This document shows, in pieces, positions 1-64,000 of a stretch of DNA of 64,000 nucleotides. The position numbers were made by a program, and so were the translations under genes. The stretch comes from Alphaproteobacteria bacterium. Its GTDB lineage: Bacteria > Pseudomonadota > Alphaproteobacteria > UBA828. Location of the stretch: positions 352,001 through 416,000 of the forward strand of contig CBDCRW010000003.1 in NCBI GenBank assembly GCA_965221125.1. The letters are read 5' to 3'. Numbering within the stretch: the first letter of the stretch is position 1; every line of letters starts with the position of its first letter. The notes beneath the pieces were generated by a model. The model had not been told where the DNA came from, did no database searches, and saw only the letters and a list, made by a program, of their open reading frames with translations.

Positions 1-891
1 CAGAACGGCATGGACCCGATGACCGCGATCCAGATGTCCACGATCCAGCCGGCCGAGTTCTACCGCGTCAACCACGACATGGGCATGATCGCCGCGGGCC
101 GCTACGCCGACATCGTGTTCGTGGACACGCTCGAGGGGTTCGAGATCGACCGCGTCATGGCCAACGGCAAGCTCTGGGTCGAGGGCGGCAAGCTGGTCGC
201 GCCGCTGGAGAACCCGGACTACCCGGACTGGCTCTACGGCACCATGAACATCGACCGGGTGCTGGAGCCCGAAGATTTCCGCATCGCCGCGCCGGCCGGC
301 GCGGGCGATACCGTGCGGGTGCAGTGCATCAACACGCGGGACGGCTCGCTGGAGACGCCGGGCTCGGTGGAGACGCTGCCCGTCGTGGGCGGCTACGTGC
401 AGGCGGACCCGGAGAACGGCATCAACAAGATCTGCATGATCGACCGCATCATGGGCACCGGCGAAGTCGGCGTCGCCTTCGTCAAGGGGTTCGGGATCAA
501 GGAGGGCTGCATTGGCACCACCGCCAACGTCTTCAACCAGAACATCGTCCTGGTCGGCGCCTCGGACGAGGACATGGCGGCAGCGGCCAACGAGACCATC
601 AAGATGGACGGCGGCTTCATCGCGCTGCGCAACGGCACGGTCGAGGCGGCGCTGCCTACGCCGCTGAACGGGCTCGCCTCGGACCTCCCCTTCGACCAGC
701 TTTTCGAGCGCCAATACAAGCTGATAGACGCCTGGCGTGACATGGGATGCGAGCTGGAAACGCCGCAGATGAACCTCGAATTCGTCTCGCTCGTCACCAT
801 CCCCTACTACCGCATCAGCACCAAGGGCCTCGCCTACATGACCCAGGACCGCTTCGAGCTGGCGGAGCTCTTCGTCGACGAAGCGGCCTGA
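1..891 (+). CDS. ade: Adenine deaminase-like amidohydrolase, C-terminal part (5' end lies outside the window)
   Basis: Frame open from base 1; TIQPAEFYR..GMIAAGRYADIV amidohydrolase tail followed by an adenine deaminase C-domain (FVKGFGIKEG, NIVLVG..DEDMAAAAN..GG, LVTIPYYRISTKGL). Confidence 0.75.
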   Translation, partial: QNGMDPMTAIQMSTIQPAEFYRVNHDMGMIAAGRYADIVFVDTLEGFEIDRVMANGKLWVEGGKLVAPLENPDYPDWLYGTMNIDRVLEPEDFRIAAPAGAGDTVRVQCINTRDGSLETPGSVETLPVVGGYVQADPENGINKICMIDRIMGTGEVGVAFVKGFGIKEGCIGTTANVFNQNIVLVGASDEDMAAAANETIKMDGGFIALRNGTVEAALPTPLNGLASDLPFDQLFERQYKLIDAWRDMGCELETPQMNLEFVSLVTIPYYRISTKGLAYMTQDRFELAELFVDEAA

Positions 892-908
892 GCCGCGCGG
901 GCCCGGTC

Positions 909-1910
909 GTGACAGGCGCCGCAGGAGCGCGGGAGGGCGCCGAAGGCGAACTCAGGGTCGGCGTGGTGGGCGTCGGCCACTTCGGCCGCTATCACGCGGA
1001 GAAGATGGCGGCGCTCGCGGGCGCCCGCCTTGTCGCCGTCGCGGACCCCGACAGCGCACGGGCCAGCGAGATCGCGGCCCGGCTGGATACGGACGCCGTC
1101 GCCGATCACCGCGCGCTCATCGGCCGCATCGACGCCGCATCGGTCGCCGTGCCGGCCGCGGCGCACTACGCGGTCGTGAAGGACTTTTTGGACGCCGGCA
1201 TTCACGTGCTGGTGGAAAAACCCTTCACCGAGCGCGTCGCCACCGCTTCGGAACTCGCGGCCCTGGCCGAGGCCAGGGGGCTGGTGCTGCAGGTCGGCCT
1301 GATCGAGCGCTTCTCCGAGGCCTTCCGCACCGTCGCGCCCAGGATCACCCGGCCGGTCTACATGGAAGCGGTCCGAATTTCTCCCTTCTCGCCGCGCGGC
1401 ACGGACGTGAGCGTCGTCCTCGACATGATGATCCACGACATCGACATCGTTCTCGCGCTGGTGGACGCGCCGGTCGCCGAGATCGATGCCGTCGGCGCGC
1501 CCGTGTTCTCGGCGAGCGAGGACATCGCCAACGCGCGCCTGAAATTCGCCAACGGCTGCGTCGCCAACGTCACCGCGAGCCGGGTCAGCCTCAAGACCGA
1601 GCGCACGCTCCGCGTCTTCCAGCCCGACGTCTACGTCAAGGTGGACCACGGCGAGCGCAGCGTGCGCGTCGCGCGGCGGAAGGAGGGCGATGCACCGCCG
1701 ACGGGGCCGGAGGGCGTGGCGCTGGAGCACCTCCGCTTCGAGCAGGGCGACGCGCTCCGGCGCGAGATCGAATCGTTCGCGGAGACGGTGCGCAGCGGCG
1801 GCGTGCCGGTGGTGACCGGCGCCGACGGCGTGCGCTCGCTCGAAGTGGCGCACCGCATCACCGCCAGCATCGCCGAGAACCGGGCGAGGCTGGACCTCGC
1901 CGAAAATTAG
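909..1910 (+). CDS. Gfo/Idh/MocA family NAD(P)-dependent oxidoreductase
   Basis: GVVGVGHFG Rossmann motif, HVLVEKP, DMMIHDID; GTG start at 909 chosen within the longer ORF. Confidence 0.9.
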   Translation: MTGAAGAREGAEGELRVGVVGVGHFGRYHAEKMAALAGARLVAVADPDSARASEIAARLDTDAVADHRALIGRIDAASVAVPAAAHYAVVKDFLDAGIHVLVEKPFTERVATASELAALAEARGLVLQVGLIERFSEAFRTVAPRITRPVYMEAVRISPFSPRGTDVSVVLDMMIHDIDIVLALVDAPVAEIDAVGAPVFSASEDIANARLKFANGCVANVTASRVSLKTERTLRVFQPDVYVKVDHGERSVRVARRKEGDAPPTGPEGVALEHLRFEQGDALRREIESFAETVRSGGVPVVTGADGVRSLEVAHRITASIAENRARLDLAEN

Positions 1911-1925
1911 CCCTCTCGGACGAGG

Positions 1926-2693
1926 CTACTCCGCCGCGTCGCGGGTGACGCCCGTGCCCGGCAGCGGCTCGTAGCCGACCACGGGCTTCGCGGGCGGCTG
2001 CTCGTAGGTGATCTTGCTGTGGCTGAGCCCCGCGTCCACCAGGCCCGCCGCCATCTTGATCGCCCACGGGATCGGATCGACCACGGGCACGTCGTAGCCC
2101 CGGGCGAGCAACCCCTGGCGCACGGCGTCCGCGCACCCCAGCATGCCGGTACAGCCGAAGATGATCGCGTCGGCTCCGTCGTCCTCCACCGCGCGGACCG
2201 CCTCTTCGGCGAGCGCTGCCTTGGTGCGCTCCAGGTCCTGCTCCAGCTCCAGCACCGGGATCGAGACGGAGCGGACCGACGCGAGCTTCTCGCGCACGCC
2301 GTAGATCTGCGCCTGATGCTCGAACTGCGCGCGCAGCCGCTTGAGCACGGTGACGACGCTGAAGGTGTGCCCCAGCATGGAGGCCACGTGCATCGCCGCC
2401 TCGCACGGCCCGATCACGGGGATGGAGACGCACTCACGCCCCGGCAGCATGCCGGGATCGCCCATGCAGTCGATCACCACCGCGTCGCAGCCCTCGCGCT
2501 CGGCCTCGACGATCTTGGCGATCGTGCCGGGCACGGCCAGCGCCTCGTCGTACTCGCACTCGATCGAAGCCGGCCCGGTCTCGATCTCGATATGGCTGAT
2601 CGTCAGGTCCGGGCGCTCCAGCGCGCGGAACTCGGACTTGTCGCGAAACCCCCAGGTCGTGATCGGGGTCACCACCCTCACGTCGGTTGCCAT
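1926..2693 (-). CDS. Hydantoin racemase / Asp-Glu racemase family protein
   Basis: GPASIE, IDCMGDPG and IFGCTGM two-cysteine motifs; GGAGG RBS before ATG 2693. Confidence 0.88.
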   Translation of the reverse strand: MATDVRVVTPITTWGFRDKSEFRALERPDLTISHIEIETGPASIECEYDEALAVPGTIAKIVEAEREGCDAVVIDCMGDPGMLPGRECVSIPVIGPCEAAMHVASMLGHTFSVVTVLKRLRAQFEHQAQIYGVREKLASVRSVSIPVLELEQDLERTKAALAEEAVRAVEDDGADAIIFGCTGMLGCADAVRQGLLARGYDVPVVDPIPWAIKMAAGLVDAGLSHSKITYEQPPAKPVVGYEPLPGTGVTRDAAE

Positions 2694-2863
2694 CTTCGGT
2701 CCTCCCTCGGCCGTGCTCATCACCGGCTTACCGCCGCAGCCGCCTTCGTTCAAGGAAAGACGTGAGCCGGGCGGATGCTCGCGCGATTGATTCGGCCTTC
2801 CCGCGTGTGTTTCCATGCCGCCCGCTTCATCCGCCCGCGTCAATCCCTCGGCGAGACCCCCCA

Positions 2864-3553
2864 ATGAACGAGAAGCAGCTAGACACCGCGCTCCTGCCCT
2901 ACCCGCTGCCGCCCTGGAGGCACCGCTTCCGCACGCTCAGCGTCTTCTGCGAGGTCGACGAGGCGGCGCTCAGGCCCCGCGTGCCGGCGCCGCTGGAGCT
3001 CGCGTCCAACGTCGTGCAGATCACCGTCATGCACTTCGAGAGCACGGTGCCGGCGCGGCCCTACTACGACAGCGCCGTGATCGCGCAAGTGCGCTACGGC
3101 GGCGAGGTCGGCGGGCACTGGGTGCACGCCTTCACCAGCACCGACCAGGTGTGCGCCGGCACCCGCGAGCTCTGGGGCTTTCGCATGAAGCTCGCGTCCA
3201 TGGAGCTTCACGTGGACGCGAACAGGATATGGGGCTTCACCGAGCGCCTGGGCCGGCGCGTGATCGCAATCGACATGCGGCCCACGGGCCGGGAGTTCGA
3301 GCCGCTGAGAACCTTCCCCCGCCTGTTCGTCAAGGCGCTGCCGGAGGCCGACCGCGCGGACGCGATCAAGCGTCAGGTGGTGCAGCTGCCGGCGGAGACG
3401 GAGATCACCGGGACCGTCTGGGGCGAGGGCACGGTCGCCTTCGAGCCGAGCGAGGACGACCCCACGCACCTGCTCAGCCCGAAGCGCGTCCTCGGCGCGA
3501 GCCTCGTCTCCGGCAACCAGGTCCTGCCCTGGGGCGTGGTGCTCTCGGAATAG
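2864..3553 (+). CDS. Acetoacetate decarboxylase-like family protein
   Basis: PYPLPPW N-terminus, VPAPLE, GTRELWGFRMK (RExxGxPK-like Schiff-base Lys motif). Confidence 0.75.
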   Translation: MNEKQLDTALLPYPLPPWRHRFRTLSVFCEVDEAALRPRVPAPLELASNVVQITVMHFESTVPARPYYDSAVIAQVRYGGEVGGHWVHAFTSTDQVCAGTRELWGFRMKLASMELHVDANRIWGFTERLGRRVIAIDMRPTGREFEPLRTFPRLFVKALPEADRADAIKRQVVQLPAETEITGTVWGEGTVAFEPSEDDPTHLLSPKRVLGASLVSGNQVLPWGVVLSE

Positions 3554-3565
3554 CGGCTGGCAGGG

Positions 3566-4771
3566 CTACACCCGCTCCAGGATCATGGCGATGCCCTGGC
3601 CGACGCCGATGCACATGGTGCAGAGCGCGTAGCGGCCGCCCCGGCGTTCCAGTTCGCGGACGGCGGTCAGCACCAGCCGCGCCCCGCTCATGCCGAGCGG
3701 ATGGCCGAAGGCGATGGCGCCGCCGTTGGGGTTCACGTGACCGGCGTCGTCCGGCAGCCCGAGCGCGCGGGTGACCGCCAGCACCTGCGCGGCGAAGGCC
3801 TCGTTCAGCTCGATCACGTCCATGCGGTCGAGATCGAGGCCGGCCTTCGCCAGCACCTTGCGGGACGCCGGCGCAGGCCCCACGCCCATGATGCGGGGCG
3901 CGACGCCCGCGCTCGCCATGGCGACGACGCGCGCGCGCGGCGTGAGGCCGTGGCGCCTGGCCGCATCCTCCGACGCCACCAGCAGCGCGCAGGCGCCGTC
4001 GTTGACGCCCGATGCGTTGCCGGCGGTCACCGTGCCGCCGTCCCGGAACGGCGTCGGCAGCTTGGCGAGCCCTTCCAACGTCGTCTGCGGCCTTGGGTGC
4101 TCGTCGTCGGCGACGACGACCGCATCGCCCTTGCGCTGCGGGATCGTAACCGGCGTGATCTCGCTCGCGAGCCGGCCGTCCTCGATGGCGGCCGCGGCGC
4201 GGCGCTGGCTGCGGTAGGCGTAGGCGTCCTGTTCCGGGCGCCCGACCTGGTATTCCTCGGCGACGTTCTCCGCCGTCTCCGGCATCGAATCGACGCCGTG
4301 CGCGGCCTTCATCAGCCTGTTGACGAAGCGCCAGCCGAGGGTGGTGTCGTGGACCGTGGCCTGGCGCGAGAACGCCGTCTCGGCCTTGGCCATGACGAAG
4401 GGCGCGCGGGTCATGCTCTCGACCCCGCCGGCAATCGCGAGCGCCCCCTCGCCCGCCTTGATCGCCCGCGCGGCGCTGCCCACGGCCTCCATGCCGGAGC
4501 CGCAGAGCCGGTTGACGGTGACGCCCGGCACGGTCTCCGGCAGGCCTGCGAGCAGCGACGCCATGCGGGCCACGTTGCGGTTGTCCTCGCCCGCCTGGTT
4601 GGCGCAGCCGAACACCACGTCGTCCACGGCCGCCCAGTCCACGCCCGCGTTGCGCGCCATCAGCGCCGCGATCGGCACGGCGCCGAGATCGTCGGGGCGG
4701 ACGGCGGAGAGCGCGCCGCCGAAACGGCCGATGGGGGTCCTCTGTCCATCGCAGATGAAGGCCTCGGTCAT
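3566..4771 (-). CDS. pcaF: 3-oxoadipyl-CoA thiolase (PcaF/PaaJ type), intact copy
   Basis: [52 protein letters not shown]. Confidence 0.92.
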
Positions 4772-4919
4772 GGCTTGCGCTTATCCTTCTCTTGAGCGTC
4801 CGCGACGAAGCTGAAGGACGCGGGATCGAACACCAGACGCCGCTGCACCGGGAAGAACCGGAGATCGAAGCGCTCGGCAATGAGCCCCCAGATGCCCTGC
4901 GGCGCGCGCAGCATCATCA
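4466..4919. repeat. Direct repeat copy 1 (454 bp): 3' end of LivM-type permease plus 5' third of pcaF
   Basis: Identical to 8206-8656 on by-eye alignment except for 3 extra nt (TCC, ~4745-4747). Confidence 0.95.
4768..4919 (-). pseudogene. Duplicated 3' fragment of the LivM-type permease gene
   Basis: Encodes MMLRAPQGIWGLIAERFDLRFFPVQRR..., the same as the C-terminus of 8505-9575. Confidence 0.85.
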
Positions 4920-5100
4920 TCTCACGAGCTACAAGGCGGTCACGATCCCGGTTCAGATCGCCAAGATGATCGACCTCTACAACGTGCTCTGGGGGCCGCT
5001 CTCGGCGGCGGTGGTGATCCAGCTCGTGCCGGTGCCGATCGTGGTGTTCCTGATCCAGCGGCACACGATCCGCGGCCTCGCCCTCGGCGCGGTGACGCAG
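4920..5100 (+). pseudogene. C-terminal fragment of a MalG-type carbohydrate ABC permease
   Basis: LTSYKAVTIPVQIA...WGPLSAAVVIQLVP...QRHTIRGLALGAV is a typical CUT1 permease tail; it has no 5' part and differs from the permeases elsewhere in the window. Confidence 0.7.
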
Positions 5101-5143
5101 GCGGGCCGGGACGACGCCTCAGGCGCCCCCAAGGAGCAAGCAC

Positions 5144-8083
5144 TTACGGGGTGAGCGTGCGGGCAACGCGCAGCCCGCCGCACTGGTGAAAATCGGCCCA
5201 CATGGTAGCACGACTGGACGAGCGAATTTGCTCTGGAGTGGAGTCGAAATCGCCGCCACGACGAGCCGTTCTGCCGAAACCCTGTTCACCGCAAGACCTC
5301 GGCTTCTGTGCGCGACCGTCCGATGGCGCTCCTTCGTAGTCGTAGTCGGGTTCGTGGTCGTTCTTGTATTCGCTTCTCACAAAGCAAATGCGATCCTCGA
5401 CCCACTCGTAGACGTTGCCGTGCATGTCGTGCAAACCGAATGCGTTCGCATCGAACGAGCCCACGGGCGCGGCGCTGCGGGCATCCCACCTGCTGCCGCA
5501 TCCCCTGCAATTCGCACGGCCGCGACCGACATCGTCGCCCCAGCTATAGTTCGTCGTGGAACCCGCCCGCGCGGCGTACTCCCATTCCGCCTCGCTCAAC
5601 AGACGATACGACTTGCCCGTCGTGCGGCTCAGCCAGCGCACATAGTCCTGGGCTTCCAGCCACGTCACGCCCATGGCGGGGCGGCGGTTGCCGGGGTCCG
5701 ACCTGGGAACGGCACGCTCGCAGGCGTAGTCTGACTCTTCTTTGCTGCAGCTTCCGCTCCGCACGCATGCGTCCCACTCCTGGAACGTCACTTCGTACTT
5801 GCCGACCGCGAAGTCGTACCCGATCGTCACGCGGCGGACCGGGCGTTCCGTGTCGTCCCCCGAGCGGCTTCCCATCATGTAGCTTCCCGCCGGCACCACG
5901 ACCATTTCAGGACATGACGGGCAATCGCGAAATACGGCGGGGGAGGCCGCGCGGCTTGCCTCCTCCAGCGCGGAGAGCGGCACGAAACCCTGCTCGCCCG
6001 ATTCCGTCTCGACCCAGGCCCAGGCCGCGTTCTCGCGGGTCACCGTTGCCGTCTCGTCCGCGCCGAGACGGCCGATTCGCTCGTAGCCCTTGCCCGGGCC
6101 GCTGTGCAGACTCAGCGCCTCGCTCGCCTGCATCTTGCGATCCGCCGGCGCGGTCCTGCACAGGCCATGATCGGAATCCACGATTTCGTCGCGGCTGAAG
6201 CAGACCCAGTCTTGCCCCTGGGAGCCGCGTCTGACCCAGCGGCCGTGCCACTCGTCGTTCACGTAGGGGCCTTCCCAAGCCTCGCCGCCGGTGTCGTGCC
6301 AGACCCAATGACCGTGAGCCTTGCCCCCTTGCAATTCGCCTTCGCCCCGGTTCGTCGTCCACCGTCCGTCCTGACGATAACGCCAGACCAGGTTGCCCTT
6401 GCCGGATGCCTTGCCCTCGACGCAGCCGCCGGACCACGTAATCGTATCCTCGTCCGACGACCCTGCTGAATTCCACATGTGACAGCCCGGCCGATTGTCG
6501 AGCTCGTGCCAGCAGGCCGCGCTCGTCCCACCCGCGCAAAGCGGCGTGAACCCAACCCCGTTGCAGGATTCCAGCAGCGCCCGGAGCAGCCCCCGTGTGA
6601 GATACCCGGTCGCCTCGTCGGCGCTCTCGCCCCGTGCCGCCTGCAAGGCGCGGATCGCACCCCGCGTGCGCGGGCCAAATTTCCCGTCCGGCGCTCCGGG
6701 ATCGAAGCCCTGGGTCTTGAGGCAGGACTGGACGCGGCGCCGGGCGTCGCGGTCGAGCCCCAGTTCCCTCTCGCCGGACTCCGCCTCCCGGAGATCGCGC
6801 ACGCACATGCCGGCATCCCGGTCGAACCAGCCGCCAGCCTGCTCCAGGAGGCGCCGTGTCGCGGAGCCCTCTTCTGCGAGGTCGTGAGGGAGCATGCCCC
6901 GACGGCCCCGCAGGCAGGGGTCGGCTCCACCATCCAGGAGCGCCTTGACGCTTTGGTAAGGATGCTCCAGACGAACGGCGTGGATCAGGGGCGTGTCGCC
7001 CTCGCCATCGCGCCGGTCGGGGTCGGCTCCTGCTTCGAGCAGCAGCCGGGCTCGTCCCACGCTCTCGCCGCTTCCGTCGTGCGCCAGCAGCGCCTGGATC
7101 AGCGGCGTCACGACCAGACCCGTCGCGCTCGTAAGCGCGTCCTGCCCGGGCCCGCGCGCGTCCGGGTCCGCCCCCGCTTCCAGCAACAGGCCCAGATGGT
7201 CACGCCAGTGAAAGCCCACGTCCTTGCGCCGCACCGCGATCATGAGCGGGCGGTCGCCGGAGGCGTTGCGCACGTTCGGATACGCCCCCGCATCCAGCAG
7301 CGCCCGCAGCACCTCGACACGAGCGCCGCCGCTGTCCCCTGCCCCGACAGAGCCGGTCGTCGGCCTCCCACTGACGACGCCGGGGTGGCTGGGGGAAGCC
7401 GCACCGCCTCGCACCACGCTCACGTAGAGGGCGAGGAGCGGCGTGTTGCCGTAACCGTCGCGCGCGTCCGGGTCCGCCCCGCAATTCAGCAGAATGCGCG
7501 TCGTTGCAGAAACCACGGAAGCGTCCAGTCCGGCCGCAGCGAAATGCAGCGGCGTCTCTCCGTGCTCGTTGCGAAGAGAGCAGTCGCCGCCCGCAGCGAT
7601 AGCGTCCGACAGGAGCTCGCGACCGCTGAACATCGGGAAGACGGCCGCATAGTGCATGGTCGCATTCCCGGTGGAGTCGAAGGGCCGGTTGGGATCGCCA
7701 CCCCCGGACAGCCACTCCCGGAGCTTTCGTTCCGCATCAGGAACCTTGGCACGCTTGAATTCATGATACGGACTGATCCCATCCTGCTCCTGGGCGCCAG
7801 CGGGAAGAGCCCCGGCACCGGGAAGCACAAGACCCGCGCAGAGAAGCGCCGCTGCCAGCAGCGAGACGTCGATCGTCAACCCTGCCAAGGGGTGCCGGCC
7901 TCGTACAGGACCCCTCGCCCCCGCGAGACGCCGGCCGGATCCGCGACGGGCGAGGCCGCACGCGCCGTCCTCGCATGCTTGTTCGCCACGACCCGCGGCG
8001 ATGCTGCAGCGAAGCAGACTGCGCAAGTCCTTGCCCAAACGAGTCAGCCGCCCGGACGGTTTACCGTTTGATGCGGTACCCAT
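5144..8083 (-). CDS. Secreted multidomain protein: ankyrin repeats + peptidoglycan-binding + Cys/Trp-rich (MORN-like) region + SH3b + FGE/SUMF1 (C-lectin fold) domain
   Basis: Signal-like LLAAALLCAGLVLPGAGALPAGA|QE; ankyrin GETPLHFAA, GNTPLL, GDTPLIHAV, LLEAGADPD; QGFDPGAPDGKFGPRTRGAIR; LHSGPG...GFVP; FRDCPSCPEMVVVPAG...EWEYAARAG...HDMHGNVYEWV...GLRVARTL. Start uncertain (ATG 8083 or TTG 7879). Confidence 0.85.
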   Translation of the reverse strand: MGTASNGKPSGRLTRLGKDLRSLLRCSIAAGRGEQACEDGACGLARRGSGRRLAGARGPVRGRHPLAGLTIDVSLLAAALLCAGLVLPGAGALPAGAQEQDGISPYHEFKRAKVPDAERKLREWLSGGGDPNRPFDSTGNATMHYAAVFPMFSGRELLSDAIAAGGDCSLRNEHGETPLHFAAAGLDASVVSATTRILLNCGADPDARDGYGNTPLLALYVSVVRGGAASPSHPGVVSGRPTTGSVGAGDSGGARVEVLRALLDAGAYPNVRNASGDRPLMIAVRRKDVGFHWRDHLGLLLEAGADPDARGPGQDALTSATGLVVTPLIQALLAHDGSGESVGRARLLLEAGADPDRRDGEGDTPLIHAVRLEHPYQSVKALLDGGADPCLRGRRGMLPHDLAEEGSATRRLLEQAGGWFDRDAGMCVRDLREAESGERELGLDRDARRRVQSCLKTQGFDPGAPDGKFGPRTRGAIRALQAARGESADEATGYLTRGLLRALLESCNGVGFTPLCAGGTSAACWHELDNRPGCHMWNSAGSSDEDTITWSGGCVEGKASGKGNLVWRYRQDGRWTTNRGEGELQGGKAHGHWVWHDTGGEAWEGPYVNDEWHGRWVRRGSQGQDWVCFSRDEIVDSDHGLCRTAPADRKMQASEALSLHSGPGKGYERIGRLGADETATVTRENAAWAWVETESGEQGFVPLSALEEASRAASPAVFRDCPSCPEMVVVPAGSYMMGSRSGDDTERPVRRVTIGYDFAVGKYEVTFQEWDACVRSGSCSKEESDYACERAVPRSDPGNRRPAMGVTWLEAQDYVRWLSRTTGKSYRLLSEAEWEYAARAGSTTNYSWGDDVGRGRANCRGCGSRWDARSAAPVGSFDANAFGLHDMHGNVYEWVEDRICFVRSEYKNDHEPDYDYEGAPSDGRAQKPRSCGEQGFGRTARRGGDFDSTPEQIRSSSRATMWADFHQCGGLRVARTLTP

Positions 8084-8177
8084 GGGATGCTCGCACCCCC
8101 GACGGTCGCACGGTTGGCAACTCAGCCGGATCGATGCGGCTGAGCGCCGGCCGTTCGTCGACCGTACGCATCGTATC

Positions 8178-8206
8178 AGTGTATCAACTCGTGGTTGCTC
8201 TGTCAC
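8178..8206 (-). promoter_or_regulatory. Putative sigma70 promoter GTGACA-N17-TACACT for the ankyrin/SUMF1 gene, at the cassette junction
   Basis: Minus-strand -35 at 8201-8206 and -10 at 8178-8183 with an exact 17-nt spacer. Confidence 0.5.
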
Positions 8207-8508
8207 CGCGCGGCGCTGCCCACGGCCTCCATGCCGGAGCCGCAGAGCCGGTTGACGGTGACGCCCGGCACGGTCTCCGGCAGGCCTGCGAGCAGCGACG
8301 CCATGCGGGCCACGTTGCGGTTGTCCTCGCCCGCCTGGTTGGCGCAGCCGAACACCACGTCGTCCACGGCCGCCCAGTCCACGCCCGCGTTGCGCGCCAT
8401 CAGCGCCGCGATCGGCACGGCGCCGAGATCGTCGGGGCGGACGGCGGAGAGCGCGCCGCCGAAACGGCCGATGGGGGTCCTCTGATCGCAGATGAAGGCC
8501 TCGGTCAT
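8203..8508 (-). pseudogene. pcaF: Truncated pcaF 5' fragment (101 aa, one codon deleted)
   Basis: [12 protein letters not shown]...[16 protein letters not shown] then a stop at the junction. Confidence 0.9.
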
Positions 8509-8656
8509 GGCTTGCGCTTATCCTTCTCTTGAGCGTCCGCGACGAAGCTGAAGGACGCGGGATCGAACACCAGACGCCGCTGCACCGGGAAGAACCGGAG
8601 ATCGAAGCGCTCGGCAATGAGCCCCCAGATGCCCTGCGGCGCGCGCAGCATCATCA
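8206..8656. repeat. Direct repeat copy 2 (451 bp)
   Basis: Matches 4466-4919 with a 3-nt deletion. Confidence 0.95.
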
Positions 8657-9575
8657 GCACGGCGGCCGCGCCGAGCACGATCAGATACCAGCTTCCGAAG
8701 TCCGCCAGCAACTCGCGCAGCACGAAGAAGACGATGACCCCGATGATTGGCCCCTCGATGGTGCCGATGCCGCCGATCACCACGATGAAGATGACGTTGG
8801 CCGTCCAGTCGATCACGTTGAAGCCGGCCTCGGGCGAAATGCGGAGCTTGGTGAGGAACACCAGCGCGCCTACCATGCCGGTGCCGAAGGCGGCGACGAT
8901 GTAGACCCAGATCTTGGTGCGGAAGTTGTCGACGCCGAGGCTGCCCGACGCCTCCTCCGAATCGCGGATCGCCGTGAGCGCGAGGCCGTGGCGCGAGCGG
9001 AGCAGCAGGTAGACCAGCGCGATGGCGCCGACGGCGATCGCGAGCCCGGTCCAGTAGATCGCCGACTCCCGCCACATGCGCCCCTGGGCGATGCCCTTCA
9101 CCACCGCCGCCGGCAGGCTCATGCCGGAGCCGCCGCCGAGCGCGGAGACCTGCGCGAAGGAGAGCATGTACACCTCCGCCACGACCCAGGTGCCGATGGC
9201 GAAGTAGGCGCCCCGCAGGCGGAAGACGATGAAGGCGGTCGGCACCGCGAAGAGCGCCGCCGCGATGCCCGCGAGCGGTATGGCGGCCAAGGGGTGGACG
9301 CCGGCGTGGATAGCGAACACGAATAGAGCGTAGCCGCCGAGGCCCAGGAACGCCTGCTGCCCGACCGAGACCAGACCCGCGTAGCCCGCCAGCAGGTTCC
9401 AGAGCTGGGCGAGCGCGAGGTAGTAAGCGATCTCGACGATGGTGCGCATGTCCGCGCGCCCGCCCCAGAAGGGGAGCGAGATCAGCACGGCGAGTCCTGC
9501 GAGCGCGACCAGCGCGCCGTAGCGGCTCGCAGCCGTGCCGCGCTGGACCCGGTATGCGGCGGCGCCGTCGCTCAT
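8505..9575 (-). CDS. Branched-chain amino acid-type ABC permease (LivM-like)
   Basis: WNLLAGYAGLVSVGQ, RLRGAYFAI, AIRDSEEAS, VIGGIGTIEGP. Confidence 0.92.
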   Translation of the reverse strand: MSDGAAAYRVQRGTAASRYGALVALAGLAVLISLPFWGGRADMRTIVEIAYYLALAQLWNLLAGYAGLVSVGQQAFLGLGGYALFVFAIHAGVHPLAAIPLAGIAAALFAVPTAFIVFRLRGAYFAIGTWVVAEVYMLSFAQVSALGGGSGMSLPAAVVKGIAQGRMWRESAIYWTGLAIAVGAIALVYLLLRSRHGLALTAIRDSEEASGSLGVDNFRTKIWVYIVAAFGTGMVGALVFLTKLRISPEAGFNVIDWTANVIFIVVIGGIGTIEGPIIGVIVFFVLRELLADFGSWYLIVLGAAAVLMMLRAPQGIWGLIAERFDLRFFPVQRRLVFDPASFSFVADAQEKDKRKP

Positions 9576-10441
9576 CGGTCCCTCGTGCGCGGGAAGAGGC
9601 CGTTGGGCCGGAGCACGAGCACGATCAGGAAGGCCACGTGGCCCGCCAGGATCTGCCCGCCGGGGTGGAACTTGGCGCCGATGGCCTGGGCCACGCCCAG
9701 GATCACGCCGCCCGCGAGCGTCCCCCACAGGCTGCCGAGCCCGCCGATGATCACCGCCTCGAAGGCGTAGAGCAGCCGCGCCGGCCCGATGGCGGGCGAG
9801 AAGTTGGTGCGGATCGCCATGAAGGTGCCGGCGAGCGCCACCACGCCCAGCGCCAGCGCCATGGCGAGCGCGAAGACGTGGCGGTTGTCGATGCCCATCA
9901 GCGCCGCGGTCTGGTGGTCGTCGGAGGTCGCGCGGAAGGCGGTGCCGAGCCGGGTGCGGTAGAGCAGGAGCTGCAGGCCCGCGATCACGGCGATTGCCGC
10001 GAGGAAGACGATGAGCGGGAACCAGCCGATGGCGATCTCTCCGCCGATGGCGATGCTCGCGGTCTCCAGCGCGCCGGCCTTGAGCCGCTGGGTGTCGGCC
10101 GAGAACACCTCCAGCAGCACGTTCTGGATGATGATGGAGAGCCCGAAGGTCACCAGCAGCGGCGGCAGGATGTCGCGGCCGAGGGTGAGGTTGAGGATGC
10201 CGCGCTGCAGCGCGTAGCCGATGGCCGCCATCACCGGCACGGTGACGATCAGGCTGAGCAGCGGGTGCACGCCGGTGCCGTTGACCATGGCGAGGCCGAG
10301 AAAGGCAGCCAGCACGATCAGGTCGCCGTGGGCGATGTTGACCAGCCGCATCACGCCGAAGATCAGCGAGAGCCCGGTCGCGAACAGCGCGTAGAGGCCG
10401 CCCAGCAGCACGCCCTGAATGATGGCGTCGAGCCACTCCAT
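9572..10441 (-). CDS. Branched-chain amino acid-type ABC permease (LivH-like)
   Basis: GLSLIFGVMRLVNIAHGD, IIGGLGSLWG. Confidence 0.92.
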   Translation of the reverse strand: MEWLDAIIQGVLLGGLYALFATGLSLIFGVMRLVNIAHGDLIVLAAFLGLAMVNGTGVHPLLSLIVTVPVMAAIGYALQRGILNLTLGRDILPPLLVTFGLSIIIQNVLLEVFSADTQRLKAGALETASIAIGGEIAIGWFPLIVFLAAIAVIAGLQLLLYRTRLGTAFRATSDDHQTAALMGIDNRHVFALAMALALGVVALAGTFMAIRTNFSPAIGPARLLYAFEAVIIGGLGSLWGTLAGGVILGVAQAIGAKFHPGGQILAGHVAFLIVLVLRPNGLFPRTRDR

Positions 10442-10456
10442 CGCGGGTCCGGCCCC

Positions 10457-11170
10457 CTAGACCCCGAAGTAGGCCGTGGCCACGTCTTCGCGGGAGAGCT
10501 CGTCGGGCCTGCCCTGGAGCGAGACCCGGCCTTCCTGGAAGCAGTAGACGCGGTCGGCGACGGAGAGCGCCTGGTTGATGTCCTGCTCGACCACGACGAC
10601 CGTGGTGCCCTCGGAGACGATCACCGGGAGCACGGCGTAGAGCTGGCGGATGATGACCGGGGCGAGGCCGAGGCTGAGCTCGTCGCAGAGCAGCAGCGTC
10701 GGGTTGCTCATCAGCGCGCGGCCGATGGCGCACATCTGCTGCTCGCCGCCGCTGAGCGCGGTACCAGGCGTCGCCCGGCGCTCGCGCAGCACCGGGAAAA
10801 GCTCGTGCACGCGCTCGATCCGCCACGGGCCTGAGCGCTTGCCGTAGGCGCCGAGACGCAGGTTCTCCTCCACCGAGAGCGAGGGGAAGAGCAGCCGCCC
10901 CTCCGGCACCAGGGCGATGCCGCGGCGCACGATCTCGTGGGCCGGCAGGTGGCCGATGGGCCGGCCCTCGAAGGTGACGTGCTCGCGCTCGGACGCAAGC
11001 TGGCCCACCACGCTCTTGAGGAAGGTCGACTTGCCGGCGCCGTTGGCCCCGATGATGGCGACCGTCTCGCCGCGGGCCACGTGCACGTCGATCCCGAACA
11101 GTGCCTGGAAGTCGCCGTAGAAGGCGGTAAGCCCGTGCGTCGCCAGCACCGTCTCGGGCGCCCCGCTCAT
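10457..11170 (-). CDS. ABC ATP-binding protein (LivF-like)
   Basis: GANGAGKS, LSGGEQQM, DELSLGLAP. Confidence 0.92.
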   Translation of the reverse strand: MSGAPETVLATHGLTAFYGDFQALFGIDVHVARGETVAIIGANGAGKSTFLKSVVGQLASEREHVTFEGRPIGHLPAHEIVRRGIALVPEGRLLFPSLSVEENLRLGAYGKRSGPWRIERVHELFPVLRERRATPGTALSGGEQQMCAIGRALMSNPTLLLCDELSLGLAPVIIRQLYAVLPVIVSEGTTVVVVEQDINQALSVADRVYCFQEGRVSLQGRPDELSREDVATAYFGV

Positions 11171-11892
11171 TCGGCGCTGATCCCCATGTAGACCTCCTGC
11201 ACCTCGGCGCTCGCCATCACCTGCTGCGGGTCGCCCTCGGCGAGCTTCTGGCCGAAGTTGATGACGATCAGCCGGCTCACGACCGAGAGCAGCGCGTGCA
11301 CCACGTGCTCGATCCAGACGATGGAGACGCCGGTGCGGTGGATCGCCTTGATGGTCTCGATCAGCGCGACGCACTCGTGCTCGGTGAGCCCGCCGGCGAT
11401 CTCGTCCAGCAGGAGCACGCGCGGCCGGGTCGCCAGCGCGCGCGCCATCTCCAGGCGCTTCCGCTCCAGCAGGGTGAGCGCGCCGGCGAGCGCATTCGCC
11501 TTCTCAAGCAAGCCGGTGCGCCCGAGGATCTCGTGGCAGTCCTCGTAGCAGGCGGCCTCTGAGCGGCTGCCGCCGAAGGCCGCGCCCACCAGCAGGTTCT
11601 CGAACACGGTCATGTTCGCGAAGGGATGGGGAATCTGGTAGGAGCGCCCGATCCCCATGCGGCAGCGCTCGTGCGCCGGAGTGCGCGTGATGTCGCGGCC
11701 GGCGAAGAGCACGCGCCCCTCGTTGGGCCGCACGCCGCCGGTGATGATGTTGAACATCGTGCTCTTGCCGGCGCCGTTGGGGCCGATGACGCCGAGCGCC
11801 TCGCCGTCGGCCAGCTCCATGCTGAACTGGTCGGTCGCCCTGACCGAGCCGAAGCTCTTGGAGACGCCCTCCAGCGCGATCAGCGCCGTCAT
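11167..11892 (-). CDS. ABC ATP-binding protein (LivG-like)
   Basis: GPNGAGKS, LLLDEIAGGL. Confidence 0.92.
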   Translation of the reverse strand: MTALIALEGVSKSFGSVRATDQFSMELADGEALGVIGPNGAGKSTMFNIITGGVRPNEGRVLFAGRDITRTPAHERCRMGIGRSYQIPHPFANMTVFENLLVGAAFGGSRSEAACYEDCHEILGRTGLLEKANALAGALTLLERKRLEMARALATRPRVLLLDEIAGGLTEHECVALIETIKAIHRTGVSIVWIEHVVHALLSVVSRLIVINFGQKLAEGDPQQVMASAEVQEVYMGISAE

Positions 11893-11940
11893 GCCGGCGC
11901 CCATGCGCTGGAGGGTTTTGGGAGCGTGAGCCGCTGGTCC

Positions 11941-13251
11941 CTAGGCAATCGGCTCCATGTCGCCGCCGACGGGCACCTCCGGCGCCGTCTCGTTGGACGT
12001 GACGATGAGGTCGTAGCCGAAGGGGCCGTCCGGCGTGCGCCGCCATTGGCCGCCGACCAGCGGCATCTTCGCCACGTTCTTCACTGGGCCCGAGCCCCAC
12101 GAGACCGGGCCGGCGATCGTCGCGACGTTGGTGGCGACGATGGAGGCCAGCATGGATTCGGGATCGTTGATGTCCTCCGCCCGGCTCACGACATCCAGCG
12201 CCACCTCGAAGATCGAGTGGCCGTAGCCCACCGGCTGGCTCCACTGCTTGCCCGTGGCCGCGGTGAAGGCGGCGGCAAGCTCGCCGCAGGACTGGCCGGT
12301 GATGCTCGATGTGAAGGGATGCGACGGGCTCCACCAGATCTCGGAGCTGAGGTTGTGGCCGGCGTCGCCCAGCGCCTCCACCGAGACGGGGAAGAGCAGC
12401 GCCTTGCCAACCGTCGCCGCCTTCGGCCGAAAACCCTGCTGCGCGGACTGGGTCCAGAAGGTGGTGAAGTCCGGCGGCAGCACGACGCCGGTGACGATCT
12501 CGGCGCCGCTGTCCTTGAACTCGGAGATCTGGGCCGAGAAATCGTCCGACATGTTCTGGTAGCGGCCCGGATCGACCAGGGTGTAGCCGGCGCCCGCCAG
12601 CGGCTTGGGGAAGCCCAATTCGGGATGGCCCCAGGCGTTGCCGTCGCCGTCGTTGGGGAAGAGCCCGCCGACCACCTTGTTGGTCTCCAGCTTGCCCCAG
12701 AGGTTGAGGAAGACGGCGATCACGTCCTCCAGCCCCCAAAAATAGTGGTAGGTCCACTGGAAGCCCTCTGCCGGGTTGCCGCCCCGGCCGAAGAAGTAGG
12801 GCTGCCACGGGCAGAGCGTGGTGACGCAGGGGACCTCGTTGATCTCGGCCTGGTCGGCGACCGGGTTCGTGGTCTCCGGCGTGTTGCCGGCGCAGAGCAG
12901 GTGCACCTCGTCGGAGAGGATCAGCTCGCTCGCGACCTCGGCGGCGCGGTTGGGGTTCGACTGGCTGTCCTTGACGATGATCTCGACGTCGAGGCTCCCT
13001 CCGGCGGACTTCACCTTGCCCCCGATGGCTTCCAGCACCGAGGCGACGTTGAACTCGTCGGCCTCGGCGAAAGGCGCGAGCGGCCCGGTCTTGGGGCTGA
13101 CGTAGCCGATCCTCACCGTGTCCGCGGCGCGAACGATGGAGGGGAAGCCTGCGCTGAGCGCGGCCGTCCCCACGGCGCCGGCGGCGCCTGCCTTCAGGAT
13201 GTCGCGACGGGTGCGCCCGCCGCTCTTCGCCTTACGACTCTCGTGCGTCAT
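11941..13251 (-). CDS. Tat-exported ABC substrate-binding protein (Leu/Ile/Val-binding family, possibly for aromatic acids)
   Basis: TRRDILK Tat motif; IGYVSPKTGPLA, KDSQSNPNRAAEVA; operon ends in pcaF. Confidence 0.88.
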   Translation of the reverse strand: MTHESRKAKSGGRTRRDILKAGAAGAVGTAALSAGFPSIVRAADTVRIGYVSPKTGPLAPFAEADEFNVASVLEAIGGKVKSAGGSLDVEIIVKDSQSNPNRAAEVASELILSDEVHLLCAGNTPETTNPVADQAEINEVPCVTTLCPWQPYFFGRGGNPAEGFQWTYHYFWGLEDVIAVFLNLWGKLETNKVVGGLFPNDGDGNAWGHPELGFPKPLAGAGYTLVDPGRYQNMSDDFSAQISEFKDSGAEIVTGVVLPPDFTTFWTQSAQQGFRPKAATVGKALLFPVSVEALGDAGHNLSSEIWWSPSHPFTSSITGQSCGELAAAFTAATGKQWSQPVGYGHSIFEVALDVVSRAEDINDPESMLASIVATNVATIAGPVSWGSGPVKNVAKMPLVGGQWRRTPDGPFGYDLIVTSNETAPEVPVGGDMEPIA

Positions 13252-13339
13252 GGGTTGCCCTCCTCTCCCGGCAATCGTCGTCCATCGAGAATTGCTGGGA
13301 ACCTAGCAGACCTGCCCCGCCCCTGCGAGAGAGGTGGGG

Positions 13340-14935
13340 TCAGGCCGCGAGGTCCTCGCCGGCGAGGGCGCGGTCGATCAGCGCGACCGTCTCCTTGAGC
13401 CCGTAGAGGGCGATGAAGGAGCCCATGCGGGGGCCCTGGCTCTGGCCAAGCAGGATCTCGTAGAGCGCGCGGAACCAGTCGCGGAGCGACTCGAAGGGAT
13501 GCCGCTTGCCGACCTCGTAGACCTCGGTCTGGATCGCCTCGGCGTCCGCATCCGCCGGCAGCGCCACCAGCGCCGCGCGCAGGTCGTCGAGCGCCGCGCG
13601 CTCCTCCGCCAGCGGCGCGCGGTACGCCTTCGTCGGCTTCACCACGTCGCGGTAGTAGGTGAGCGCGTGGCCCACGAGCGCATCGAGGATGGGCGCGGTC
13701 TCGGGCGCCGCACCGGGCACGTAGCGGCTGATGAAGCCCCAGAGCACCGCCGGGTCCTCCGTGTTGCAGACGCTCGCGAGGTTGAGCAGGACGGCGTAGC
13801 TCAAGCCCGTCTCGGGCGCGGGCGGGTCGCCCGCGTGAATGTGCCAGGCCGGGTTCTCGAGCCGCTTGTCCGGCTCCTGCTCCGGATACTTGGCGAGATG
13901 CGTCAGGTGATCGTCGACGTGGCGGGGGATCACGTCGAAGTAAAGCCGCTTGGCGCGGCGCGGCGCGTTGTACATGAAGAGCGAGAGCGAATCGCGCGGA
14001 CCGTAGGCCAGCCACTCCTCGATGGCGAGGCCGTTGCCGCGCGACTTCGAGATCTTCTCGCCGTTCTCGTCGAGAAAGAGCTCGTAGATGAAGCCGGCAG
14101 GCGGCCTCGACCCGAGCGCGCGGCAGATCTTGCCGGAGAGCTCGACCGAGCTGATGAGGTCCTTGCCCGCCATCTCGTAGTCGACGCCGAGCGCGTGCCA
14201 GCGCATGGCCCAGTCGGCCTTCCACTGCAGCTTGCAGTGGCCGCCGGTCACCGGGACCGTCACGGTCTCGCCGTCCTCGTCCACGTAGCTAACCGTGCCC
14301 GCTTGCGCGTCGCGGGCCGCGATGGGCACCTGCAGCACGCGGCCGGTCTTGGGGCAGAGCGGCAGGAAGGGGCTGTAGGTCGCCTGCCGCTCGGCGCCGA
14401 GCGTCGGCAGGATGATGCGCATGATCTCGTCGTAGTGACGGAGCACGTCCATGAGCGCTGCGTCGAACTCGCCCGAACGGTAGGCCTCGCTCGAACTCTT
14501 GAAGGTGTAGTCGAAGCCGAAGTCGTCGAGGAAGGCGCGGAGCCGCGCGTTGTTGTGCGCCCCGAAACTCTCGTGCGTGCCGAAGGGGTCCGGGATCTGC
14601 GTGAGCGGCTTGCCGAGATGCGCCTCGACCATCGCGCGCCCGGGGATGTTGTCGGGCACCTTCCTGAGCCCGTCCATGTCGTCGGAGAAGGCCACGAGGC
14701 GCGTCGGGATATCGCTGAGCGCGGCGAAGGCCCGGCGCACCATGGTCGTGCGCGCGACCTCGCCGAAGGTGCCGATGTGCGGCAGGCCGGAAGGGCCGTA
14801 GCCGGTCTCGAACAGCGCATAGCCCTTGGCCGGCGTCTTGCCGCCGATACGCTTCAGCAGCGCCGCAGCCTCCTTGAAGGGCCAGGCCTTGGCGTTCCGC
14901 GCCAGCGCGCGCAGGTCGTGTGCGGTGTCGGTCAT
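13340..14935 (-). CDS. lysS: Lysine--tRNA ligase, class I
   Basis: [48 protein letters not shown]. Confidence 0.97.
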
Positions 14936-15006
14936 CGTCCGGGTCCGGAAGTCGGCGGAACATGCGCCGGGCCGCCCGCGCCCGTCAACCGCTATACTCC
15001 TGCGCG

Positions 15007-17868
15007 ATGCCGGCGCCCCTCGAGTCTCGCAAGCCCTCCCCACCGCCTGCCACGCTGCCGCTGCCGCGCGCACCGGCGCTGGTGGTGGCGCCGCGCCATG
15101 CGGTCTGGCTGGACGAGGACGGCGTGCTCAGCAAGCTCTCCCACCGGGAGGCGCGCGAGCGCCTGGCCGCGCCGGGACCCGCCCCCTACGTCTGCCACGC
15201 GAAGGCGATCGTCCGCCGGCTCGGCCTCTCCGCGCTGACCGCGCTGGATGTGCTGGAACTCTTCGCCTTCGTGCACCCGGCGCGGCTCACGGTGCCGACC
15301 GTGCGCGGGCTCGCGCGCACGCTCGGTCTCGCGCTGCCCGAGAGCACGGAGGACGAGGCGGCGACCCTGCACGCGGCAGCCGCAAGCCTGCTCGGCGCGC
15401 TGGCGTCTCCCGGCCTAGCGGGCGCGAAGGACGCACCTGTGATCGCGCGCACCATGACCAGTGCCGGCTGGCCCTGGGGCGACGCGGTGGTGGCCGCGCT
15501 GGAGGCCGGCGGGCGCACGCCGGCGGGCTCGGGTCGCACGGACGACCAGGGCCCGCTCGCCGTCTGGACCCGGCTCAAGGAATGGCAGGAGAGCGCGCCG
15601 CCCGCAGCGCCGGGCCACGACCCGGTGGCTCCGGGGGCCGCGCGCAAGCGCCTCGCGCACCTGCTGGGCGACGGCGCGGAGCCGCGGCCGGAGCAGGCGG
15701 ATTACGCCTCGGCGGCGTGCGCGGCCTTCGACCCGATGGAGACGGAGGAGCAACCCCACGTGGTGCTGGCGGAAGCCGGCACCGGAGTCGGCAAGACCCT
15801 CGGCTACATCGCACCGGCGAGCCTCTGGGCCGAGCGCAACGAGGGCACGGTCTGGCTCTCCACCTTCACGCGCAACCTGCAGCGCCAGATCGACCAGGAG
15901 CTCGACCGCCTCTACCCGGAGCCCAAGGCGAAGGCGGAGAAGGTGGTGCTGCGCAAGGGCCGCGAGAACTATTTCTGCTTGCTCAACATGGAGGAAGCGG
16001 TCGGCCGCAGCGCGCTGGTGCCGGCGGAGCGCATCGCGCTCGGCCTGATGGCGCGCTGGGCGGCGGCGACGCGGGACGGCGACCTGACCGGCGGCGACCT
16101 GCCCGCCTGGCTCGCCGACCTGCTCGGCTACGGCCGCACGCTCGGGCTTGCGGACCGGCGCGGCGAGTGCATCCACGGCGCGTGCACGCACTACCGCCGC
16201 TGCTTCATCGAGAAGAGCCAGCGCAAGGCCCGGCGCGCGGATATGGTGATCGCCAACCACGCGCTGCTCATGGTGCAGGCGGCGCGCGCGGCCTTCGGCA
16301 CGGGCGAGGAGCGCGGCGTGCCCACCCGCTACGTGCTCGACGAGGGGCACCACCTCTTCGACGCGGCGGACAGCGCCTTCTCCGCACACCTCTCGGGCAG
16401 CGAGGCGCGGGAGCTCCGGCGCTGGCTGCTCGGGCCGGAAACCCGCGGCCGCGGCGGTGCGGGCCGGGCGCGGGGGCTCAGCAGCCGCATCGGCGACCTG
16501 ACCGAAGGCAGAGAAGCCGCGGCCGAGGCGCTGGAGACGGCATTGACCGCTGCCCGCGCGCTGCCCGGCAACGAGTGGCACCAGCGCCTCGCCGGGGGCG
16601 CACCCCACGGGCCGTGCGAGCGCTTCCTCGCGCTGGTGCGGGAGCAGGTGCTGGCGCGGGCGCGGGAGCCGCAGAGCGGCTACAGCATCGAGGCGCCGGT
16701 GGACCCGCTCATTCCGGGCCTCGCCGACGCGGCCGACGCTCTCGGATCGGCGCTCGCCGACATCGCCCGCCCGCTCGGCCGGCTCGCGGCGGCGCTCGCG
16801 ACCCTTCTGGATCAGGAAGCCGAGAGCCTGGAGAGCGCCGAACGCCAGCGCATCGAGGCCGTGGTGCGCGGGATCGAGCGCCGGGCCAGCGAGCAGCTCG
16901 GCGCCTGGCAATCCATGCTCCAGGACATGCAGGCCGCCCCGGTGGACGACGACGATTTCGCGCAGGACGAAGCGGGCGCCCCCGACCCCACCGGCTTCGT
17001 CGACTGGTTCGCGATCTCCCGCATCGAGGGGCGCGACGTCGATGTCGGCATGTACCGCCACTACGTCGACCCGACCATCGCCTTCTCCGAGTTCGTCATG
17101 GGCCGCGCCCACGGCGCGCTCATCACCTCGGCGACGCTGCGGGACGGAACCGGCGACGAGGAGCAGGACTGGGCCGCGGCCGAGGCGGCCACCGGCGGGC
17201 GCCACCTCAAGGCGCCGGCGATCCGCGCCGCCCTCCCCTCCCCCTTCGACTACGGCGCGCAGACCCGCGTGCTCGTAGTCACCGACGTGCGCCGCGGCGC
17301 GCCGGATCGGGTCGCGGCGGCCTACCGCGCGCTGTTCACGGCCGCAGGGGGCGGCGCGCTCGGTCTCTTCACCGCCATCGCCCGGCTGCGCGCGGTTCAC
17401 GAGCGGATCGCGGCTGCGCTGGACGAGGCCGGGATCGCGCTCTGGGCCCAGCACGTGGACCCTCTCGATACGACCACGCTGGTCGACATCTTCCGCAGCG
17501 AGACCGATGCCTGCCTGCTCGGCACCGACGCGGTGCGGGACGGCATCGACGTGCCGGGGAAGAGCCTGCGCCTGATCGTGTTCGACCGCGTGCCCTGGCC
17601 CCGCCCGGACATCCTGCACAAGGCCCGGCGCCGCGTCTTCGGTGGCGGGCGCTACGACGACCGGCTCACGCGGGGGAAGCTGCGGCAGGCCTACGGGCGG
17701 CTCGTGCGGCGCGCGGACGATCGCGGCGTGTTCGTGCTGCTCGACCCCGCGCTGCCGAGCCGGCTCACCGGCGCCTTCCCGCCGGGTGTCCAGGTGGAGC
17801 GCGTCGGCCTCGCCCAGGCGGTCGAGATCACCCGCGCGTTCGTGGGGACCGAGCGTCAGACGCCGTGA
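15007..17868 (+). CDS. ATP-dependent DNA helicase, DinG/YoaA family
   Basis: [17 protein letters not shown], Fe-S cysteines [34 protein letters not shown]. Confidence 0.92.
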
Positions 17869-17936
17869 CGCAGGCCGTGGCCTTGGTGGGGAATCCGGGC
17901 TAGGGTCCGCGCGCCCTCCAACCAGCCGGTGCACGC

Positions 17937-18794
17937 ATGTCGGACTCTGAGCTGACGCCCCTGCTCAAGCGCGTCGCGGAAGCGCTGGAGCGTCTCTCGC
18001 CCGCAGGCGCGGAGGACGCGGCGCTGGAGGCGGCCGACGGGTTCGTCTGGCACGCAGACGGCGCGCGCCTGGAAGCGGTGCCCCGGATCAACCGGCTCGA
18101 GCTCTCGCTGCTCAAGGGGATCGACAGGGTTCGCGACATCCTGCTCGACAACACGCGCCGCTTCGCGCGCGGCCTGCCGGCCAACAACGCCCTGCTCTGG
18201 GGCGCGCGCGGCATGGGCAAGAGCTCGCTCATCAAAGCGGTGCACGGCGTGGTCGCGGCGGAGGATACGGGCGGCCTCAAGCTGATCGAGATTCACCGGG
18301 AGGAGATCGCGTCGCTGCCGGTCCTGCTCGGCCGCCTGCGCGGCTGCGAGAGCCAGTGCCTGCTCTTCTGCGACGACCTCTCCTTCGAGTCCGAGGACAC
18401 GACCTACAAGTCGCTCAAGGCGGCGCTGGAGGGCGGGATCAGCGGCCGGCCGGACAACGTCCTCTTCTACGCCACCTCGAACCGGCGCCACCTGATGCCG
18501 CGCGACATGATCGACAACGAGCGCTCGACCGCCATCCACCCCGGCGAAGCGGTGGAGGAATCGGTCTCGCTCTCGGATCGTTTCGGCCTCTGGCTCGGCT
18601 TCCACCCCTGCGACCAGGCGACGTTCTTCGCCATGGTGGAGGGCTACGCCGACCATTTCGGCCTCGGCATCGACCGCGAGACGCTGCGGGCGGAGGCCAT
18701 CGAGTGGAGCATGACCCGCGGCGCGCGCTCGGGCCGCGTGGCCTGGCAGTTCGTGCAGGATCTCGCCGGGCGGCTCGGAGTCGGACTTTCGTAA
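17937..18794 (+). CDS. DUF815 family AAA+ ATPase
   Basis: LLWGARGMGKSS, FCDDLSF, YATSNRRHLM, SLSDRFGLW, RSGRVAWQF. Confidence 0.93.
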   Translation: MSDSELTPLLKRVAEALERLSPAGAEDAALEAADGFVWHADGARLEAVPRINRLELSLLKGIDRVRDILLDNTRRFARGLPANNALLWGARGMGKSSLIKAVHGVVAAEDTGGLKLIEIHREEIASLPVLLGRLRGCESQCLLFCDDLSFESEDTTYKSLKAALEGGISGRPDNVLFYATSNRRHLMPRDMIDNERSTAIHPGEAVEESVSLSDRFGLWLGFHPCDQATFFAMVEGYADHFGLGIDRETLRAEAIEWSMTRGARSGRVAWQFVQDLAGRLGVGLS

Positions 18795-18803
18795 CGCGCG
18801 TCC

Positions 18804-19925
18804 CTACTTGCGGGTGAGCAGGCGGAGCGGGTCCTGCGGCTCGCCGTTGCGGCGGATCTCGAAGTGCGCCTGTGGGCGTGAGACCCGGCCCGACTTGCCC
18901 GAGCGCGAGATCACCTGGCCCCGCTTCACCACGTCGCCCTTGCCCACCAGCAGCGCGTCGTTGTGGGCATACGCCGTCATCCAGCCGCCGTTGTGGCGGA
19001 TGAGCACGAGGTTGCCGTAGCCCCTGAGCTCGTTGCCGGCGTAGGCCACCACGCCGTTCTGCGCGGCGCGCACCGCGGTGCCCATGGGGACGGCGATGTT
19101 GATTCCGTCGTTGTGCATGCCGCCGGGCTTGGAGCCGAAGCGCGAAATCACGCGGCCCTCGGCCGGCCAGAGGAAGGTGTTGCGCGTGGGCGGCAGCGGC
19201 ACGTCGGCCTCATCGGCCTGCCGCGCCAGCGCGGAGATGGAGGATGGCGGCGACTGCGCCGGGTCCGCAAGGGCCTCGCGGTGTGCAGGCGCGACCGGCG
19301 GCACGGGCGCCGGGTTGTCCTCGAACACCAGCGGATCGGCGCGGTCCTCTGGTGCCGGCGCCGCGGTCTCGCTCTCGTCGCGGGCCGGAGCGAGCGGCTC
19401 GGCGGCCGCAATCTGCACCTGAGGCGCCGGCGCGGCGATCTCGGTGGTCGTCACGCGCGTGCCGTTCCGCGCCGCGCTCCACGTCTCCTCGACCGGCGGC
19501 TCGCGGCGATACGCGGCATGAGCGGCCGGAAGCGGAACCCGGAGCCTCTGGCCCGCCAGCAGCCAATAGGGCTCGCTCAACCCGTTCAGCGCGATGATGT
19601 CGCGCGCCGCGACGCCGTGCTGGCGCGCGATGCGGTGGACGGAATCGCCCTCCGCCACCGTCAGCAGCAGGGACGTCGGCTTCCCGCGCGGCGCCGGCGG
19701 GCCGGCATCGGCCGGCTGGAAGGGCGGCGGCATCCGTTCCTCCGGCGCCGCAGCGGCGTTGTCCCTCGCGGGCGCCGGCTCGATCGCGCCGCTGTCGGCT
19801 GGCGCACGCTCCAGGGAGCCGAGCGAGTAATCCGTGCACGCGCCCACGCCCAGCAGCAGGGCCGCCATCAGGGCAGCGCCCGCGAGCCGCCCGAGCGGGC
19901 CGGTCGCGCGGAGGTGGACGATCAT
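18804..19925 (-). CDS. nlpD: LysM + M23 peptidase lipoprotein (NlpD/DipM-like)
   Basis: Lipobox VGAC, LysM (VAEGDSVHRIA), M23 NDGINI...YAHN...HFEIR; ATGA overlap with the surE stop. Confidence 0.88.
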   Translation of the reverse strand: MIVHLRATGPLGRLAGAALMAALLLGVGACTDYSLGSLERAPADSGAIEPAPARDNAAAAPEERMPPPFQPADAGPPAPRGKPTSLLLTVAEGDSVHRIARQHGVAARDIIALNGLSEPYWLLAGQRLRVPLPAAHAAYRREPPVEETWSAARNGTRVTTTEIAAPAPQVQIAAAEPLAPARDESETAAPAPEDRADPLVFEDNPAPVPPVAPAHREALADPAQSPPSSISALARQADEADVPLPPTRNTFLWPAEGRVISRFGSKPGGMHNDGINIAVPMGTAVRAAQNGVVAYAGNELRGYGNLVLIRHNGGWMTAYAHNDALLVGKGDVVKRGQVISRSGKSGRVSRPQAHFEIRRNGEPQDPLRLLTRK

Positions 19926-20677
19926 TCGATGACTTGTCGTAGCCATGTCAGTGTCCGCCGGTGGGTGAGGTCCATGTGGAGGGGTGTGACCGAGACGTAG
20001 CCCTCGTCGATCGCGCTCATGTCGGTGCCGCGCTGGCCGCTGCCGGCCGCCGGCAACTGCGCGCCGATCCAGTAGTAGGGCCTGCCCCGGGGGTCGATCC
20101 GTTCTTCCAGGGTGTCGTCGAGCGCGTGCAGCCCCTGGCGCACCACCTTGATCCCGCGCACGTCTGCGGGCGGCACGTCGGGGAAGTTCACGTTGATGAG
20201 GACGCGCTCGGGCCAGCCGCGCTCGATCAGCGCCGGCAGCAGGCGCCCGGCCCATTGCTCGGCGGTCGCCCAGTGGTGCTTGCGGCCGTCGCCGTAGGCC
20301 TGGCTGAGCGCGACCGCCGGCGCGCCGAAGAGCGTCGCCTCCATCGCCGCCGCGATGGTGCCGGAGTAGGTCACGTCCTCGCCGACGTTGGGGCCGTCGT
20401 TGACGCCGGAGAGCACCAGGTCGGGCGGGTCGTCGGCCAGAATCTTGTTGAAGGCGAGGAAGACGCAGTCGGTGGGCGTGCCGTTGACGGCGTAGCGGCG
20501 CCGGGAGATGTGGCGGAGGCGCAGCGGGCGGTGCAGCGTGAGCGAATGCGACGACGCGCTCTGCTGCGTTTCGGGCGCCACCACCCACACGTCATTCGAG
20601 AGGCCGCGCGCCACGCGCTCCAGCACCTTGATGCCGGGCGCGTCGATGCCGTCGTCGTTGGAGACGAGGATGCGCAT
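19922..20677 (-). CDS. surE: 5'/3'-nucleotidase SurE
   Basis: [34 protein letters not shown]. Confidence 0.97.
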   Translation of the reverse strand: MRILVSNDDGIDAPGIKVLERVARGLSNDVWVVAPETQQSASSHSLTLHRPLRLRHISRRRYAVNGTPTDCVFLAFNKILADDPPDLVLSGVNDGPNVGEDVTYSGTIAAAMEATLFGAPAVALSQAYGDGRKHHWATAEQWAGRLLPALIERGWPERVLINVNFPDVPPADVRGIKVVRQGLHALDDTLEERIDPRGRPYYWIGAQLPAAGSGQRGTDMSAIDEGYVSVTPLHMDLTHRRTLTWLRQVIE

Positions 20678-21945
20678 CAGCCGATCGCCTCCAGCCCGCC
20701 CATGTAGGGGCGGAGCGCCTCGGGCACGCGCACACTGCCGTCGTCCCGCTGGCAGTTCTCGAGCACCGCGACGAGGGTGCGGCCGACCGCGAGCGCCGAG
20801 CCGTTCAGCGTGTGCACGAAGTGCGTCTGCCTCTCGCCGGCCTTGCGGTAGCGCGCGTTCATGCGCCGGGCCTGGAAGTCCCAGCAGTTCGAGCAGCTCG
20901 AGATCTCGCGGTAGCGCCCCTGCCCCGGCAGCCAGACCTCGATGTCGTAGGTCTTGCGCGCCGAGAAGCCCATGTCGCCGCAGCACAGCACGACCACGCG
21001 GTAGGGTAGTTCGAGCCGTTTCAGCACCTCCTCGGCGCAGGCGGTCATGCGCTCGTGCTCGGCCTCGGAATCCTCGGGCCGGGTCACGCTCACCAGCTCG
21101 ACCTTGGAGAACTGGTGCTGGCGCAGCATGCCTCGCGTGTCCTTGCCGGCGGCGCCGGCCTCGGCGCGGAAGCAGGGCGTGTACGCCGTGAAGCGGAGCG
21201 GCAGCGCGCCCTCGTCCAGGATCTCGCCGGCCGCGAGGTTGGTGAGCGGCATCTCGGCGGTCGGGATCAGCCAGCGGCCGTCGCTCGTGTGGAACAGGTC
21301 CTCCTCGAACTTCGGCAGGTTGCCGGTGCCGAAGGCGGCGGCATCGCGCACCAGCAGCGGCGGCGCGGTCTCGGTGTAGCCGAACTCGGCGGTGTGCATG
21401 TCGAGCATGAAGGCGGCGAGCGCGCGCTCAAGTCTCGCCAGCGCGCCGGAGAGCACGACGAAGCGGGAGCCGGAGAGCTTTGCGGCCCGCTCGAAGTCCA
21501 TCAGGCCGAGCGCCTCGCCGATCTCGAAGTGCTGCCTGGCGCCGCCTGCCGCGAGCGCCTTCTCGCCCCACTGCCTGATCTCGACGTTGGCGCTCTCGTC
21601 GGCGCCGTCCGGCACGTCGTCGGCCGGCAGGTTAGGGAGGCCCGAGAGCAGGTCGATGAGTTGGGCGAAAATTTTCCGTTCCTCGCGCTCCCACCCTTGG
21701 GCGACTTCCTTTAGTACCTTGACTTCGGCAACGAGATCGCCGGTGTCCTCACCGCGCGCGCGGGCGGTGCCAATCTCCTTCGACAACCAGTTGCGCTTAT
21801 GCTGCTGTTCCTGAAATTTTGCCTGGGCTGCACGCCGGCTGGCATCGAGCGCCAGCACCTCGTCCGCGTGCGGTTCCACGCCGCGCCGGGCCAAGCCGCT
21901 GTCGAACAGATCCCCGTTCTCGCGAATCCATCTGGCGCTGAACAT
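20677..21945 (-). CDS. serS: Serine--tRNA ligase
   Basis: [48 protein letters not shown]. Confidence 0.97.
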
Positions 21946-22240
21946 GACGGCCGGGCTTTTGGGCCTTCGAAAATCCTTTGTCAACAAGTCTGTGCGCCAA
22001 TTTCATCGGTCCGCAGGTCCGGCAAGCGGCGGCAAATGACGGCAATGGCGGCTGAAACACTGGGAAAGACGGGACCGTGGATGTCCATGGCGCCGGCCGG
22101 AAGGCTGCCCTAAACTCTGCCGACGATTCGCCCGTTGCTATCCCGATTCTTGTCGAATTGTTCCCGAATCCGGCCCCGAGTCGCGCGTGCCTCCGCGCCA
22201 GGCGCGCGGCGGATTTGCCGAGCCCATGAGGACCGAACGA

Positions 22241-22957
22241 ATGGCCGATCGCCCGGATGAACGGGGCCTCTCCATCGGCGATGCCGTGCGCTTTACGCAC
22301 AGAGGCGAGACGATCGGCGGACACCTCTACCGGCGGCAAGGGCGGCGGCGGCTCGCCACGGTGATCGACGGCGAGGACAGGCTGTGGAGGGTGCCGGAGG
22401 AGGCTCTGAGCCTGTCGGGCGCGCCGCGCCGCGACACGATGATGACGGGGACCGACGCGGCCCGTGCCCGGTGGCGGGTGGGCGACAAGGTGGCGTTCTC
22501 CGACGCCGACGGCGAGCGGCACACCGGCAAGATCGTCAAGCTCAACCCGACGCAGGCCAGGGTGCGCGCAAGCCGGGCGCTCTGGAACGTGCCTTACGGC
22601 GGGCTGAGCGACGCGGGCAGCGGAAAGAAGCGGGCGCGCGACGGTGCGGAACGGCTCGCCCGCATCGCCGCATTGGCCCGAGCGCTGATGGACGAGCACG
22701 GGCTCGATACGTGGACCTTCGCCTTCCTCGAAGCCGAGCGGCGCCTCGGCGATTGCAACTACCAGGACCGCGTGATCCGCGTGGGCCGCACCCATGCGCT
22801 CGACGCCGGCGAGGCCGAGATCAGGGACACGATCCTGCACGAGATCGCCCACGCGCTGGCCGGCCCCAACGCCCGCCACGGCCCAGAGTGGAAGGCCATC
22901 GCCACGCGCATCGGCGCCACGCCCCGCGCAGGCGTCTATGAGCGCAAGGGGCGCTGA
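22241..22957 (+). CDS. SprT-like zinc metalloprotease with two N-terminal SH3/KOW-like repeats
   Basis: RRLGDC, DTILHEIAHAL (HExxH), HGPEWK; N-terminal repeats IGDAVRF..WRVP and VGDKVAF..WNVP. Confidence 0.8.
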   Translation: MADRPDERGLSIGDAVRFTHRGETIGGHLYRRQGRRRLATVIDGEDRLWRVPEEALSLSGAPRRDTMMTGTDAARARWRVGDKVAFSDADGERHTGKIVKLNPTQARVRASRALWNVPYGGLSDAGSGKKRARDGAERLARIAALARALMDEHGLDTWTFAFLEAERRLGDCNYQDRVIRVGRTHALDAGEAEIRDTILHEIAHALAGPNARHGPEWKAIATRIGATPRAGVYERKGR

Positions 22958-22979
22958 CGGTGGCGGCGAAGCGCAGCCG

Positions 22980-23267
22980 CTACGCCGTGATACGCACCTG
23001 CAAGCCCAACGCCCGCGTGACCCGCATCACTGTCGCAAAGCTGGGGTTCCCATCCTTGGACAAGGCCTTGTAGAGCCCCTCACGGCTCATTCCCACGTCG
23101 CGGGCCAACTGGCTCATGTTGCCCGTCCGCGCGATGTCGTTCAGGGCCACGCGGATCAGACTGCCATCGCCCGGGTCCTCCTCCGCGCAGGCTTCGAGAT
23201 AGAGGCGGGCGTCCTCGCGGGTTCGCAGGTGCTCGGTCACGTCCCACTTGGTGAACGCTTCGGTCAT
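22980..23267 (-). CDS. Addiction module antidote (HI1420-type HTH antitoxin)
   Basis: WDVTEHL, MSQLARDVGMSREGLYKALS..GNPSFATV; ATGA-coupled to the toxin. Confidence 0.92.
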   Translation of the reverse strand: MTEAFTKWDVTEHLRTREDARLYLEACAEEDPGDGSLIRVALNDIARTGNMSQLARDVGMSREGLYKALSKDGNPSFATVMRVTRALGLQVRITA

Positions 23268-23560
23268 GTCCGCCTCCAGTCTTCCGCCAGCCTGCCGGCG
23301 CGCTCGATGTCGCGCCGCTGGCTGCCCTTGTCGCCAGCGCAAAGCACGACGACCGTCCCGCCCTCACGCAGGCAATAGAGTCGGTAGCCGGGCCCATGAT
23401 GCACGCGCATCTCGAACAGGCCGCCGCCTACCTGAACAGTATCCCCGACATTGCCCAGCGAAACGTTCCGCAAACGCGCATTGATCCGCGCAACCGCCCT
23501 GCGATCCCGCAAGCCGCGCATCCAGCGCTTGAACGTGGCGCTCTCGATCACGTCGGGCAC
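23264..23560 (-). CDS. Addiction module killer (HI1419-type RelE/ParE toxin)
   Basis: F..WMRGLRD..A..RI..RL, GNVGD, EMRVHHGPGYRLY, GDKGSQRRDI. Confidence 0.92.
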   Translation of the reverse strand: MPDVIESATFKRWMRGLRDRRAVARINARLRNVSLGNVGDTVQVGGGLFEMRVHHGPGYRLYCLREGGTVVVLCAGDKGSQRRDIERAGRLAEDWRRT

Positions 23561-23803
23561 GTGCTGAATGTAAACTGTGGTTCACACCGGGTCAACCGCG
23601 GCCGCAACCCATGTGCCCGCAAGAGGCAGCGAACAGGCGATCCGCTAGGCTCTTCCAGGAAATCCGATTGCCTCGCGGGCACGGTTTTGTTCATAGTGCC
23701 AGGGAGGAAGACGCCGCCGATTGGCAAGCAGGTCCCGAGGATCGAGCAGTGCTGCGGGCGGCGCCCGAAGCAACCGATGGGCGGTGCGATCCGGGGCCGA
23801 GCA

Positions 23804-24082
23804 CTATGCCGGGTCGAAGCTGATACGAAGCTTCGTGCCGGTCGCTCGTGCGGTCTTCTCCAGCGTCCTGGTCGAGGGGCGGCCGCGACCGCTCTCGAGC
23901 CGGGCGATCACCGATTGTGTCGTCTTTATGCGCTCCGCAAGCTCGGCCTGGGTGAGCTTCGCTCGGGTGCGGGCCTCGATCAGGGAGCGGGCGAGCGCGA
24001 ACTCGGGACCCAGCCGACCGTACGCCTCCCGGTAGTCCGGTTCCCGGCTCCAGCGTTCGTGCGACGCGGCCAGCTTGCTCAT
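23804..24082 (-). CDS. XRE/HigA-like HTH antitoxin (orphan)
   Basis: DYREAY..LGPEF.LA..LIEAR...LTQAELAERIKTTQSVIARLESG..PSTRTL. Confidence 0.85.
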   Translation of the reverse strand: MSKLAASHERWSREPDYREAYGRLGPEFALARSLIEARTRAKLTQAELAERIKTTQSVIARLESGRGRPSTRTLEKTARATGTKLRISFDPA

Positions 24083-24125
24083 CCTGTCACCTCTCTGGCG
24101 CGACGATGGCGCGCTCTGCGCTCCC

Positions 24126-24920
24126 TTACCGCGGGAACGTCGCGCCGTTGATGTCGATCACGGTGCCGGTGGCGTGGCGGGCGGCGCCGGAGGCGAGGAA
24201 GGCCACGATGTTCGCCACTTCCTCGGGCGGGATCAGCGTACCCAGCGCGTTCTCCGCGAGCGGGCCGCGATCGCCGGTCTCGTTGATGTAGTCCCACGAC
24301 ATGTCGGTGCCGACCCAGCCGGGCGCCACCGCGTACGAGAGGATGCCCTCGCCGCCGTGGGTGCGGGCCAGCGTGTGGCTCAGCGCGTTGAGGGCGCCCT
24401 TGCTCGCCGCGTAGGAGCCGAGCAGCGGCTTCTCGCCGCGGTGCGCGGCCCGGCTCGAGAGGTGGATCAGGATGCCGCCGCCCCGCGCCTGGAAGTGCTC
24501 GACGGCATGGGTGGCGAGCGCGGCCGGCGCGAGAAGGTTGATCTGCAGCGTGCGCTGCCAGACGGCGCGCCAGGCGGCGGGCCAGCCCGCGTCGTCGCTG
24601 ATCGCGGGCTCGGCCTCGTAGACGGCCGCGTTGTTGACCAGCACGTCGATGCGCCCCTGCCAAGCGAGCGCCTGCCGCCAGAGCGCGTGCGGCGCCGCCT
24701 CGTCGCCCAGGTCGGCGCCCACGACGTGGCAGCGCTCGGGCGCGGCTTCGGCCAGCGCCTCGGCTGCGTCCCGCCGCGTGTTGTAGTGGATGACGACGGA
24801 CGCGCCGCCATCCAGCAGCGCACGCACGCAGCACGCGCCGATGCCCCGCGATGCGCCGGTGACCAGCACCACCTTGCCGTCGACGCCGACCGTGTGGTCC
24901 GCCCCGCGATCGTCAGCCAT
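24126..24920 (-). CDS. SDR family oxidoreductase
   Basis: TGASRGIG, VNNAA, YAASK, PGWVGT. Confidence 0.92.
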   Translation of the reverse strand: MADDRGADHTVGVDGKVVLVTGASRGIGACCVRALLDGGASVVIHYNTRRDAAEALAEAAPERCHVVGADLGDEAAPHALWRQALAWQGRIDVLVNNAAVYEAEPAISDDAGWPAAWRAVWQRTLQINLLAPAALATHAVEHFQARGGGILIHLSSRAAHRGEKPLLGSYAASKGALNALSHTLARTHGGEGILSYAVAPGWVGTDMSWDYINETGDRGPLAENALGTLIPPEEVANIVAFLASGAARHATGTVIDINGATFPR

Positions 24921-25062
24921 CGCCTCCCCCGTCGCTCTCGACAACGAAATTACGAGACCGACCATACAGAAGGCGGGAGCGCCGTGACACGTTCCGCACA
25001 TTTCACGGCCGGCGCGGGCGTGCCATGCTGGCGCGCGGCGGCGGCTAGATGGGCGGGCGCCG

Positions 25063-26415
25063 ATGGGCAAGCGCATCCACCTCAACGCGTTCTCGATGAA
25101 CTGCGTCTCCCACATCCAGCACGGCCTCTGGGTGCGGGACGACACGCGCCAGCGCGCGTTCAACCGCATCGAGCCCTGGATCGAGCTCGCCCGGCTGCTG
25201 GAACGCGGCGGCTTCGACGCGCTCTTCCTCGCGGACGTGATCGGCACCTACGACCTCTATCGCGGCGGGCCGGAGACCGCGATCGAGGAAGCCGTGCAGA
25301 TCCCGGCGAACGACCCGATGCTGCTCATCCCGGCCATGGCGACGGCGACCGAGCATCTCGGCTTCGCCTACACCAGCTCCGTGCTCCAGGTGCCGCCCTT
25401 CACCTTCGCCCGCCAGATCTCGACGCTGGACCACATCACGCAAGGCCGCATCGCCTGGAACATCGTGACCTCGTACCTGCCGAACGCGGGCACCAATCTC
25501 GGCTTCGGCGGGCTGCCGCCGCACGACGAGCGCTACGCCCGCGCCGAGGAATACTTGCAGGTCACCTACAAGCTCTGGGAAGGAAGCTGGGAGGAGGACG
25601 CGGTGCTCTGCGACACCGAGCGGGGCGTCTACGCCGACCCGGCCAGGATCCACCCCATCGACCATGCCGGCGACTACTACGAGGTCGCGGGGCCGCACCT
25701 CTCCGAGCCCTCGCCGCAGCGGACGCCGCTGCTCTTCCAGGCGGGCTCGTCGGACCGGGGGCGGGAGTTCGCCGCCACCCATGCTGAGTGCGTCTTCATG
25801 TTCGCCTCCATGCGGAGCCTCAAGGCGTCCACCGGGGTGGTGCAGGACGTGCGCGCCCGCGCCGCGCGGCGGGGCCGGGCGCCGGAGGACATCCTGTTCT
25901 TCCAGGGCGTCACCCCGGTGGTGGGAGGCACGGAAGCGGAGGCCGAAGCCAAGGCGGCCGGGTACGTGGAACAGTCGAGCGTGGAAGGCGGGCTCGCGCA
26001 CATGAGCGGCAGCGTCGGCGTGGACCTCGGCGCCATCGACCTCGACGCGCCGCTGGCGAGCCTTGAGACCGAGGCCATTCAGGGCGTCGTCCGGGGCGTG
26101 ATCGAGTCGGCGCCGGACAAGTCGCTCACCTTCCGCGACCTCGTGCGCTCGCGCGCCTCCGGCCAGTTCCTCACCGGCACGCCGGAGCAGATCGCCGACG
26201 CGTTTCAGGCCTGGCACGAGGCGGGCGTGGACGGCTTCAACATCGTCTACGCGGTGACGCCGGGCACCTTCGCGGACTTCATCGAGGGCGTGGTGCCGGA
26301 GCTGCGCCGCCGCGGGCTGGTGCAGGAGGACTATGCGCCGGGCGCGCTCCGCGAGAAGCTGTTCGGGCAGGCGCGGCTCTCGGCGCGACACCCCGCCGCC
26401 CAATACCGCCGCTGA
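25063..26415 (+). CDS. Flavin-dependent monooxygenase, NtaA/SnaA/DszA (LLM) family
   Basis: FDALFLAD, TLDHITQGRIAWNIVTS, SPQRTPLLFQAGSS. Confidence 0.92.
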   Translation: MGKRIHLNAFSMNCVSHIQHGLWVRDDTRQRAFNRIEPWIELARLLERGGFDALFLADVIGTYDLYRGGPETAIEEAVQIPANDPMLLIPAMATATEHLGFAYTSSVLQVPPFTFARQISTLDHITQGRIAWNIVTSYLPNAGTNLGFGGLPPHDERYARAEEYLQVTYKLWEGSWEEDAVLCDTERGVYADPARIHPIDHAGDYYEVAGPHLSEPSPQRTPLLFQAGSSDRGREFAATHAECVFMFASMRSLKASTGVVQDVRARAARRGRAPEDILFFQGVTPVVGGTEAEAEAKAAGYVEQSSVEGGLAHMSGSVGVDLGAIDLDAPLASLETEAIQGVVRGVIESAPDKSLTFRDLVRSRASGQFLTGTPEQIADAFQAWHEAGVDGFNIVYAVTPGTFADFIEGVVPELRRRGLVQEDYAPGALREKLFGQARLSARHPAAQYRR

Positions 26416-26428
26416 GAAGGAGGACGCC

Positions 26429-26950
26429 ATGGACGCCGACGAACTCAGATCGCTGCAGGCGCCGCTCAAGGAGCGCTACCGCGAGGACGCGGACGCCGCG
26501 CTCATCGTGCTCAAGGCTTCGGGCGCGGTGGACGGGGCGGGCATCGCCTGCTCGGTCGATACCGGCAAGGCGCTGGTGGAGGCCGGACTGCACCCCTCGG
26601 GCGGCGGCACGGGGCTGCAGGCGTGCTCCGGCGACATGCTGCTGCAGGCGCTCGTCGCCTGCGCCGGCGTGACGCTCAAGGCGGTTGCGACCGCGCTCTC
26701 CATCGATATTCGCAACGCGCGGGTCAGCGCCGAGGGCGATCTCGACGTGCGGGGGACGCTCGGCGTCGACCGCGACGCGCCCGTGGGGTTTCGCGCGATT
26801 CGGCTCCACTTCGCGCTTGAGAGCGATGCCGCGCCCGAGGACATCGAGAGGCTCTACAAGCTCACCGAGCGCTACTGCGTCGTCTACCAGACGCTCACCG
26901 GCGGCGCGCCGGTGACCGTCAGCCGCAGCGGCGCAGCGGGCGGGAGCTGA
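26429..26950 (+). CDS. OsmC family protein
   Basis: ACSGDMLLQALVACAGVT, LTERYCVVYQTL; GGAGG RBS. Confidence 0.9.
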   Translation: MDADELRSLQAPLKERYREDADAALIVLKASGAVDGAGIACSVDTGKALVEAGLHPSGGGTGLQACSGDMLLQALVACAGVTLKAVATALSIDIRNARVSAEGDLDVRGTLGVDRDAPVGFRAIRLHFALESDAAPEDIERLYKLTERYCVVYQTLTGGAPVTVSRSGAAGGS

Positions 26951-27000
26951 GCGGACGGCAGCATGGCCAACACCCAGCGCGCGGGGTAGAAGGCGCGATC

Positions 27001-28584
27001 ATGGCCGGCAAGAGTGCATTCCGCCCCGTCGTCCTCTGCGTGCTGGATGGCTGGGGGCACCGGGAGGAGACGGCGCACAACGCCATCGCCCTCGCCGAGA
27101 CGCCGGTGTGGGATCGGCTGATAGCCCAGCGCGCGTGGGGACTGCTCGCCACCGCCGGCGCCGCCGTGGGGCTGCCCGAGGGCCAGATGGGAAACTCCGA
27201 GGTGGGGCACATGACTATCGGCGCGGGCCGGGTCGTGCTGCAGGACCTGCCCCGCATCGATGCCGCCGTGGCCGACGGCTCGTTGGCGCGCAACCCCGCC
27301 CTCCTCTCGCTGATCGAGCGGCTGCGGGAGAGCGGCGGCCGCTGCCATCTGATGGGCCTGGTCTCGCCGGGCGGCGTCCATTCCCACCAGAATCACATCT
27401 TGGAGATTGCGCGGACCGTGAGCGAGGCCAGCGTGCCCGTGCGGGTGCACGCCTTCCTCGACGGCCGCGACGTGCCGCCGCGCTCCGCCATCGAAGACCT
27501 GCCGCGCTTCGAGGCGGGACTTCGCGGTCTCGCCGACGTGCGGATCGCGACCGTCTGCGGCCGCTACTACGCCATGGACCGCGACCGGCGCTGGGAGCGG
27601 ACGGCGCGGGCCTACGACGCCCTGGTCTCCGCGCGCGGCCGGGCTGCGGAAAGCGCCGTGACGGCCGTCGCCGAGAGCTACGCGCAAGACGTGGGCGACG
27701 AGTTCGTTGAGCCCGCAGCGATCGCTGGCTACGCGGGCATGGCGGACGGCGACGGGCTGATCATGGCCAACTTCCGGGCCGACCGCGCCCGTCAGATCAT
27801 GGCGGCGCTGCTCGACCCCGCCTTCGACGGCTTCGCGCGCGAGCGGCGCGTGCGTTTCGCCGCTTCTGTCGGCATGTGCAGCTATTCCGAGAGCCTGGAT
27901 CGGCTGGCCGGGACGATGTTCCCGCCGCAGCAGGTGGCGGACGGCCTCGGCGCGGTCGTCTCACGCGCCGGGCTACGCCAGCTCCGCATCGCCGAGACCG
28001 AGAAGTACGCCCACGTTACGTTCTTCCTCAACGGCGGCGAGGAGCGCGAGATGCCGGGCGAGGAACGCGTGCTCGTGCCCTCGCCCAGGGTGGCGACCTA
28101 CGACCTGCAGCCCGAGATGTCGGCCGCGGAGGTCACGGACGGCGTGGCGGCGGCCATCGCGGGCGGCCGCTTCGATCTGATCGTCGTGAACTACGCCAAC
28201 CCGGACATGGTGGGCCACACGGGCGACCTGCAGGCGGCGATGGCGGCGGTCGCCGCCGTGGACCGCTGCCTCGGCCGGCTCGCGGATGCGGTGGAGGCTG
28301 CCGGCGGCGCGCTGCTCATCACCGCCGACCACGGCAACGCCGAGAAGATGCAGGACGGCGAGACGCCGCATACCGCGCACACGCACGGCGCCGTGCCTGC
28401 GGTGCTCGCGGGCGCGCCGGGCCTCGCGCTCCGCGACGGCGCGCTCGCCGATATCGCGCCGACGGTGCTCGACCTGATGGGCCTGCCCCAGCCGGCGGCG
28501 ATGACCGGGCGCTCGCTGGCGTTCGCCGCGCCGACCGAGGACGCGGCGCGGGCTACGCGCCCCCGGCAATCACGGGCTCGATAG
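27001..28584 (+). CDS. gpmI: 2,3-bisphosphoglycerate-independent phosphoglycerate mutase
   Basis: LDGWG, GQMGNSEVGH, GRYYAMDRD, AETEKYAHVTFF, NPDMVGHTG, TADHGN. Confidence 0.97.
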   Translation: MAGKSAFRPVVLCVLDGWGHREETAHNAIALAETPVWDRLIAQRAWGLLATAGAAVGLPEGQMGNSEVGHMTIGAGRVVLQDLPRIDAAVADGSLARNPALLSLIERLRESGGRCHLMGLVSPGGVHSHQNHILEIARTVSEASVPVRVHAFLDGRDVPPRSAIEDLPRFEAGLRGLADVRIATVCGRYYAMDRDRRWERTARAYDALVSARGRAAESAVTAVAESYAQDVGDEFVEPAAIAGYAGMADGDGLIMANFRADRARQIMAALLDPAFDGFARERRVRFAASVGMCSYSESLDRLAGTMFPPQQVADGLGAVVSRAGLRQLRIAETEKYAHVTFFLNGGEEREMPGEERVLVPSPRVATYDLQPEMSAAEVTDGVAAAIAGGRFDLIVVNYANPDMVGHTGDLQAAMAAVAAVDRCLGRLADAVEAAGGALLITADHGNAEKMQDGETPHTAHTHGAVPAVLAGAPGLALRDGALADIAPTVLDLMGLPQPAAMTGRSLAFAAPTEDAARATRPRQSRAR

Positions 28585-29944
28585 CGGCGCCCAGCCGCAA
28601 CAGCCGTTCCTCCTCGCCGGGCGGGGCCATCAGCATGAGGCCCACCGGAATGCCGTTCCCGTCCCGCCCGCAGGGTAGCGTCAGCGCGCAGCAATTCAGG
28701 TAGTTGCCGATGCGCGTGTTGCGGAGCGCCGCCGTGTTCGCGGTTCTGTAGACCTCGGCGTCGGCTTCGAGCGCGGCGATGGGCGGCGGGCTCTCTGCCG
28801 CCGTCGGCATGAGGAAGACGCCGTGCCGCCTGATCCGGGCGTGCAGTGCTGGGGCGAGCGCGGCCAGCCCCTGCTTCGCCCGCGCGGCATCGGTGGCGGA
28901 CATCTCCGCGCCCACGCGAATGCGCTCCCAGATCGGCGCGTAGATCAGGTCGGGATTCGCTTCGATCACGTCGTGCCAGAGCGCGTGGCACTCGGCGGCG
29001 TGATAGGCGCCGAAGCGGCCGACCAGGTCTTCGACCGCCTCGAACTCGGGCACCGGCGTCTCGTCGATGGCGCAGCCGGCGGCACGGAGCCGCTCGACCG
29101 CGCCCCGCGCCGCAGCGTCGACGCCGGGATCCAGGGCCTGCCACACCAGCGTCGTCGGCAGCGCGAAGCGGGCGCGGGAGAGAGAAGCGCCCGCGAGGTC
29201 CGGCGCGGGACGGTTGCCGGCGCCGACGCGCCCGTCGAGCACGGCGAAGAGCGCCGACGCATCGGCCACGTCGCGGGTGAGCGGGCCCACCGTATCCATG
29301 CTGGTGCTGAGCCCGAGCACGCCGTCGAGCGGCAGCAGCCCGACGCTGGTCTTGAGCCCGACGAGGCCGTTCCAGGCCGCCGGCACGCGGACGGAGCCGC
29401 CGGTGTCCGAGCCGATGGCGGCGGCGGCGAGGCCGCGCGAGATCGAGACCGCGGCGCCGGACGACGAGCCGCCCGGTATGCGCGGCACGGCCTCATCGAA
29501 GGGGTTGGGCGGCGTGCCCATCCTGGGGTTGAGGCCGAGGATGGAGAAGGCGAACTCGGTCTGGTTGGTCTTGCCGAGGCAGACCAGGCCGGCGCGGGTG
29601 GCGCGGGCGAGAACGGTCGCGTCGCGCTCCGCGATGCGCTCGGCCAGCGCCGGCGTGCCGTGGCTGGTGACGTCGCCCGCGCTGTCGTAGAGGTCCTTCC
29701 ACGAGATCGGCACGCCGTCGAGCGGCGACTGCCTGATGCCGGCTTTCGCGCGCCGGTGGGCGGCCTCGGCCTCGGCACGGGCGCGGACGGGCGTGAGGCG
29801 GAGATAGATCGTGCGGTTGCCGTCCACCGCCTCGATGCGCTCGAGGAAGTATTCGGTCAGCGCGCGCGGGTCGATGGCGCCGCTCCCGATGCCGGCGCCG
29901 AGCGCCAGCGCGCTCATCCGATGCCACTCGCCGCTCATCGCCAT
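28553..29944 (-). CDS. Amidase signature family protein
   Basis: GVPISWKD, PGGSSSGAA, IGSDTGGSVRVPAA. Confidence 0.92.
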   Translation of the reverse strand: MAMSGEWHRMSALALGAGIGSGAIDPRALTEYFLERIEAVDGNRTIYLRLTPVRARAEAEAAHRRAKAGIRQSPLDGVPISWKDLYDSAGDVTSHGTPALAERIAERDATVLARATRAGLVCLGKTNQTEFAFSILGLNPRMGTPPNPFDEAVPRIPGGSSSGAAVSISRGLAAAAIGSDTGGSVRVPAAWNGLVGLKTSVGLLPLDGVLGLSTSMDTVGPLTRDVADASALFAVLDGRVGAGNRPAPDLAGASLSRARFALPTTLVWQALDPGVDAAARGAVERLRAAGCAIDETPVPEFEAVEDLVGRFGAYHAAECHALWHDVIEANPDLIYAPIWERIRVGAEMSATDAARAKQGLAALAPALHARIRRHGVFLMPTAAESPPPIAALEADAEVYRTANTAALRNTRIGNYLNCCALTLPCGRDGNGIPVGLMLMAPPGEEERLLRLGAAIEPVIAGGA

Positions 29945-30112
29945 GCCCCTCCGGCCGCTCCCCTGCCCCCGACGGGCCTCCTTAGCGGACGGAGTCCGGG
30001 CGGCGCAAGGAGGGTGCGGTATGACGCGCGCGCGTGGTATAGATTCGCCCGCGGCAGTGCGCCGGCTCGACGGCACGGCCCATCGAATCGAAACCATGCC
30101 AGGGAGGCATCA

Positions 30113-31690
30113 ATGGCGATGAAGATTACGCGACGGCAAGCTCTCAAGGCCGGCGCCGCAGGCGTGGTGCTCACCTCGCCTATCGGTATTGCACCCCGGT
30201 TCATCCGGCCCGCGCGGGCAGAGGGCCTCGCGCCCGGCATGACCGGCGGCCCCACCGGCTTCGACGGGGCGGAGCGCTACCAGTACGACGAGACCATGTC
30301 CGAAGGCCGCGCGGTCGAGGGCATGCGCAAGTTGAAGGCGGAAGGCAAGGCGCCGGAAAAGCTCAACATCCTGATGACCGACGGCGCCATCGGCCACTTC
30401 ACCAATCCGTGGCCGCCGGACGGGCCGACGCTGCAGTCGATCTGGGAGGCGGAGACCGGGGTCAAGCTCGAGTTCATCCCCGTCTCGCCGGAGGAGCAGT
30501 TCAACAAGGTGATCCAGGACGTCACCACCGGCTCCGCCGCCTACGACGTCTACACCTTCGGCTACGCCGCCATGGGCGATCTCTCAGAGGCCAACGGCAT
30601 CGCGCCGCTCGGCGAGTGGATCGAGAAGCACGGCGCCGACTTCGCCGATCCTGAGCGCGGCATGCCGACGCCGGAATCCTACGACATGCTCTACAAGTAC
30701 GGCGGCGAGCCGCGCTCCGTCTGCTACGACGGCGACGCGCAGGTCTGGGTCTATCGCAGGGATCTCACCGAGGACCCGGCGAACCAGAAGGAGTTCGGCG
30801 ACAAGTACGGCTGGGAGATCGGGCCGCCCCGCACCTGGGGCGAGTGCGACCAGCTTGCCGAGTTCTTCACCTCGAAGGGCATGCTCGGCAACGGCAACAT
30901 GATGAGCCACTTCTGGGGCATCAGCACCTGGTACAACCGCTACGTCAGCAAGGACAACCCCAACCAGCACCTGTTCGACGACGAGGGCAACCCGCTCATC
31001 GACACCGACGCCGGCATCCAGGCCACCGAGGAGCACGTCAGGAGCCTCGACTGGTCGGACAAGGGCGGCCTCGGCTGGAGCTGGCCCGAGTATTACGGGA
31101 ACATGGCCAACGGCAACTCGTTCATGCTCGGCACCTTCTCCAACTGCCCGAAGTTCCTCGACAATTCGGAGACCGCGATCGGCGGCAAGATGGGCTCGTT
31201 CCTGCCGCCGGGTCATCAGTTCGGCAATGACCTGGTGCGCCGCTCGACCATCTACCTCGGCAACAACGGCGGCGTCTCGACCCAGAGCGAGCATCAGGAG
31301 GCCGCGTATCTCTGGCTGCAGTGGTCGGGGTCCACGCGGATCTTCAGCCTGCTGACCGGCAATCCGGGCGGGTTCTTCGATCCCTTCCAGCTCGCCAACT
31401 TCCAGGATCCGCTGGTGATCCAGTCCTACAAGCCCTACCACGTGCCGATCATCGAAGGCACCGTGGCGCGCGCGGTGCCCACCATCGCCATTCCCGGCCA
31501 GTTCGCGATGCACAACACGCTGAGCGAGAATCTCGTCGCCGCGCTCGCCGGCGAGATTTCGTCCCAGGAAGCGATGGAGAACACCGCCAAGTCGTGGCGC
31601 AAGCACCTTCGCAAGAAGGGCGAGGACAAGATGATCGAACTCATCAACGCCGCGAAGTCCGGCTGGTCCACGGTCATCGATCAGGCCTGA
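30113..31690 (+). CDS. Tat-exported carbohydrate-family ABC substrate-binding protein
   Basis: TRRQALK Tat motif, GGAGG RBS, YRRDL, PPRTW; precedes two CUT1 permeases. Confidence 0.85.
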   Translation: MAMKITRRQALKAGAAGVVLTSPIGIAPRFIRPARAEGLAPGMTGGPTGFDGAERYQYDETMSEGRAVEGMRKLKAEGKAPEKLNILMTDGAIGHFTNPWPPDGPTLQSIWEAETGVKLEFIPVSPEEQFNKVIQDVTTGSAAYDVYTFGYAAMGDLSEANGIAPLGEWIEKHGADFADPERGMPTPESYDMLYKYGGEPRSVCYDGDAQVWVYRRDLTEDPANQKEFGDKYGWEIGPPRTWGECDQLAEFFTSKGMLGNGNMMSHFWGISTWYNRYVSKDNPNQHLFDDEGNPLIDTDAGIQATEEHVRSLDWSDKGGLGWSWPEYYGNMANGNSFMLGTFSNCPKFLDNSETAIGGKMGSFLPPGHQFGNDLVRRSTIYLGNNGGVSTQSEHQEAAYLWLQWSGSTRIFSLLTGNPGGFFDPFQLANFQDPLVIQSYKPYHVPIIEGTVARAVPTIAIPGQFAMHNTLSENLVAALAGEISSQEAMENTAKSWRKHLRKKGEDKMIELINAAKSGWSTVIDQA

Positions 31691-31807
31691 TCCGGAACGC
31701 GCCGATTCGCTCCGTCGTGGGCGGTGCGCAGCGTCTGCGCGCCGCCCGCTCCTCTCCCGGCCGTGCGTGAGCACGGCAAGCGGCCCGGAACCGCGGCCTG
31801 ACTAGCG

Positions 31808-32668
31808 ATGCAACGAGTCTATTACTCCCACCTCTGGCGCTACGCGCTGATCCTCGTCGCCGTGGGCATCGCGCTGCTGCCGGTGGTGTGGATGGCCACC
31901 ATGGCCTTCAAGCCGCACACCGAGTGGGTGTCCACCGCAGGCGACCTGCACTGGCTGCCGCGCGAGCCCACCTTCGCCAACTTCGAGTACATCTTCACGG
32001 GCGAGACGGAAGCCTACTCCATCACCCATGAGCGGACGGCCACCAAGCCGATCATCGCGAGTCTCGTCACCGCGCTGCTCGGCACGGCGATCGCGGTCAT
32101 TGCCGGCACCATGGGCGCCTATGCGGTCTCCCGCTTCATGGTCGGGCGCAACCTGCCCTTGGGCGTGCTCCAGCTCCGGCTCTTCCCGCCGTTAGCCGTG
32201 ATGATCCCGGTGATGATCATGTGGGCCTTCATCGGCGCCATGGATTCCTGGTGGGGGCTCTCGCTCATCTACGGCATCGTCACGCTGCCCTTCGCCTTCT
32301 GGCTGATGAAGACCTTCTTCGATGAAGTGCCCAGGGAAATCGAGGAGGCCGCGCTCGTCGAGGGCTGCAGCTGGTTCCGCGTGTTCTGGAAGATCACGCT
32401 GCCCATGGTGAAGGCGGCGCTCGCCAGCACCACGCTCTTCGTCTTCATCCTCAACTGGAGCGACTACGTCATCGCCCTGCTGCTGACGCGCAAGGAGTGG
32501 GTGACGATCCCGGTCTACATGAACTCGCTGTCGTCGGCGATGACCGGGCAGATGTACGGCGCCAAGGCGGCGCTCGGGCTGATTGCCGTGGTGCCGCCGG
32601 TGGTCTTCGGCATCGCGATCCAGAAATACCTGGTGCGCGGCCTCACCTTCGGGGCGCTGAAGCAATGA
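31808..32668 (+). CDS. Carbohydrate ABC permease (MalG-like)
   Basis: EIEEAALVEGCS EAA loop; multiple transmembrane segments. Confidence 0.92.
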   Translation: MQRVYYSHLWRYALILVAVGIALLPVVWMATMAFKPHTEWVSTAGDLHWLPREPTFANFEYIFTGETEAYSITHERTATKPIIASLVTALLGTAIAVIAGTMGAYAVSRFMVGRNLPLGVLQLRLFPPLAVMIPVMIMWAFIGAMDSWWGLSLIYGIVTLPFAFWLMKTFFDEVPREIEEAALVEGCSWFRVFWKITLPMVKAALASTTLFVFILNWSDYVIALLLTRKEWVTIPVYMNSLSSAMTGQMYGAKAALGLIAVVPPVVFGIAIQKYLVRGLTFGALKQ

Positions 32669-33618
32669 GCGCGGCAAGCGCGAAATCCAGGCGGCCCGTG
32701 CTCACGCCGCTGGAGCGCCAGGGCAAGGTGCTCGGGCTCTACCTGACGCTGCCGGCCCAGCTCCTGCTGCTCTTCATCGTCGCCTTCCCGCTGGTGATGC
32801 AGCTCTACGTGAGCTTCACCTGGTGGGGGCCGCTCGACGGCACGCCCTGGTACATGGCCTACGAGAGCGCCAACCTCTTCGGCAACTACGGCGACCTCTT
32901 CGACGATTCCAAGCTCTGGGGCTCGATCGGGCGGACCTTCCTGATCGTCGCCGTCTGCGTGCCCATCGAGTTCCTGCTGGGCCTCGGGCTCGCGATCCTC
33001 TTCGCCGAGAAGTTCGTGGGCAAGCGGCTGTTCTACTCGATCATGCTGATGCCGATGATGATCGTGCCCGCGGTCGCCGGCTACATGTTCTTCATGCTGT
33101 TCCAGAGCTCTGGCCCGATCAACGACCTGCTCAGCCGGATCAGCGGCACGGAGGTCGAGATCCTGTGGCTGGCCGACGGCACGCTCGCGATGATCTCGGT
33201 GATGATCGCCGACATCTGGCAATGGACGCCGCTGATGTTCCTGATCCTGCTGGCCGGGATGGTGGGCGTGCCCGAGGACCAGATGAAGGCGGCGACGCTG
33301 CTGGGCGCCAACGCCTGGCAGCGCTTCTGGCGCATCGTGCTGCCGCGCATGAAGATGGTGATGATCATCGCGCTGGTCATCCGCACCATCGAGTGCATCA
33401 AGATCTTCGACATCCTCTACGTGATGACCGGCGGCGGGCCGGGGACGGCGACCAAGTCGATCTCGGTCTACATCCTCGACCTTACCTTCAAGGACCTGGA
33501 ATGGGCCTACGTGGCGGCGCTCGGCCTGTTCATCCTGATCTGCCTCAGCGTGTTCGCGGTGATCGGGCTGATCCTGATGCAGCGCGCCCAGCGCCGGAAC
33601 GAGACCATGCCCGCGTGA
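32665..33618 (+). CDS. Carbohydrate ABC permease (MalF-like)
   Basis: ADIWQWTP, KAATLLGA, MTGGGPG. Confidence 0.92.
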   Translation: MSAASAKSRRPVLTPLERQGKVLGLYLTLPAQLLLLFIVAFPLVMQLYVSFTWWGPLDGTPWYMAYESANLFGNYGDLFDDSKLWGSIGRTFLIVAVCVPIEFLLGLGLAILFAEKFVGKRLFYSIMLMPMMIVPAVAGYMFFMLFQSSGPINDLLSRISGTEVEILWLADGTLAMISVMIADIWQWTPLMFLILLAGMVGVPEDQMKAATLLGANAWQRFWRIVLPRMKMVMIIALVIRTIECIKIFDILYVMTGGGPGTATKSISVYILDLTFKDLEWAYVAALGLFILICLSVFAVIGLILMQRAQRRNETMPA

Positions 33619-33640
33619 GCGGGCTTAACCCCCTGCCCTC

Positions 33641-34411
33641 GTGAGACTCGCCGGCAGACACGCGGTCGTCACCGGCGCCGCATCCGGTATCGGCCGCGAG
33701 ACGGCCCTCCGCTTCGCCGAGGAAGGCGCGGCGGTGGTCTGCGCCGACCGCGACGCAGAAGGCGCGGACGCGATCTCCGCCTCGATCGCAGCCAGCGGCG
33801 GCAGCGCGCGGGCGGTGGGCTGCGACATCACCAGCGAGGGCGACGTGGAGCGCCTGGCCGAAGACGCCCTGGCGGCGCTGGGGCGCATCGACGTGCTGGT
33901 GAACAACGCCGGCGTCACCATCCTGGGCGGCGTGGCCGAGCTTTCGGAGGCCGACTGGCAGCGGGAAATCGACATCAACCTGAGCGGCGCATATCGAGTC
34001 TCGAAGGCGTTCTGGCCGCATCTCGTGGAGGCCGGCGGCGGCGCGATCCTGAGTACGGCCTCCATCGCCGGCGTCATCGCGGCGCCACAGGACGCAGCCT
34101 ACGTCGCTTCCAAGGCCGGGCTCATCATGCTGACGCGCTGCATGGCGCTCGACGGCGCCGCCTCGGGCATCCGCGCCAACTGCATCTGCCCCGGCTTCGT
34201 GGACACGCCCATGTTCGACGGCTTCCTCGCCGACCAGCCGGACCCGGAGTCGGCGCTGGCCCGCTGCGCGGGCCGCACGCCGCTGGGCCGCATCGGCACG
34301 CCGCGCGACATCGCTGACGGCTTCGTCTATCTCGCCTCCGACGACGCCAGGTGGATCACCGGCACGGCGCTCGTCATCGACGGCGGACTCACCGCCGGCC
34401 TCACGGAGTGA
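33641..34411 (+). CDS. SDR family oxidoreductase
   Basis: TGAASGIG, VNNAG, YVASK, IDGG. Confidence 0.92.
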   Translation: MRLAGRHAVVTGAASGIGRETALRFAEEGAAVVCADRDAEGADAISASIAASGGSARAVGCDITSEGDVERLAEDALAALGRIDVLVNNAGVTILGGVAELSEADWQREIDINLSGAYRVSKAFWPHLVEAGGGAILSTASIAGVIAAPQDAAYVASKAGLIMLTRCMALDGAASGIRANCICPGFVDTPMFDGFLADQPDPESALARCAGRTPLGRIGTPRDIADGFVYLASDDARWITGTALVIDGGLTAGLTE

Positions 34412-34423
34412 CGGGCGGCCTCC

Positions 34424-35350
34424 GTGAGCCGCGTCGAGCAGAGCGGCTCCCGGCTGGTGCCGCTCGCCATGCTGCTGTTCGGCGCCTGCAGCTACGCCAT
34501 GACCTTCTCGCTCAACCGGATGGCGATTACCGAGGGCATTCCGGTGTTTCCCTTCGTCTTCTGGCAGGGGGCGGGCGCAGGCGCGGTCGCGCTGGTGGCG
34601 GGGCTCGCCCTCGGGCAGCGGCCGAAGCTCGCGCCCGCCTACCTCCGCTTCTATTTCATCTTCGGCTTCATCGGCATCGCGCTGCCCTACACCATGCTGG
34701 CGCTGGCGGCGCCCCGGGTGCCGGCCGGCGCGGTCGCGCTGACGCTCACGCTCTCGCCCATCCTCACCTATGCCTTCGCGACCCTGTTCCGGCTGGACCG
34801 CGTGCGGCTGCTGCGGGTCGCGGGCATCCTGCTCGGCCTCGCAGGCATCCTGGTGGTGCTGGCACCGGGGACCAGCCTGCCCGACGCCGACATGGCGCCC
34901 TGGCTTCTCTTGGCCTTCGGCTCGCCGGTCTGCTACGCCTTCGGCAGCGTCGCGGTGGTGTTCCTGCGCCCGGCCGGCAGCCAGCCGATCCCGCTCACCT
35001 GCGGCATCGCGTTCGCGAGCGCGATCCTGGTGCTGCCGGTGATGGCCATCGCAGACAGCTGGTGGGTCTTCGACGGCACCATGACCGCCGGCGACTGGTC
35101 GCTGATCGGCGGCGGCGCGCTCACGGCCTGCTTCTTCGTCATCGGCCTCGAGGTCATCCGCATGGTCGGGCCGGTCTTCTTCTCGACCAACGGCTACATC
35201 GGCCCGCTGGCCGGCATGGGCTGGGCCGCGCTCTATTTCGGCGAGGTGCCGAGCCCCTGGATCGGTCTCGCCGTCGCGCTGCTCTTCGCCGGCCTCTTCC
35301 TGGTCAACCGCACCTCTCGGCCCGTGATCCGTGCAGGGCCAGGACCGTAG
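34424..35350 (+). CDS. DMT/EamA family transporter
   Basis: About ten hydrophobic segments with two-fold EamA architecture. Confidence 0.85.
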   Translation: MSRVEQSGSRLVPLAMLLFGACSYAMTFSLNRMAITEGIPVFPFVFWQGAGAGAVALVAGLALGQRPKLAPAYLRFYFIFGFIGIALPYTMLALAAPRVPAGAVALTLTLSPILTYAFATLFRLDRVRLLRVAGILLGLAGILVVLAPGTSLPDADMAPWLLLAFGSPVCYAFGSVAVVFLRPAGSQPIPLTCGIAFASAILVLPVMAIADSWWVFDGTMTAGDWSLIGGGALTACFFVIGLEVIRMVGPVFFSTNGYIGPLAGMGWAALYFGEVPSPWIGLAVALLFAGLFLVNRTSRPVIRAGPGP

Positions 35351-36215
35351 CGTACCGGTGCTGCGCGTCCTGACCTTCAATACCGGGCTCACCGAGATCC
35401 GCCTGTTCGGCGCGGCACTCTACGAGGACGTGCCGCATGTCGTGCCGCGCGCCGCCGGCCTCGCCCCTGCGCTGCGGGCGGTCGGCGCGGATATCGTGCT
35501 GCTGCAGGAGCTGGTGCCGCAGCGCGTCAAGAAAGCGCTGGCGGCGGCGCTTCGCGATCTCTACCCCTACCGCGCCGGCATCGCGGAGGACAGCCGCTTC
35601 TACGGCACCGGGCTGCTCACCCTCTCGCGCCACCCGCTGGAGGACGCCGCGTGCACCCCGTTCGCAGCGCAGACGCTGGAGGAAGGCCTCTTCGGCCCGC
35701 GCGGGATGCTGAGCTGCACGGTGCGGACGCCCGCCCTCGGCCGCTGCCGCGTCGTCAACCTTCACGCGACGGCGGGCGGCGCCTACCGGCAACGCCGGCG
35801 CCAGGGGGCGGCCAGCCGGCGGGACGCGCAGATCGCCGAGGCCATTGCTGCTGCCGCCGCGCCGTTCGCGGGGCCGGTCGTGCTCGCGGGCGATTTCAAC
35901 AGCGACCCCGCCACGGATGCGGCGGCCGATGCGCGCCTCAGCGCCGCCGGCTTCGCCGACGCCGCCGCCCTCGCGCCGGACCCGGCCCGCCGCCGAAGCA
36001 CGTGGGACCCGGCCAATCCGCTCAACCGCAGCCGGGCCGGCGCCGCCCCGCGCCGGGTCGACCATATCTTCGTTCGCGCCGGCAGCGGCCAGCCTGTCGA
36101 AGCGCGCGATGTGCGTATCGTCCTCGACGAGGCGGCGGTGCCGGTGCCGGACGGCGGCCCGGTGCCGCTCTCCGACCACTACGGCCTGCTTGCCACGCTC
36201 GCACCCGGCGCGTGA
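35331..36215 (+). CDS. Endonuclease/exonuclease/phosphatase family protein (sphingomyelinase-like)
   Basis: VLTFN, LLQE, GLLTLSRHP, AGDFN, RVDHIF, LSDHYG; start approximate. Confidence 0.85.
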   Translation: MQGQDRSVPVLRVLTFNTGLTEIRLFGAALYEDVPHVVPRAAGLAPALRAVGADIVLLQELVPQRVKKALAAALRDLYPYRAGIAEDSRFYGTGLLTLSRHPLEDAACTPFAAQTLEEGLFGPRGMLSCTVRTPALGRCRVVNLHATAGGAYRQRRRQGAASRRDAQIAEAIAAAAAPFAGPVVLAGDFNSDPATDAAADARLSAAGFADAAALAPDPARRRSTWDPANPLNRSRAGAAPRRVDHIFVRAGSGQPVEARDVRIVLDEAAVPVPDGGPVPLSDHYGLLATLAPGA

Positions 36216-36240
36216 GGGATTTGAAGACGGCGCGAGCCTG

Positions 36241-36390
36241 CTAGAGCGCGTCCGGCCTTGACGGACGCGCGACAGGCCGCGACCGCGGCCCGCCGCGAAT
36301 GCGGCGCGCCCGCGCAGGCGCCGGCCAACGGCCGGCTGCCGTGAGCGACAAAGAGTCAGAGCGTTTCCGTGCAAAACGGAAACGCTCTAG
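36241..36390. repeat. Putative miniature inverted-repeat element (CTAGAGCG...CGCTCTAG) with an internal 13-bp perfect hairpin
   Basis: CTAGAGCG at 36241 and CGCTCTAG ending at 36390; AGAGCGTTTCCGT-GCAAA-ACGGAAACGCTCT at 36358-36388. Confidence 0.55.
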
Positions 36391-36447
36391 TATGCACGCG
36401 GTCGTGAGAGCGCTTCCGCCGACGGCCCCAAGCGACGGAGATGGCCC

Positions 36448-37908
36448 GTGATGGACGATGCAAGCAGCACCACCGCGAGCGCCGGCGACGACAGCGCCGC
36501 GCCCGTCAGTAACCCGAACTCCCTCGGCGCGCGCAACGTGGCCCACGTCGCCCACGGCTACGGCAACCTCGACGCGCTGGAGCGGACGCCGCCGCTGGTC
36601 GTCACCCGCGGCAAGGGCGTCTCCATCATCGACGAGGAGGGCCGCGACTACATCGAAGGCGTGGCCGGCATGTGGTGCGCCAACTTCGGCTTCAGCGAGA
36701 GCGCGCTGGTGGACGCGGCCATCGAGCAGTTCCGCGCGCTGCCCTACTACCACTCGCTGATCGACAAGACGACCGAGCCGATGGGGCGGCTCGCCGAGCG
36801 GCTGAAGGCGTCCACGCACGTGCCGATGGCGCGGGTGTTCTTCGCGAACTCGGGCTCCGAGGCCAACGACACGCTGGTCAAGCTCGCCTGGTACTACCAC
36901 AACGCCATCGGCAAGCCGGAGAAGAAGAAGATCATCTCCCGCTTCATGGGCTTCCACGGCGTGACCTGCGGCGCGGCCAGCGTCACCGGCATCCCGCAGA
37001 TGCACACGGACTTCGACCTGCCGGTGAACGATCTCTTCCTCAAGACCGACTGCCCGCACTACTACCGCTACGGCGAGCCGGGCGAGAGCGAGGAGGACTA
37101 CGCATCGAGGCTCGCGGGCAACCTCGAAGAGCTGATCGTGCGCGAGGGGCCGGAGACCGTCGCGGCCTTCTTCGCCGAGCCCGTGATGGGCGGCGGCGGC
37201 TGCATCGTGCCCCCAAAAACCTACTTCGAGAAGATGCAGGCGGTGCTCGACAAGTACGAGGTGCTGTTCTTCGCCGACGAGGTCATCACCGGATCGGGCC
37301 GGACCGGAAGCTGGCTCGGCTCCGAGACCTTCAACATCCGGCCGGACGGGCTCTCGCTCGCCAAGGGGCTCGCCAGCGCCTACCAGCCGATCTCGGCGGT
37401 GATGATCAACCAGAAGCTCTACGACGCCATGCTGGCCGAGAGCCGCAAGCTGGGTTTCTTCGCCCACGCGTTCACCACCACCGGCCACCCTGTGGCGGTC
37501 GCCGTGGCGCTCCGCTGCCAGGAGCTGATGGAGGAGCGCGACGTGCTCGGCAACGTGCGCCGCGTGGGGGCGCTGCTGCAGGAGCGCATCCGCAGCTTCA
37601 CCGACCACCCGCTGGTGGGCACGACGCGGGGCGTCGGCATGATGGCCGCCATCGAGCTGGTGGCGGACAAGGAGACGCGGCGCTCGTTCGACCCGGCGTG
37701 CGGCGTGAAGACGTATGCGGTGGACCGCGCGCGCGAGCACGGGCTCATCATCAGGAGCGCGCTCGCCGGCGACAGCCTCGCCTTCGCGCCGCCGCTGGTG
37801 ATGACCGAGGCGGAGGTGGACGAGATGATGCGCCGCTTCGCCCTGGCCCTCGACGACACCACCCGCTGGGTGGCCGAGAACGGCCTGCAGACGAAGCAGG
37901 CGGCTTAA
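36448..37908 (+). CDS. Class III PLP aminotransferase (omega-amino acid transaminase type)
   Basis: GMWC, NSGSEAND, FHGVT, AEPVMG, ADEVITG.GRTG, LAKGL. Confidence 0.93.
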   Translation: MMDDASSTTASAGDDSAAPVSNPNSLGARNVAHVAHGYGNLDALERTPPLVVTRGKGVSIIDEEGRDYIEGVAGMWCANFGFSESALVDAAIEQFRALPYYHSLIDKTTEPMGRLAERLKASTHVPMARVFFANSGSEANDTLVKLAWYYHNAIGKPEKKKIISRFMGFHGVTCGAASVTGIPQMHTDFDLPVNDLFLKTDCPHYYRYGEPGESEEDYASRLAGNLEELIVREGPETVAAFFAEPVMGGGGCIVPPKTYFEKMQAVLDKYEVLFFADEVITGSGRTGSWLGSETFNIRPDGLSLAKGLASAYQPISAVMINQKLYDAMLAESRKLGFFAHAFTTTGHPVAVAVALRCQELMEERDVLGNVRRVGALLQERIRSFTDHPLVGTTRGVGMMAAIELVADKETRRSFDPACGVKTYAVDRAREHGLIIRSALAGDSLAFAPPLVMTEAEVDEMMRRFALALDDTTRWVAENGLQTKQAA

Positions 37909-37955
37909 GAACCATCGCCCTTGCCTCGACTCGTAACTGCAGGATCGACCGGCGC

Positions 37956-38333
37956 TCAGAAGGCGATACGGCGGACGCCGGCGACCACGTCAAAATGCCG
38001 GTCGTTGCTCAATACAGGGAGACCGTGCTGACGGGCGAGCGCCGCGATCCAGACATCGTTCGACGGTATGGGAGCCCCCATCCGCTTCAATTCCAGGCGT
38101 ATTTCGGCATAGGCGTGGGCCGTCGCCGATGTGACGGCCGCGATTTCGGTAAGCGACAGATAGCGGGAAAGCCACGCCTCATAGCGGTCTCGAAGACGCG
38201 ACTGACGGATGCCGAAGTAGTACTCGCCGAGTACAACACTCGGCACCACCAGGCGGTCGGCCGCGCGCAGCGGGGCTTCGACCGCGACGTGGCCATCCGC
38301 CCACGCAGACACGGCGTTGGTGTCGAGGATCAT
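37956..38333 (-). CDS. vapC: VapC PIN-domain toxin
   Basis: MILDTNA, VLGE, NDVWIAA, SNDRHF. Confidence 0.92.
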   Translation of the reverse strand: MILDTNAVSAWADGHVAVEAPLRAADRLVVPSVVLGEYYFGIRQSRLRDRYEAWLSRYLSLTEIAAVTSATAHAYAEIRLELKRMGAPIPSNDVWIAALARQHGLPVLSNDRHFDVVAGVRRIAF

Positions 38334-38596
38334 GTTACGTCTTCGGGCGAGAGCCGTTCGAACTCGTCCTCAATTAATTCCAGTACCCTGCGGTTCTCCT
38401 CCCGAATATCGGACAGCGCTCCGAAACCGGCCATCCACGGCGGTTCCTCGTCGGCGGCGCTCCCACCCTCTGCGGAGCGCCGAAGTTTCTCCTCAAGCGC
38501 TTCGGTAAAGAACCGTCTCAACGTCATGCCGCGGGCGGCGGCCAGAGCCTTGCTCTGCCGAAACACGGTGTCGGGAAGTTCCACAGTCGTCTTCAT
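38330..38596 (-). CDS. vapB: VapB-type ribbon-helix-helix antitoxin
   Basis: MKTTVELPD..FRQSKALAA..G; overlaps the vapC start. Confidence 0.85.
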   Translation of the reverse strand: MKTTVELPDTVFRQSKALAAARGMTLRRFFTEALEEKLRRSAEGGSAADEEPPWMAGFGALSDIREENRRVLELIEDEFERLSPEDVT

Positions 38597-38807
38597 GTGG
38601 CCATATTCCCATAAATACGGTAGCGCGTCAAGTCGCGATATCATGCCGCCAATATGACGGCCGCCCCGTTCGTCCACCGTTGGCACGGAATTCTATGCGA
38701 AGCCCTGTCATCCCGACTCCCCGGACCATGGTGCGGTGTTGGGTAGCGTACGACTAGGGTACGCTGGAGCACGATAATTCTTTATATCTCAGCAAATTGC
38801 CGTATTC

Positions 38808-39128
38808 CAGTTGGAGGCGCTTCGGGGTGAGAGGACGCTTCGAGAGATTGGCTCGCAGCATCAGGTTCATCCGAACCAGGTGGGCGCTTGGAAGAGCCAG
38901 GGGGTCGCGGGCTTGGTGGAGTTGCTCTCGAAGGGCGCGGAGTGTCGTGCGCGTGGCCATGAGCGCGAGATTCGGGATCTTCACGCCAAGATCGGGGACT
39001 TGTTTGATCGTAGAGCGGGATTTTCTCTCGCGGGTCCCGTCGCTGAGCGGGGCCAAAAGGCGAGTCCCGGGCAAGCAACGAAATTCGATGACGAGGACAT
39101 GGAAAGCCAGTCGTGGTCTGGGGTTTGA
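38808..39128 (+). pseudogene. IS3-family transposase OrfA remnant
   Basis: EALRGERTLREIGSQHQVHPNQVGAWK...IRDLHAKIG resembles the IS3 OrfA HTH and zipper; no OrfB. Confidence 0.65.
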
Positions 39129-39281
39129 TTCGATCCGGTTACGGTACGATGACAGATGGCTCTCTTGATCCTGCGAATGGAGCGAAGAAGCAAGGAATTT
39201 CGTAGGGTTGCGCGTGCCGCCGCCGCATCGGGTCGCGATTCTGACGAAATAAGGGCATGTCGTGACTTCCGGGACGAGCAT

Positions 39282-39440
39282 CTAGCTGAGACGGGTGAAC
39301 TCGGCGTCGGTTAGGAACCGATTCCGCTTGCGCCTGAGGTTCGACGGGATGGACTGGCAGGTGTCATCGCAGCCATCGGGCACCACCATGTCGCAGCCCC
39401 TAGCGAGCTTGTCCATGTTGCTCCGGGTCAGCAGCCGCCA
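39282..39440 (-). pseudogene. Tyrosine integrase fragment
   Basis: C.SI...RRKRNRFLTDAEFTRL resembles the start of a phage integrase catalytic domain; premature stop; adjacent to the att relic. Confidence 0.55.
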
Positions 39441-39510
39441 AGCCCGTTCCATAGGCCTCCGCTGCGCCTGATTGTGCATTTGACCATGCTTACCCGATGC
39501 TTATCCGAAG

Positions 39511-39539
39511 AAAAAGGCTTAGGCGAAATGCCCTAAGCC
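39511..39539 (-). terminator. Intrinsic terminator-like hairpin downstream of the tRNA relic
   Basis: GGCTTAGG/CCTAAGCC 8-bp stem followed by a T5 run on the minus strand. Confidence 0.55.
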
Positions 39540-39550
39540 CTTGAAAACAA

Positions 39551-39595
39551 TGGTATGCCCGCCCGGACTCGAACCAGGCACCCTCTAATTAGAGG
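39551..39595 (-). other. Degenerate tRNA 3'-half (att-site relic, tRNA-Lys-like)
   Basis: TGGTATGCCCGCCCGGACTCGAACCAGGCACCCTCTAATTAGA reverse-complements to a GGTTCGAGTCC T-loop ending in ACCA; no D-arm or 5' half. Confidence 0.6.
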
Positions 39596-39870
39596 ACTCG
39601 ATATTTTCGTTTTGAATCAAGGTATTTTCCACATTCGAGCCACTTTCCCCCCCTGAGTATCACTGACTTATCGTCGAAATGTAAAACAGTTTTCGTGGCT
39701 GATAGAGGGGCAAGAGGGGTCAGAACGACATCCGGCAGACAAGCTCATCGGTGGCGCGTTCGCGATTGTGGTTCGGCGCGCAAGTTGGGCGTCGATCGGC
39801 GTGGTAAGGCTTTGAACTCCGTTAATTCCGAGGGGTCAAACGAAGACGCCGAACATCTATGGACGCCCCC

Positions 39871-40126
39871 GTTGATGCAAGCAGTTCTTTGAACGCCTTG
39901 GAGCATGCGGTCAGGTGCTTACATCTATCCGGCCTGTTGATGCGGCGCGTAACTCTGGCGCCGCTGGCCCGCATGGAGATACGCGGATCGGGTCCATATC
40001 AACAGTGCGAGCTCGAAGGCTCTTTGTTCGGAAGCTGGTTTGCCCGATCCCGTCTCGTTGACCGTTTTGCCCTTGCCCGTCCTCCGTCCTGCCCGCATCC
40101 CCGACGACGTTCCGCGCTTCGCCTTC
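39871..40126 (-). ncRNA. Candidate seekRNA/bridge-RNA region of the IS1111 element
   Basis: ~255-nt non-coding stretch between the transposase stop and the IR, where IS1111-group guide RNAs are encoded; structure not verified. Confidence 0.5.
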
Positions 40127-41149
40127 TCAGGCGGCGACGGGAAGCCGGTAGGTCTCCTTCCTCGTCTCCAGCGCCCACACGATACGCGCCATGCGGTTGG
40201 CCAGGGCCACCGCGACCAGCATCCTCGGCTTGCGCGCCAGCATCCTGGCCAGCCAGGGGTCAGCCGTCTCGCCGCGTCGAATCGCGTGCCTGACAACCGT
40301 CATGGCGCCCGTGATCAGGAGGCGCCTGAGGTCGCGCTGGCCCATCCTCGATATCTTGCCCAGCCTCGGCTTGCCGCCCGTCGTGTGCTGGCGCGGCACG
40401 AGGCCGAGCCAGGCGGAGAAATCGCGCCCGCGCCGGAAGCTCTCCATCGGCGGTGCAAAGGCCTGGAGCGCCATCGCACAGATCGGACCGATCCCGGGGA
40501 TCGTCATGAGCCGCATCGCCTCTTCGTCCTGGCGCGCGCTCGCCTGAAGCGCCTTCCCAAGGCTGTCGATCTTCGCACTGAGCACGGCGATCTGCTCGAG
40601 GAGAAGGCCGGCCAACTCCCGAACCTGCTCCGGCAAGTCGCAACCCGGGGCTTCCAGCGCCACAGCCAGCCGACCGACATGAGCCGGTCCCTTGGGCGCG
40701 ATCACGCCGAACTCCGCCAGGTGGCCCCTCAGCGCGTTGATCGTCTGCGTCCGCTGACGCACCAGAAGATCGCGCGTGCGGAACAACATCGCCCGGGCCT
40801 GCTGATCCTGCGTCTTCACCGCCACCAAGCGCATGCTCGGCCGCTGCGCGGCTTCGCAGATCGCCTCCGCGTCCGCCGCGTCGTTCTTCTGCCGCTTCAC
40901 ATACGGCTTGACGTAGATCGGCGGGATCAACCTCACGTCGTGGCCAAGCTCATGGAACGCCCGGCCCCAGTGGTGTGCACTCGCGCAAGCCTCCATCGCC
41001 ACTTCACAACGCGGCCGAGAGGCCAGAAAGCTCTCAAGCTTCTCCCGGCTCAGCTTCTTGCGGAATGCAACCGACCCGTCTGCCCGAACACCGTGAAGCT
41101 GAAAGCTGCGCTTCGCCAGATCGATCCCGATGATGCTAACCTCTTCCAT
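40127..41149 (-). CDS. IS110 family transposase (DEDD recombinase)
   Basis: IGIDLAK, AMEAC, KNDAADAEAI, TIPGIGP, WLGLVPRQHTTGGK; GGAGG RBS. Confidence 0.96.
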   Translation of the reverse strand: MEEVSIIGIDLAKRSFQLHGVRADGSVAFRKKLSREKLESFLASRPRCEVAMEACASAHHWGRAFHELGHDVRLIPPIYVKPYVKRQKNDAADAEAICEAAQRPSMRLVAVKTQDQQARAMLFRTRDLLVRQRTQTINALRGHLAEFGVIAPKGPAHVGRLAVALEAPGCDLPEQVRELAGLLLEQIAVLSAKIDSLGKALQASARQDEEAMRLMTIPGIGPICAMALQAFAPPMESFRRGRDFSAWLGLVPRQHTTGGKPRLGKISRMGQRDLRRLLITGAMTVVRHAIRRGETADPWLARMLARKPRMLVAVALANRMARIVWALETRKETYRLPVAA

Positions 41150-41268
41150 GGATGCCTCCTCCTTCAGGGGGTTGAAACACAACACCACCTTGGCACATTG
41201 CGATGCCGTCAGGAGGGGGCGTCCATTCCATCAACAATTAGGGGGTCGGGAAACGCCGTGGCGGCCGC

Positions 41269-42303
41269 TCAGCGCCGGCCGGCGCCGAGCAGCTTCTCCG
41301 CCTCCACCTGGAAGTCGTCGAAGTAGTCGAGCGCCTCGTGCCCGCGCAGCGCTTCGCGATGCTTGAAGCAGTTTACGGTGTGCCCCTCGGCCACCGTGTC
41401 TTCCTTGGGCATCTCGCTCCGGCACTTGTCGTCGGCGAAGGGGCAGCGGCCGGCAAGGTAGCAGCCGGTCGGCAGGTCGATCGGGCTCGGGATCTCGCCG
41501 GCGAGGTCGACCGCGCTGTCGCGCTTGAGGTTCGGGTTGGGCAGGAGGACGGAGGAGAGCAGACCCACGCTGTAGGGATGGCGCGGGTGGCTGAAGAGTT
41601 CCTTCGCCGTCCCCAGCTCCACGATCATGCCGAGGTACATCACCGCGACCCGGTGGCTGAGGTAGCGCACGGTGCTGAGGTCGTGGCTGATGAAGAGGTA
41701 GGCGGTCTCCAACTCCTGCTGCAGGCGGATCAGGAGGTCGATGATCTCCGCCCGCGCCGTGGGATCGAGCGCCGACGTGGGCTCGTCGAGGACGATCAGC
41801 TCGGGGTCGGTGACGATGGCGCGCGCGATGCCGACGCGCTGCTGCTGGCCGGCGCTCAGCTCAGCCGGGAACTGCTCCAGCGTCGAATCGCGCAGGCCCA
41901 CGCGGCGCGCGACCTCGCGCACGCGCTTGCGCTGGTCGGGGCGGGAGATGCCCATGGAGCGCAGCGGCTCGGCGATGGTGTTGCCGATCCGCACCTGCGG
42001 GTCGAGGGACTCGGCGGGCTCCTGAAAGACGAGCTGCAGCTTGCCGCGCAGCTCGCGCGAGCGGATGTTGCGCCGCTTGTCGATGGGTCTGCCGTGGAAG
42101 CCGATGGAGCCGTCGGTCGACTTGATGAGGCCGAGCACGCAGCGGCCGACGGTGGTCTTGCCCGAGCCCGATTCCCCCACCAGCGAGAGCGTCTCTCCCC
42201 TGGCGACCGAGAAGCTCACCCCGTTCACCGCCTGCACCACCGAGCGCGAGCCCGCGATGGGGAAGTGCTTGACCAGCCCGTCGACGGTCAGCACGGCGCT
42301 CAT
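41269..42303 (-). CDS. Dipeptide/oligopeptide ABC ATP-binding protein (DppF-like)
   Basis: GESGSGKT, LSAGQQQRV, DEPTSALD, HPYS, C..AGRCP. Confidence 0.93.
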   Translation of the reverse strand: MSAVLTVDGLVKHFPIAGSRSVVQAVNGVSFSVARGETLSLVGESGSGKTTVGRCVLGLIKSTDGSIGFHGRPIDKRRNIRSRELRGKLQLVFQEPAESLDPQVRIGNTIAEPLRSMGISRPDQRKRVREVARRVGLRDSTLEQFPAELSAGQQQRVGIARAIVTDPELIVLDEPTSALDPTARAEIIDLLIRLQQELETAYLFISHDLSTVRYLSHRVAVMYLGMIVELGTAKELFSHPRHPYSVGLLSSVLLPNPNLKRDSAVDLAGEIPSPIDLPTGCYLAGRCPFADDKCRSEMPKEDTVAEGHTVNCFKHREALRGHEALDYFDDFQVEAEKLLGAGRR

Positions 42304-43319
42304 GCCACCCGCTCCACCGGAAAGTGGCAGCGCACGTGGTGGCGGGCGCCGAGCTCGCGCAGGTCGGGATGGCGCTCGTCGCATTCGTCCTCGCGGTGGA
42401 CGCAGCGGGGCGCGTACTGGCAGGCCCGCCCGGCCACCGCTTCGGTCGACGCAAGCGGCTTGTGCCACTTGTTCCTGAGCGCCGGGTTGTGGGCGAAGGC
42501 GGCGAGCAGCATGACGCTGTACGGATGCTGCGGGTTGTCGAAGAAGCTCGCGGTCTCCGCGAACTCGACGATCTCGCCCCGGTAGATCACGGCGACCCGG
42601 TCGCAGAAGTGCGCCGTGATGCCGATGTCGCGGGTGATGAAGAGCATCGAGGTGTCGTGCTCGCGGACGAGCGTGCGCAGCAGGTCGAGCACCTGCGCCT
42701 GCACCGTCACGTCGAGGCCGCTGGTGGCGTCGTCCGAAATCACGAACTTGGGCGAGCAGACCAGCGAGATCGCCATCACCACCCGCTGCGCCATGCCGCC
42801 GCTCAGCTCGTGCGGGAAGGCGCGGAAGCGCCGCGTGGGGTCGGGGATGTGCACCGCCTTCAGCATGTCGAGCGCCATCTCGTCGGCCTCGGCGCGGCCG
42901 ATGTCGAGGTGGGCGCGGGCCACGGCGGCGATCTGCTTGCCGACCGGGATCAGCGGGTCGAGCTCGCTGCGGGGGTTCGGGATCACCATGGCGATGTCCC
43001 GGCCGCGTATCGCCCTGAGCTGGTTCTCAGACAGCGTCCGCATGTCCTTGCCGTCGAACCGGATCGAGCCGCCGTCGATGCGGCCGGGCTGGGTGAGCAG
43101 CCCCATCACCGCGCGGGCGAGCGTCGTCTTGCCGGAGCCGGATTCGCCCACCAGCCCCACGATCTCGCCTGAGCGCACGCTGAGGTCGAGGTCGCGCACC
43201 GCGCGCACCGGCTCCTCCTCGTAGACCGGGTAGGTGACGTTGAGCCCGGCGATGTCGAGCATCCCGGCCCCCGGCGCGCCCGCCTGCCTTGCCACGGTCG
43301 TCTCGCCGGCGGCGGCCAT
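42300..43319 (-). CDS. Dipeptide/oligopeptide ABC ATP-binding protein (DppD-like)
   Basis: GESGSGKT, FPHELSGGMAQR, DDATSGLD. Confidence 0.93.
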   Translation of the reverse strand: MAAAGETTVARQAGAPGAGMLDIAGLNVTYPVYEEEPVRAVRDLDLSVRSGEIVGLVGESGSGKTTLARAVMGLLTQPGRIDGGSIRFDGKDMRTLSENQLRAIRGRDIAMVIPNPRSELDPLIPVGKQIAAVARAHLDIGRAEADEMALDMLKAVHIPDPTRRFRAFPHELSGGMAQRVVMAISLVCSPKFVISDDATSGLDVTVQAQVLDLLRTLVREHDTSMLFITRDIGITAHFCDRVAVIYRGEIVEFAETASFFDNPQHPYSVMLLAAFAHNPALRNKWHKPLASTEAVAGRACQYAPRCVHREDECDERHPDLRELGARHHVRCHFPVERVA

Positions 43320-43321
43320 TC

Positions 43322-44332
43322 TCAGCCCCTGATCCGCGGGTCGATGGCGAAGTAGATCAGGTCCACCACCAGGTAGATGATGAGCGAGAGGATCGCCGAG
43401 AAGAGCACGAAGCCCAGCACCGGGTTGATGTCGGCGTTGAGCACGCCCTGCACCGCGTACTGGCCCGCGCCGCCCCAGCTGAAGACGATCTCCACCAGCA
43501 CCGCGCCGCCGATGAGGAAGCCGTAGAGCACGCTCACGATGGTGACCACGGAAGGCAGCGAGTTGCGGAAAGCCTTGCGGATCACGATGCGCTTCGGCAG
43601 CCCGCACATCTCCGCGTAGCGGATCAGGTCGGATTCCAGCATCCGCTCCATGGTCGCCTGGGTCATCTTGAGGATCGGCCCCGCGTTGATGACGGCGAGC
43701 GTGACCACCGGCAGCACCAGGTGGCCGAGCGTCGACCAGAGCGCCTGCCAGTTGCCGGCAATCAGGCTGTCGATGATGAGGAAGTTGGTGACCGGCGCCG
43801 GCGGCAGCACCGCGAAGTCGATGCGGCCTAACGGCGCCGGCGCCACCTGCATGATCGTGTAGAAGAGGTAGATCAGGATCAGCCCGAGCCAGAAGTCCGG
43901 CAAGGAGCCGGCGAGCAGGCCGTAGTAGTCGGAGAACTTCTTGACGATCGAGCGCTTGAAGTAGGCGGCGGCGACGCCGAGCGGAATGCCGATCAGCAAA
44001 GCCAGCAGGAGCGAGAGCGTGATCAGCTCCAGCGTCGCGGGGAAGCGGATGGCGAGATCGTCGAAGACGGGCTTCGTGGTCTGCCACGAGGTGCCGAGGT
44101 CGCCCTGCACCAGGTTTTGCAGGTAGATCCAGAACTGGTCGATGATCGTGCCTTCGAGCCCCATCTCCGCGTTGAGCATGGCGATCTGCTGCTCGGTCGC
44201 GAACGGGCCCAGCATCATCACCGCCGGATCGCCGGGGATCAGCTTCACCAGCAGGAAGCTCACCAGGATGATCCCGAAGAGCTGCGGGCCGATGAAGAGG
44301 AAGCGGCGGCCGATGTAGCGGAGGATGCGCAT
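43322..44332 (-). CDS. Peptide/nickel ABC permease (DppB-like)
   Basis: LIPGDPA, GDLGTS, FPATLEL, VEIVFSWGG. Confidence 0.93.
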   Translation of the reverse strand: MRILRYIGRRFLFIGPQLFGIILVSFLLVKLIPGDPAVMMLGPFATEQQIAMLNAEMGLEGTIIDQFWIYLQNLVQGDLGTSWQTTKPVFDDLAIRFPATLELITLSLLLALLIGIPLGVAAAYFKRSIVKKFSDYYGLLAGSLPDFWLGLILIYLFYTIMQVAPAPLGRIDFAVLPPAPVTNFLIIDSLIAGNWQALWSTLGHLVLPVVTLAVINAGPILKMTQATMERMLESDLIRYAEMCGLPKRIVIRKAFRNSLPSVVTIVSVLYGFLIGGAVLVEIVFSWGGAGQYAVQGVLNADINPVLGFVLFSAILSLIIYLVVDLIYFAIDPRIRG

Positions 44333-44341
44333 CGCCCAGAC

Positions 44342-45292
44342 CTACGCGGGCTTCTTCTTTTCGCGGAGCGTGCCGGCGAGCGCGCGCCTGCGTGCTGGGT
44401 CCGCCAGCACCTCGACGCTCGCGCCGACCAGCGCGAAGCCGAACACGGTGACCGCGAGCGCGATGCCGGGGAAGACGGAGGGCCACCACTGGCCGGTGAT
44501 GATGTTCTGGAAGCCCATGGCGATCATGCTGCCCCATTCGGGCGTCGGCGCGACCACGCCGGCGCCGACGAAGCTCAAGGCCGCCGTCAGCAGGATCGAC
44601 CAGCCGATGTTGACCGAGAGCTGGGCCAGGATCGGCGCCATCGAATTCGGGATGATGTGGCGCAGCATGATCATCAGGTCGGAGGCGCCGGAGACGTAGG
44701 ACGCCTCGACGTAGCGCATGTTGCGGATCGCCAGCACCTGGCTCCGCATGAGGCGGAGGTAGATCGGCGCGTTCACGAAGGCGATGGCGGCGATGATGCT
44801 CTCCAGGCTCTGACCGAAGATCGCCACCAGCGCGATCGCGAAGACGAAGACGGGGAAGGCCTGCAGCACGTCCGCCGCGCGCATGACGAAGCCCGCGCCG
44901 AAGGAGCCGAAGCCGCCGCCTTCCTGGTAGTAGCCCACCACCGCGCCGATGAAGGAGCCCACGACGGCCGAGATCATCGTGCCCGCGAGCGCGATGGTGA
45001 GGTCGATGCGCGGCGCGTAGACGATGCGGCTGAAGATATCCATGCCGGTCGCATCGGTGCCGAAGAGATGCCGCCAGCTCGGCCCCTGCAGGAAGTCGAC
45101 CGGGTTCGCGACCTCGGGCTCGTAGGGCGCGATCAGCGGCGCGAAGATGGCGAGAACGAAGACCAGAAGAACGATGACGTAGCCGAGCGCGAACAGCGGC
45201 CGCGCCCGCAGCACGGCCAGCAGGAAGCGGAGCGCGTAGACGAAGGCTTCCCAGCGGCTGCGCTCGGAATGTCCGGCGGTGATGTCCGTCAT
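44342..45292 (-). CDS. Peptide/nickel ABC permease (DppC-like)
   Basis: HLFGTD..GMDIFSR, YVEAS, PTPEWG. Confidence 0.93.
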   Translation of the reverse strand: MTDITAGHSERSRWEAFVYALRFLLAVLRARPLFALGYVIVLLVFVLAIFAPLIAPYEPEVANPVDFLQGPSWRHLFGTDATGMDIFSRIVYAPRIDLTIALAGTMISAVVGSFIGAVVGYYQEGGGFGSFGAGFVMRAADVLQAFPVFVFAIALVAIFGQSLESIIAAIAFVNAPIYLRLMRSQVLAIRNMRYVEASYVSGASDLMIMLRHIIPNSMAPILAQLSVNIGWSILLTAALSFVGAGVVAPTPEWGSMIAMGFQNIITGQWWPSVFPGIALAVTVFGFALVGASVEVLADPARRRALAGTLREKKKPA

Positions 45293-45397
45293 CGCTGGTG
45301 CGACACGCTCATGGCGTGGGCAAGGTTTCGCTCAGAAATTTCGGGATGCGGGCGGGCCGCGCCGCCGCGGGTGGCGACGCGGCCCGGATAACACCCC

Positions 45398-47065
45398 TTA
45401 CGCCTCCCGACTGAAGTCCTGGAAGCGGATGTTGTTGGAGGTGTAGTAGGTCCACCCCTTGATGTCGGAGCGGCGCGCCATCGAGTAGTTGGTGAAGGCG
45501 ACGAACACCCAAGGCGCCTCGCGCATCACGATCTGCTGCACCTCGTCCATCATGTCGAGGCGTGCATCCATGTCGCTGGTCTGCGCCGCGGCGTCGATCA
45601 GCTCGTCCACCCGGGCGTTCTCGTAGTTCGAGTAGTTGATGAACGACTTGGAGTGGAAGTAGAGGTTCATCGAGTAGCCCGGATCCGGGCACCACGGCGA
45701 GTCGTAGTAGAAGATCATCGGCTGCTTGCGCTCGGAGACGTTGTTGTAGAACGTCGATGCCGGAATCTTCTTGAGTTGAAGGTTGACCCCGATCTCCTTG
45801 AGCGCGCTCTGGAAGAGGATCGCGGTGGTCTCCTGCGTCGTCACCGCGGCGTTGTAGCCGAGCGTGGTGTCGAAGCCGTCGCCGTATCCGGCCCCCTTGA
45901 GCAGCTCCCGCGCGTGGTCGAGATTCTGGGTCTCGTATTCCGAGTAGTCCCCGTTGAAGCCCGGATAGATGTCGGGCATGCAGCCGGTGAGCGGGCTCGC
46001 CAGGTTCTGGAAAACGGTCGAGATGACCTGCTCCTGCGGGAATGCGAAGTTCATCGCACGGCGCACGTCGATGTTGTCGAAGGGCTCGATCTTGGCGTTG
46101 AGCTCGATGAGCAGCTTGAAGGTCGCGCGGACCGTGTCGACACTCACACCCGGTGCGTTCGCGAGCTGCACCAGCTCGAGCGGCTGCAGGTATTGCGCGA
46201 TGTCCACCGCGCCGCCTTGCAGAAGCTGCGCCCGGTTGGCCGAAGTCGGCACCTCGCGCAGGATCACCGTGTCCATCGCGGGCTTGCCGCCGTAGTAGTC
46301 GTCGCGCGCCTTGTAGACCGCCTGCGCCCCGCGCGTGAGCTGCTCGATGCGGTAGGGGCCGAAGCCGGCGGTGTCGTTCTTCAAGAACTCCTTGGCCCAC
46401 GGGTCGTCCGCGCCGCCGGCCTCCTGGCACTTCGTCGAATCGTAGATCGGGTTGTAGAGGTTGGGCTGCAGCTTCAGCAGCAGCGGGTTCGGATGGTCGA
46501 GGTTGAAGGAGACGACGTACTTGTCCTCGGCCTTGATCTGCTCCTTCCGCTTGAGGCTGATGGTGTTGGCGAAGAAGCCGCCGATGGCGCCCAGCTCCAG
46601 CTTGCGGTGCCAGGTCCAGACCACGTCCTCGGCGGTGAGCTCGTTGCCCCAGTTGCTCTTGACGCCCTCCCTCAGCTTGAAACGGATCCACTGGCTGTTG
46701 GGGTCGATCTCCCAGCTTTCCGCGAGCTTGCCCCTCATGTTCACGCGGCCCGGGCGGTCGGGATAGTCCTTGATGTCCTCGCGCAGCGCGTCCGGGTCGT
46801 CGGGGTCGGGGATTTTCTCGAATTCGACGAGCGAATCGTAGCAGGCGGCCACCGATTCGAAGGTGCCGAGGCTTACGTCGTATTCGCTGTCGAGGCTCTG
46901 CGGCGTCGCCGGCGAGGCGAGCACCAGCGTCGACGCCCGGTCCTGCGCCATGGCGTCGCGGCCTGCGATCGCGCCCGGCACCGCCGCCGCTGCGGCCGCC
47001 GCCGTCGTGCCCTTGAGGAAGGTGCGCCGGTCCAGCGACCAGCGGTTGTCCGTCGAAGTCGTCAT
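45398..47065 (-). CDS. Tat-exported family 5 ABC substrate-binding protein
   Basis: DRRTFLKG Tat motif, LAESWE, FKLREGV, GFGPY, VRRAMN. Confidence 0.92.
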   Translation of the reverse strand: MTTSTDNRWSLDRRTFLKGTTAAAAAAAVPGAIAGRDAMAQDRASTLVLASPATPQSLDSEYDVSLGTFESVAACYDSLVEFEKIPDPDDPDALREDIKDYPDRPGRVNMRGKLAESWEIDPNSQWIRFKLREGVKSNWGNELTAEDVVWTWHRKLELGAIGGFFANTISLKRKEQIKAEDKYVVSFNLDHPNPLLLKLQPNLYNPIYDSTKCQEAGGADDPWAKEFLKNDTAGFGPYRIEQLTRGAQAVYKARDDYYGGKPAMDTVILREVPTSANRAQLLQGGAVDIAQYLQPLELVQLANAPGVSVDTVRATFKLLIELNAKIEPFDNIDVRRAMNFAFPQEQVISTVFQNLASPLTGCMPDIYPGFNGDYSEYETQNLDHARELLKGAGYGDGFDTTLGYNAAVTTQETTAILFQSALKEIGVNLQLKKIPASTFYNNVSERKQPMIFYYDSPWCPDPGYSMNLYFHSKSFINYSNYENARVDELIDAAAQTSDMDARLDMMDEVQQIVMREAPWVFVAFTNYSMARRSDIKGWTYYTSNNIRFQDFSREA

Positions 47066-47149
47066 GTTGATCTCCCCTGATGAATCGTGCAGTGCCGGTG
47101 GCCCCGCAGCCCGTGCCAATATAGGCGAACGTGCAGCCCGGCGCGACGG

Positions 47150-48172
47150 TCAACAGGCAAAGGCGCCTATCATCGCCTCGTGGTTGGCGCGCGTTTCCTT
47201 CGGGCCGGCCGCCAGTATCGGACAGGCGAGGATCACGGTGCCGATGAGGCCCTCGAAGGGCCGGAGCTGCGCGCGCACCTCCTCCGGCGTTCCCGCCAGG
47301 ACCAGCGCATCGATCATGTCCTCCGTCACCGCGTCCAGCATGGCAGGGAGGTCGTCTCGCGCATGGGCCGCGCGAATGCGCTCCTTCTGCTCGGCAAAAC
47401 CCGCCGGATCGAGGACGATATCGAAGTAGTCCAGCGTCGCGTAGAAGGCGATGGCATGCCTGGCGAGCGCGCGGGCCCGCGCGCGGTCCTCGTGCACCGC
47501 GCAGGCCTTGAGCGCGGCGATTTCGAAGGGAGCGCCCGAGCGCCCCGCCTTCGCCATGCCGGCGGCGATTTGCGGCCGCACGATGTCGCGGAAGTAGGCC
47601 GGGGTGTTGAGCGTGTTGGCGAGCAGGCCATCGCCAACCTCGCCGGCCAATTCCAGCATCCGTTCCCGTACGGCTGCGAGGTAGATCGGCACCGCCGGGC
47701 AGGGCGCCGGGATGAAGCGCCGGTAGCCGCGAACGCTGACGAACCGGCCGTCATAGTCGACGGCCTCCGTCGGACTCGCGGTCCACATTCTGCGGATGCA
47801 TTGGACATACTCGCGCATGCGAGTCACGGGCTTGTAGTCGGTGAGCCCGTGCCAGTCCCTGTTCCACTCCCGAGGTGCGGTGCCGAGTCCCAAGACGAAA
47901 TTGTGGCCGGTCAGCTCGGCCATGGTCATGGCGGCGGTCTCGGTGTGCATCGGCGGGCGCGCGAACGTGGCGACGGCCGTCCCCAATCGTACAGACTTGA
48001 CGACACCGCCCATGGCAGCGAGCGGCGTGAAGGCATCGCGTCCCAGATCGCTCGACCAGAGGCTGTCCGCGCCGGCTTCCTCGGCCATGCGGGCGTAGCG
48101 GAGAATCTCGTCCAGCGACAGGTTGTCGCCGTTGAAGAGCACGCCCCACTTGATCCGGCGCTCAGCGGCCAC
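47150..48172 (-). CDS. LLM-class flavin/F420-dependent oxidoreductase
   Basis: AEEAGADSLW, RLGTAV, FVLGLG, PIYLAA, AGEVGDG, LAGTPEEV. Confidence 0.88.
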   Translation of the reverse strand: MAAERRIKWGVLFNGDNLSLDEILRYARMAEEAGADSLWSSDLGRDAFTPLAAMGGVVKSVRLGTAVATFARPPMHTETAAMTMAELTGHNFVLGLGTAPREWNRDWHGLTDYKPVTRMREYVQCIRRMWTASPTEAVDYDGRFVSVRGYRRFIPAPCPAVPIYLAAVRERMLELAGEVGDGLLANTLNTPAYFRDIVRPQIAAGMAKAGRSGAPFEIAALKACAVHEDRARARALARHAIAFYATLDYFDIVLDPAGFAEQKERIRAAHARDDLPAMLDAVTEDMIDALVLAGTPEEVRAQLRPFEGLIGTVILACPILAAGPKETRANHEAMIGAFAC

Positions 48173-48257
48173 GTCCTCACCTCCTCTCATCGGCTTTTGA
48201 CGAAGCGGCAGGTCGTCGCCGCGCCCACGCCCGTGCCTCCGGCAATCAAGACATTAA

Positions 48258-48460
48258 CCCGCATTTCTCGCCACCGACACGGTCAGGCGTGCCCTCGAAG
48301 ATAACCGCGTCACATCACTCGGGCGGTGCTTGTCGCGAACAATTTGTAGTGGAGCGATGAAGCAGCGCGGGTCGTAATGGGCGTGGAACAGCGACAGCTG
48401 ATGGCGGCCGTGCGCTGGATCTTCAGGTGTCGTCGATGTCCAGCGTGTCGGCGGTGGCAA
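48258..48460 (-). pseudogene. IS1380-family transposase remnant
   Basis: Frameshifted TLDIDDT / DPAHGRHQLSLFHAHYDPRCF resembles the IS1380 DDE region; TTAA-CCCG end like that at 63037. Confidence 0.6.
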
Positions 48461-48528
48461 GGGCGGGTGACGGAGGAGTTCTTGCCCAAGAGCGCTGGAT
48501 TTTGACCGACGCTCTCGACTGGCGGGCA

Positions 48529-49452
48529 TCAGCGCCAGCGGTCGATCCAGGGGCCGTCGACGCTGATATCGAACGAGTTCTCGTCGAGGTTGCGAAACCC
48601 TTCGAACGCCTTGGCGCGCTGCGCGAAGAAGCCGTCCCAGTCCGGCCGGAAGGCAGGGTCGCCGCCGCGGCGCATCTCCATGAGGTCGAGATAACCTTCC
48701 CAGCCGGCCGGCTCGCCGGGACGCTGCCAGCGCAGGTCGACGCTCCAGCGCACCTTGTCCGAGTGGTTCTCCAGAGAGCGGTGCGGGGTCAACTGGTTGA
48801 TGAAGAGAGCGCTGCCCAGCGCCATCTCGCAGGTCACCGTCTCGTAGCCGGCAAGGTCTCCTTCGGGGATGTAGAGGTACCAGGACTTCGGGTTGGCGAC
48901 GTCGCGCTCGATCTCGTGGGTGAACACGCCTGCCCTGTGGCCGCCCCGCTTCACCTGCATGCAGCCCGTCTCCACCGTCACGTCGAGGAAGGGGATCCAC
49001 GCGGCCGGCTGGTGCGTGCCCTCTGCCCCAGGCAACAGGTAAGCGGTGTCCTGATGCCAGGGCACGGTCATGAGCTCCGTCCGCGGCGTCTTCGAGCGCA
49101 CGTTGCAGACCGGATGGCCCGCGATATCCGGGCCGATCAGCTGCTCGACGATGGCGAGCAGCTTGGGCGAGCCCCAGAGCGAAGCGATGCCGCGCCCCAG
49201 CAGACCGCTGACGTGGAACAGCACCGCGGCCGTGCTGTGTGCGCGCTCGATGGCGGCGAGCCGCTCGAAGAAGCCGAGCCCGGCGTAAGTTTCGGGGATG
49301 CGGCCCGCGTCGAATAGCGCATCGGCCAGCGCGCCGACGTGCGCCTCGATCTCGTCGATCGCGGGCTGCAGATCGTCCGGCGTCAGCAATCCTTCCACGA
49401 TGACGAACCCGTGGTCCCGGTAATGCCGAAGCTGCTCGACCATCAGCGACAT
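48529..49452 (-). CDS. Phytanoyl-CoA dioxygenase (PhyH) family Fe(II)/2OG oxygenase
   Basis: YRDHGFVIV, PWHQD (HxD), WIPF, GCMQV, HRS..N.S..VRWS. Confidence 0.9.
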   Translation of the reverse strand: MSLMVEQLRHYRDHGFVIVEGLLTPDDLQPAIDEIEAHVGALADALFDAGRIPETYAGLGFFERLAAIERAHSTAAVLFHVSGLLGRGIASLWGSPKLLAIVEQLIGPDIAGHPVCNVRSKTPRTELMTVPWHQDTAYLLPGAEGTHQPAAWIPFLDVTVETGCMQVKRGGHRAGVFTHEIERDVANPKSWYLYIPEGDLAGYETVTCEMALGSALFINQLTPHRSLENHSDKVRWSVDLRWQRPGEPAGWEGYLDLMEMRRGGDPAFRPDWDGFFAQRAKAFEGFRNLDENSFDISVDGPWIDRWR

Positions 49453-49633
49453 GGCCGCCCTCCAAAAAATCCCACACCCCTTGCATACCGCCGCGCGCTG
49501 CCGGGGTCGAGCGTGTACGACCCCACCGCTTGCAGCCGGCTGCCATGCGTCCATCGCCGTCAGTGCTTGTGCGACGCCGGATAGCGGACGACGATGCAAG
49601 CATGTCCGCCCTCCCCCGTTCCCAGTACCGATC

Positions 49634-50749
<1,116 letters not shown>

Positions 50750-50765
50750 GACGAGGGAGACACCC

Positions 50766-52007
50766 ATGAGCTTGAGGTCGAAATTCCTGGCGCTGGCGGC
50801 GGGCCTTTGCCTGACTGTCGGCGGAGCTGCGGGCGCGGCGGCGGCCGATGTGCAACTGTTCCACGACAAGGGCTTCTGGTCGGAAGCGTTTCAGAAGATG
50901 GGCGATGCGTCCGAGAGGGATACGGGAAACCGCATCGTCGAGGTCGCCTACGCCAACCCCGAGCAGTACAAGGCGTTCATCCAGTCGGCGATCGCGAGCG
51001 GCGAGACACCCGACATGTTCACGTGGTGGACAGGCGGCGTCTACAAGGACCTCGTGGAATCGGGCGCGCTCGCGGAGCTCGACGGCATCTGGGAAGAAAT
51101 TCTCGCGACCGGCGACTTCGTCGAGAGCACGCGCGACTTCTACAAGGTGGGCGACCACATCTACGGCGTGCCGCTCCACCTCTCGCGCTGGGTCGCGTTC
51201 TACAACAAGGCCCAGTTCGCCGAGGTCGGGATCGAAGAGCCCGGGACCTGGGACGAGCTGATGGCGGCGGCCGATGCGCTGCTGGCTGCGGGACACGCAC
51301 CGTTCCACGCGACCGTGCAGGACGGCTGGCGCGGCTTCATCTGGTTCCAGGAGATCATGATCCGCACCGACCCCGCCGCGTATAACGGCCTGCACGACGG
51401 CTCGGTGCCCTATGACAGCGACGCCGTGCGCAACGCTTTCCAGATCTGGTCGGACTGGTACGCGAAGGGGTATTTCTCCGACCCGCGCTCGACCGAGGAG
51501 GCCGCCGACTTCGCCCGCGGCAAGGGCTCCATCTACCTGATCGGCGACTGGGCCGTCGGCCTGATCGAGGCGGCGGGCATGAAGGCCGGCGACGACTTCG
51601 GCGTATTCATCATGCCCAACATGGACGGGGCGCTGCCGCCCTCCGTCATCGTCGAGGGCGGCCCGATCGTGATGTCCAAGGAGGCGCTCGACAAGCCGGA
51701 CGTGGTCGGCGCGCTCAAGTACTTCGTGTCGGTGGCGGGCGCCAATGCCTGGGCCGAGGCGTCGGGGAACTACATGGGCAACAACAACGCCGAGCCGCCC
51801 AACGTCCTCGTGGCCAAGATCAACGACACCGTGGCGGCGGAAGGCACGCTCGCCCTCGAGCGCTGGTGGGAGGCCGTGCCGGCGGACGTGCAAGGCGAGG
51901 CGGTCGCCGAGTTCAACCGCTTCATGCTCAATCCCACCATGGAGACGGCCGAAGAGGTCATGGCCAATATCCAGGAGGTGAACGCGGAGTACTGGGATAG
52001 CCAGTGA
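50766..52007 (+). CDS. Carbohydrate ABC substrate-binding protein
   Basis: Sec signal peptide, PDMFTWW, FYNK, PGTWDEL. Confidence 0.9.
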   Translation: MSLRSKFLALAAGLCLTVGGAAGAAAADVQLFHDKGFWSEAFQKMGDASERDTGNRIVEVAYANPEQYKAFIQSAIASGETPDMFTWWTGGVYKDLVESGALAELDGIWEEILATGDFVESTRDFYKVGDHIYGVPLHLSRWVAFYNKAQFAEVGIEEPGTWDELMAAADALLAAGHAPFHATVQDGWRGFIWFQEIMIRTDPAAYNGLHDGSVPYDSDAVRNAFQIWSDWYAKGYFSDPRSTEEAADFARGKGSIYLIGDWAVGLIEAAGMKAGDDFGVFIMPNMDGALPPSVIVEGGPIVMSKEALDKPDVVGALKYFVSVAGANAWAEASGNYMGNNNAEPPNVLVAKINDTVAAEGTLALERWWEAVPADVQGEAVAEFNRFMLNPTMETAEEVMANIQEVNAEYWDSQ

Positions 52008-53038
52008 CGCGGAAACGCGTACGCACAGGAGGAGCGGCCGGCCCTGCCGGCCGCACTCCGGGCTCTCTCGATGCGTTCGCGGCCGAAGAGAGCCAGCGCG
52101 AGCGCGATGCGGAACTGCTGGAGCGCATCGGCTGGGAGAGCATCGAGGCGAACGAGAAGCGGCGCCTGCGGCGCAACTTCTGGCTCGCTTTCGGCTTCAT
52201 GGCGCCCGCGGTGGCGCTGGTCTCGGGCCTGCTGCTCGCGCCGGTCGTCTACAACATCTACCTGAGCTTCACGAAGTGGAAGAAGTTCAAGGGGCTGGAT
52301 CAGTTCGCCGGCGCCGCGAACTACGAGAGGCTCGCGACCCACCGGCTCTTCGGCGACGCGCTCTACAACACCTCGCTCTGGGTCGTCGCCTCGATCATCT
52401 TCCCGCTCGCGATCGGCTTCGGCCTCGCCGTCTTCCTGCGCGGGGTGGCGCTGGAGAACACCTTCAAGAGTGTGATCTTCCTGCCGCGCATCCTGGCTCC
52501 GACCGCGGTCGGGGTGATCTGGTTCTACGTCTACGCGCCGGACGGCGTCGTCAACCGCTTCCTCTCCTTCGCCGCCGGCGACACGGTCGATATCGGCTGG
52601 CTCTACGAGGAGAACACGGTGACGCCCGCCATCATCGCCACCTTCGTGTGGCAGACGGTGGGGCTCGTCATGGTGCTGATCCTGCTCGGCCTCGCCGCCA
52701 TTCCGAAGGACCCGCTCGAAGCCGCCCGCATCGACGGCGCCACGCGCTGGCAGATCTTCCGCCGCGTCGTCATGCCGCTGCTTCTGCCGACCATCCTGGT
52801 GGTCACCATTCTCAGCGTGCTGGCGGGCTTCACCGTATTCGACCTGCTCTGGATCATGGGCGCGGCCAATCCTGAACTGCGGACGCTCTCGCTCGCCGTC
52901 TTCATGTATTTCGAAGCGTTTCAGAAGGGGTCCTGGGCCTACGGCTCCGCCATCGCCGTGGTCATCGGCGTGGTCGTGCTCAGCGTCACCTGGATTCAGG
53001 CGCTGCTGCAGCACCGGGTCGAGAAGATGACGAAATAG
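52004..53038 (+). CDS. Carbohydrate ABC permease (MalF-like)
   Basis: EAARIDGA loop. Confidence 0.92.
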   Translation: MTRKRVRTGGAAGPAGRTPGSLDAFAAEESQRERDAELLERIGWESIEANEKRRLRRNFWLAFGFMAPAVALVSGLLLAPVVYNIYLSFTKWKKFKGLDQFAGAANYERLATHRLFGDALYNTSLWVVASIIFPLAIGFGLAVFLRGVALENTFKSVIFLPRILAPTAVGVIWFYVYAPDGVVNRFLSFAAGDTVDIGWLYEENTVTPAIIATFVWQTVGLVMVLILLGLAAIPKDPLEAARIDGATRWQIFRRVVMPLLLPTILVVTILSVLAGFTVFDLLWIMGAANPELRTLSLAVFMYFEAFQKGSWAYGSAIAVVIGVVVLSVTWIQALLQHRVEKMTK

Positions 53039-53049
53039 GGCGGGCGGCG

Positions 53050-53931
53050 ATGGCGGTCAATCTGGATGAGCTCGATCTCGAGCGGCTCGCCGCCAGGGAG
53101 CGGCGCGCCGGCGCGGGCTCGTCCATAAAATTCGTCTTCGCGGTCTTTATCGGCGCCATCTGGATCGTTCCCTTCTATTACCTCATCGTCTCGATCTTCA
53201 AGACGACCGAGCAGTACTCGCTCAATCATCCGCTCTCGCTGCCGACCGGCGTCGCGCCCTTTCTCGCCAACGCCATCGACGCATGGGTGACGGCGAAGAT
53301 GGGCGCCGGCCTGCTGAACTCGACGCTCTACGGCCTCGTGGGCGCGGGACTTGCCGTCTTCTTCGCGGCGATGGCCGCCTACGGCCTCTCGCGCATCGAT
53401 TTCAAGCGGAAGAATTTCTGGTTCATGCTGATCTTCGCAGGCACGGTGTTCCCGTTCCAGATGTACCTGATCCCGCTCTTCTTCGGCTACCAGAAGGCCG
53501 GCATCATCAACACCCACTTCGGCATGCTGCTCGTCTACACGGCGATCTGCATTCCCTTTCCGACCCTCGTGCTGAAGAACTACATGAACGGCCTGTCGCG
53601 GGAGATGGACGAGGCGGCGCGCATGGACGGCGCCAGGGAATTCACCGTCTTCTGGCGCATCGTGCTGCCGAACTGCAAGGGGCCGATAACCGCGACCTTC
53701 CTCCTGCAATTCACCTGGATCTGGAACGACCTCCTGTTCTCCACGGTGCTCGCGAACCGGACCGAGACCCGCTCGATCATGAACGCTCTCCAGGTCTTCC
53801 AGGGGAGCTACTCGTCGACCGGGCCTAACGTGGTGCTGACGGCCACGATCATCGCGACCGTTCCCTCGGTTCTGCTGTTCTTCCTGCTGCGACGTCACTT
53901 CATGGAGGGCATGCGAATCTCGTCGCTCTGA
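53050..53931 (+). CDS. Carbohydrate ABC permease (MalG-like)
   Basis: DEAARMDGA loop, WNDLL. Confidence 0.92.
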   Translation: MAVNLDELDLERLAARERRAGAGSSIKFVFAVFIGAIWIVPFYYLIVSIFKTTEQYSLNHPLSLPTGVAPFLANAIDAWVTAKMGAGLLNSTLYGLVGAGLAVFFAAMAAYGLSRIDFKRKNFWFMLIFAGTVFPFQMYLIPLFFGYQKAGIINTHFGMLLVYTAICIPFPTLVLKNYMNGLSREMDEAARMDGAREFTVFWRIVLPNCKGPITATFLLQFTWIWNDLLFSTVLANRTETRSIMNALQVFQGSYSSTGPNVVLTATIIATVPSVLLFFLLRRHFMEGMRISSL

Positions 53932-54088
53932 ACTGAGCAGTTCTGGCGGACGCACTGTCGCATGAGGAGCTTCAAAGGGGACGAGAAAAGCAAACACGCG
54001 ATGGCAGAATTGCCGGCGCTTTCCCCGGTCGCGCGGCCGGAACACCCTAGCCCGGATTTCCAGCCAATGTCATGGGCGGCGCGGCCCG

Positions 54089-54111
54089 ATTGTTCGAAAT
54101 ATCCAGACAAT
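54089..54111. promoter_or_regulatory. Putative LysR operator ATTGTTC-N9-AGACAAT upstream of the CoA transferase
   Basis: Inverted repeat (CCGATTGT...ACAATCGG) with the same half-site and spacing as the box at 56356-56378. Confidence 0.55.
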
Positions 54112-54191
54112 CGGTTCGGGAAACGGCAGTATGCGTCCGCAGGCAGAGCACCTATCGTCGGCTGCGGACAATCTCGGCAAGAGGAACACGC

Positions 54192-55421
54192 ATGAGCGGG
54201 CCGTTCGAGGGCGTGAAGATCGTCGACCTGACCACCATGCTGTCCGGCCCCTGGGCGACCTCGATCCTGGGCGACCAGGGCGCCGACGTGATCAAGGTCG
54301 AGGTGCCGGGCAAGGGCGATCACGTGCGCGCGCTCGGCAACCAGCAGGGCGGCATGTCGTCGATGTTCCTGAACATCAACCGCAACAAGCGCTCGATCAC
54401 GCTCGACCTCAAGAAGCCGGAAGGCCGCGACCTCCTGCTCAGGATCGCCGGGACGGCCGACGTCTTTGTCCAGAACTTCCGCCCCGGCGTCGTCGAGCGT
54501 CTGGGCGTCGCTTACGAGGACGTGGCGAAGGTCAATCCGCGCATCGTCTACATGTCGCTCTCCGGCTTCGGCGAGAAGGGGCCGTGGGTCCACAAGCCGG
54601 TCTACGACCCCGTGATCCAGGCGCTCTCCGGGCTCACCACGATCCAGGCAGGGTCGGACGAGGAGCGTCCGCGGCTGGTCCGCACCGTGCTGCCCGACAA
54701 GTTCTCCGCCATGACTGCCTCGCAGGCCATCGGCGCCGCGCTCTTCCGGCGGGAGCGGACGGGCGCGGGCCAGCACGTTCGGCTCTCCATGCTGGATGCG
54801 ATCCTGCAGTTCCTCTGGGTCTCGGACTATGGCGCCCAGACCTTTCCCGACGCCGAGGTCTCCAACCAGGCGGCGGCGAGCTTCATCGACCTGATCTACG
54901 AGACGAAGGACGGCCACATGACCGTCGCCGTCATGTCCGACCGCGAATGGAACGGCCTCTGCAAGGCGCTGGAGCGGGAGGAGTGGCTCGAGGACGAGCG
55001 TTTCGCTACGCCGTCCGCCCGCGACGCGCACGTCGACGAGCGGCTCGAGATGACCCAGCAGGTGCTGCTGGAGCGGACGACCGACGAATGGATGGGTATT
55101 CTCGAAGCCTGCGGCGTGCCCTGCGCGCCGGCGCTCACGCGGAACGGCGTGATCGAGCATCCGCAGGTGGCGGCAAGCGAGGTCCTGGTCGAGATCGAGC
55201 ATCCCGCCGCCGGGCGGCTGCGCCAGACCCGCAATGCGGCCCGCTTCCAGGGCTCGCCGGCGGCCCATCGGCTGGGCGCCCCGCAGCTCGGCGAGCATTG
55301 CACGGAAATCCTGTCCGCCCTCGGCCTGAGCGAGGCGGACATCGTCGCGCTGCACAAGAGCGGCGTCATCGGCGGCGAGAACGATCCGGCCCTGCGCGCC
55401 TATTCGGCGGCGGCCGAGTAG
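54192..55421 (+). CDS. CaiB/BaiF family III CoA-transferase (candidate IsoG counterpart)
   Basis: GADVIKVE, NRNKRSITLDLK, NFRPG, SGFG, YDPVIQA, APQLGEH. Confidence 0.88.
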   Translation: MSGPFEGVKIVDLTTMLSGPWATSILGDQGADVIKVEVPGKGDHVRALGNQQGGMSSMFLNINRNKRSITLDLKKPEGRDLLLRIAGTADVFVQNFRPGVVERLGVAYEDVAKVNPRIVYMSLSGFGEKGPWVHKPVYDPVIQALSGLTTIQAGSDEERPRLVRTVLPDKFSAMTASQAIGAALFRRERTGAGQHVRLSMLDAILQFLWVSDYGAQTFPDAEVSNQAAASFIDLIYETKDGHMTVAVMSDREWNGLCKALEREEWLEDERFATPSARDAHVDERLEMTQQVLLERTTDEWMGILEACGVPCAPALTRNGVIEHPQVAASEVLVEIEHPAAGRLRQTRNAARFQGSPAAHRLGAPQLGEHCTEILSALGLSEADIVALHKSGVIGGENDPALRAYSAAAE

Positions 55422-55448
55422 GACCCCGTGACGCCCGGGATATCCGCC

Positions 55449-56357
55449 TCAACCCAGGTTGAAGGCGGACTTCGCGTCCTCCTTGAGGAAATCGAGGAAG
55501 GCGCGGAGCCTCGGCGGCATGCGGCGGCGATGCACGTAGGTCGCGGAGATGGCGCCCGGCCGGTGCCGCCAGCCCGGCAGCAGGCGGACGATGCGGCCGC
55601 TCTCGATCTCGCCCCGGACGGCGTAGTCCGGCAGCAGCGCGGCGCCCGCCCCGTCGAGCACGAACTGCTTGGCGGTCATGCCCGAGTTCGTGCGGATCGA
55701 GGGGTCGACCTTGACGCTGGCATCGTCGTGGTCGGCGTCGGTCAGCGTGAGCCGGTCGAAGTCCGGCATGACGGTGAGCGTGATCCACGGCTTGTGGGTG
55801 AGATCCAGCGGCGAGCGGATCGGCCCGAAGGTCTTGAGATAGCCGGGCGACGCGCAGGGGATCATCTCGAAGTCGCAGATCTTGACGGCGTGGAGCTCGG
55901 TGGATTTCAGCCAGCCGATGCGGAAGGCGATGTCGTAGCCGCCTTCGATGATGTTGGTGATGCTGTCCTGCACGTCGAGCTCGATGTCGACCTTGGGGTG
56001 CCGCTCGCGGAAGCGCTTGACCGCGCCGGTGAGGTAGACCACGGCGAGGTTCTGGGAGGCCGTCATGCGGATGATGCCGGACGGCAGTTCCTGCTGCGTC
56101 TCCAGCCTTTCCACGGCGGTGCCGACGATGTCGATCATCCGCTCGGCGGCGTCTGCGAGCGTATGGCCCTCGTGGGTGATCGCCACCGAGCGGGTCGAGC
56201 GGTTGAGCAGGCGCACGTTGAGCTCGCGTTCGAGGTCGCTCACGTGCTGGCTGACCACGGACTTGCTGAGGTTGAGCGCCTGCGCGGCGCGGGTGAAGTT
56301 GCCGGTCTCGACGACCTTCTGAAACACGCTGATCCGGTAGAGATGCTTCAGATCCAT
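55449..56357 (-). CDS. LysR-type transcriptional regulator (CrgA/DmlR-like)
   Basis: FTRAAQALNLSKSVVSQHVSDLE..L.VRLLNRSTR; divergent from the iso operon. Confidence 0.95.
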   Translation of the reverse strand: MDLKHLYRISVFQKVVETGNFTRAAQALNLSKSVVSQHVSDLERELNVRLLNRSTRSVAITHEGHTLADAAERMIDIVGTAVERLETQQELPSGIIRMTASQNLAVVYLTGAVKRFRERHPKVDIELDVQDSITNIIEGGYDIAFRIGWLKSTELHAVKICDFEMIPCASPGYLKTFGPIRSPLDLTHKPWITLTVMPDFDRLTLTDADHDDASVKVDPSIRTNSGMTAKQFVLDGAGAALLPDYAVRGEIESGRIVRLLPGWRHRPGAISATYVHRRRMPPRLRAFLDFLKEDAKSAFNLG

Positions 56358-56378
56358 TGTTCGGCTCAACGGAACAAT
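56356..56378. promoter_or_regulatory. Putative LysR operator ATTGTTC-N9-GAACAAT
   Basis: Perfect 7-bp inverted repeat overlapping the LysR start codon in the divergent region. Confidence 0.65.
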
Positions 56379-56469
56379 CAATTTGGGAAGTTGCTATAGC
56401 GGCGATACCGGGCGGTGCCTAGGGTAAAGCGAGTTTCGGTATCGGCCGACATGGGGGGTGAACGGCTGA

Positions 56470-57150
56470 ATGGCGAGCTATCTGGTCATCGGCGCGGATC
56501 GCGGAATCGGCCTCTCTCTCTGCCGGCAGCTCGCCGCGCGGGGCGAGACGGTGGTCTCGGTCTGCCTGGGCATGGGCGAGGCCTACAACGGCGCGGGCGT
56601 TTCCGTGATCCCCAACGTGGACGTGACCTCGGCGGGCGCCGTGGCCGCCATGGCCGGGGCGCTGGAAGCCCGCGGCGAGAAGATCGATTGCCTCATTCAT
56701 GTCGCCGGCGTGCTCGGCCTCGATGAGCTGGGCAGGATCGACTACGACGACGTCCGCCGGCAGATCGAGATCAACACCATCGGCCCGTTGCGCGCGATCG
56801 AGGCGGCGCTCCCCCATCTGGCTGCGGACGCCAAGGTGGGCGTGATCACCAGCCGCGTCGGCTCGCTCTCGGACAACGGCTCCGGTCAGATGTACGCCTA
56901 CCGCGCGTCCAAGGCGGGCGCCAACATGGTGACCCTCAACCTCCACCATGACCTCTCGGGCCGCGGCATCGCCGTGGCGGCGCTGCACCCCGGCATGGTG
57001 GCGACCGATCTCACCAAGGATATTCCGGGAGACTTCGACTACATCACGCCCGACGAGGCGGCCGCAGGGCTGATCCGGCGGATGGACGCCCTCAGCCTCG
57101 AGACATCGGGCCGGTTCTGGCATGCCAACGGCGAAGAGCTGGCGTGGTGA
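56470..57150 (+). CDS. isoH: Short SDR dehydrogenase, IsoH-like (glutathione-conjugate dehydrogenase)
   Basis: 226 aa, GADRGIG, YAYRASK, LHPGMV; directly upstream of isoI-isoA. Confidence 0.7.
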   Translation: MASYLVIGADRGIGLSLCRQLAARGETVVSVCLGMGEAYNGAGVSVIPNVDVTSAGAVAAMAGALEARGEKIDCLIHVAGVLGLDELGRIDYDDVRRQIEINTIGPLRAIEAALPHLAADAKVGVITSRVGSLSDNGSGQMYAYRASKAGANMVTLNLHHDLSGRGIAVAALHPGMVATDLTKDIPGDFDYITPDEAAAGLIRRMDALSLETSGRFWHANGEELAW

Positions 57151-57226
57151 CGGCCATGGCGACGGCCATGGCGACGGCATCGCTTGGAATGCCTGACGAA
57201 CGAACGCGCAGAGCGGAGGGAAAACC

Positions 57227-57940
57227 ATGATCAAGGTCTACGGGTATCTGCCAGGCTGGACGGTGCCGTGCATCAGCCCCTACGTCACCAAGGCCATGTA
57301 CTACATGAAGATGGCGGGGATCGAGCACGAGTTCGTCAACCAGGACCTGACGAGCCTCGACCGGGATACGCCCCACGGCAAGCTGCCGATGATCGAGGAC
57401 GGCGACGAGAAGGTCGCGGATTCCACGGCCATCATCAACTACCTCAAGGGCAAGTACGGCGACCCGCTGGATGGCGGCGCGTCCGCCGCCGAGCAGGCGG
57501 ACATGCACGCCTGGAACCGCCTGATCGACGAGCACCTCTACTGGACCGCCGTGATCCAGCCGCGCTGGCGCGAGACGCCGAACTTCGAGATCTACCTGCG
57601 GGTCATCGCCGGCACCGACGAGATTCCGCCGCCGCTCCGCGCCTTCGCCGACGACTTCCGCCACCGCATCGTGATGGAGTTCATGGAGGGCGGCTGGGGC
57701 CGCATGTCGGGCGACGTGATCTACGGCCGCGCCCGCGAGGACATCGACGCGATCGACGCCCGCATCGGCGGCGACGGCTTCCTCATGGGCGCCGAGCCCC
57801 GCTCGATCGACGCGGCGGTCGCCTCGATCCTGCGTCACATCATCGACACGCCCTTCGACTTCGACACCAAGGACTACGCGGCCGGCAAGCCGAACCTGAC
57901 CGGCTACCTGGGCCGCATGAAGGCGCGTTTCGACGTCTAG
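57227..57940 (+). CDS. isoI: Glutathione S-transferase, IsoI-like (epoxide conjugating)
   Basis: MIKVYGYLPGW...ISPYVTK, QDL..LD.D.PHGKLP, DS..II.YLK.K.GD.LD, RLIDEHLYW..IQ.RW, matching IsoI as I recall it. Confidence 0.85.
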   Translation: MIKVYGYLPGWTVPCISPYVTKAMYYMKMAGIEHEFVNQDLTSLDRDTPHGKLPMIEDGDEKVADSTAIINYLKGKYGDPLDGGASAAEQADMHAWNRLIDEHLYWTAVIQPRWRETPNFEIYLRVIAGTDEIPPPLRAFADDFRHRIVMEFMEGGWGRMSGDVIYGRAREDIDAIDARIGGDGFLMGAEPRSIDAAVASILRHIIDTPFDFDTKDYAAGKPNLTGYLGRMKARFDV

Positions 57941-58028
57941 CCGCTTTGCCTCGCGCGGGCCGGGGCGATCCTGCCCGCGCACCGCACCCGACGGCCGCAC
58001 GGCCGATGACAAGGGGGAGAACTGAACG

Positions 58029-59522
58029 ATGGCGTTACTGAACCGTGACGACTGGTACGACATCGCCCGCGACGTCGACTGGGAGCTGAGCTACGTCGAC
58101 CGCGAGGAGGCCTTCCCCGAGGAATGGGTCGGCGCCAAGGGCATCCCGCTCGATGCCTGGGAGGACTGGGACGAGCCCTACCGCGTCTCCTACCGCGAAT
58201 ACGTGATGGTGCAGCGCGAGAAGGAGGCCGGCGTCAGCGCCGTCCGCGAGGCCATGCAGCGGGCCAAGCTCTACAGCAAGCTCGACCCGGGGCACCAAGC
58301 CTCGTCGCACCTGCACATGGGCACGACCTGCATGCTCGAGCAGATGGCGGTGACAATGCAGAGCCACTTCAGCCGCTTCGCGCCAAGCCCTCGCTGGCGC
58401 AGCATGGGTGCCTTCGGAATGCTCGACGAGATCCGGCACGCCCAGCTCGATATGCGCTTCAGCCACGACCTGCTGAACGAGGATCCCCGCTTCGACTGGT
58501 GCCAGAAGGGATATCACACCAACGAGTGGGGCGTGCTGGCCGTCCGCAACTTCTTCGACGACGTGATGATCAATGCCGATTGCGTGGAGGCGGCGCTCGC
58601 GACATCGCTGACGGTCGAGCACGGCTTCACCAACATCCAGTTCATTGCCATGGCGTCGGACGCCATGGAGGCGGGCGACGTCAACTTCTCGAACCTGCTG
58701 TCCAGCATTCAGACCGATGAGTCACGCCATGCCCAGCTCGGGTTCCCGACACTGGACGTCGTCATGAAGCACGATCCGAAGCGGGCCCAGCAGATTCTGG
58801 ATGTGTCGTTCTGGCGCACCTTCCGCCTGTTCCAGACGCTGACCGGCACGTCGATGGACTACTACACGCCGCTCGCCAAGCGGAAGATGTCGTTCAAGGA
58901 GTTCATGCTCGAGTGGATCGTCAAGCACCATGAGCGGATCCTGCGCGACTACGGGCTGGAGAAGCCCTGGTACTGGCCCCAGTTCGAGGTCGCCCTGGAG
59001 CACGGGCACCATTCCATGCACATCGGCACCTGGTTTTGGCGGCCGACCCTCTTCTGGAAGCCCAATGCCGGCGTCTCGAAGGCCGAGCGCAAGTGGCTCA
59101 ACGAGAAGTATCCGAGCTGGGAGGACAGCTGGGGCTATCTCTGGGACGAGATCATCAAGAACGTCAACGACGGCAACATGGAGAAGACCTTCCCCGAGAC
59201 GCTGCCGTCGCTCTGCAACATCACCCAGCTGCCTCTCGGCTCCGGCATCGACCGCCATCACCTCGAATGCCACCAAGTCGTCTACAAGGGCCGCGTCTAC
59301 CAATTCGACAGCGAGATGTCGAAGTGGATCTTCGAGCTGGAGCCGGAGCGCTATGCCGGCCACATGAACGTCGTCGACCGCTTCATCGCCGGCATGATCC
59401 AGCCGATGAACCTCGCGGGCGGGCTGGAGTACATGAGCATCACGCCCGAGGTGATGGGCGACGACGTGTACGGCTACACCTGGGCCGAGGACTATAAGGA
59501 GATGCCGGCGGCGGCCGAGTAG
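58029..59522 (+). CDS. isoA: Soluble diiron monooxygenase alpha subunit, isoprene/alkene monooxygenase clade
   Basis: LLNRDDWYD, SHLHMGTTCM, DEIRH, SLTVEHGFTN, DESRH, GTWFWRPTLFWKPNAGVS, C-terminal YHS-like domain. Confidence 0.92.
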   Translation: MALLNRDDWYDIARDVDWELSYVDREEAFPEEWVGAKGIPLDAWEDWDEPYRVSYREYVMVQREKEAGVSAVREAMQRAKLYSKLDPGHQASSHLHMGTTCMLEQMAVTMQSHFSRFAPSPRWRSMGAFGMLDEIRHAQLDMRFSHDLLNEDPRFDWCQKGYHTNEWGVLAVRNFFDDVMINADCVEAALATSLTVEHGFTNIQFIAMASDAMEAGDVNFSNLLSSIQTDESRHAQLGFPTLDVVMKHDPKRAQQILDVSFWRTFRLFQTLTGTSMDYYTPLAKRKMSFKEFMLEWIVKHHERILRDYGLEKPWYWPQFEVALEHGHHSMHIGTWFWRPTLFWKPNAGVSKAERKWLNEKYPSWEDSWGYLWDEIIKNVNDGNMEKTFPETLPSLCNITQLPLGSGIDRHHLECHQVVYKGRVYQFDSEMSKWIFELEPERYAGHMNVVDRFIAGMIQPMNLAGGLEYMSITPEVMGDDVYGYTWAEDYKEMPAAAE

Positions 59523-59550
59523 CCCGGCACCCCAGCGCGGAGGATAGAAG

Positions 59551-59817
59551 ATGGCTCTCTTCCCGATCACCGGCCGCGTTGTCGGCGACCACATTCCGCA
59601 CCTCGTGGCGGTCGATACCGAGGACACCTTCGACCAGATCGCGGAGAAGGCGGCGGTGCACAGCGTGGGCCGGCGCCTGCCGGACAATCCCGATGCCACC
59701 GGCTTCGAGGTCCTGTTCAACGGCGAGGTTCTGCCGGGCGACCAGAAGCTCGAGGAGCTGATGGCAACCACGGAGATCCTGCCGCTTCAATGGTTCGACA
59801 TCCGATGGAAGGAGTAG
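59551..59817 (+). CDS. isoB: Monooxygenase gamma subunit (IsoB/TmoB-like)
   Basis: MALFPI...GD...HLVAVDTEDT.DQIAEK.A.HSVGRR. Confidence 0.9.
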   Translation: MALFPITGRVVGDHIPHLVAVDTEDTFDQIAEKAAVHSVGRRLPDNPDATGFEVLFNGEVLPGDQKLEELMATTEILPLQWFDIRWKE

Positions 59818-60167
59818 CGGCGGTCGCTTCGGCAGCGGCCGACGGCATCGATTACGTCGATCTCTGTGCCGAGGACGAGCTCTGGGATGGCGACATGGAT
59901 GCCTTCGACGTGGGCGAGCACGAAGTGCTGCTGGTCCGCTACGGCGGCCGGTACTTCGCCTACGACGCCATCTGCCCGCACCAGAGCACGTCGCTGGCGG
60001 ACGGCGAGTTGACGGAGGACGGCGTCATCATCTGTCAGGCCCATCTCTGGGAATTTCGGGCCGACGGCGGCCAGGGGATCAACCCGGCCAACGAGTGCCT
60101 GAAGAGGTTTCCCGTGAAGGTGGAGGACGGCCGCGTCTTCGTGGGCTCCGAGCCCGACGCCGGATAG
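59805..60167 (+). CDS. isoC: Rieske ferredoxin (IsoC/TmoC-like)
   Basis: CPHQ and CQAHLWEF Rieske motifs, GINP; start approximate. Confidence 0.9.
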   Translation: MEGVAAVASAAADGIDYVDLCAEDELWDGDMDAFDVGEHEVLLVRYGGRYFAYDAICPHQSTSLADGELTEDGVIICQAHLWEFRADGGQGINPANECLKRFPVKVEDGRVFVGSEPDAG

Positions 60168-60188
60168 CGCGAGAAAGGAACGAGGATC

Positions 60189-60494
60189 ATGAGTTCCGAT
60201 GAATTCACGACGATGGACGACAATCTGGTCGGCCCGGTCGTCCGCTCGGGCGATCTCGCCGACGCGGTGATCGATGCGGCGATCGAGGACAATCCGGATC
60301 GCGAGGTGTTGGTCTTCGAACGCGAGGACTACGTCCGCATTCATGCGGAGCGCAATTGCGTGGTGACCAGGGCGTCCATCGAGAAGCACCTGGGCCGCGC
60401 CTTCAACATGGCCATGCTCGAGATCGAGATGCCGTCCTTCAAGGGCCGCATGCAATCGAGCACGGAGCAGATGCGCTGGTACTACGTCAACTGA
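60189..60494 (+). CDS. isoD: Monooxygenase effector/coupling protein (IsoD/TmoD, MmoB-DmpM family)
   Basis: VGPV, DNPDREV, YVRI, LEIEMPSFKGR. Confidence 0.9.
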   Translation: MSSDEFTTMDDNLVGPVVRSGDLADAVIDAAIEDNPDREVLVFEREDYVRIHAERNCVVTRASIEKHLGRAFNMAMLEIEMPSFKGRMQSSTEQMRWYYVN

Positions 60495-60529
60495 CGGTCC
60501 AGGCAGCAAGAGAGACACCGGGGGGAATC

Positions 60530-61552
60530 ATGGCCGAAGGAACAGCACGGCGGCGCGCGAGGAAGAAGACCTGGAGCGCGCTGGGCGACGTGACCGGCAA
60601 GCCCAGCGACTACGAAATCGTCACCCACGGCTTGAACCACACGATGGGAGAAACGCCGCTGGAAATGGGGCCGGAGGTCCACGGCAACGTGTGGCTCAAG
60701 AAGTACCGGGACGACATCTCGATCAAGGTCGGGAACTGGGATTCCTTCCGCGATCCGGACCAGGTCACCTACCAGAGCTACGTCAAGGCGCAGGACGTGC
60801 AGGAAGCCTACATCGACGAGCTTCTCGCCTCCTTCACCGCAGAAGATACAAGCGACGGGCGGCTCTCCAACGAGTGCCTGCAGCTCCTGCTTACGGCGAT
60901 GACGCCGTGCCGCTACCTGGGGCACGTGCAGCAGATGCTCTCGGCCTACATCCAGCAGGTCGCACCGTCCTCCTATGTCGCCAACTGCGGGTCGTTCCAG
61001 GTCGCCGACCAGCTTCGCCGCGTGCAGCGCGTCGCCTACCGCACCCGCCAGCTCGGCACCGAACACCCTTCGCACGGCTTCGGCAGCAGCGAACGGGTGG
61101 CCTGGCAGGATGCGCCCGGATGGCAGCCCGTCCGCGAGACCATGGAGACGCTGCTCGTCGTCTACGAGTGGGACGAAGCGCTGGTCGGGTTCAACCTGGT
61201 CGTCCGTCCGGTCTGCGACAACCTGTTCGTCAACCAGCTCTCTCGCGCGGCGCGGCTCGCCGGCGACGAGCTGGACGCCCTGCTGCTGGAGAACCTCTAT
61301 CAGGATTGCGAGCGGCACAACCGCTGGACCGTCGCGGCCATGAACTACATCGTCGACCAGGATGCCGCGAACCGGGATGCCCTGCGCGACTTGGCCGCCA
61401 AGTGGAACGGCCGCGCGGAGGCGATCATCGCGTCGGGCTCGGAGATGATCGCGGCGAACGTCGACGGCCTCTCGGCCCAGGACATCGCCGACGACGTGCT
61501 CGCGCGCTGGGCCGAGCTGAAGTGGCAGGCCGGGCTCAGCGGCGATGCCTGA
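60530..61552 (+). CDS. isoE: Monooxygenase beta subunit (IsoE/TmoE-like)
   Basis: KTWS....KPSDYEIVT, W..FRDPD, QVADQLRRVQR, W. Confidence 0.9.
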   Translation: MAEGTARRRARKKTWSALGDVTGKPSDYEIVTHGLNHTMGETPLEMGPEVHGNVWLKKYRDDISIKVGNWDSFRDPDQVTYQSYVKAQDVQEAYIDELLASFTAEDTSDGRLSNECLQLLLTAMTPCRYLGHVQQMLSAYIQQVAPSSYVANCGSFQVADQLRRVQRVAYRTRQLGTEHPSHGFGSSERVAWQDAPGWQPVRETMETLLVVYEWDEALVGFNLVVRPVCDNLFVNQLSRAARLAGDELDALLLENLYQDCERHNRWTVAAMNYIVDQDAANRDALRDLAAKWNGRAEAIIASGSEMIAANVDGLSAQDIADDVLARWAELKWQAGLSGDA

Positions 61553-61590
61553 GGGCGCTCCCGGCGGCCGCGCCTCGCGCGCGGCCGCCC

Positions 61591-62769
61591 ATGGCTGAGA
61601 GCGGCACCGCCGATCTCCCCTGGGACGAGCAATCCGAGCGCAACTTCATCGGCGGCGAATGGAGGTTCACGCGCGAAGGCTATTCCTTCGACATCTACGA
61701 TCCCGCCGACAGCACCGTCATCGCCGCCGTCCCGCTCTCCACCCACCGCGATGTCGCCCAGGCAATGGCGGCGGCCCGCGACGCCGTCGGCCCGTGGGCG
61801 GCGTTGCCCGGCGCCCGGCGTGCGGCGGTCGTGGACGGCGCGCTGGCGAGCCTGGCCGAGCGGATCGACAGTGTCGCCGCACTCGCCTGCCGCGATACGG
61901 GGCTGCCGGCGCATGCCGCGCGGGAGGACATCCTGGCGGCGATCCGCGCGGCGCGGGCGCACCTGGCGGGCGGCGCCGGGCAGCCGGAACACGACGCCGC
62001 GCCTGGCGTGATCGGGCAGATCCTGTCGTGGAGCGGCCCGCTCACACTCTGCATCCGGACCCTGGCCCCGGACCTCGCGGCGGGCAACACGGCGGTGGTC
62101 CATCCCTCGATCCAGGCGCCGCTCTCTCTGGTGTTCCTGGCGGACGCGCTGAGCCGTGCCGGCGCGCCGCCCGGCGTCTTCAATCTGGTTCAGGGCACCG
62201 GGGCCGACGCCGGCATGGCGCTGGCCCGCCAGCCCGACCTGAAGCGGCTCGATTTCCAGGGCAGCCGCGAGACGGCGGCCATGGCCGCGCTCTCGCCTGA
62301 GCGGAACGGCATTTCCGTGCATCGCCATCTGCGAACCATCGTCCATCGCCGCATCGACGCCGGCGATGCGCTCGAGCCGGCGGTCCGCGACATCGCCGAC
62401 GCCGCGTTCTGCCACGCGGCGCGTGCGGGCTACGGCGGCCTCCTGGTCGATGTCGCCGCCTCCCGTCTCGGTGAGTTCTCGGACGCGATCGCGGCGGCGT
62501 TCGAGGCCGGCCGATACGTCGAAGGACTGCGCGGCTCGCACACGATCGCGCCCTTCGTTGCCGAGAAATACCGCACCGCCTGCGAGCATCTGAAGAAGGG
62601 CCATCTCGCGGCCGGCGCGGAGCGGCTCTGCACCGCGCCGCAGCCGAGCCCTAGAACCTACCGCATGGGATGGTTCGAGCGGCCCTGCGTGCTCCACGAC
62701 CCCACGCACCGCATCTCCCTCGATCCCGACCTGGCCAACGGACCGCTTGTCCTCGTGCGTAGCGGCTAA
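61591..62769 (+). CDS. Aldehyde dehydrogenase-fold protein, degenerate or probably non-catalytic
   Basis: NFIGGEW, LAAGNTAVVHPS, PPGVFNLVQG retained; PWN changed to SWS, no ELGG, no GQxC. Confidence 0.75.
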   Translation: MAESGTADLPWDEQSERNFIGGEWRFTREGYSFDIYDPADSTVIAAVPLSTHRDVAQAMAAARDAVGPWAALPGARRAAVVDGALASLAERIDSVAALACRDTGLPAHAAREDILAAIRAARAHLAGGAGQPEHDAAPGVIGQILSWSGPLTLCIRTLAPDLAAGNTAVVHPSIQAPLSLVFLADALSRAGAPPGVFNLVQGTGADAGMALARQPDLKRLDFQGSRETAAMAALSPERNGISVHRHLRTIVHRRIDAGDALEPAVRDIADAAFCHAARAGYGGLLVDVAASRLGEFSDAIAAAFEAGRYVEGLRGSHTIAPFVAEKYRTACEHLKKGHLAAGAERLCTAPQPSPRTYRMGWFERPCVLHDPTHRISLDPDLANGPLVLVRSG

Positions 62770-63040
62770 CGCTTCGTCACTGCGGACACGACATCCGCCG
62801 ACGCAGTACTTGGCTGAACGCAGCGATGGCTCGCGAAGGGGCGCAGCACCTCGATCATGCCGAGGCGTACCGGACGGCCCGCCTGGAGATATGATGGACA
62901 AGCCGCTGAGCGCCTTGCCCAAGTCCCCACGGGCGCAACAGCAGCAGCTGGAAGATCGATTCAAAAGGAGCCTGGCGGCCTGAACATCAACCGGAATTCG
63001 CCTTAGCCCGGCCGTCAGAGGGTCAATTTTCCACGCTTAA

Positions 63041-64000
63041 CCCGACCTATTCATGGACTGCCTTGCACTTGATGCTCGGTTGATTGGGCGCGTCGGGGCC
63101 TGACGCGGTTTGGCGTCGGGAACTGAGGATGGTCGTTATCGGGTTGATGGTTTATGGAGCCTGGGTGATTGGGGCACGCCGCCCCGTCGCTCATGGGCCT
63201 GCTGCGGCGAGGCGGCCTGCGAGCAGGCGGAAGAGGGCGGCGTCGGGGCAGGCCGAGGCGAAGTGGATGCGGATGCGGGTGGCCTTCTCGATGACGCGGG
63301 CACCGATCTTGAGGAGGCGCAGCCTGAGGGTTGCAAACTCTGCACGGGCGAGCGGCGCGGCGCGGGGAATGGCGTCGCGCAGCGCGAGCATGAGCCAGTA
63401 GGCTGCGGTGTGGAGGACCAGCCTGAGCTGATTGGCGAGCGGGCTCTGGCAGGAGGTGCGGTCCGAGGCGAGCTGGCCCTTGTGCATCTTGATCAGGTTC
63501 TCGGCCTGGCCGCGGGCGCAGTAGATGTCTTCGTAGAGATGGCGGGGCTCGCCCTTGAGTGAGGTGACGACATAGCGGGCATCGAAGCCGCGGGTGCTCG
63601 CCTCGAGCCGGGCGACGACCCGGCGTTCGCAGCTCCAGGAGCGGGCGGCGTAGTCGAAGGCGGTGAAGCTGCGCATCCTGTCTGCGCCGGCCTTGGCGCG
63701 GCGCACCTTGAGATCGTCGGCCATCTCGTATGCGAGCGCGTGCAGCGCGCGGTTGCCCGCGAGGCCGAAGATGTAGTCGACCCCGTTCTCCTCGCACCAG
63801 GCCATGGCTTCCGGGCGGCCGTAGTGGCTGTCTCCGCGGAAGACGATCCGGGTGTGCGGCCAGTGGCGGCGGATGCGGCGGACCAGATGCTTGATGAGGG
63901 TGCGGACCTCAGGGCCCGACGGCGTCTTGCCCGGGCGCAGGAGGACCGCCACCGGCTTGCCGCTTTCCACATGGTAGACGTGGACGGGCAGGAAGCAGCG
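63041..64000 (-). mobile_element. IS1380-family element (runs beyond the window)
   Basis: Terminal CCCGACCTATTCAT preceded by TTAA; contains the transposase. Confidence 0.85.
63191..64000 (-). CDS. IS1380-family transposase (5' end outside the window)
   Basis: LRPG, RGDSHY, YCARGQAENLIKMHK, SDRTSC, ANQLRL, LRLRLLKIGA. Confidence 0.93.
   Translation of the reverse strand, partial: RCFLPVHVYHVESGKPVAVLLRPGKTPSGPEVRTLIKHLVRRIRRHWPHTRIVFRGDSHYGRPEAMAWCEENGVDYIFGLAGNRALHALAYEMADDLKVRRAKAGADRMRSFTAFDYAARSWSCERRVVARLEASTRGFDARYVVTSLKGEPRHLYEDIYCARGQAENLIKMHKGQLASDRTSCQSPLANQLRLVLHTAAYWLMLALRDAIPRAAPLARAEFATLRLRLLKIGARVIEKATRIRIHFASACPDAALFRLLAGRLAAAGP

Follow-up and report, generated by a model that had tools for sequence, protein, structure and literature searches.

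Gene content and limits of the iso cassette

An iso cassette lies at positions 54048-62769 of the window, by which we mean the whole stretch of 64,000 nucleotides that was analysed. The cassette is a conserved, relocating block whose limits were set by DNA homology: in a blastn comparison with the related locus L004 (about 91% identity), the match spans C3:406048-414764 of the window's own genome, which corresponds to window positions 54048-62764. The genome is estimated to be 92% complete with 5.8% contamination. The genes are arranged in the order isoG, a LysR gene on the reverse strand, isoHI and isoABCDE, followed by an ALDH-like gene. The original prediction had named a diiron monooxygenase set with an SDR, a GST, a LysR regulator and a CoA-transferase; every one of these genes was found with its frame intact, and ORF and Pfam/NCBIfam profile checks showed that all iso genes listed here are present and intact. 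The layout had also been described as non-canonical, and indeed isoG lies behind the LysR gene and no isoF, isoJ or aldH1 is found inside the 54048-62769 block. The novelty is this layout, in which isoF, isoJ and aldH1 are gone from an otherwise known type of iso cluster. The range first proposed for the cluster, 54192-62769, nearly matches the block delimited by DNA comparison with L004, but its last 1.2 kb (61591-62769) is a separate ALDH-superfamily gene and not the beta subunit gene.

The first gene, isoG (54192-55421, forward strand), encodes a family III CoA-transferase of 409 amino acids (Pfam CoA_transf_3, 379 bits) that is 66% identical to IsoG of Variovorax WS11 over 397 amino acids. 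Its frame is open from 54072, and the likely start is the ATG at 54192, which is preceded by an RBS-like AGAGGA. The product of isoH (56470-57150, forward strand) is an SDR of the 1-hydroxy-2-glutathionyl-2-methyl-3-butene dehydrogenase type, 65% identical to WS11 IsoH; it matches the NCBIfam equivalog NF049951 over its full length with 347.8 bits, about 2 bits short of the cut-off of 350. The next gene, isoI (57227-57940, forward strand), encodes an epoxide-glutathione S-transferase, and the identification of this GST as an IsoI orthologue is borne out by a full-length match to the equivalog NF049950 (334.9 bits, cut-off 300) and by 63% identity to WS11 IsoI. Because NCBIfam has no curated models for IsoA, IsoG and IsoJ, membership of these families was judged from pairwise identity alone; in control searches with the WS11 proteins, IsoA and IsoJ matched no specific family and IsoG matched generic CoA-transferase models only.

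Four YfcG-type GSTs encoded elsewhere in the genome are 40-47% identical to WS11 IsoJ, and one of them may substitute for IsoJ. Neither the window nor L004 has an aldH1 gene, and the best matches in the genome are only 32-35% identical; the gene is present in the relatives L005-L007 (53-54%), where it lies between isoG and the LysR gene. Both isoJ and aldH1 are reported to be essential if Variovorax WS11 is to grow on isoprene (PMC9804861). With these two genes missing, the role of the pathway may be co-oxidation or detoxification instead of growth. The genome carries the genes for glutathione supply, gshB (TIGR01380, 405.7 bits, cut-off 299) and gshA (TIGR01436, 634.9 bits, cut-off 463). A search for a CoM lyase with XecA of Xanthobacter Py2 as the query gave a best match in the genome of only 30% identity and none in the window, which rules against a Xanthobacter-type CoM epoxide route.

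The LysR-type regulator (55449-56381, reverse strand; Pfam HTH_1 and LysR_substrate) is divergent from isoH. It is 41% identical to the LysR protein encoded next to isoG in WS11 and 78-95% identical to its counterparts in L004-L007. Alignment of five loci at the LysR/isoH divergent promoter revealed the motif GAACAATCNATTTGGGAANTTGCTATAGC (56372-56400), in which 27 of the 29 positions are conserved; the remaining intergenic DNA diverges or has insertions. From this alignment we infer that the motif is a candidate operator. A promoter and terminator scan of 53800-63200 gave 0 promoter-like and 2 terminator-like sites, under the shuffled expectation, and was uninformative.

The ALDH-like gene (61591-62769, forward strand) begins after a gap of 38 nt from isoE, with no isoF in between. 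It encodes a short form of the ALDH superfamily, 392 amino acids long, which covers only positions 7-374 of the 461 in the Pfam Aldedh profile and is 53% identical to Xaut_4863, the product of a gene that sits downstream of xamoF in Xanthobacter Py2. A MAFFT alignment with WS11 AldH1 shows that neither this protein nor its orthologues have kept the residues of the catalytic Cys and Glu columns, and the protein is probably not a catalytic aldehyde dehydrogenase.

The hydroxylase and its relatives

The five monooxygenase genes are all on the forward strand. The hydroxylase alpha subunit with the diiron site is encoded by isoA (58029-59522; Pfam Phenol_Hydrox and YHS), the gamma subunit of the TmoB family by isoB (59551-59817; Pfam TmoB, 82.9 bits; 67% to XamoB), the Rieske [2Fe-2S] ferredoxin by isoC (59790-60167; Pfam Rieske, with a CPH...CxxH motif; 70% to XamoC), the effector or coupling protein by isoD (60189-60494; Pfam MmoB_DmpM, 89 bits; 66% to XamoD) and the beta subunit of 340 amino acids by isoE (60530-61552; Pfam Phenol_Hydrox, 200 bits; 55% to XamoE). 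The diiron motifs, which had been predicted to be intact, were both found, DEIRH at 58425-58439 and DESRH at 58716-58730. All six iron ligands are present in the alpha subunit (E104, E134, H137, E197, E231 and H234, in T4MO numbering). The alpha subunit shares 76.6% identity with XamoA of Py2, 77% with its counterpart in WS11 and 97% with that in L004, and its identity to the alpha subunits of proven isoprene degraders is 73-77%.

Two alpha trees, one of 54 rows and one of 33 rows, were built with toluene-type sequences as the outgroup. The window alpha falls inside the IsoA/XamoA clade (100/100), apart from the toluene/benzene monooxygenases. It is extremely improbable that the hydroxylase is a monooxygenase for aromatics (toluene/benzene) and that the GST and SDR genes are unrelated neighbours. 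In a PDB sequence search, the best solved relatives of alpha were toluene/o-xylene and toluene-4-monooxygenase (E 1e-172), as that reading would have it, and no structure of IsoA or XamoA was among the matches; but toluene-type alphas are only 47-50% identical to the window alpha and are separated from it by a branch of length 1.28 (100/100), the pocket helices differ throughout, and IsoH and IsoI are both present at 34 of the 48 loci of the IsoA/XamoA group. A toluene/benzene monooxygenase identity is thus refuted by this separate clade, as far as phylogeny can do so. The same genome encodes a toluene-type alpha on contig C7 that is 43% identical to the window alpha. A second SDIMO in the genome is scattered across two contigs.

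Within the 33-row tree, the window alpha and XamoA belong to an alphaproteobacterial clade of 8 rows (100/99), in which the seven members other than XamoA are all glutathione-type. Forcing these seven rows together costs 7.8 lnL (AU test, p = 0.247); the test thus leaves standing a tree in which XamoA is sister to the seven, and our claim is limited to the membership of XamoA in the 8-row clade. Used by itself, the alpha-subunit marker cannot tell glutathione-type alkene pathways from CoM-type ones, which matters for isoA-based surveys.

The closest characterised hydroxylase to that of the window is XamoABCDEF of Xanthobacter autotrophicus Py2 (pXAUT01, locus L001), and both loci have the short ALDH-like gene downstream. 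In Py2, however, xamoF is in cis and is followed by genes of the CoM pathway (2-hydroxypropyl-CoM lyase), with no IsoG, IsoH or IsoI within 9 kb, whereas the window carries the genes of the glutathione route and lacks a CoM lyase. The iso cluster of Variovorax sp. WS11 (megaplasmid, locus L013) resembles the cassette in IsoG/H/I, IsoA-E and the neighbouring LysR, and in it too glutathione handles the epoxide. Its order is LysR(-)-isoGHIJ-aldH-isoABCDEF, with isoJ, aldH1 and isoF in cis, the three genes that the window is without, and it has no short ALDH-like gene downstream, unlike the window. The iso clusters of Actinomycetota (Rhodococcus WS4, L026; Gordonia OPL2, L021; Mycobacterium AT1, L055) encode alphas that are 73-75% identical and share with the window IsoG/H/I and an ALDH-like gene after the monooxygenase genes, but in them isoJ, aldH1 and isoF are all in cis, and IsoI shares just 47-48% identity with that of the window. 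The glutathione-dependent styrene pathway of Gordonia rubripertincta CWB2 has a flavin styrene monooxygenase and not a diiron SDIMO. Its styGHIJ genes are described as handling the epoxide in a mechanistically similar way, with a GST, a dehydrogenase and a CoA-transferase (PMC9804861), and the Actinomycetota iso clusters are described as having MarR-type, not LysR-type, regulators and gshAB inside the cluster (PMC12917321).

Electron supply and persistence of the cassette

According to published accounts, isoABCDEF occur together in all known isoprene degraders (PMC6286570, PMC12917321). The cassette shows that a dedicated reductase is dispensable in cis, and isoF is missing in cis from 10 of the 32 glutathione-type loci with enough flank. 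It has been deleted from the cassette, as frameshifted remnants in two relatives (L005 and L006) indicate, and electron supply would therefore depend on a putative partner in trans. The only FNR-type reductase of the genome (its single PF00175 protein) is encoded on another contig, at G000:C6:532082-533080, and has a Fer2-FAD-NAD architecture. This reductase shares 49-50% identity with XamoF and 53-55% with the IsoF encoded inside the cluster at locus L008, and it groups with IsoF/XamoF in a tree (96 SH-aLRT, 29 of 33 rows). The nearest relative carries an orthologue of 91% identity. No IsoF-type reductase was found in three relatives that carry the same cassette, and near the cassettes of L005 and L007 there were no reductase genes but only a CoxSML-type molybdenum hydroxylase, a TetR regulator and transporters.

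Across three related genomes, the block of 8.7 kb has a different context in each. The flanks of the L004 block map to contig C5 of the window's own genome, and the flank of locus L059 maps to another site on C5 (blastn). Inspection by eye of the block junctions in the window, L004 and L059 revealed no repeats or att-like motifs. An insertion sequence (63033-64000, reverse strand) lies beside the block and runs off the window; its DDE_Tnp_1_4 transposase extends from 63191 onwards (Pfam PF13701, 329.8 bits). It is present in 12 copies in all, on 5 contigs, and the 11 further copies are 99.5-100% identical and start at about the equivalent of window 63026-63041.

The losses and rearrangements raise the possibility that the cassette is a decaying relic, its monooxygenase inactive after the loss of isoF, isoJ and aldH1 and its genes kept by inertia only. 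The isoF remnants of L005 and L006, the three relatives without any IsoF-type reductase, and the IS-rich, rearranged state of the genome (12 copies of the flanking IS; the second SDIMO over two contigs) all fit such decay. We nonetheless regard it as very unlikely. The window, L004 and L007 each have all ten frames intact, and dN/dS stays within 0.00-0.43 for each of the 10 genes in three pairwise comparisons at three levels of divergence, all after the loss of isoF. In addition, the block was kept while it moved between three genomic contexts, and contigs from RNA libraries fall on it. The cassette is under purifying selection.

Proposed pathway and sponge habitat

Taken together, the gene families, the IsoI score above its cut-off and the alpha clade agree with the iso-type epoxidation cluster that had been proposed for isoprene or a related alkene, and the cluster is a real one that probably works as a glutathione-dependent alkene/isoprene pathway. 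In the pathway that we envisage, the IsoABE hydroxylase (alpha, beta and gamma), with the Rieske ferredoxin IsoC and the effector IsoD, would epoxidise the alkene, and electrons from NADH would reach the monooxygenase through the IsoF-family reductase encoded in trans at G000:C6:532082-533080. IsoI would then open the epoxide with glutathione, IsoH would oxidise the conjugate to a carboxylic acid, and IsoG would convert the acid to its CoA thioester. The divergent LysR probably turns the operon on upon appearance of the epoxide. The chemistry of the isoprene pathway and an epoxide-responsive regulation in Variovorax are described in PMC9804861. For the cassette, the substrate, the use of the reductase in trans, the signal of the regulator and the assimilation of carbon are all things that we infer.

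Judging from sequence, the cassette is likely to be a functional and streamlined pathway of the iso type that acts on a small alkene, isoprene being the most likely one. The same chemistry could act on another alkene (propene, ethene, butadiene, isobutene, a haloalkene, or a host- or algal-derived terpene fragment) whose epoxide the glutathione module takes, an alternative that we consider unlikely but far from negligible. Membership of the IsoA/XamoA clade does not fix the substrate, because the nearest characterised alpha, XamoA (76.6%), comes from a propene grower and shares the 8-row clade, and because the alpha of the isobutene degrader ELW1 was also placed in the IsoA group of the 54-row tree. 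The IsoH score slightly under its cut-off, the missing isoJ and aldH1, and a V103L change that is unique to the window alpha and adjoins the iron ligand E104 point the same way. Against this, IsoI exceeds the cut-off of the isoprene-epoxide GST equivalog, and the pocket helices of the window alpha match the IsoA consensus, with the residues of the proven isoprene enzymes at the four positions at which XamoA departs from these. Isoprene removal has also been reported for sponges (PMC12756903), which favours isoprene over the other alkenes.

The bacterium had been predicted to be a host-associated alphaproteobacterium, and this agrees with the nearest relatives, which are titled Rhodospirillales, Rhodospirillaceae or Alphaproteobacteria MAGs, and with the finding of the stretch in sponge-metagenome runs. 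Of the 31-mers of the stretch, 32-48% occur in six runs that are labelled 'sponge metagenome' and come from three studies. Two further runs, X19 and X20, have a small word share that by itself is silent on habitat, and of the two only X19 was used, through its placement on the stretch. Contigs from RNA libraries of two studies cover iso genes, which does not prove transcription. They cover the stretch in part, with zero depth on the flanks; neither the uncovered parts nor the zero depth can be used, because relatives have the block in other surroundings and contigs give no ranking of expression.

Isoprene emissions are described as comparable in amount to those of methane, with a marine biological sink that is poorly understood (PMC6286570). 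The proven degraders analysed in PMC12917321 are reported to have all of isoABCDEF and isoGHIJ and to come from soil, leaves, freshwater or estuaries. A literature search found no published link between iso genes and sponges, and the supplements of the papers may list further genomes or bins. A 2025 study reported that sponges remove isoprene orders of magnitude faster than seawater does, and its accessible part offers no mechanism and names no iso genes (PMC12756903). We tentatively propose, as possible though clearly short of probable, that a sponge-associated Rhodospirillales lineage with a mobile 8.7-kb iso cassette, shed of its reductase, isoJ and aldH1 and selected and transcribed in the host, could be the enzymatic basis of sponge isoprene removal and an unrecognised marine isoprene sink. 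In the same proposal, IsoC would draw its electrons from any reductase available in the genome, which in two genomes is an IsoF-type enzyme encoded in trans and in three others an orphan ferredoxin reductase of the glutathione-reductase type (a non-orthologous replacement that is not described for this enzyme group), and the CoM-linked Xanthobacter enzyme would be an offshoot of the glutathione-type alphaproteobacterial clade. The cassette of this sponge-associated marine bacterium provides a concrete candidate organism and gene set, and with them a candidate mechanism by which sponges could take up isoprene as reported.

Gene content of the block and affiliation of its alpha subunit

The original prediction of an iso-type glutathione pathway in a host-associated alphaproteobacterium holds, since the GST encoded in the block passed the IsoI cut-off, the alpha subunit fell in the IsoA/XamoA group and part of the window recurs in sponge runs. 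Judged by its sequence, the locus is an iso-type, glutathione-dependent alkene pathway of a sponge-associated alphaproteobacterium, for which we infer what its substrate is in vivo and what donates its electrons. It is unlike every described cluster in that isoF, isoJ and aldH1 are absent in cis, and in its gene order and habitat.

The region has a GC content of 0.64-0.69 and, because of it, many spurious overlapping ORFs, among which Pfam and NCBIfam singled out one coherent gene set. The first gene, isoG (family III CoA-transferase, 54192-55421, frame open from 54072), lies on the plus strand and is followed on the minus strand by a LysR-type regulator gene (55449-56381). All other genes are on the plus strand: isoH (SDR, 56470-57150), isoI (GST, 57227-57940), isoA (hydroxylase alpha, 58029-59522), isoB (TmoB-type gamma, 59551-59817), isoC (Rieske ferredoxin, 59790-60167), isoD (MmoB-type effector, 60189-60494), isoE (hydroxylase beta, 60530-61552) and an ALDH-like gene of the ALDH superfamily (61591-62769, 392 aa). 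Pfam and NCBIfam confirmed every gene that had been listed from the sequence, and the ALDH-like gene was the one omission. The diiron motifs were also located as described, DEIRH at 58425-58439 and DESRH at 58716-58730, with all six iron ligands present.

Over its full length the GST scored 334.9 bits against the NCBIfam IsoI equivalog (cut-off 300), and the SDR, also full length, scored 347.8 bits against the IsoH equivalog (cut-off 350). For IsoA, IsoG and IsoJ there is no NCBIfam model, and the control proteins from Variovorax WS11, a proven isoprene degrader, matched no specific family. The CoA-transferase, SDR and GST are 66%, 65% and 63% identical to WS11 IsoG, IsoH and IsoI, and the LysR protein is 41% identical to the one adjoining WS11 isoG. 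According to passages of PMC9804861, IsoI forms HGMB, IsoH oxidises HGMB to GMBA and IsoG is a predicted CoA-transferase; WS11 needs each of isoG, isoJ and aldH to grow on isoprene, mutants supplied with pyruvate still consume isoprene, and the inducer is epoxyisoprene.

The top PLSDB matches to the alpha subunit were XamoA of Xanthobacter Py2 (76.6%) and 'isoA' of Mycobacterium ELW1 (71%), with toluene-type enzymes at 50% or less. A scan of GTDB representatives gave 75 pattern matches, which yielded 56 related loci. The nearest alpha subunit, at 97%, came from L004, a MAG titled Rhodospirillales, followed by L005-L007 (88-89%; MAGs titled Rhodospirillaceae or Alphaproteobacteria) and L008 and L009 (79-80%; Alphaproteobacteria MAGs). 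Below these, the identities were 77% for Variovorax WS11, 76% for Ramlibacter WS9, 75% for Mycobacterium AT1, 74% for Gordonia OPL2 and 73% for Rhodococcus WS4.

We built a quick tree of 54 alpha sequences and a careful tree of 33 chosen from them, the other 21 being omitted for run time, and the two were concordant. Toluene-type alphas split from the IsoA/XamoA group at 100/100. The window, L004-L009 and XamoA formed an eight-row alphaproteobacterial clade (100/99), within which XamoA joined the five-row group of the window at 97/93; a tree with XamoA outside the seven glutathione-type rows was not rejected by the AU test (p = 0.247). What can safely be said is that this clade unites the coenzyme M-linked Xanthobacter enzyme with seven members that each have IsoG, IsoH and IsoI. 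Across the four segments that surround the iron ligands, the alpha subunit of the window agrees with the consensus of proven isoprene enzymes (including GTTCM.EQ and TVEHGF), whereas XamoA departs from this pocket-helix consensus at four positions (GTITM, RNLFDD, TLEHGF). Residue 103 (58335-58337), beside the iron ligand E104, is Leu in the window alone (V103L) and Val in all 20 other IsoA/XamoA-group sequences aligned, including the 97%-identical L004.

Loss of isoF and candidate electron donors

The layouts were compared by tblastn searches of all loci with proteins of the window, of WS11 and of Py2. Both IsoH and IsoI were found in 34 of the 48 loci with an alpha subunit at least 65% identical, and these 34 included IsoJ in 26, AldH1 in 28, IsoE in 33 and IsoF in 22. 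IsoF was missing from 11 loci with IsoH, IsoI and IsoE, or from 10 of 32 after exclusion of L035, where the contig end cuts the locus and leaves a partial isoF. The ten are L004-L007 of the clade of the window, four betaproteobacterial MAGs (L012, L016, L017, L044) and two Pseudomonadales MAGs (L027, L036), the last six having no isoF in the fetched flank. L027 and L036 also lack isoJ and aldH1, and their ALDH-like gene comes right after isoE, as in the window. In the sections of PMC12917321 consulted, isoA-F and isoG-J are present in all 11 degraders analysed.

The order isoG-LysR(−)-isoH-isoI-isoABCDE-ALDH-like is common to the window and L004-L007, and is partly shared by another fetched locus, L059. 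L005-L007 differ from the window by an extra AldH1-type gene (53-54% identical to that of WS11) between isoG and LysR, and L008 and L009 by still having isoF, with LysR(−)-isoG in the canonical order. An 'IsoJ' match in L004 was rejected because it is a flank gene that lies outside the block and maps to contig C5 of the genome containing the window.

A gap of 440 nt separates isoE from the ALDH-like gene in both L005 and L006, and each gap contains, at 13620-13920, frameshifted remnants that match the C-terminal ~100 residues of IsoF/XamoF (E 3e-10 and 5e-14, respectively, in a small database). These remnants provide direct evidence for deletion of isoF in the clade of the window. The corresponding gap in the window itself, 38 nt long, holds no significant IsoF remnant. 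For all ten genes dN/dS was 0.00-0.28 against L004, 0.14-0.43 against L007 and 0.06-0.18 against L005. These values amount to purifying selection on the block, and none of the lineages compared has isoF in cis.

XamoF had a single match in the genome of the window (C6:532115-533074, 50% identity). The gene (C6:532082-533080) encodes a 332-aa protein with Fer2, FAD_binding_6 and NAD_binding_1 domains, the only PF00175 match in that genome. An alpha/beta-hydrolase gene (C6:531166-532077) lies 5 nt upstream on the same strand, and the pair is kept in the nearest relative. A 33-row reductase tree placed the C6 reductase inside the IsoF/XamoF group (SH-aLRT 96 for 29 rows), against a thin outgroup of one toluene-type reductase and three paralogues that fell outside the group.

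The genome of L004 has a 91% orthologue of the C6 reductase in the same context. The genomes of L005, L006 and L007 contain no IsoF-type reductase; the best match (E 1.2e-4) covered the ferredoxin part only, in a 321-aa frame with the Fer2 hit placed after the NAD hit, and PF00175 had no match in the L007 genome. PF14759, the domain at the C terminus of ferredoxin reductases of the glutathione-reductase type, showed the complementary distribution across the five related genomes: none in those of the window and L004, and one each in those of L005, L006 and L007. There the gene is a stand-alone Pyr_redox_2/Reductase_C gene of 408-435 aa (for example L079 5814-7121 and L080 6760-7986) that adjoins a phosphorylase gene and not another oxygenase. 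We regard this pattern, with n = 5 genomes, as a lead and not a result.

Occurrence in sponge and RNA libraries

Part of the window sequence is contained in 20 runs from 12 studies, of which the four best-matching runs were set aside as a possible source of the window. Sampled 31-mers of the window were present at 0.32-0.48 in six 'sponge metagenome' runs from three studies. Among metatranscriptome runs, the fraction was 0.21-0.22 in two labelled 'marine metagenome' and 0.07 in one labelled 'sponge metagenome'. Each of the three RNA runs, which come from two studies, had contigs of 90-99% likeness that cover iso genes; such contigs give neither strand nor level and are no proof of transcription. 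Among them are a 2092-nt contig that spans 57720-59804 and has 90 differences, a 1051-nt contig on 57067-58122 and a 1428-nt contig that spans 58593-60023 and has 71 differences.

The portions of PMC12756903 at hand report isoprene removal by three sponge species, with rate constants of 15-33 per hour, and discuss neither its mechanism nor iso genes. A literature search, supplements aside, for iso, isoprene or alkene monooxygenase together with sponge or symbiont returned no paper making the link.

Supporting genes and mobility of the cassette

A gene for a short or divergent ALDH-superfamily protein follows the monooxygenase genes in both coenzyme M-type (Py2, L001 13596-14759) and glutathione-type clusters, and such a gene comes after isoF in L002, L020, L021, L026, L038 and L055. 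In a 13-row MAFFT alignment including a true ALDH, WS11 AldH1, all 12 ALDH-like members lacked both the catalytic Cys and the glutamate of the ELGG motif, and the alphaproteobacterial forms also lack the C-terminal ~90 residues. The protein is possibly a non-catalytic accessory protein, and may be the counterpart of the Rhodococcus AD45 'AldH_2' that PMC9804861 mentions.

Both gshA and gshB are in the genome, above cut-offs, and the Py2 coenzyme M lyase has no real counterpart there (best match 30% identical). Four YfcG-type GSTs elsewhere in the genome are 40-47% identical to WS11 IsoJ, which matches the same NCBIfam model. There is a second IsoG-like CoA-transferase gene (C6:503830-505014), with 64% identity to that of the window and 62% to WS11 IsoG; a carboxyltransferase gene (PF01039) comes directly after it, and the two could possibly provide a downstream acyl-CoA step. 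The genome also has a second SDIMO of toluene type (alpha 43% identical), divided between two contigs, with the alpha, Rieske ferredoxin and effector genes followed by a BolA gene on C7:253201-255777, and a beta-like subunit alone beside a thiolase on C6:288805-289971. There is no reductase near either piece.

The block has ~91% DNA identity to L004 6024-14839. Both L004 flanks map to contig C5 of the window's own genome (258-270 kb) and a flank of L059 to C5 207-210 kb; three related genomes therefore carry the cassette, each in a different context. In the window it is flanked by an ABC transporter on one side and on the other by an IS (about 63033 to 64000, DDE_Tnp_1_4 transposase). This IS has 12 copies in all, 99.5-100% identical, on five contigs (C1, C3, C4, C6, C7), which argues that C3, with the block, and C6, with the reductase, belong to one genome. 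A ~270-bp repeat (L004 18598-18865) occurs 11 times or more in the genome of the window, and an IS110-type transposase gene (40127-41188) lies next to a stretch of low GC (0.588 at 38001-40000).
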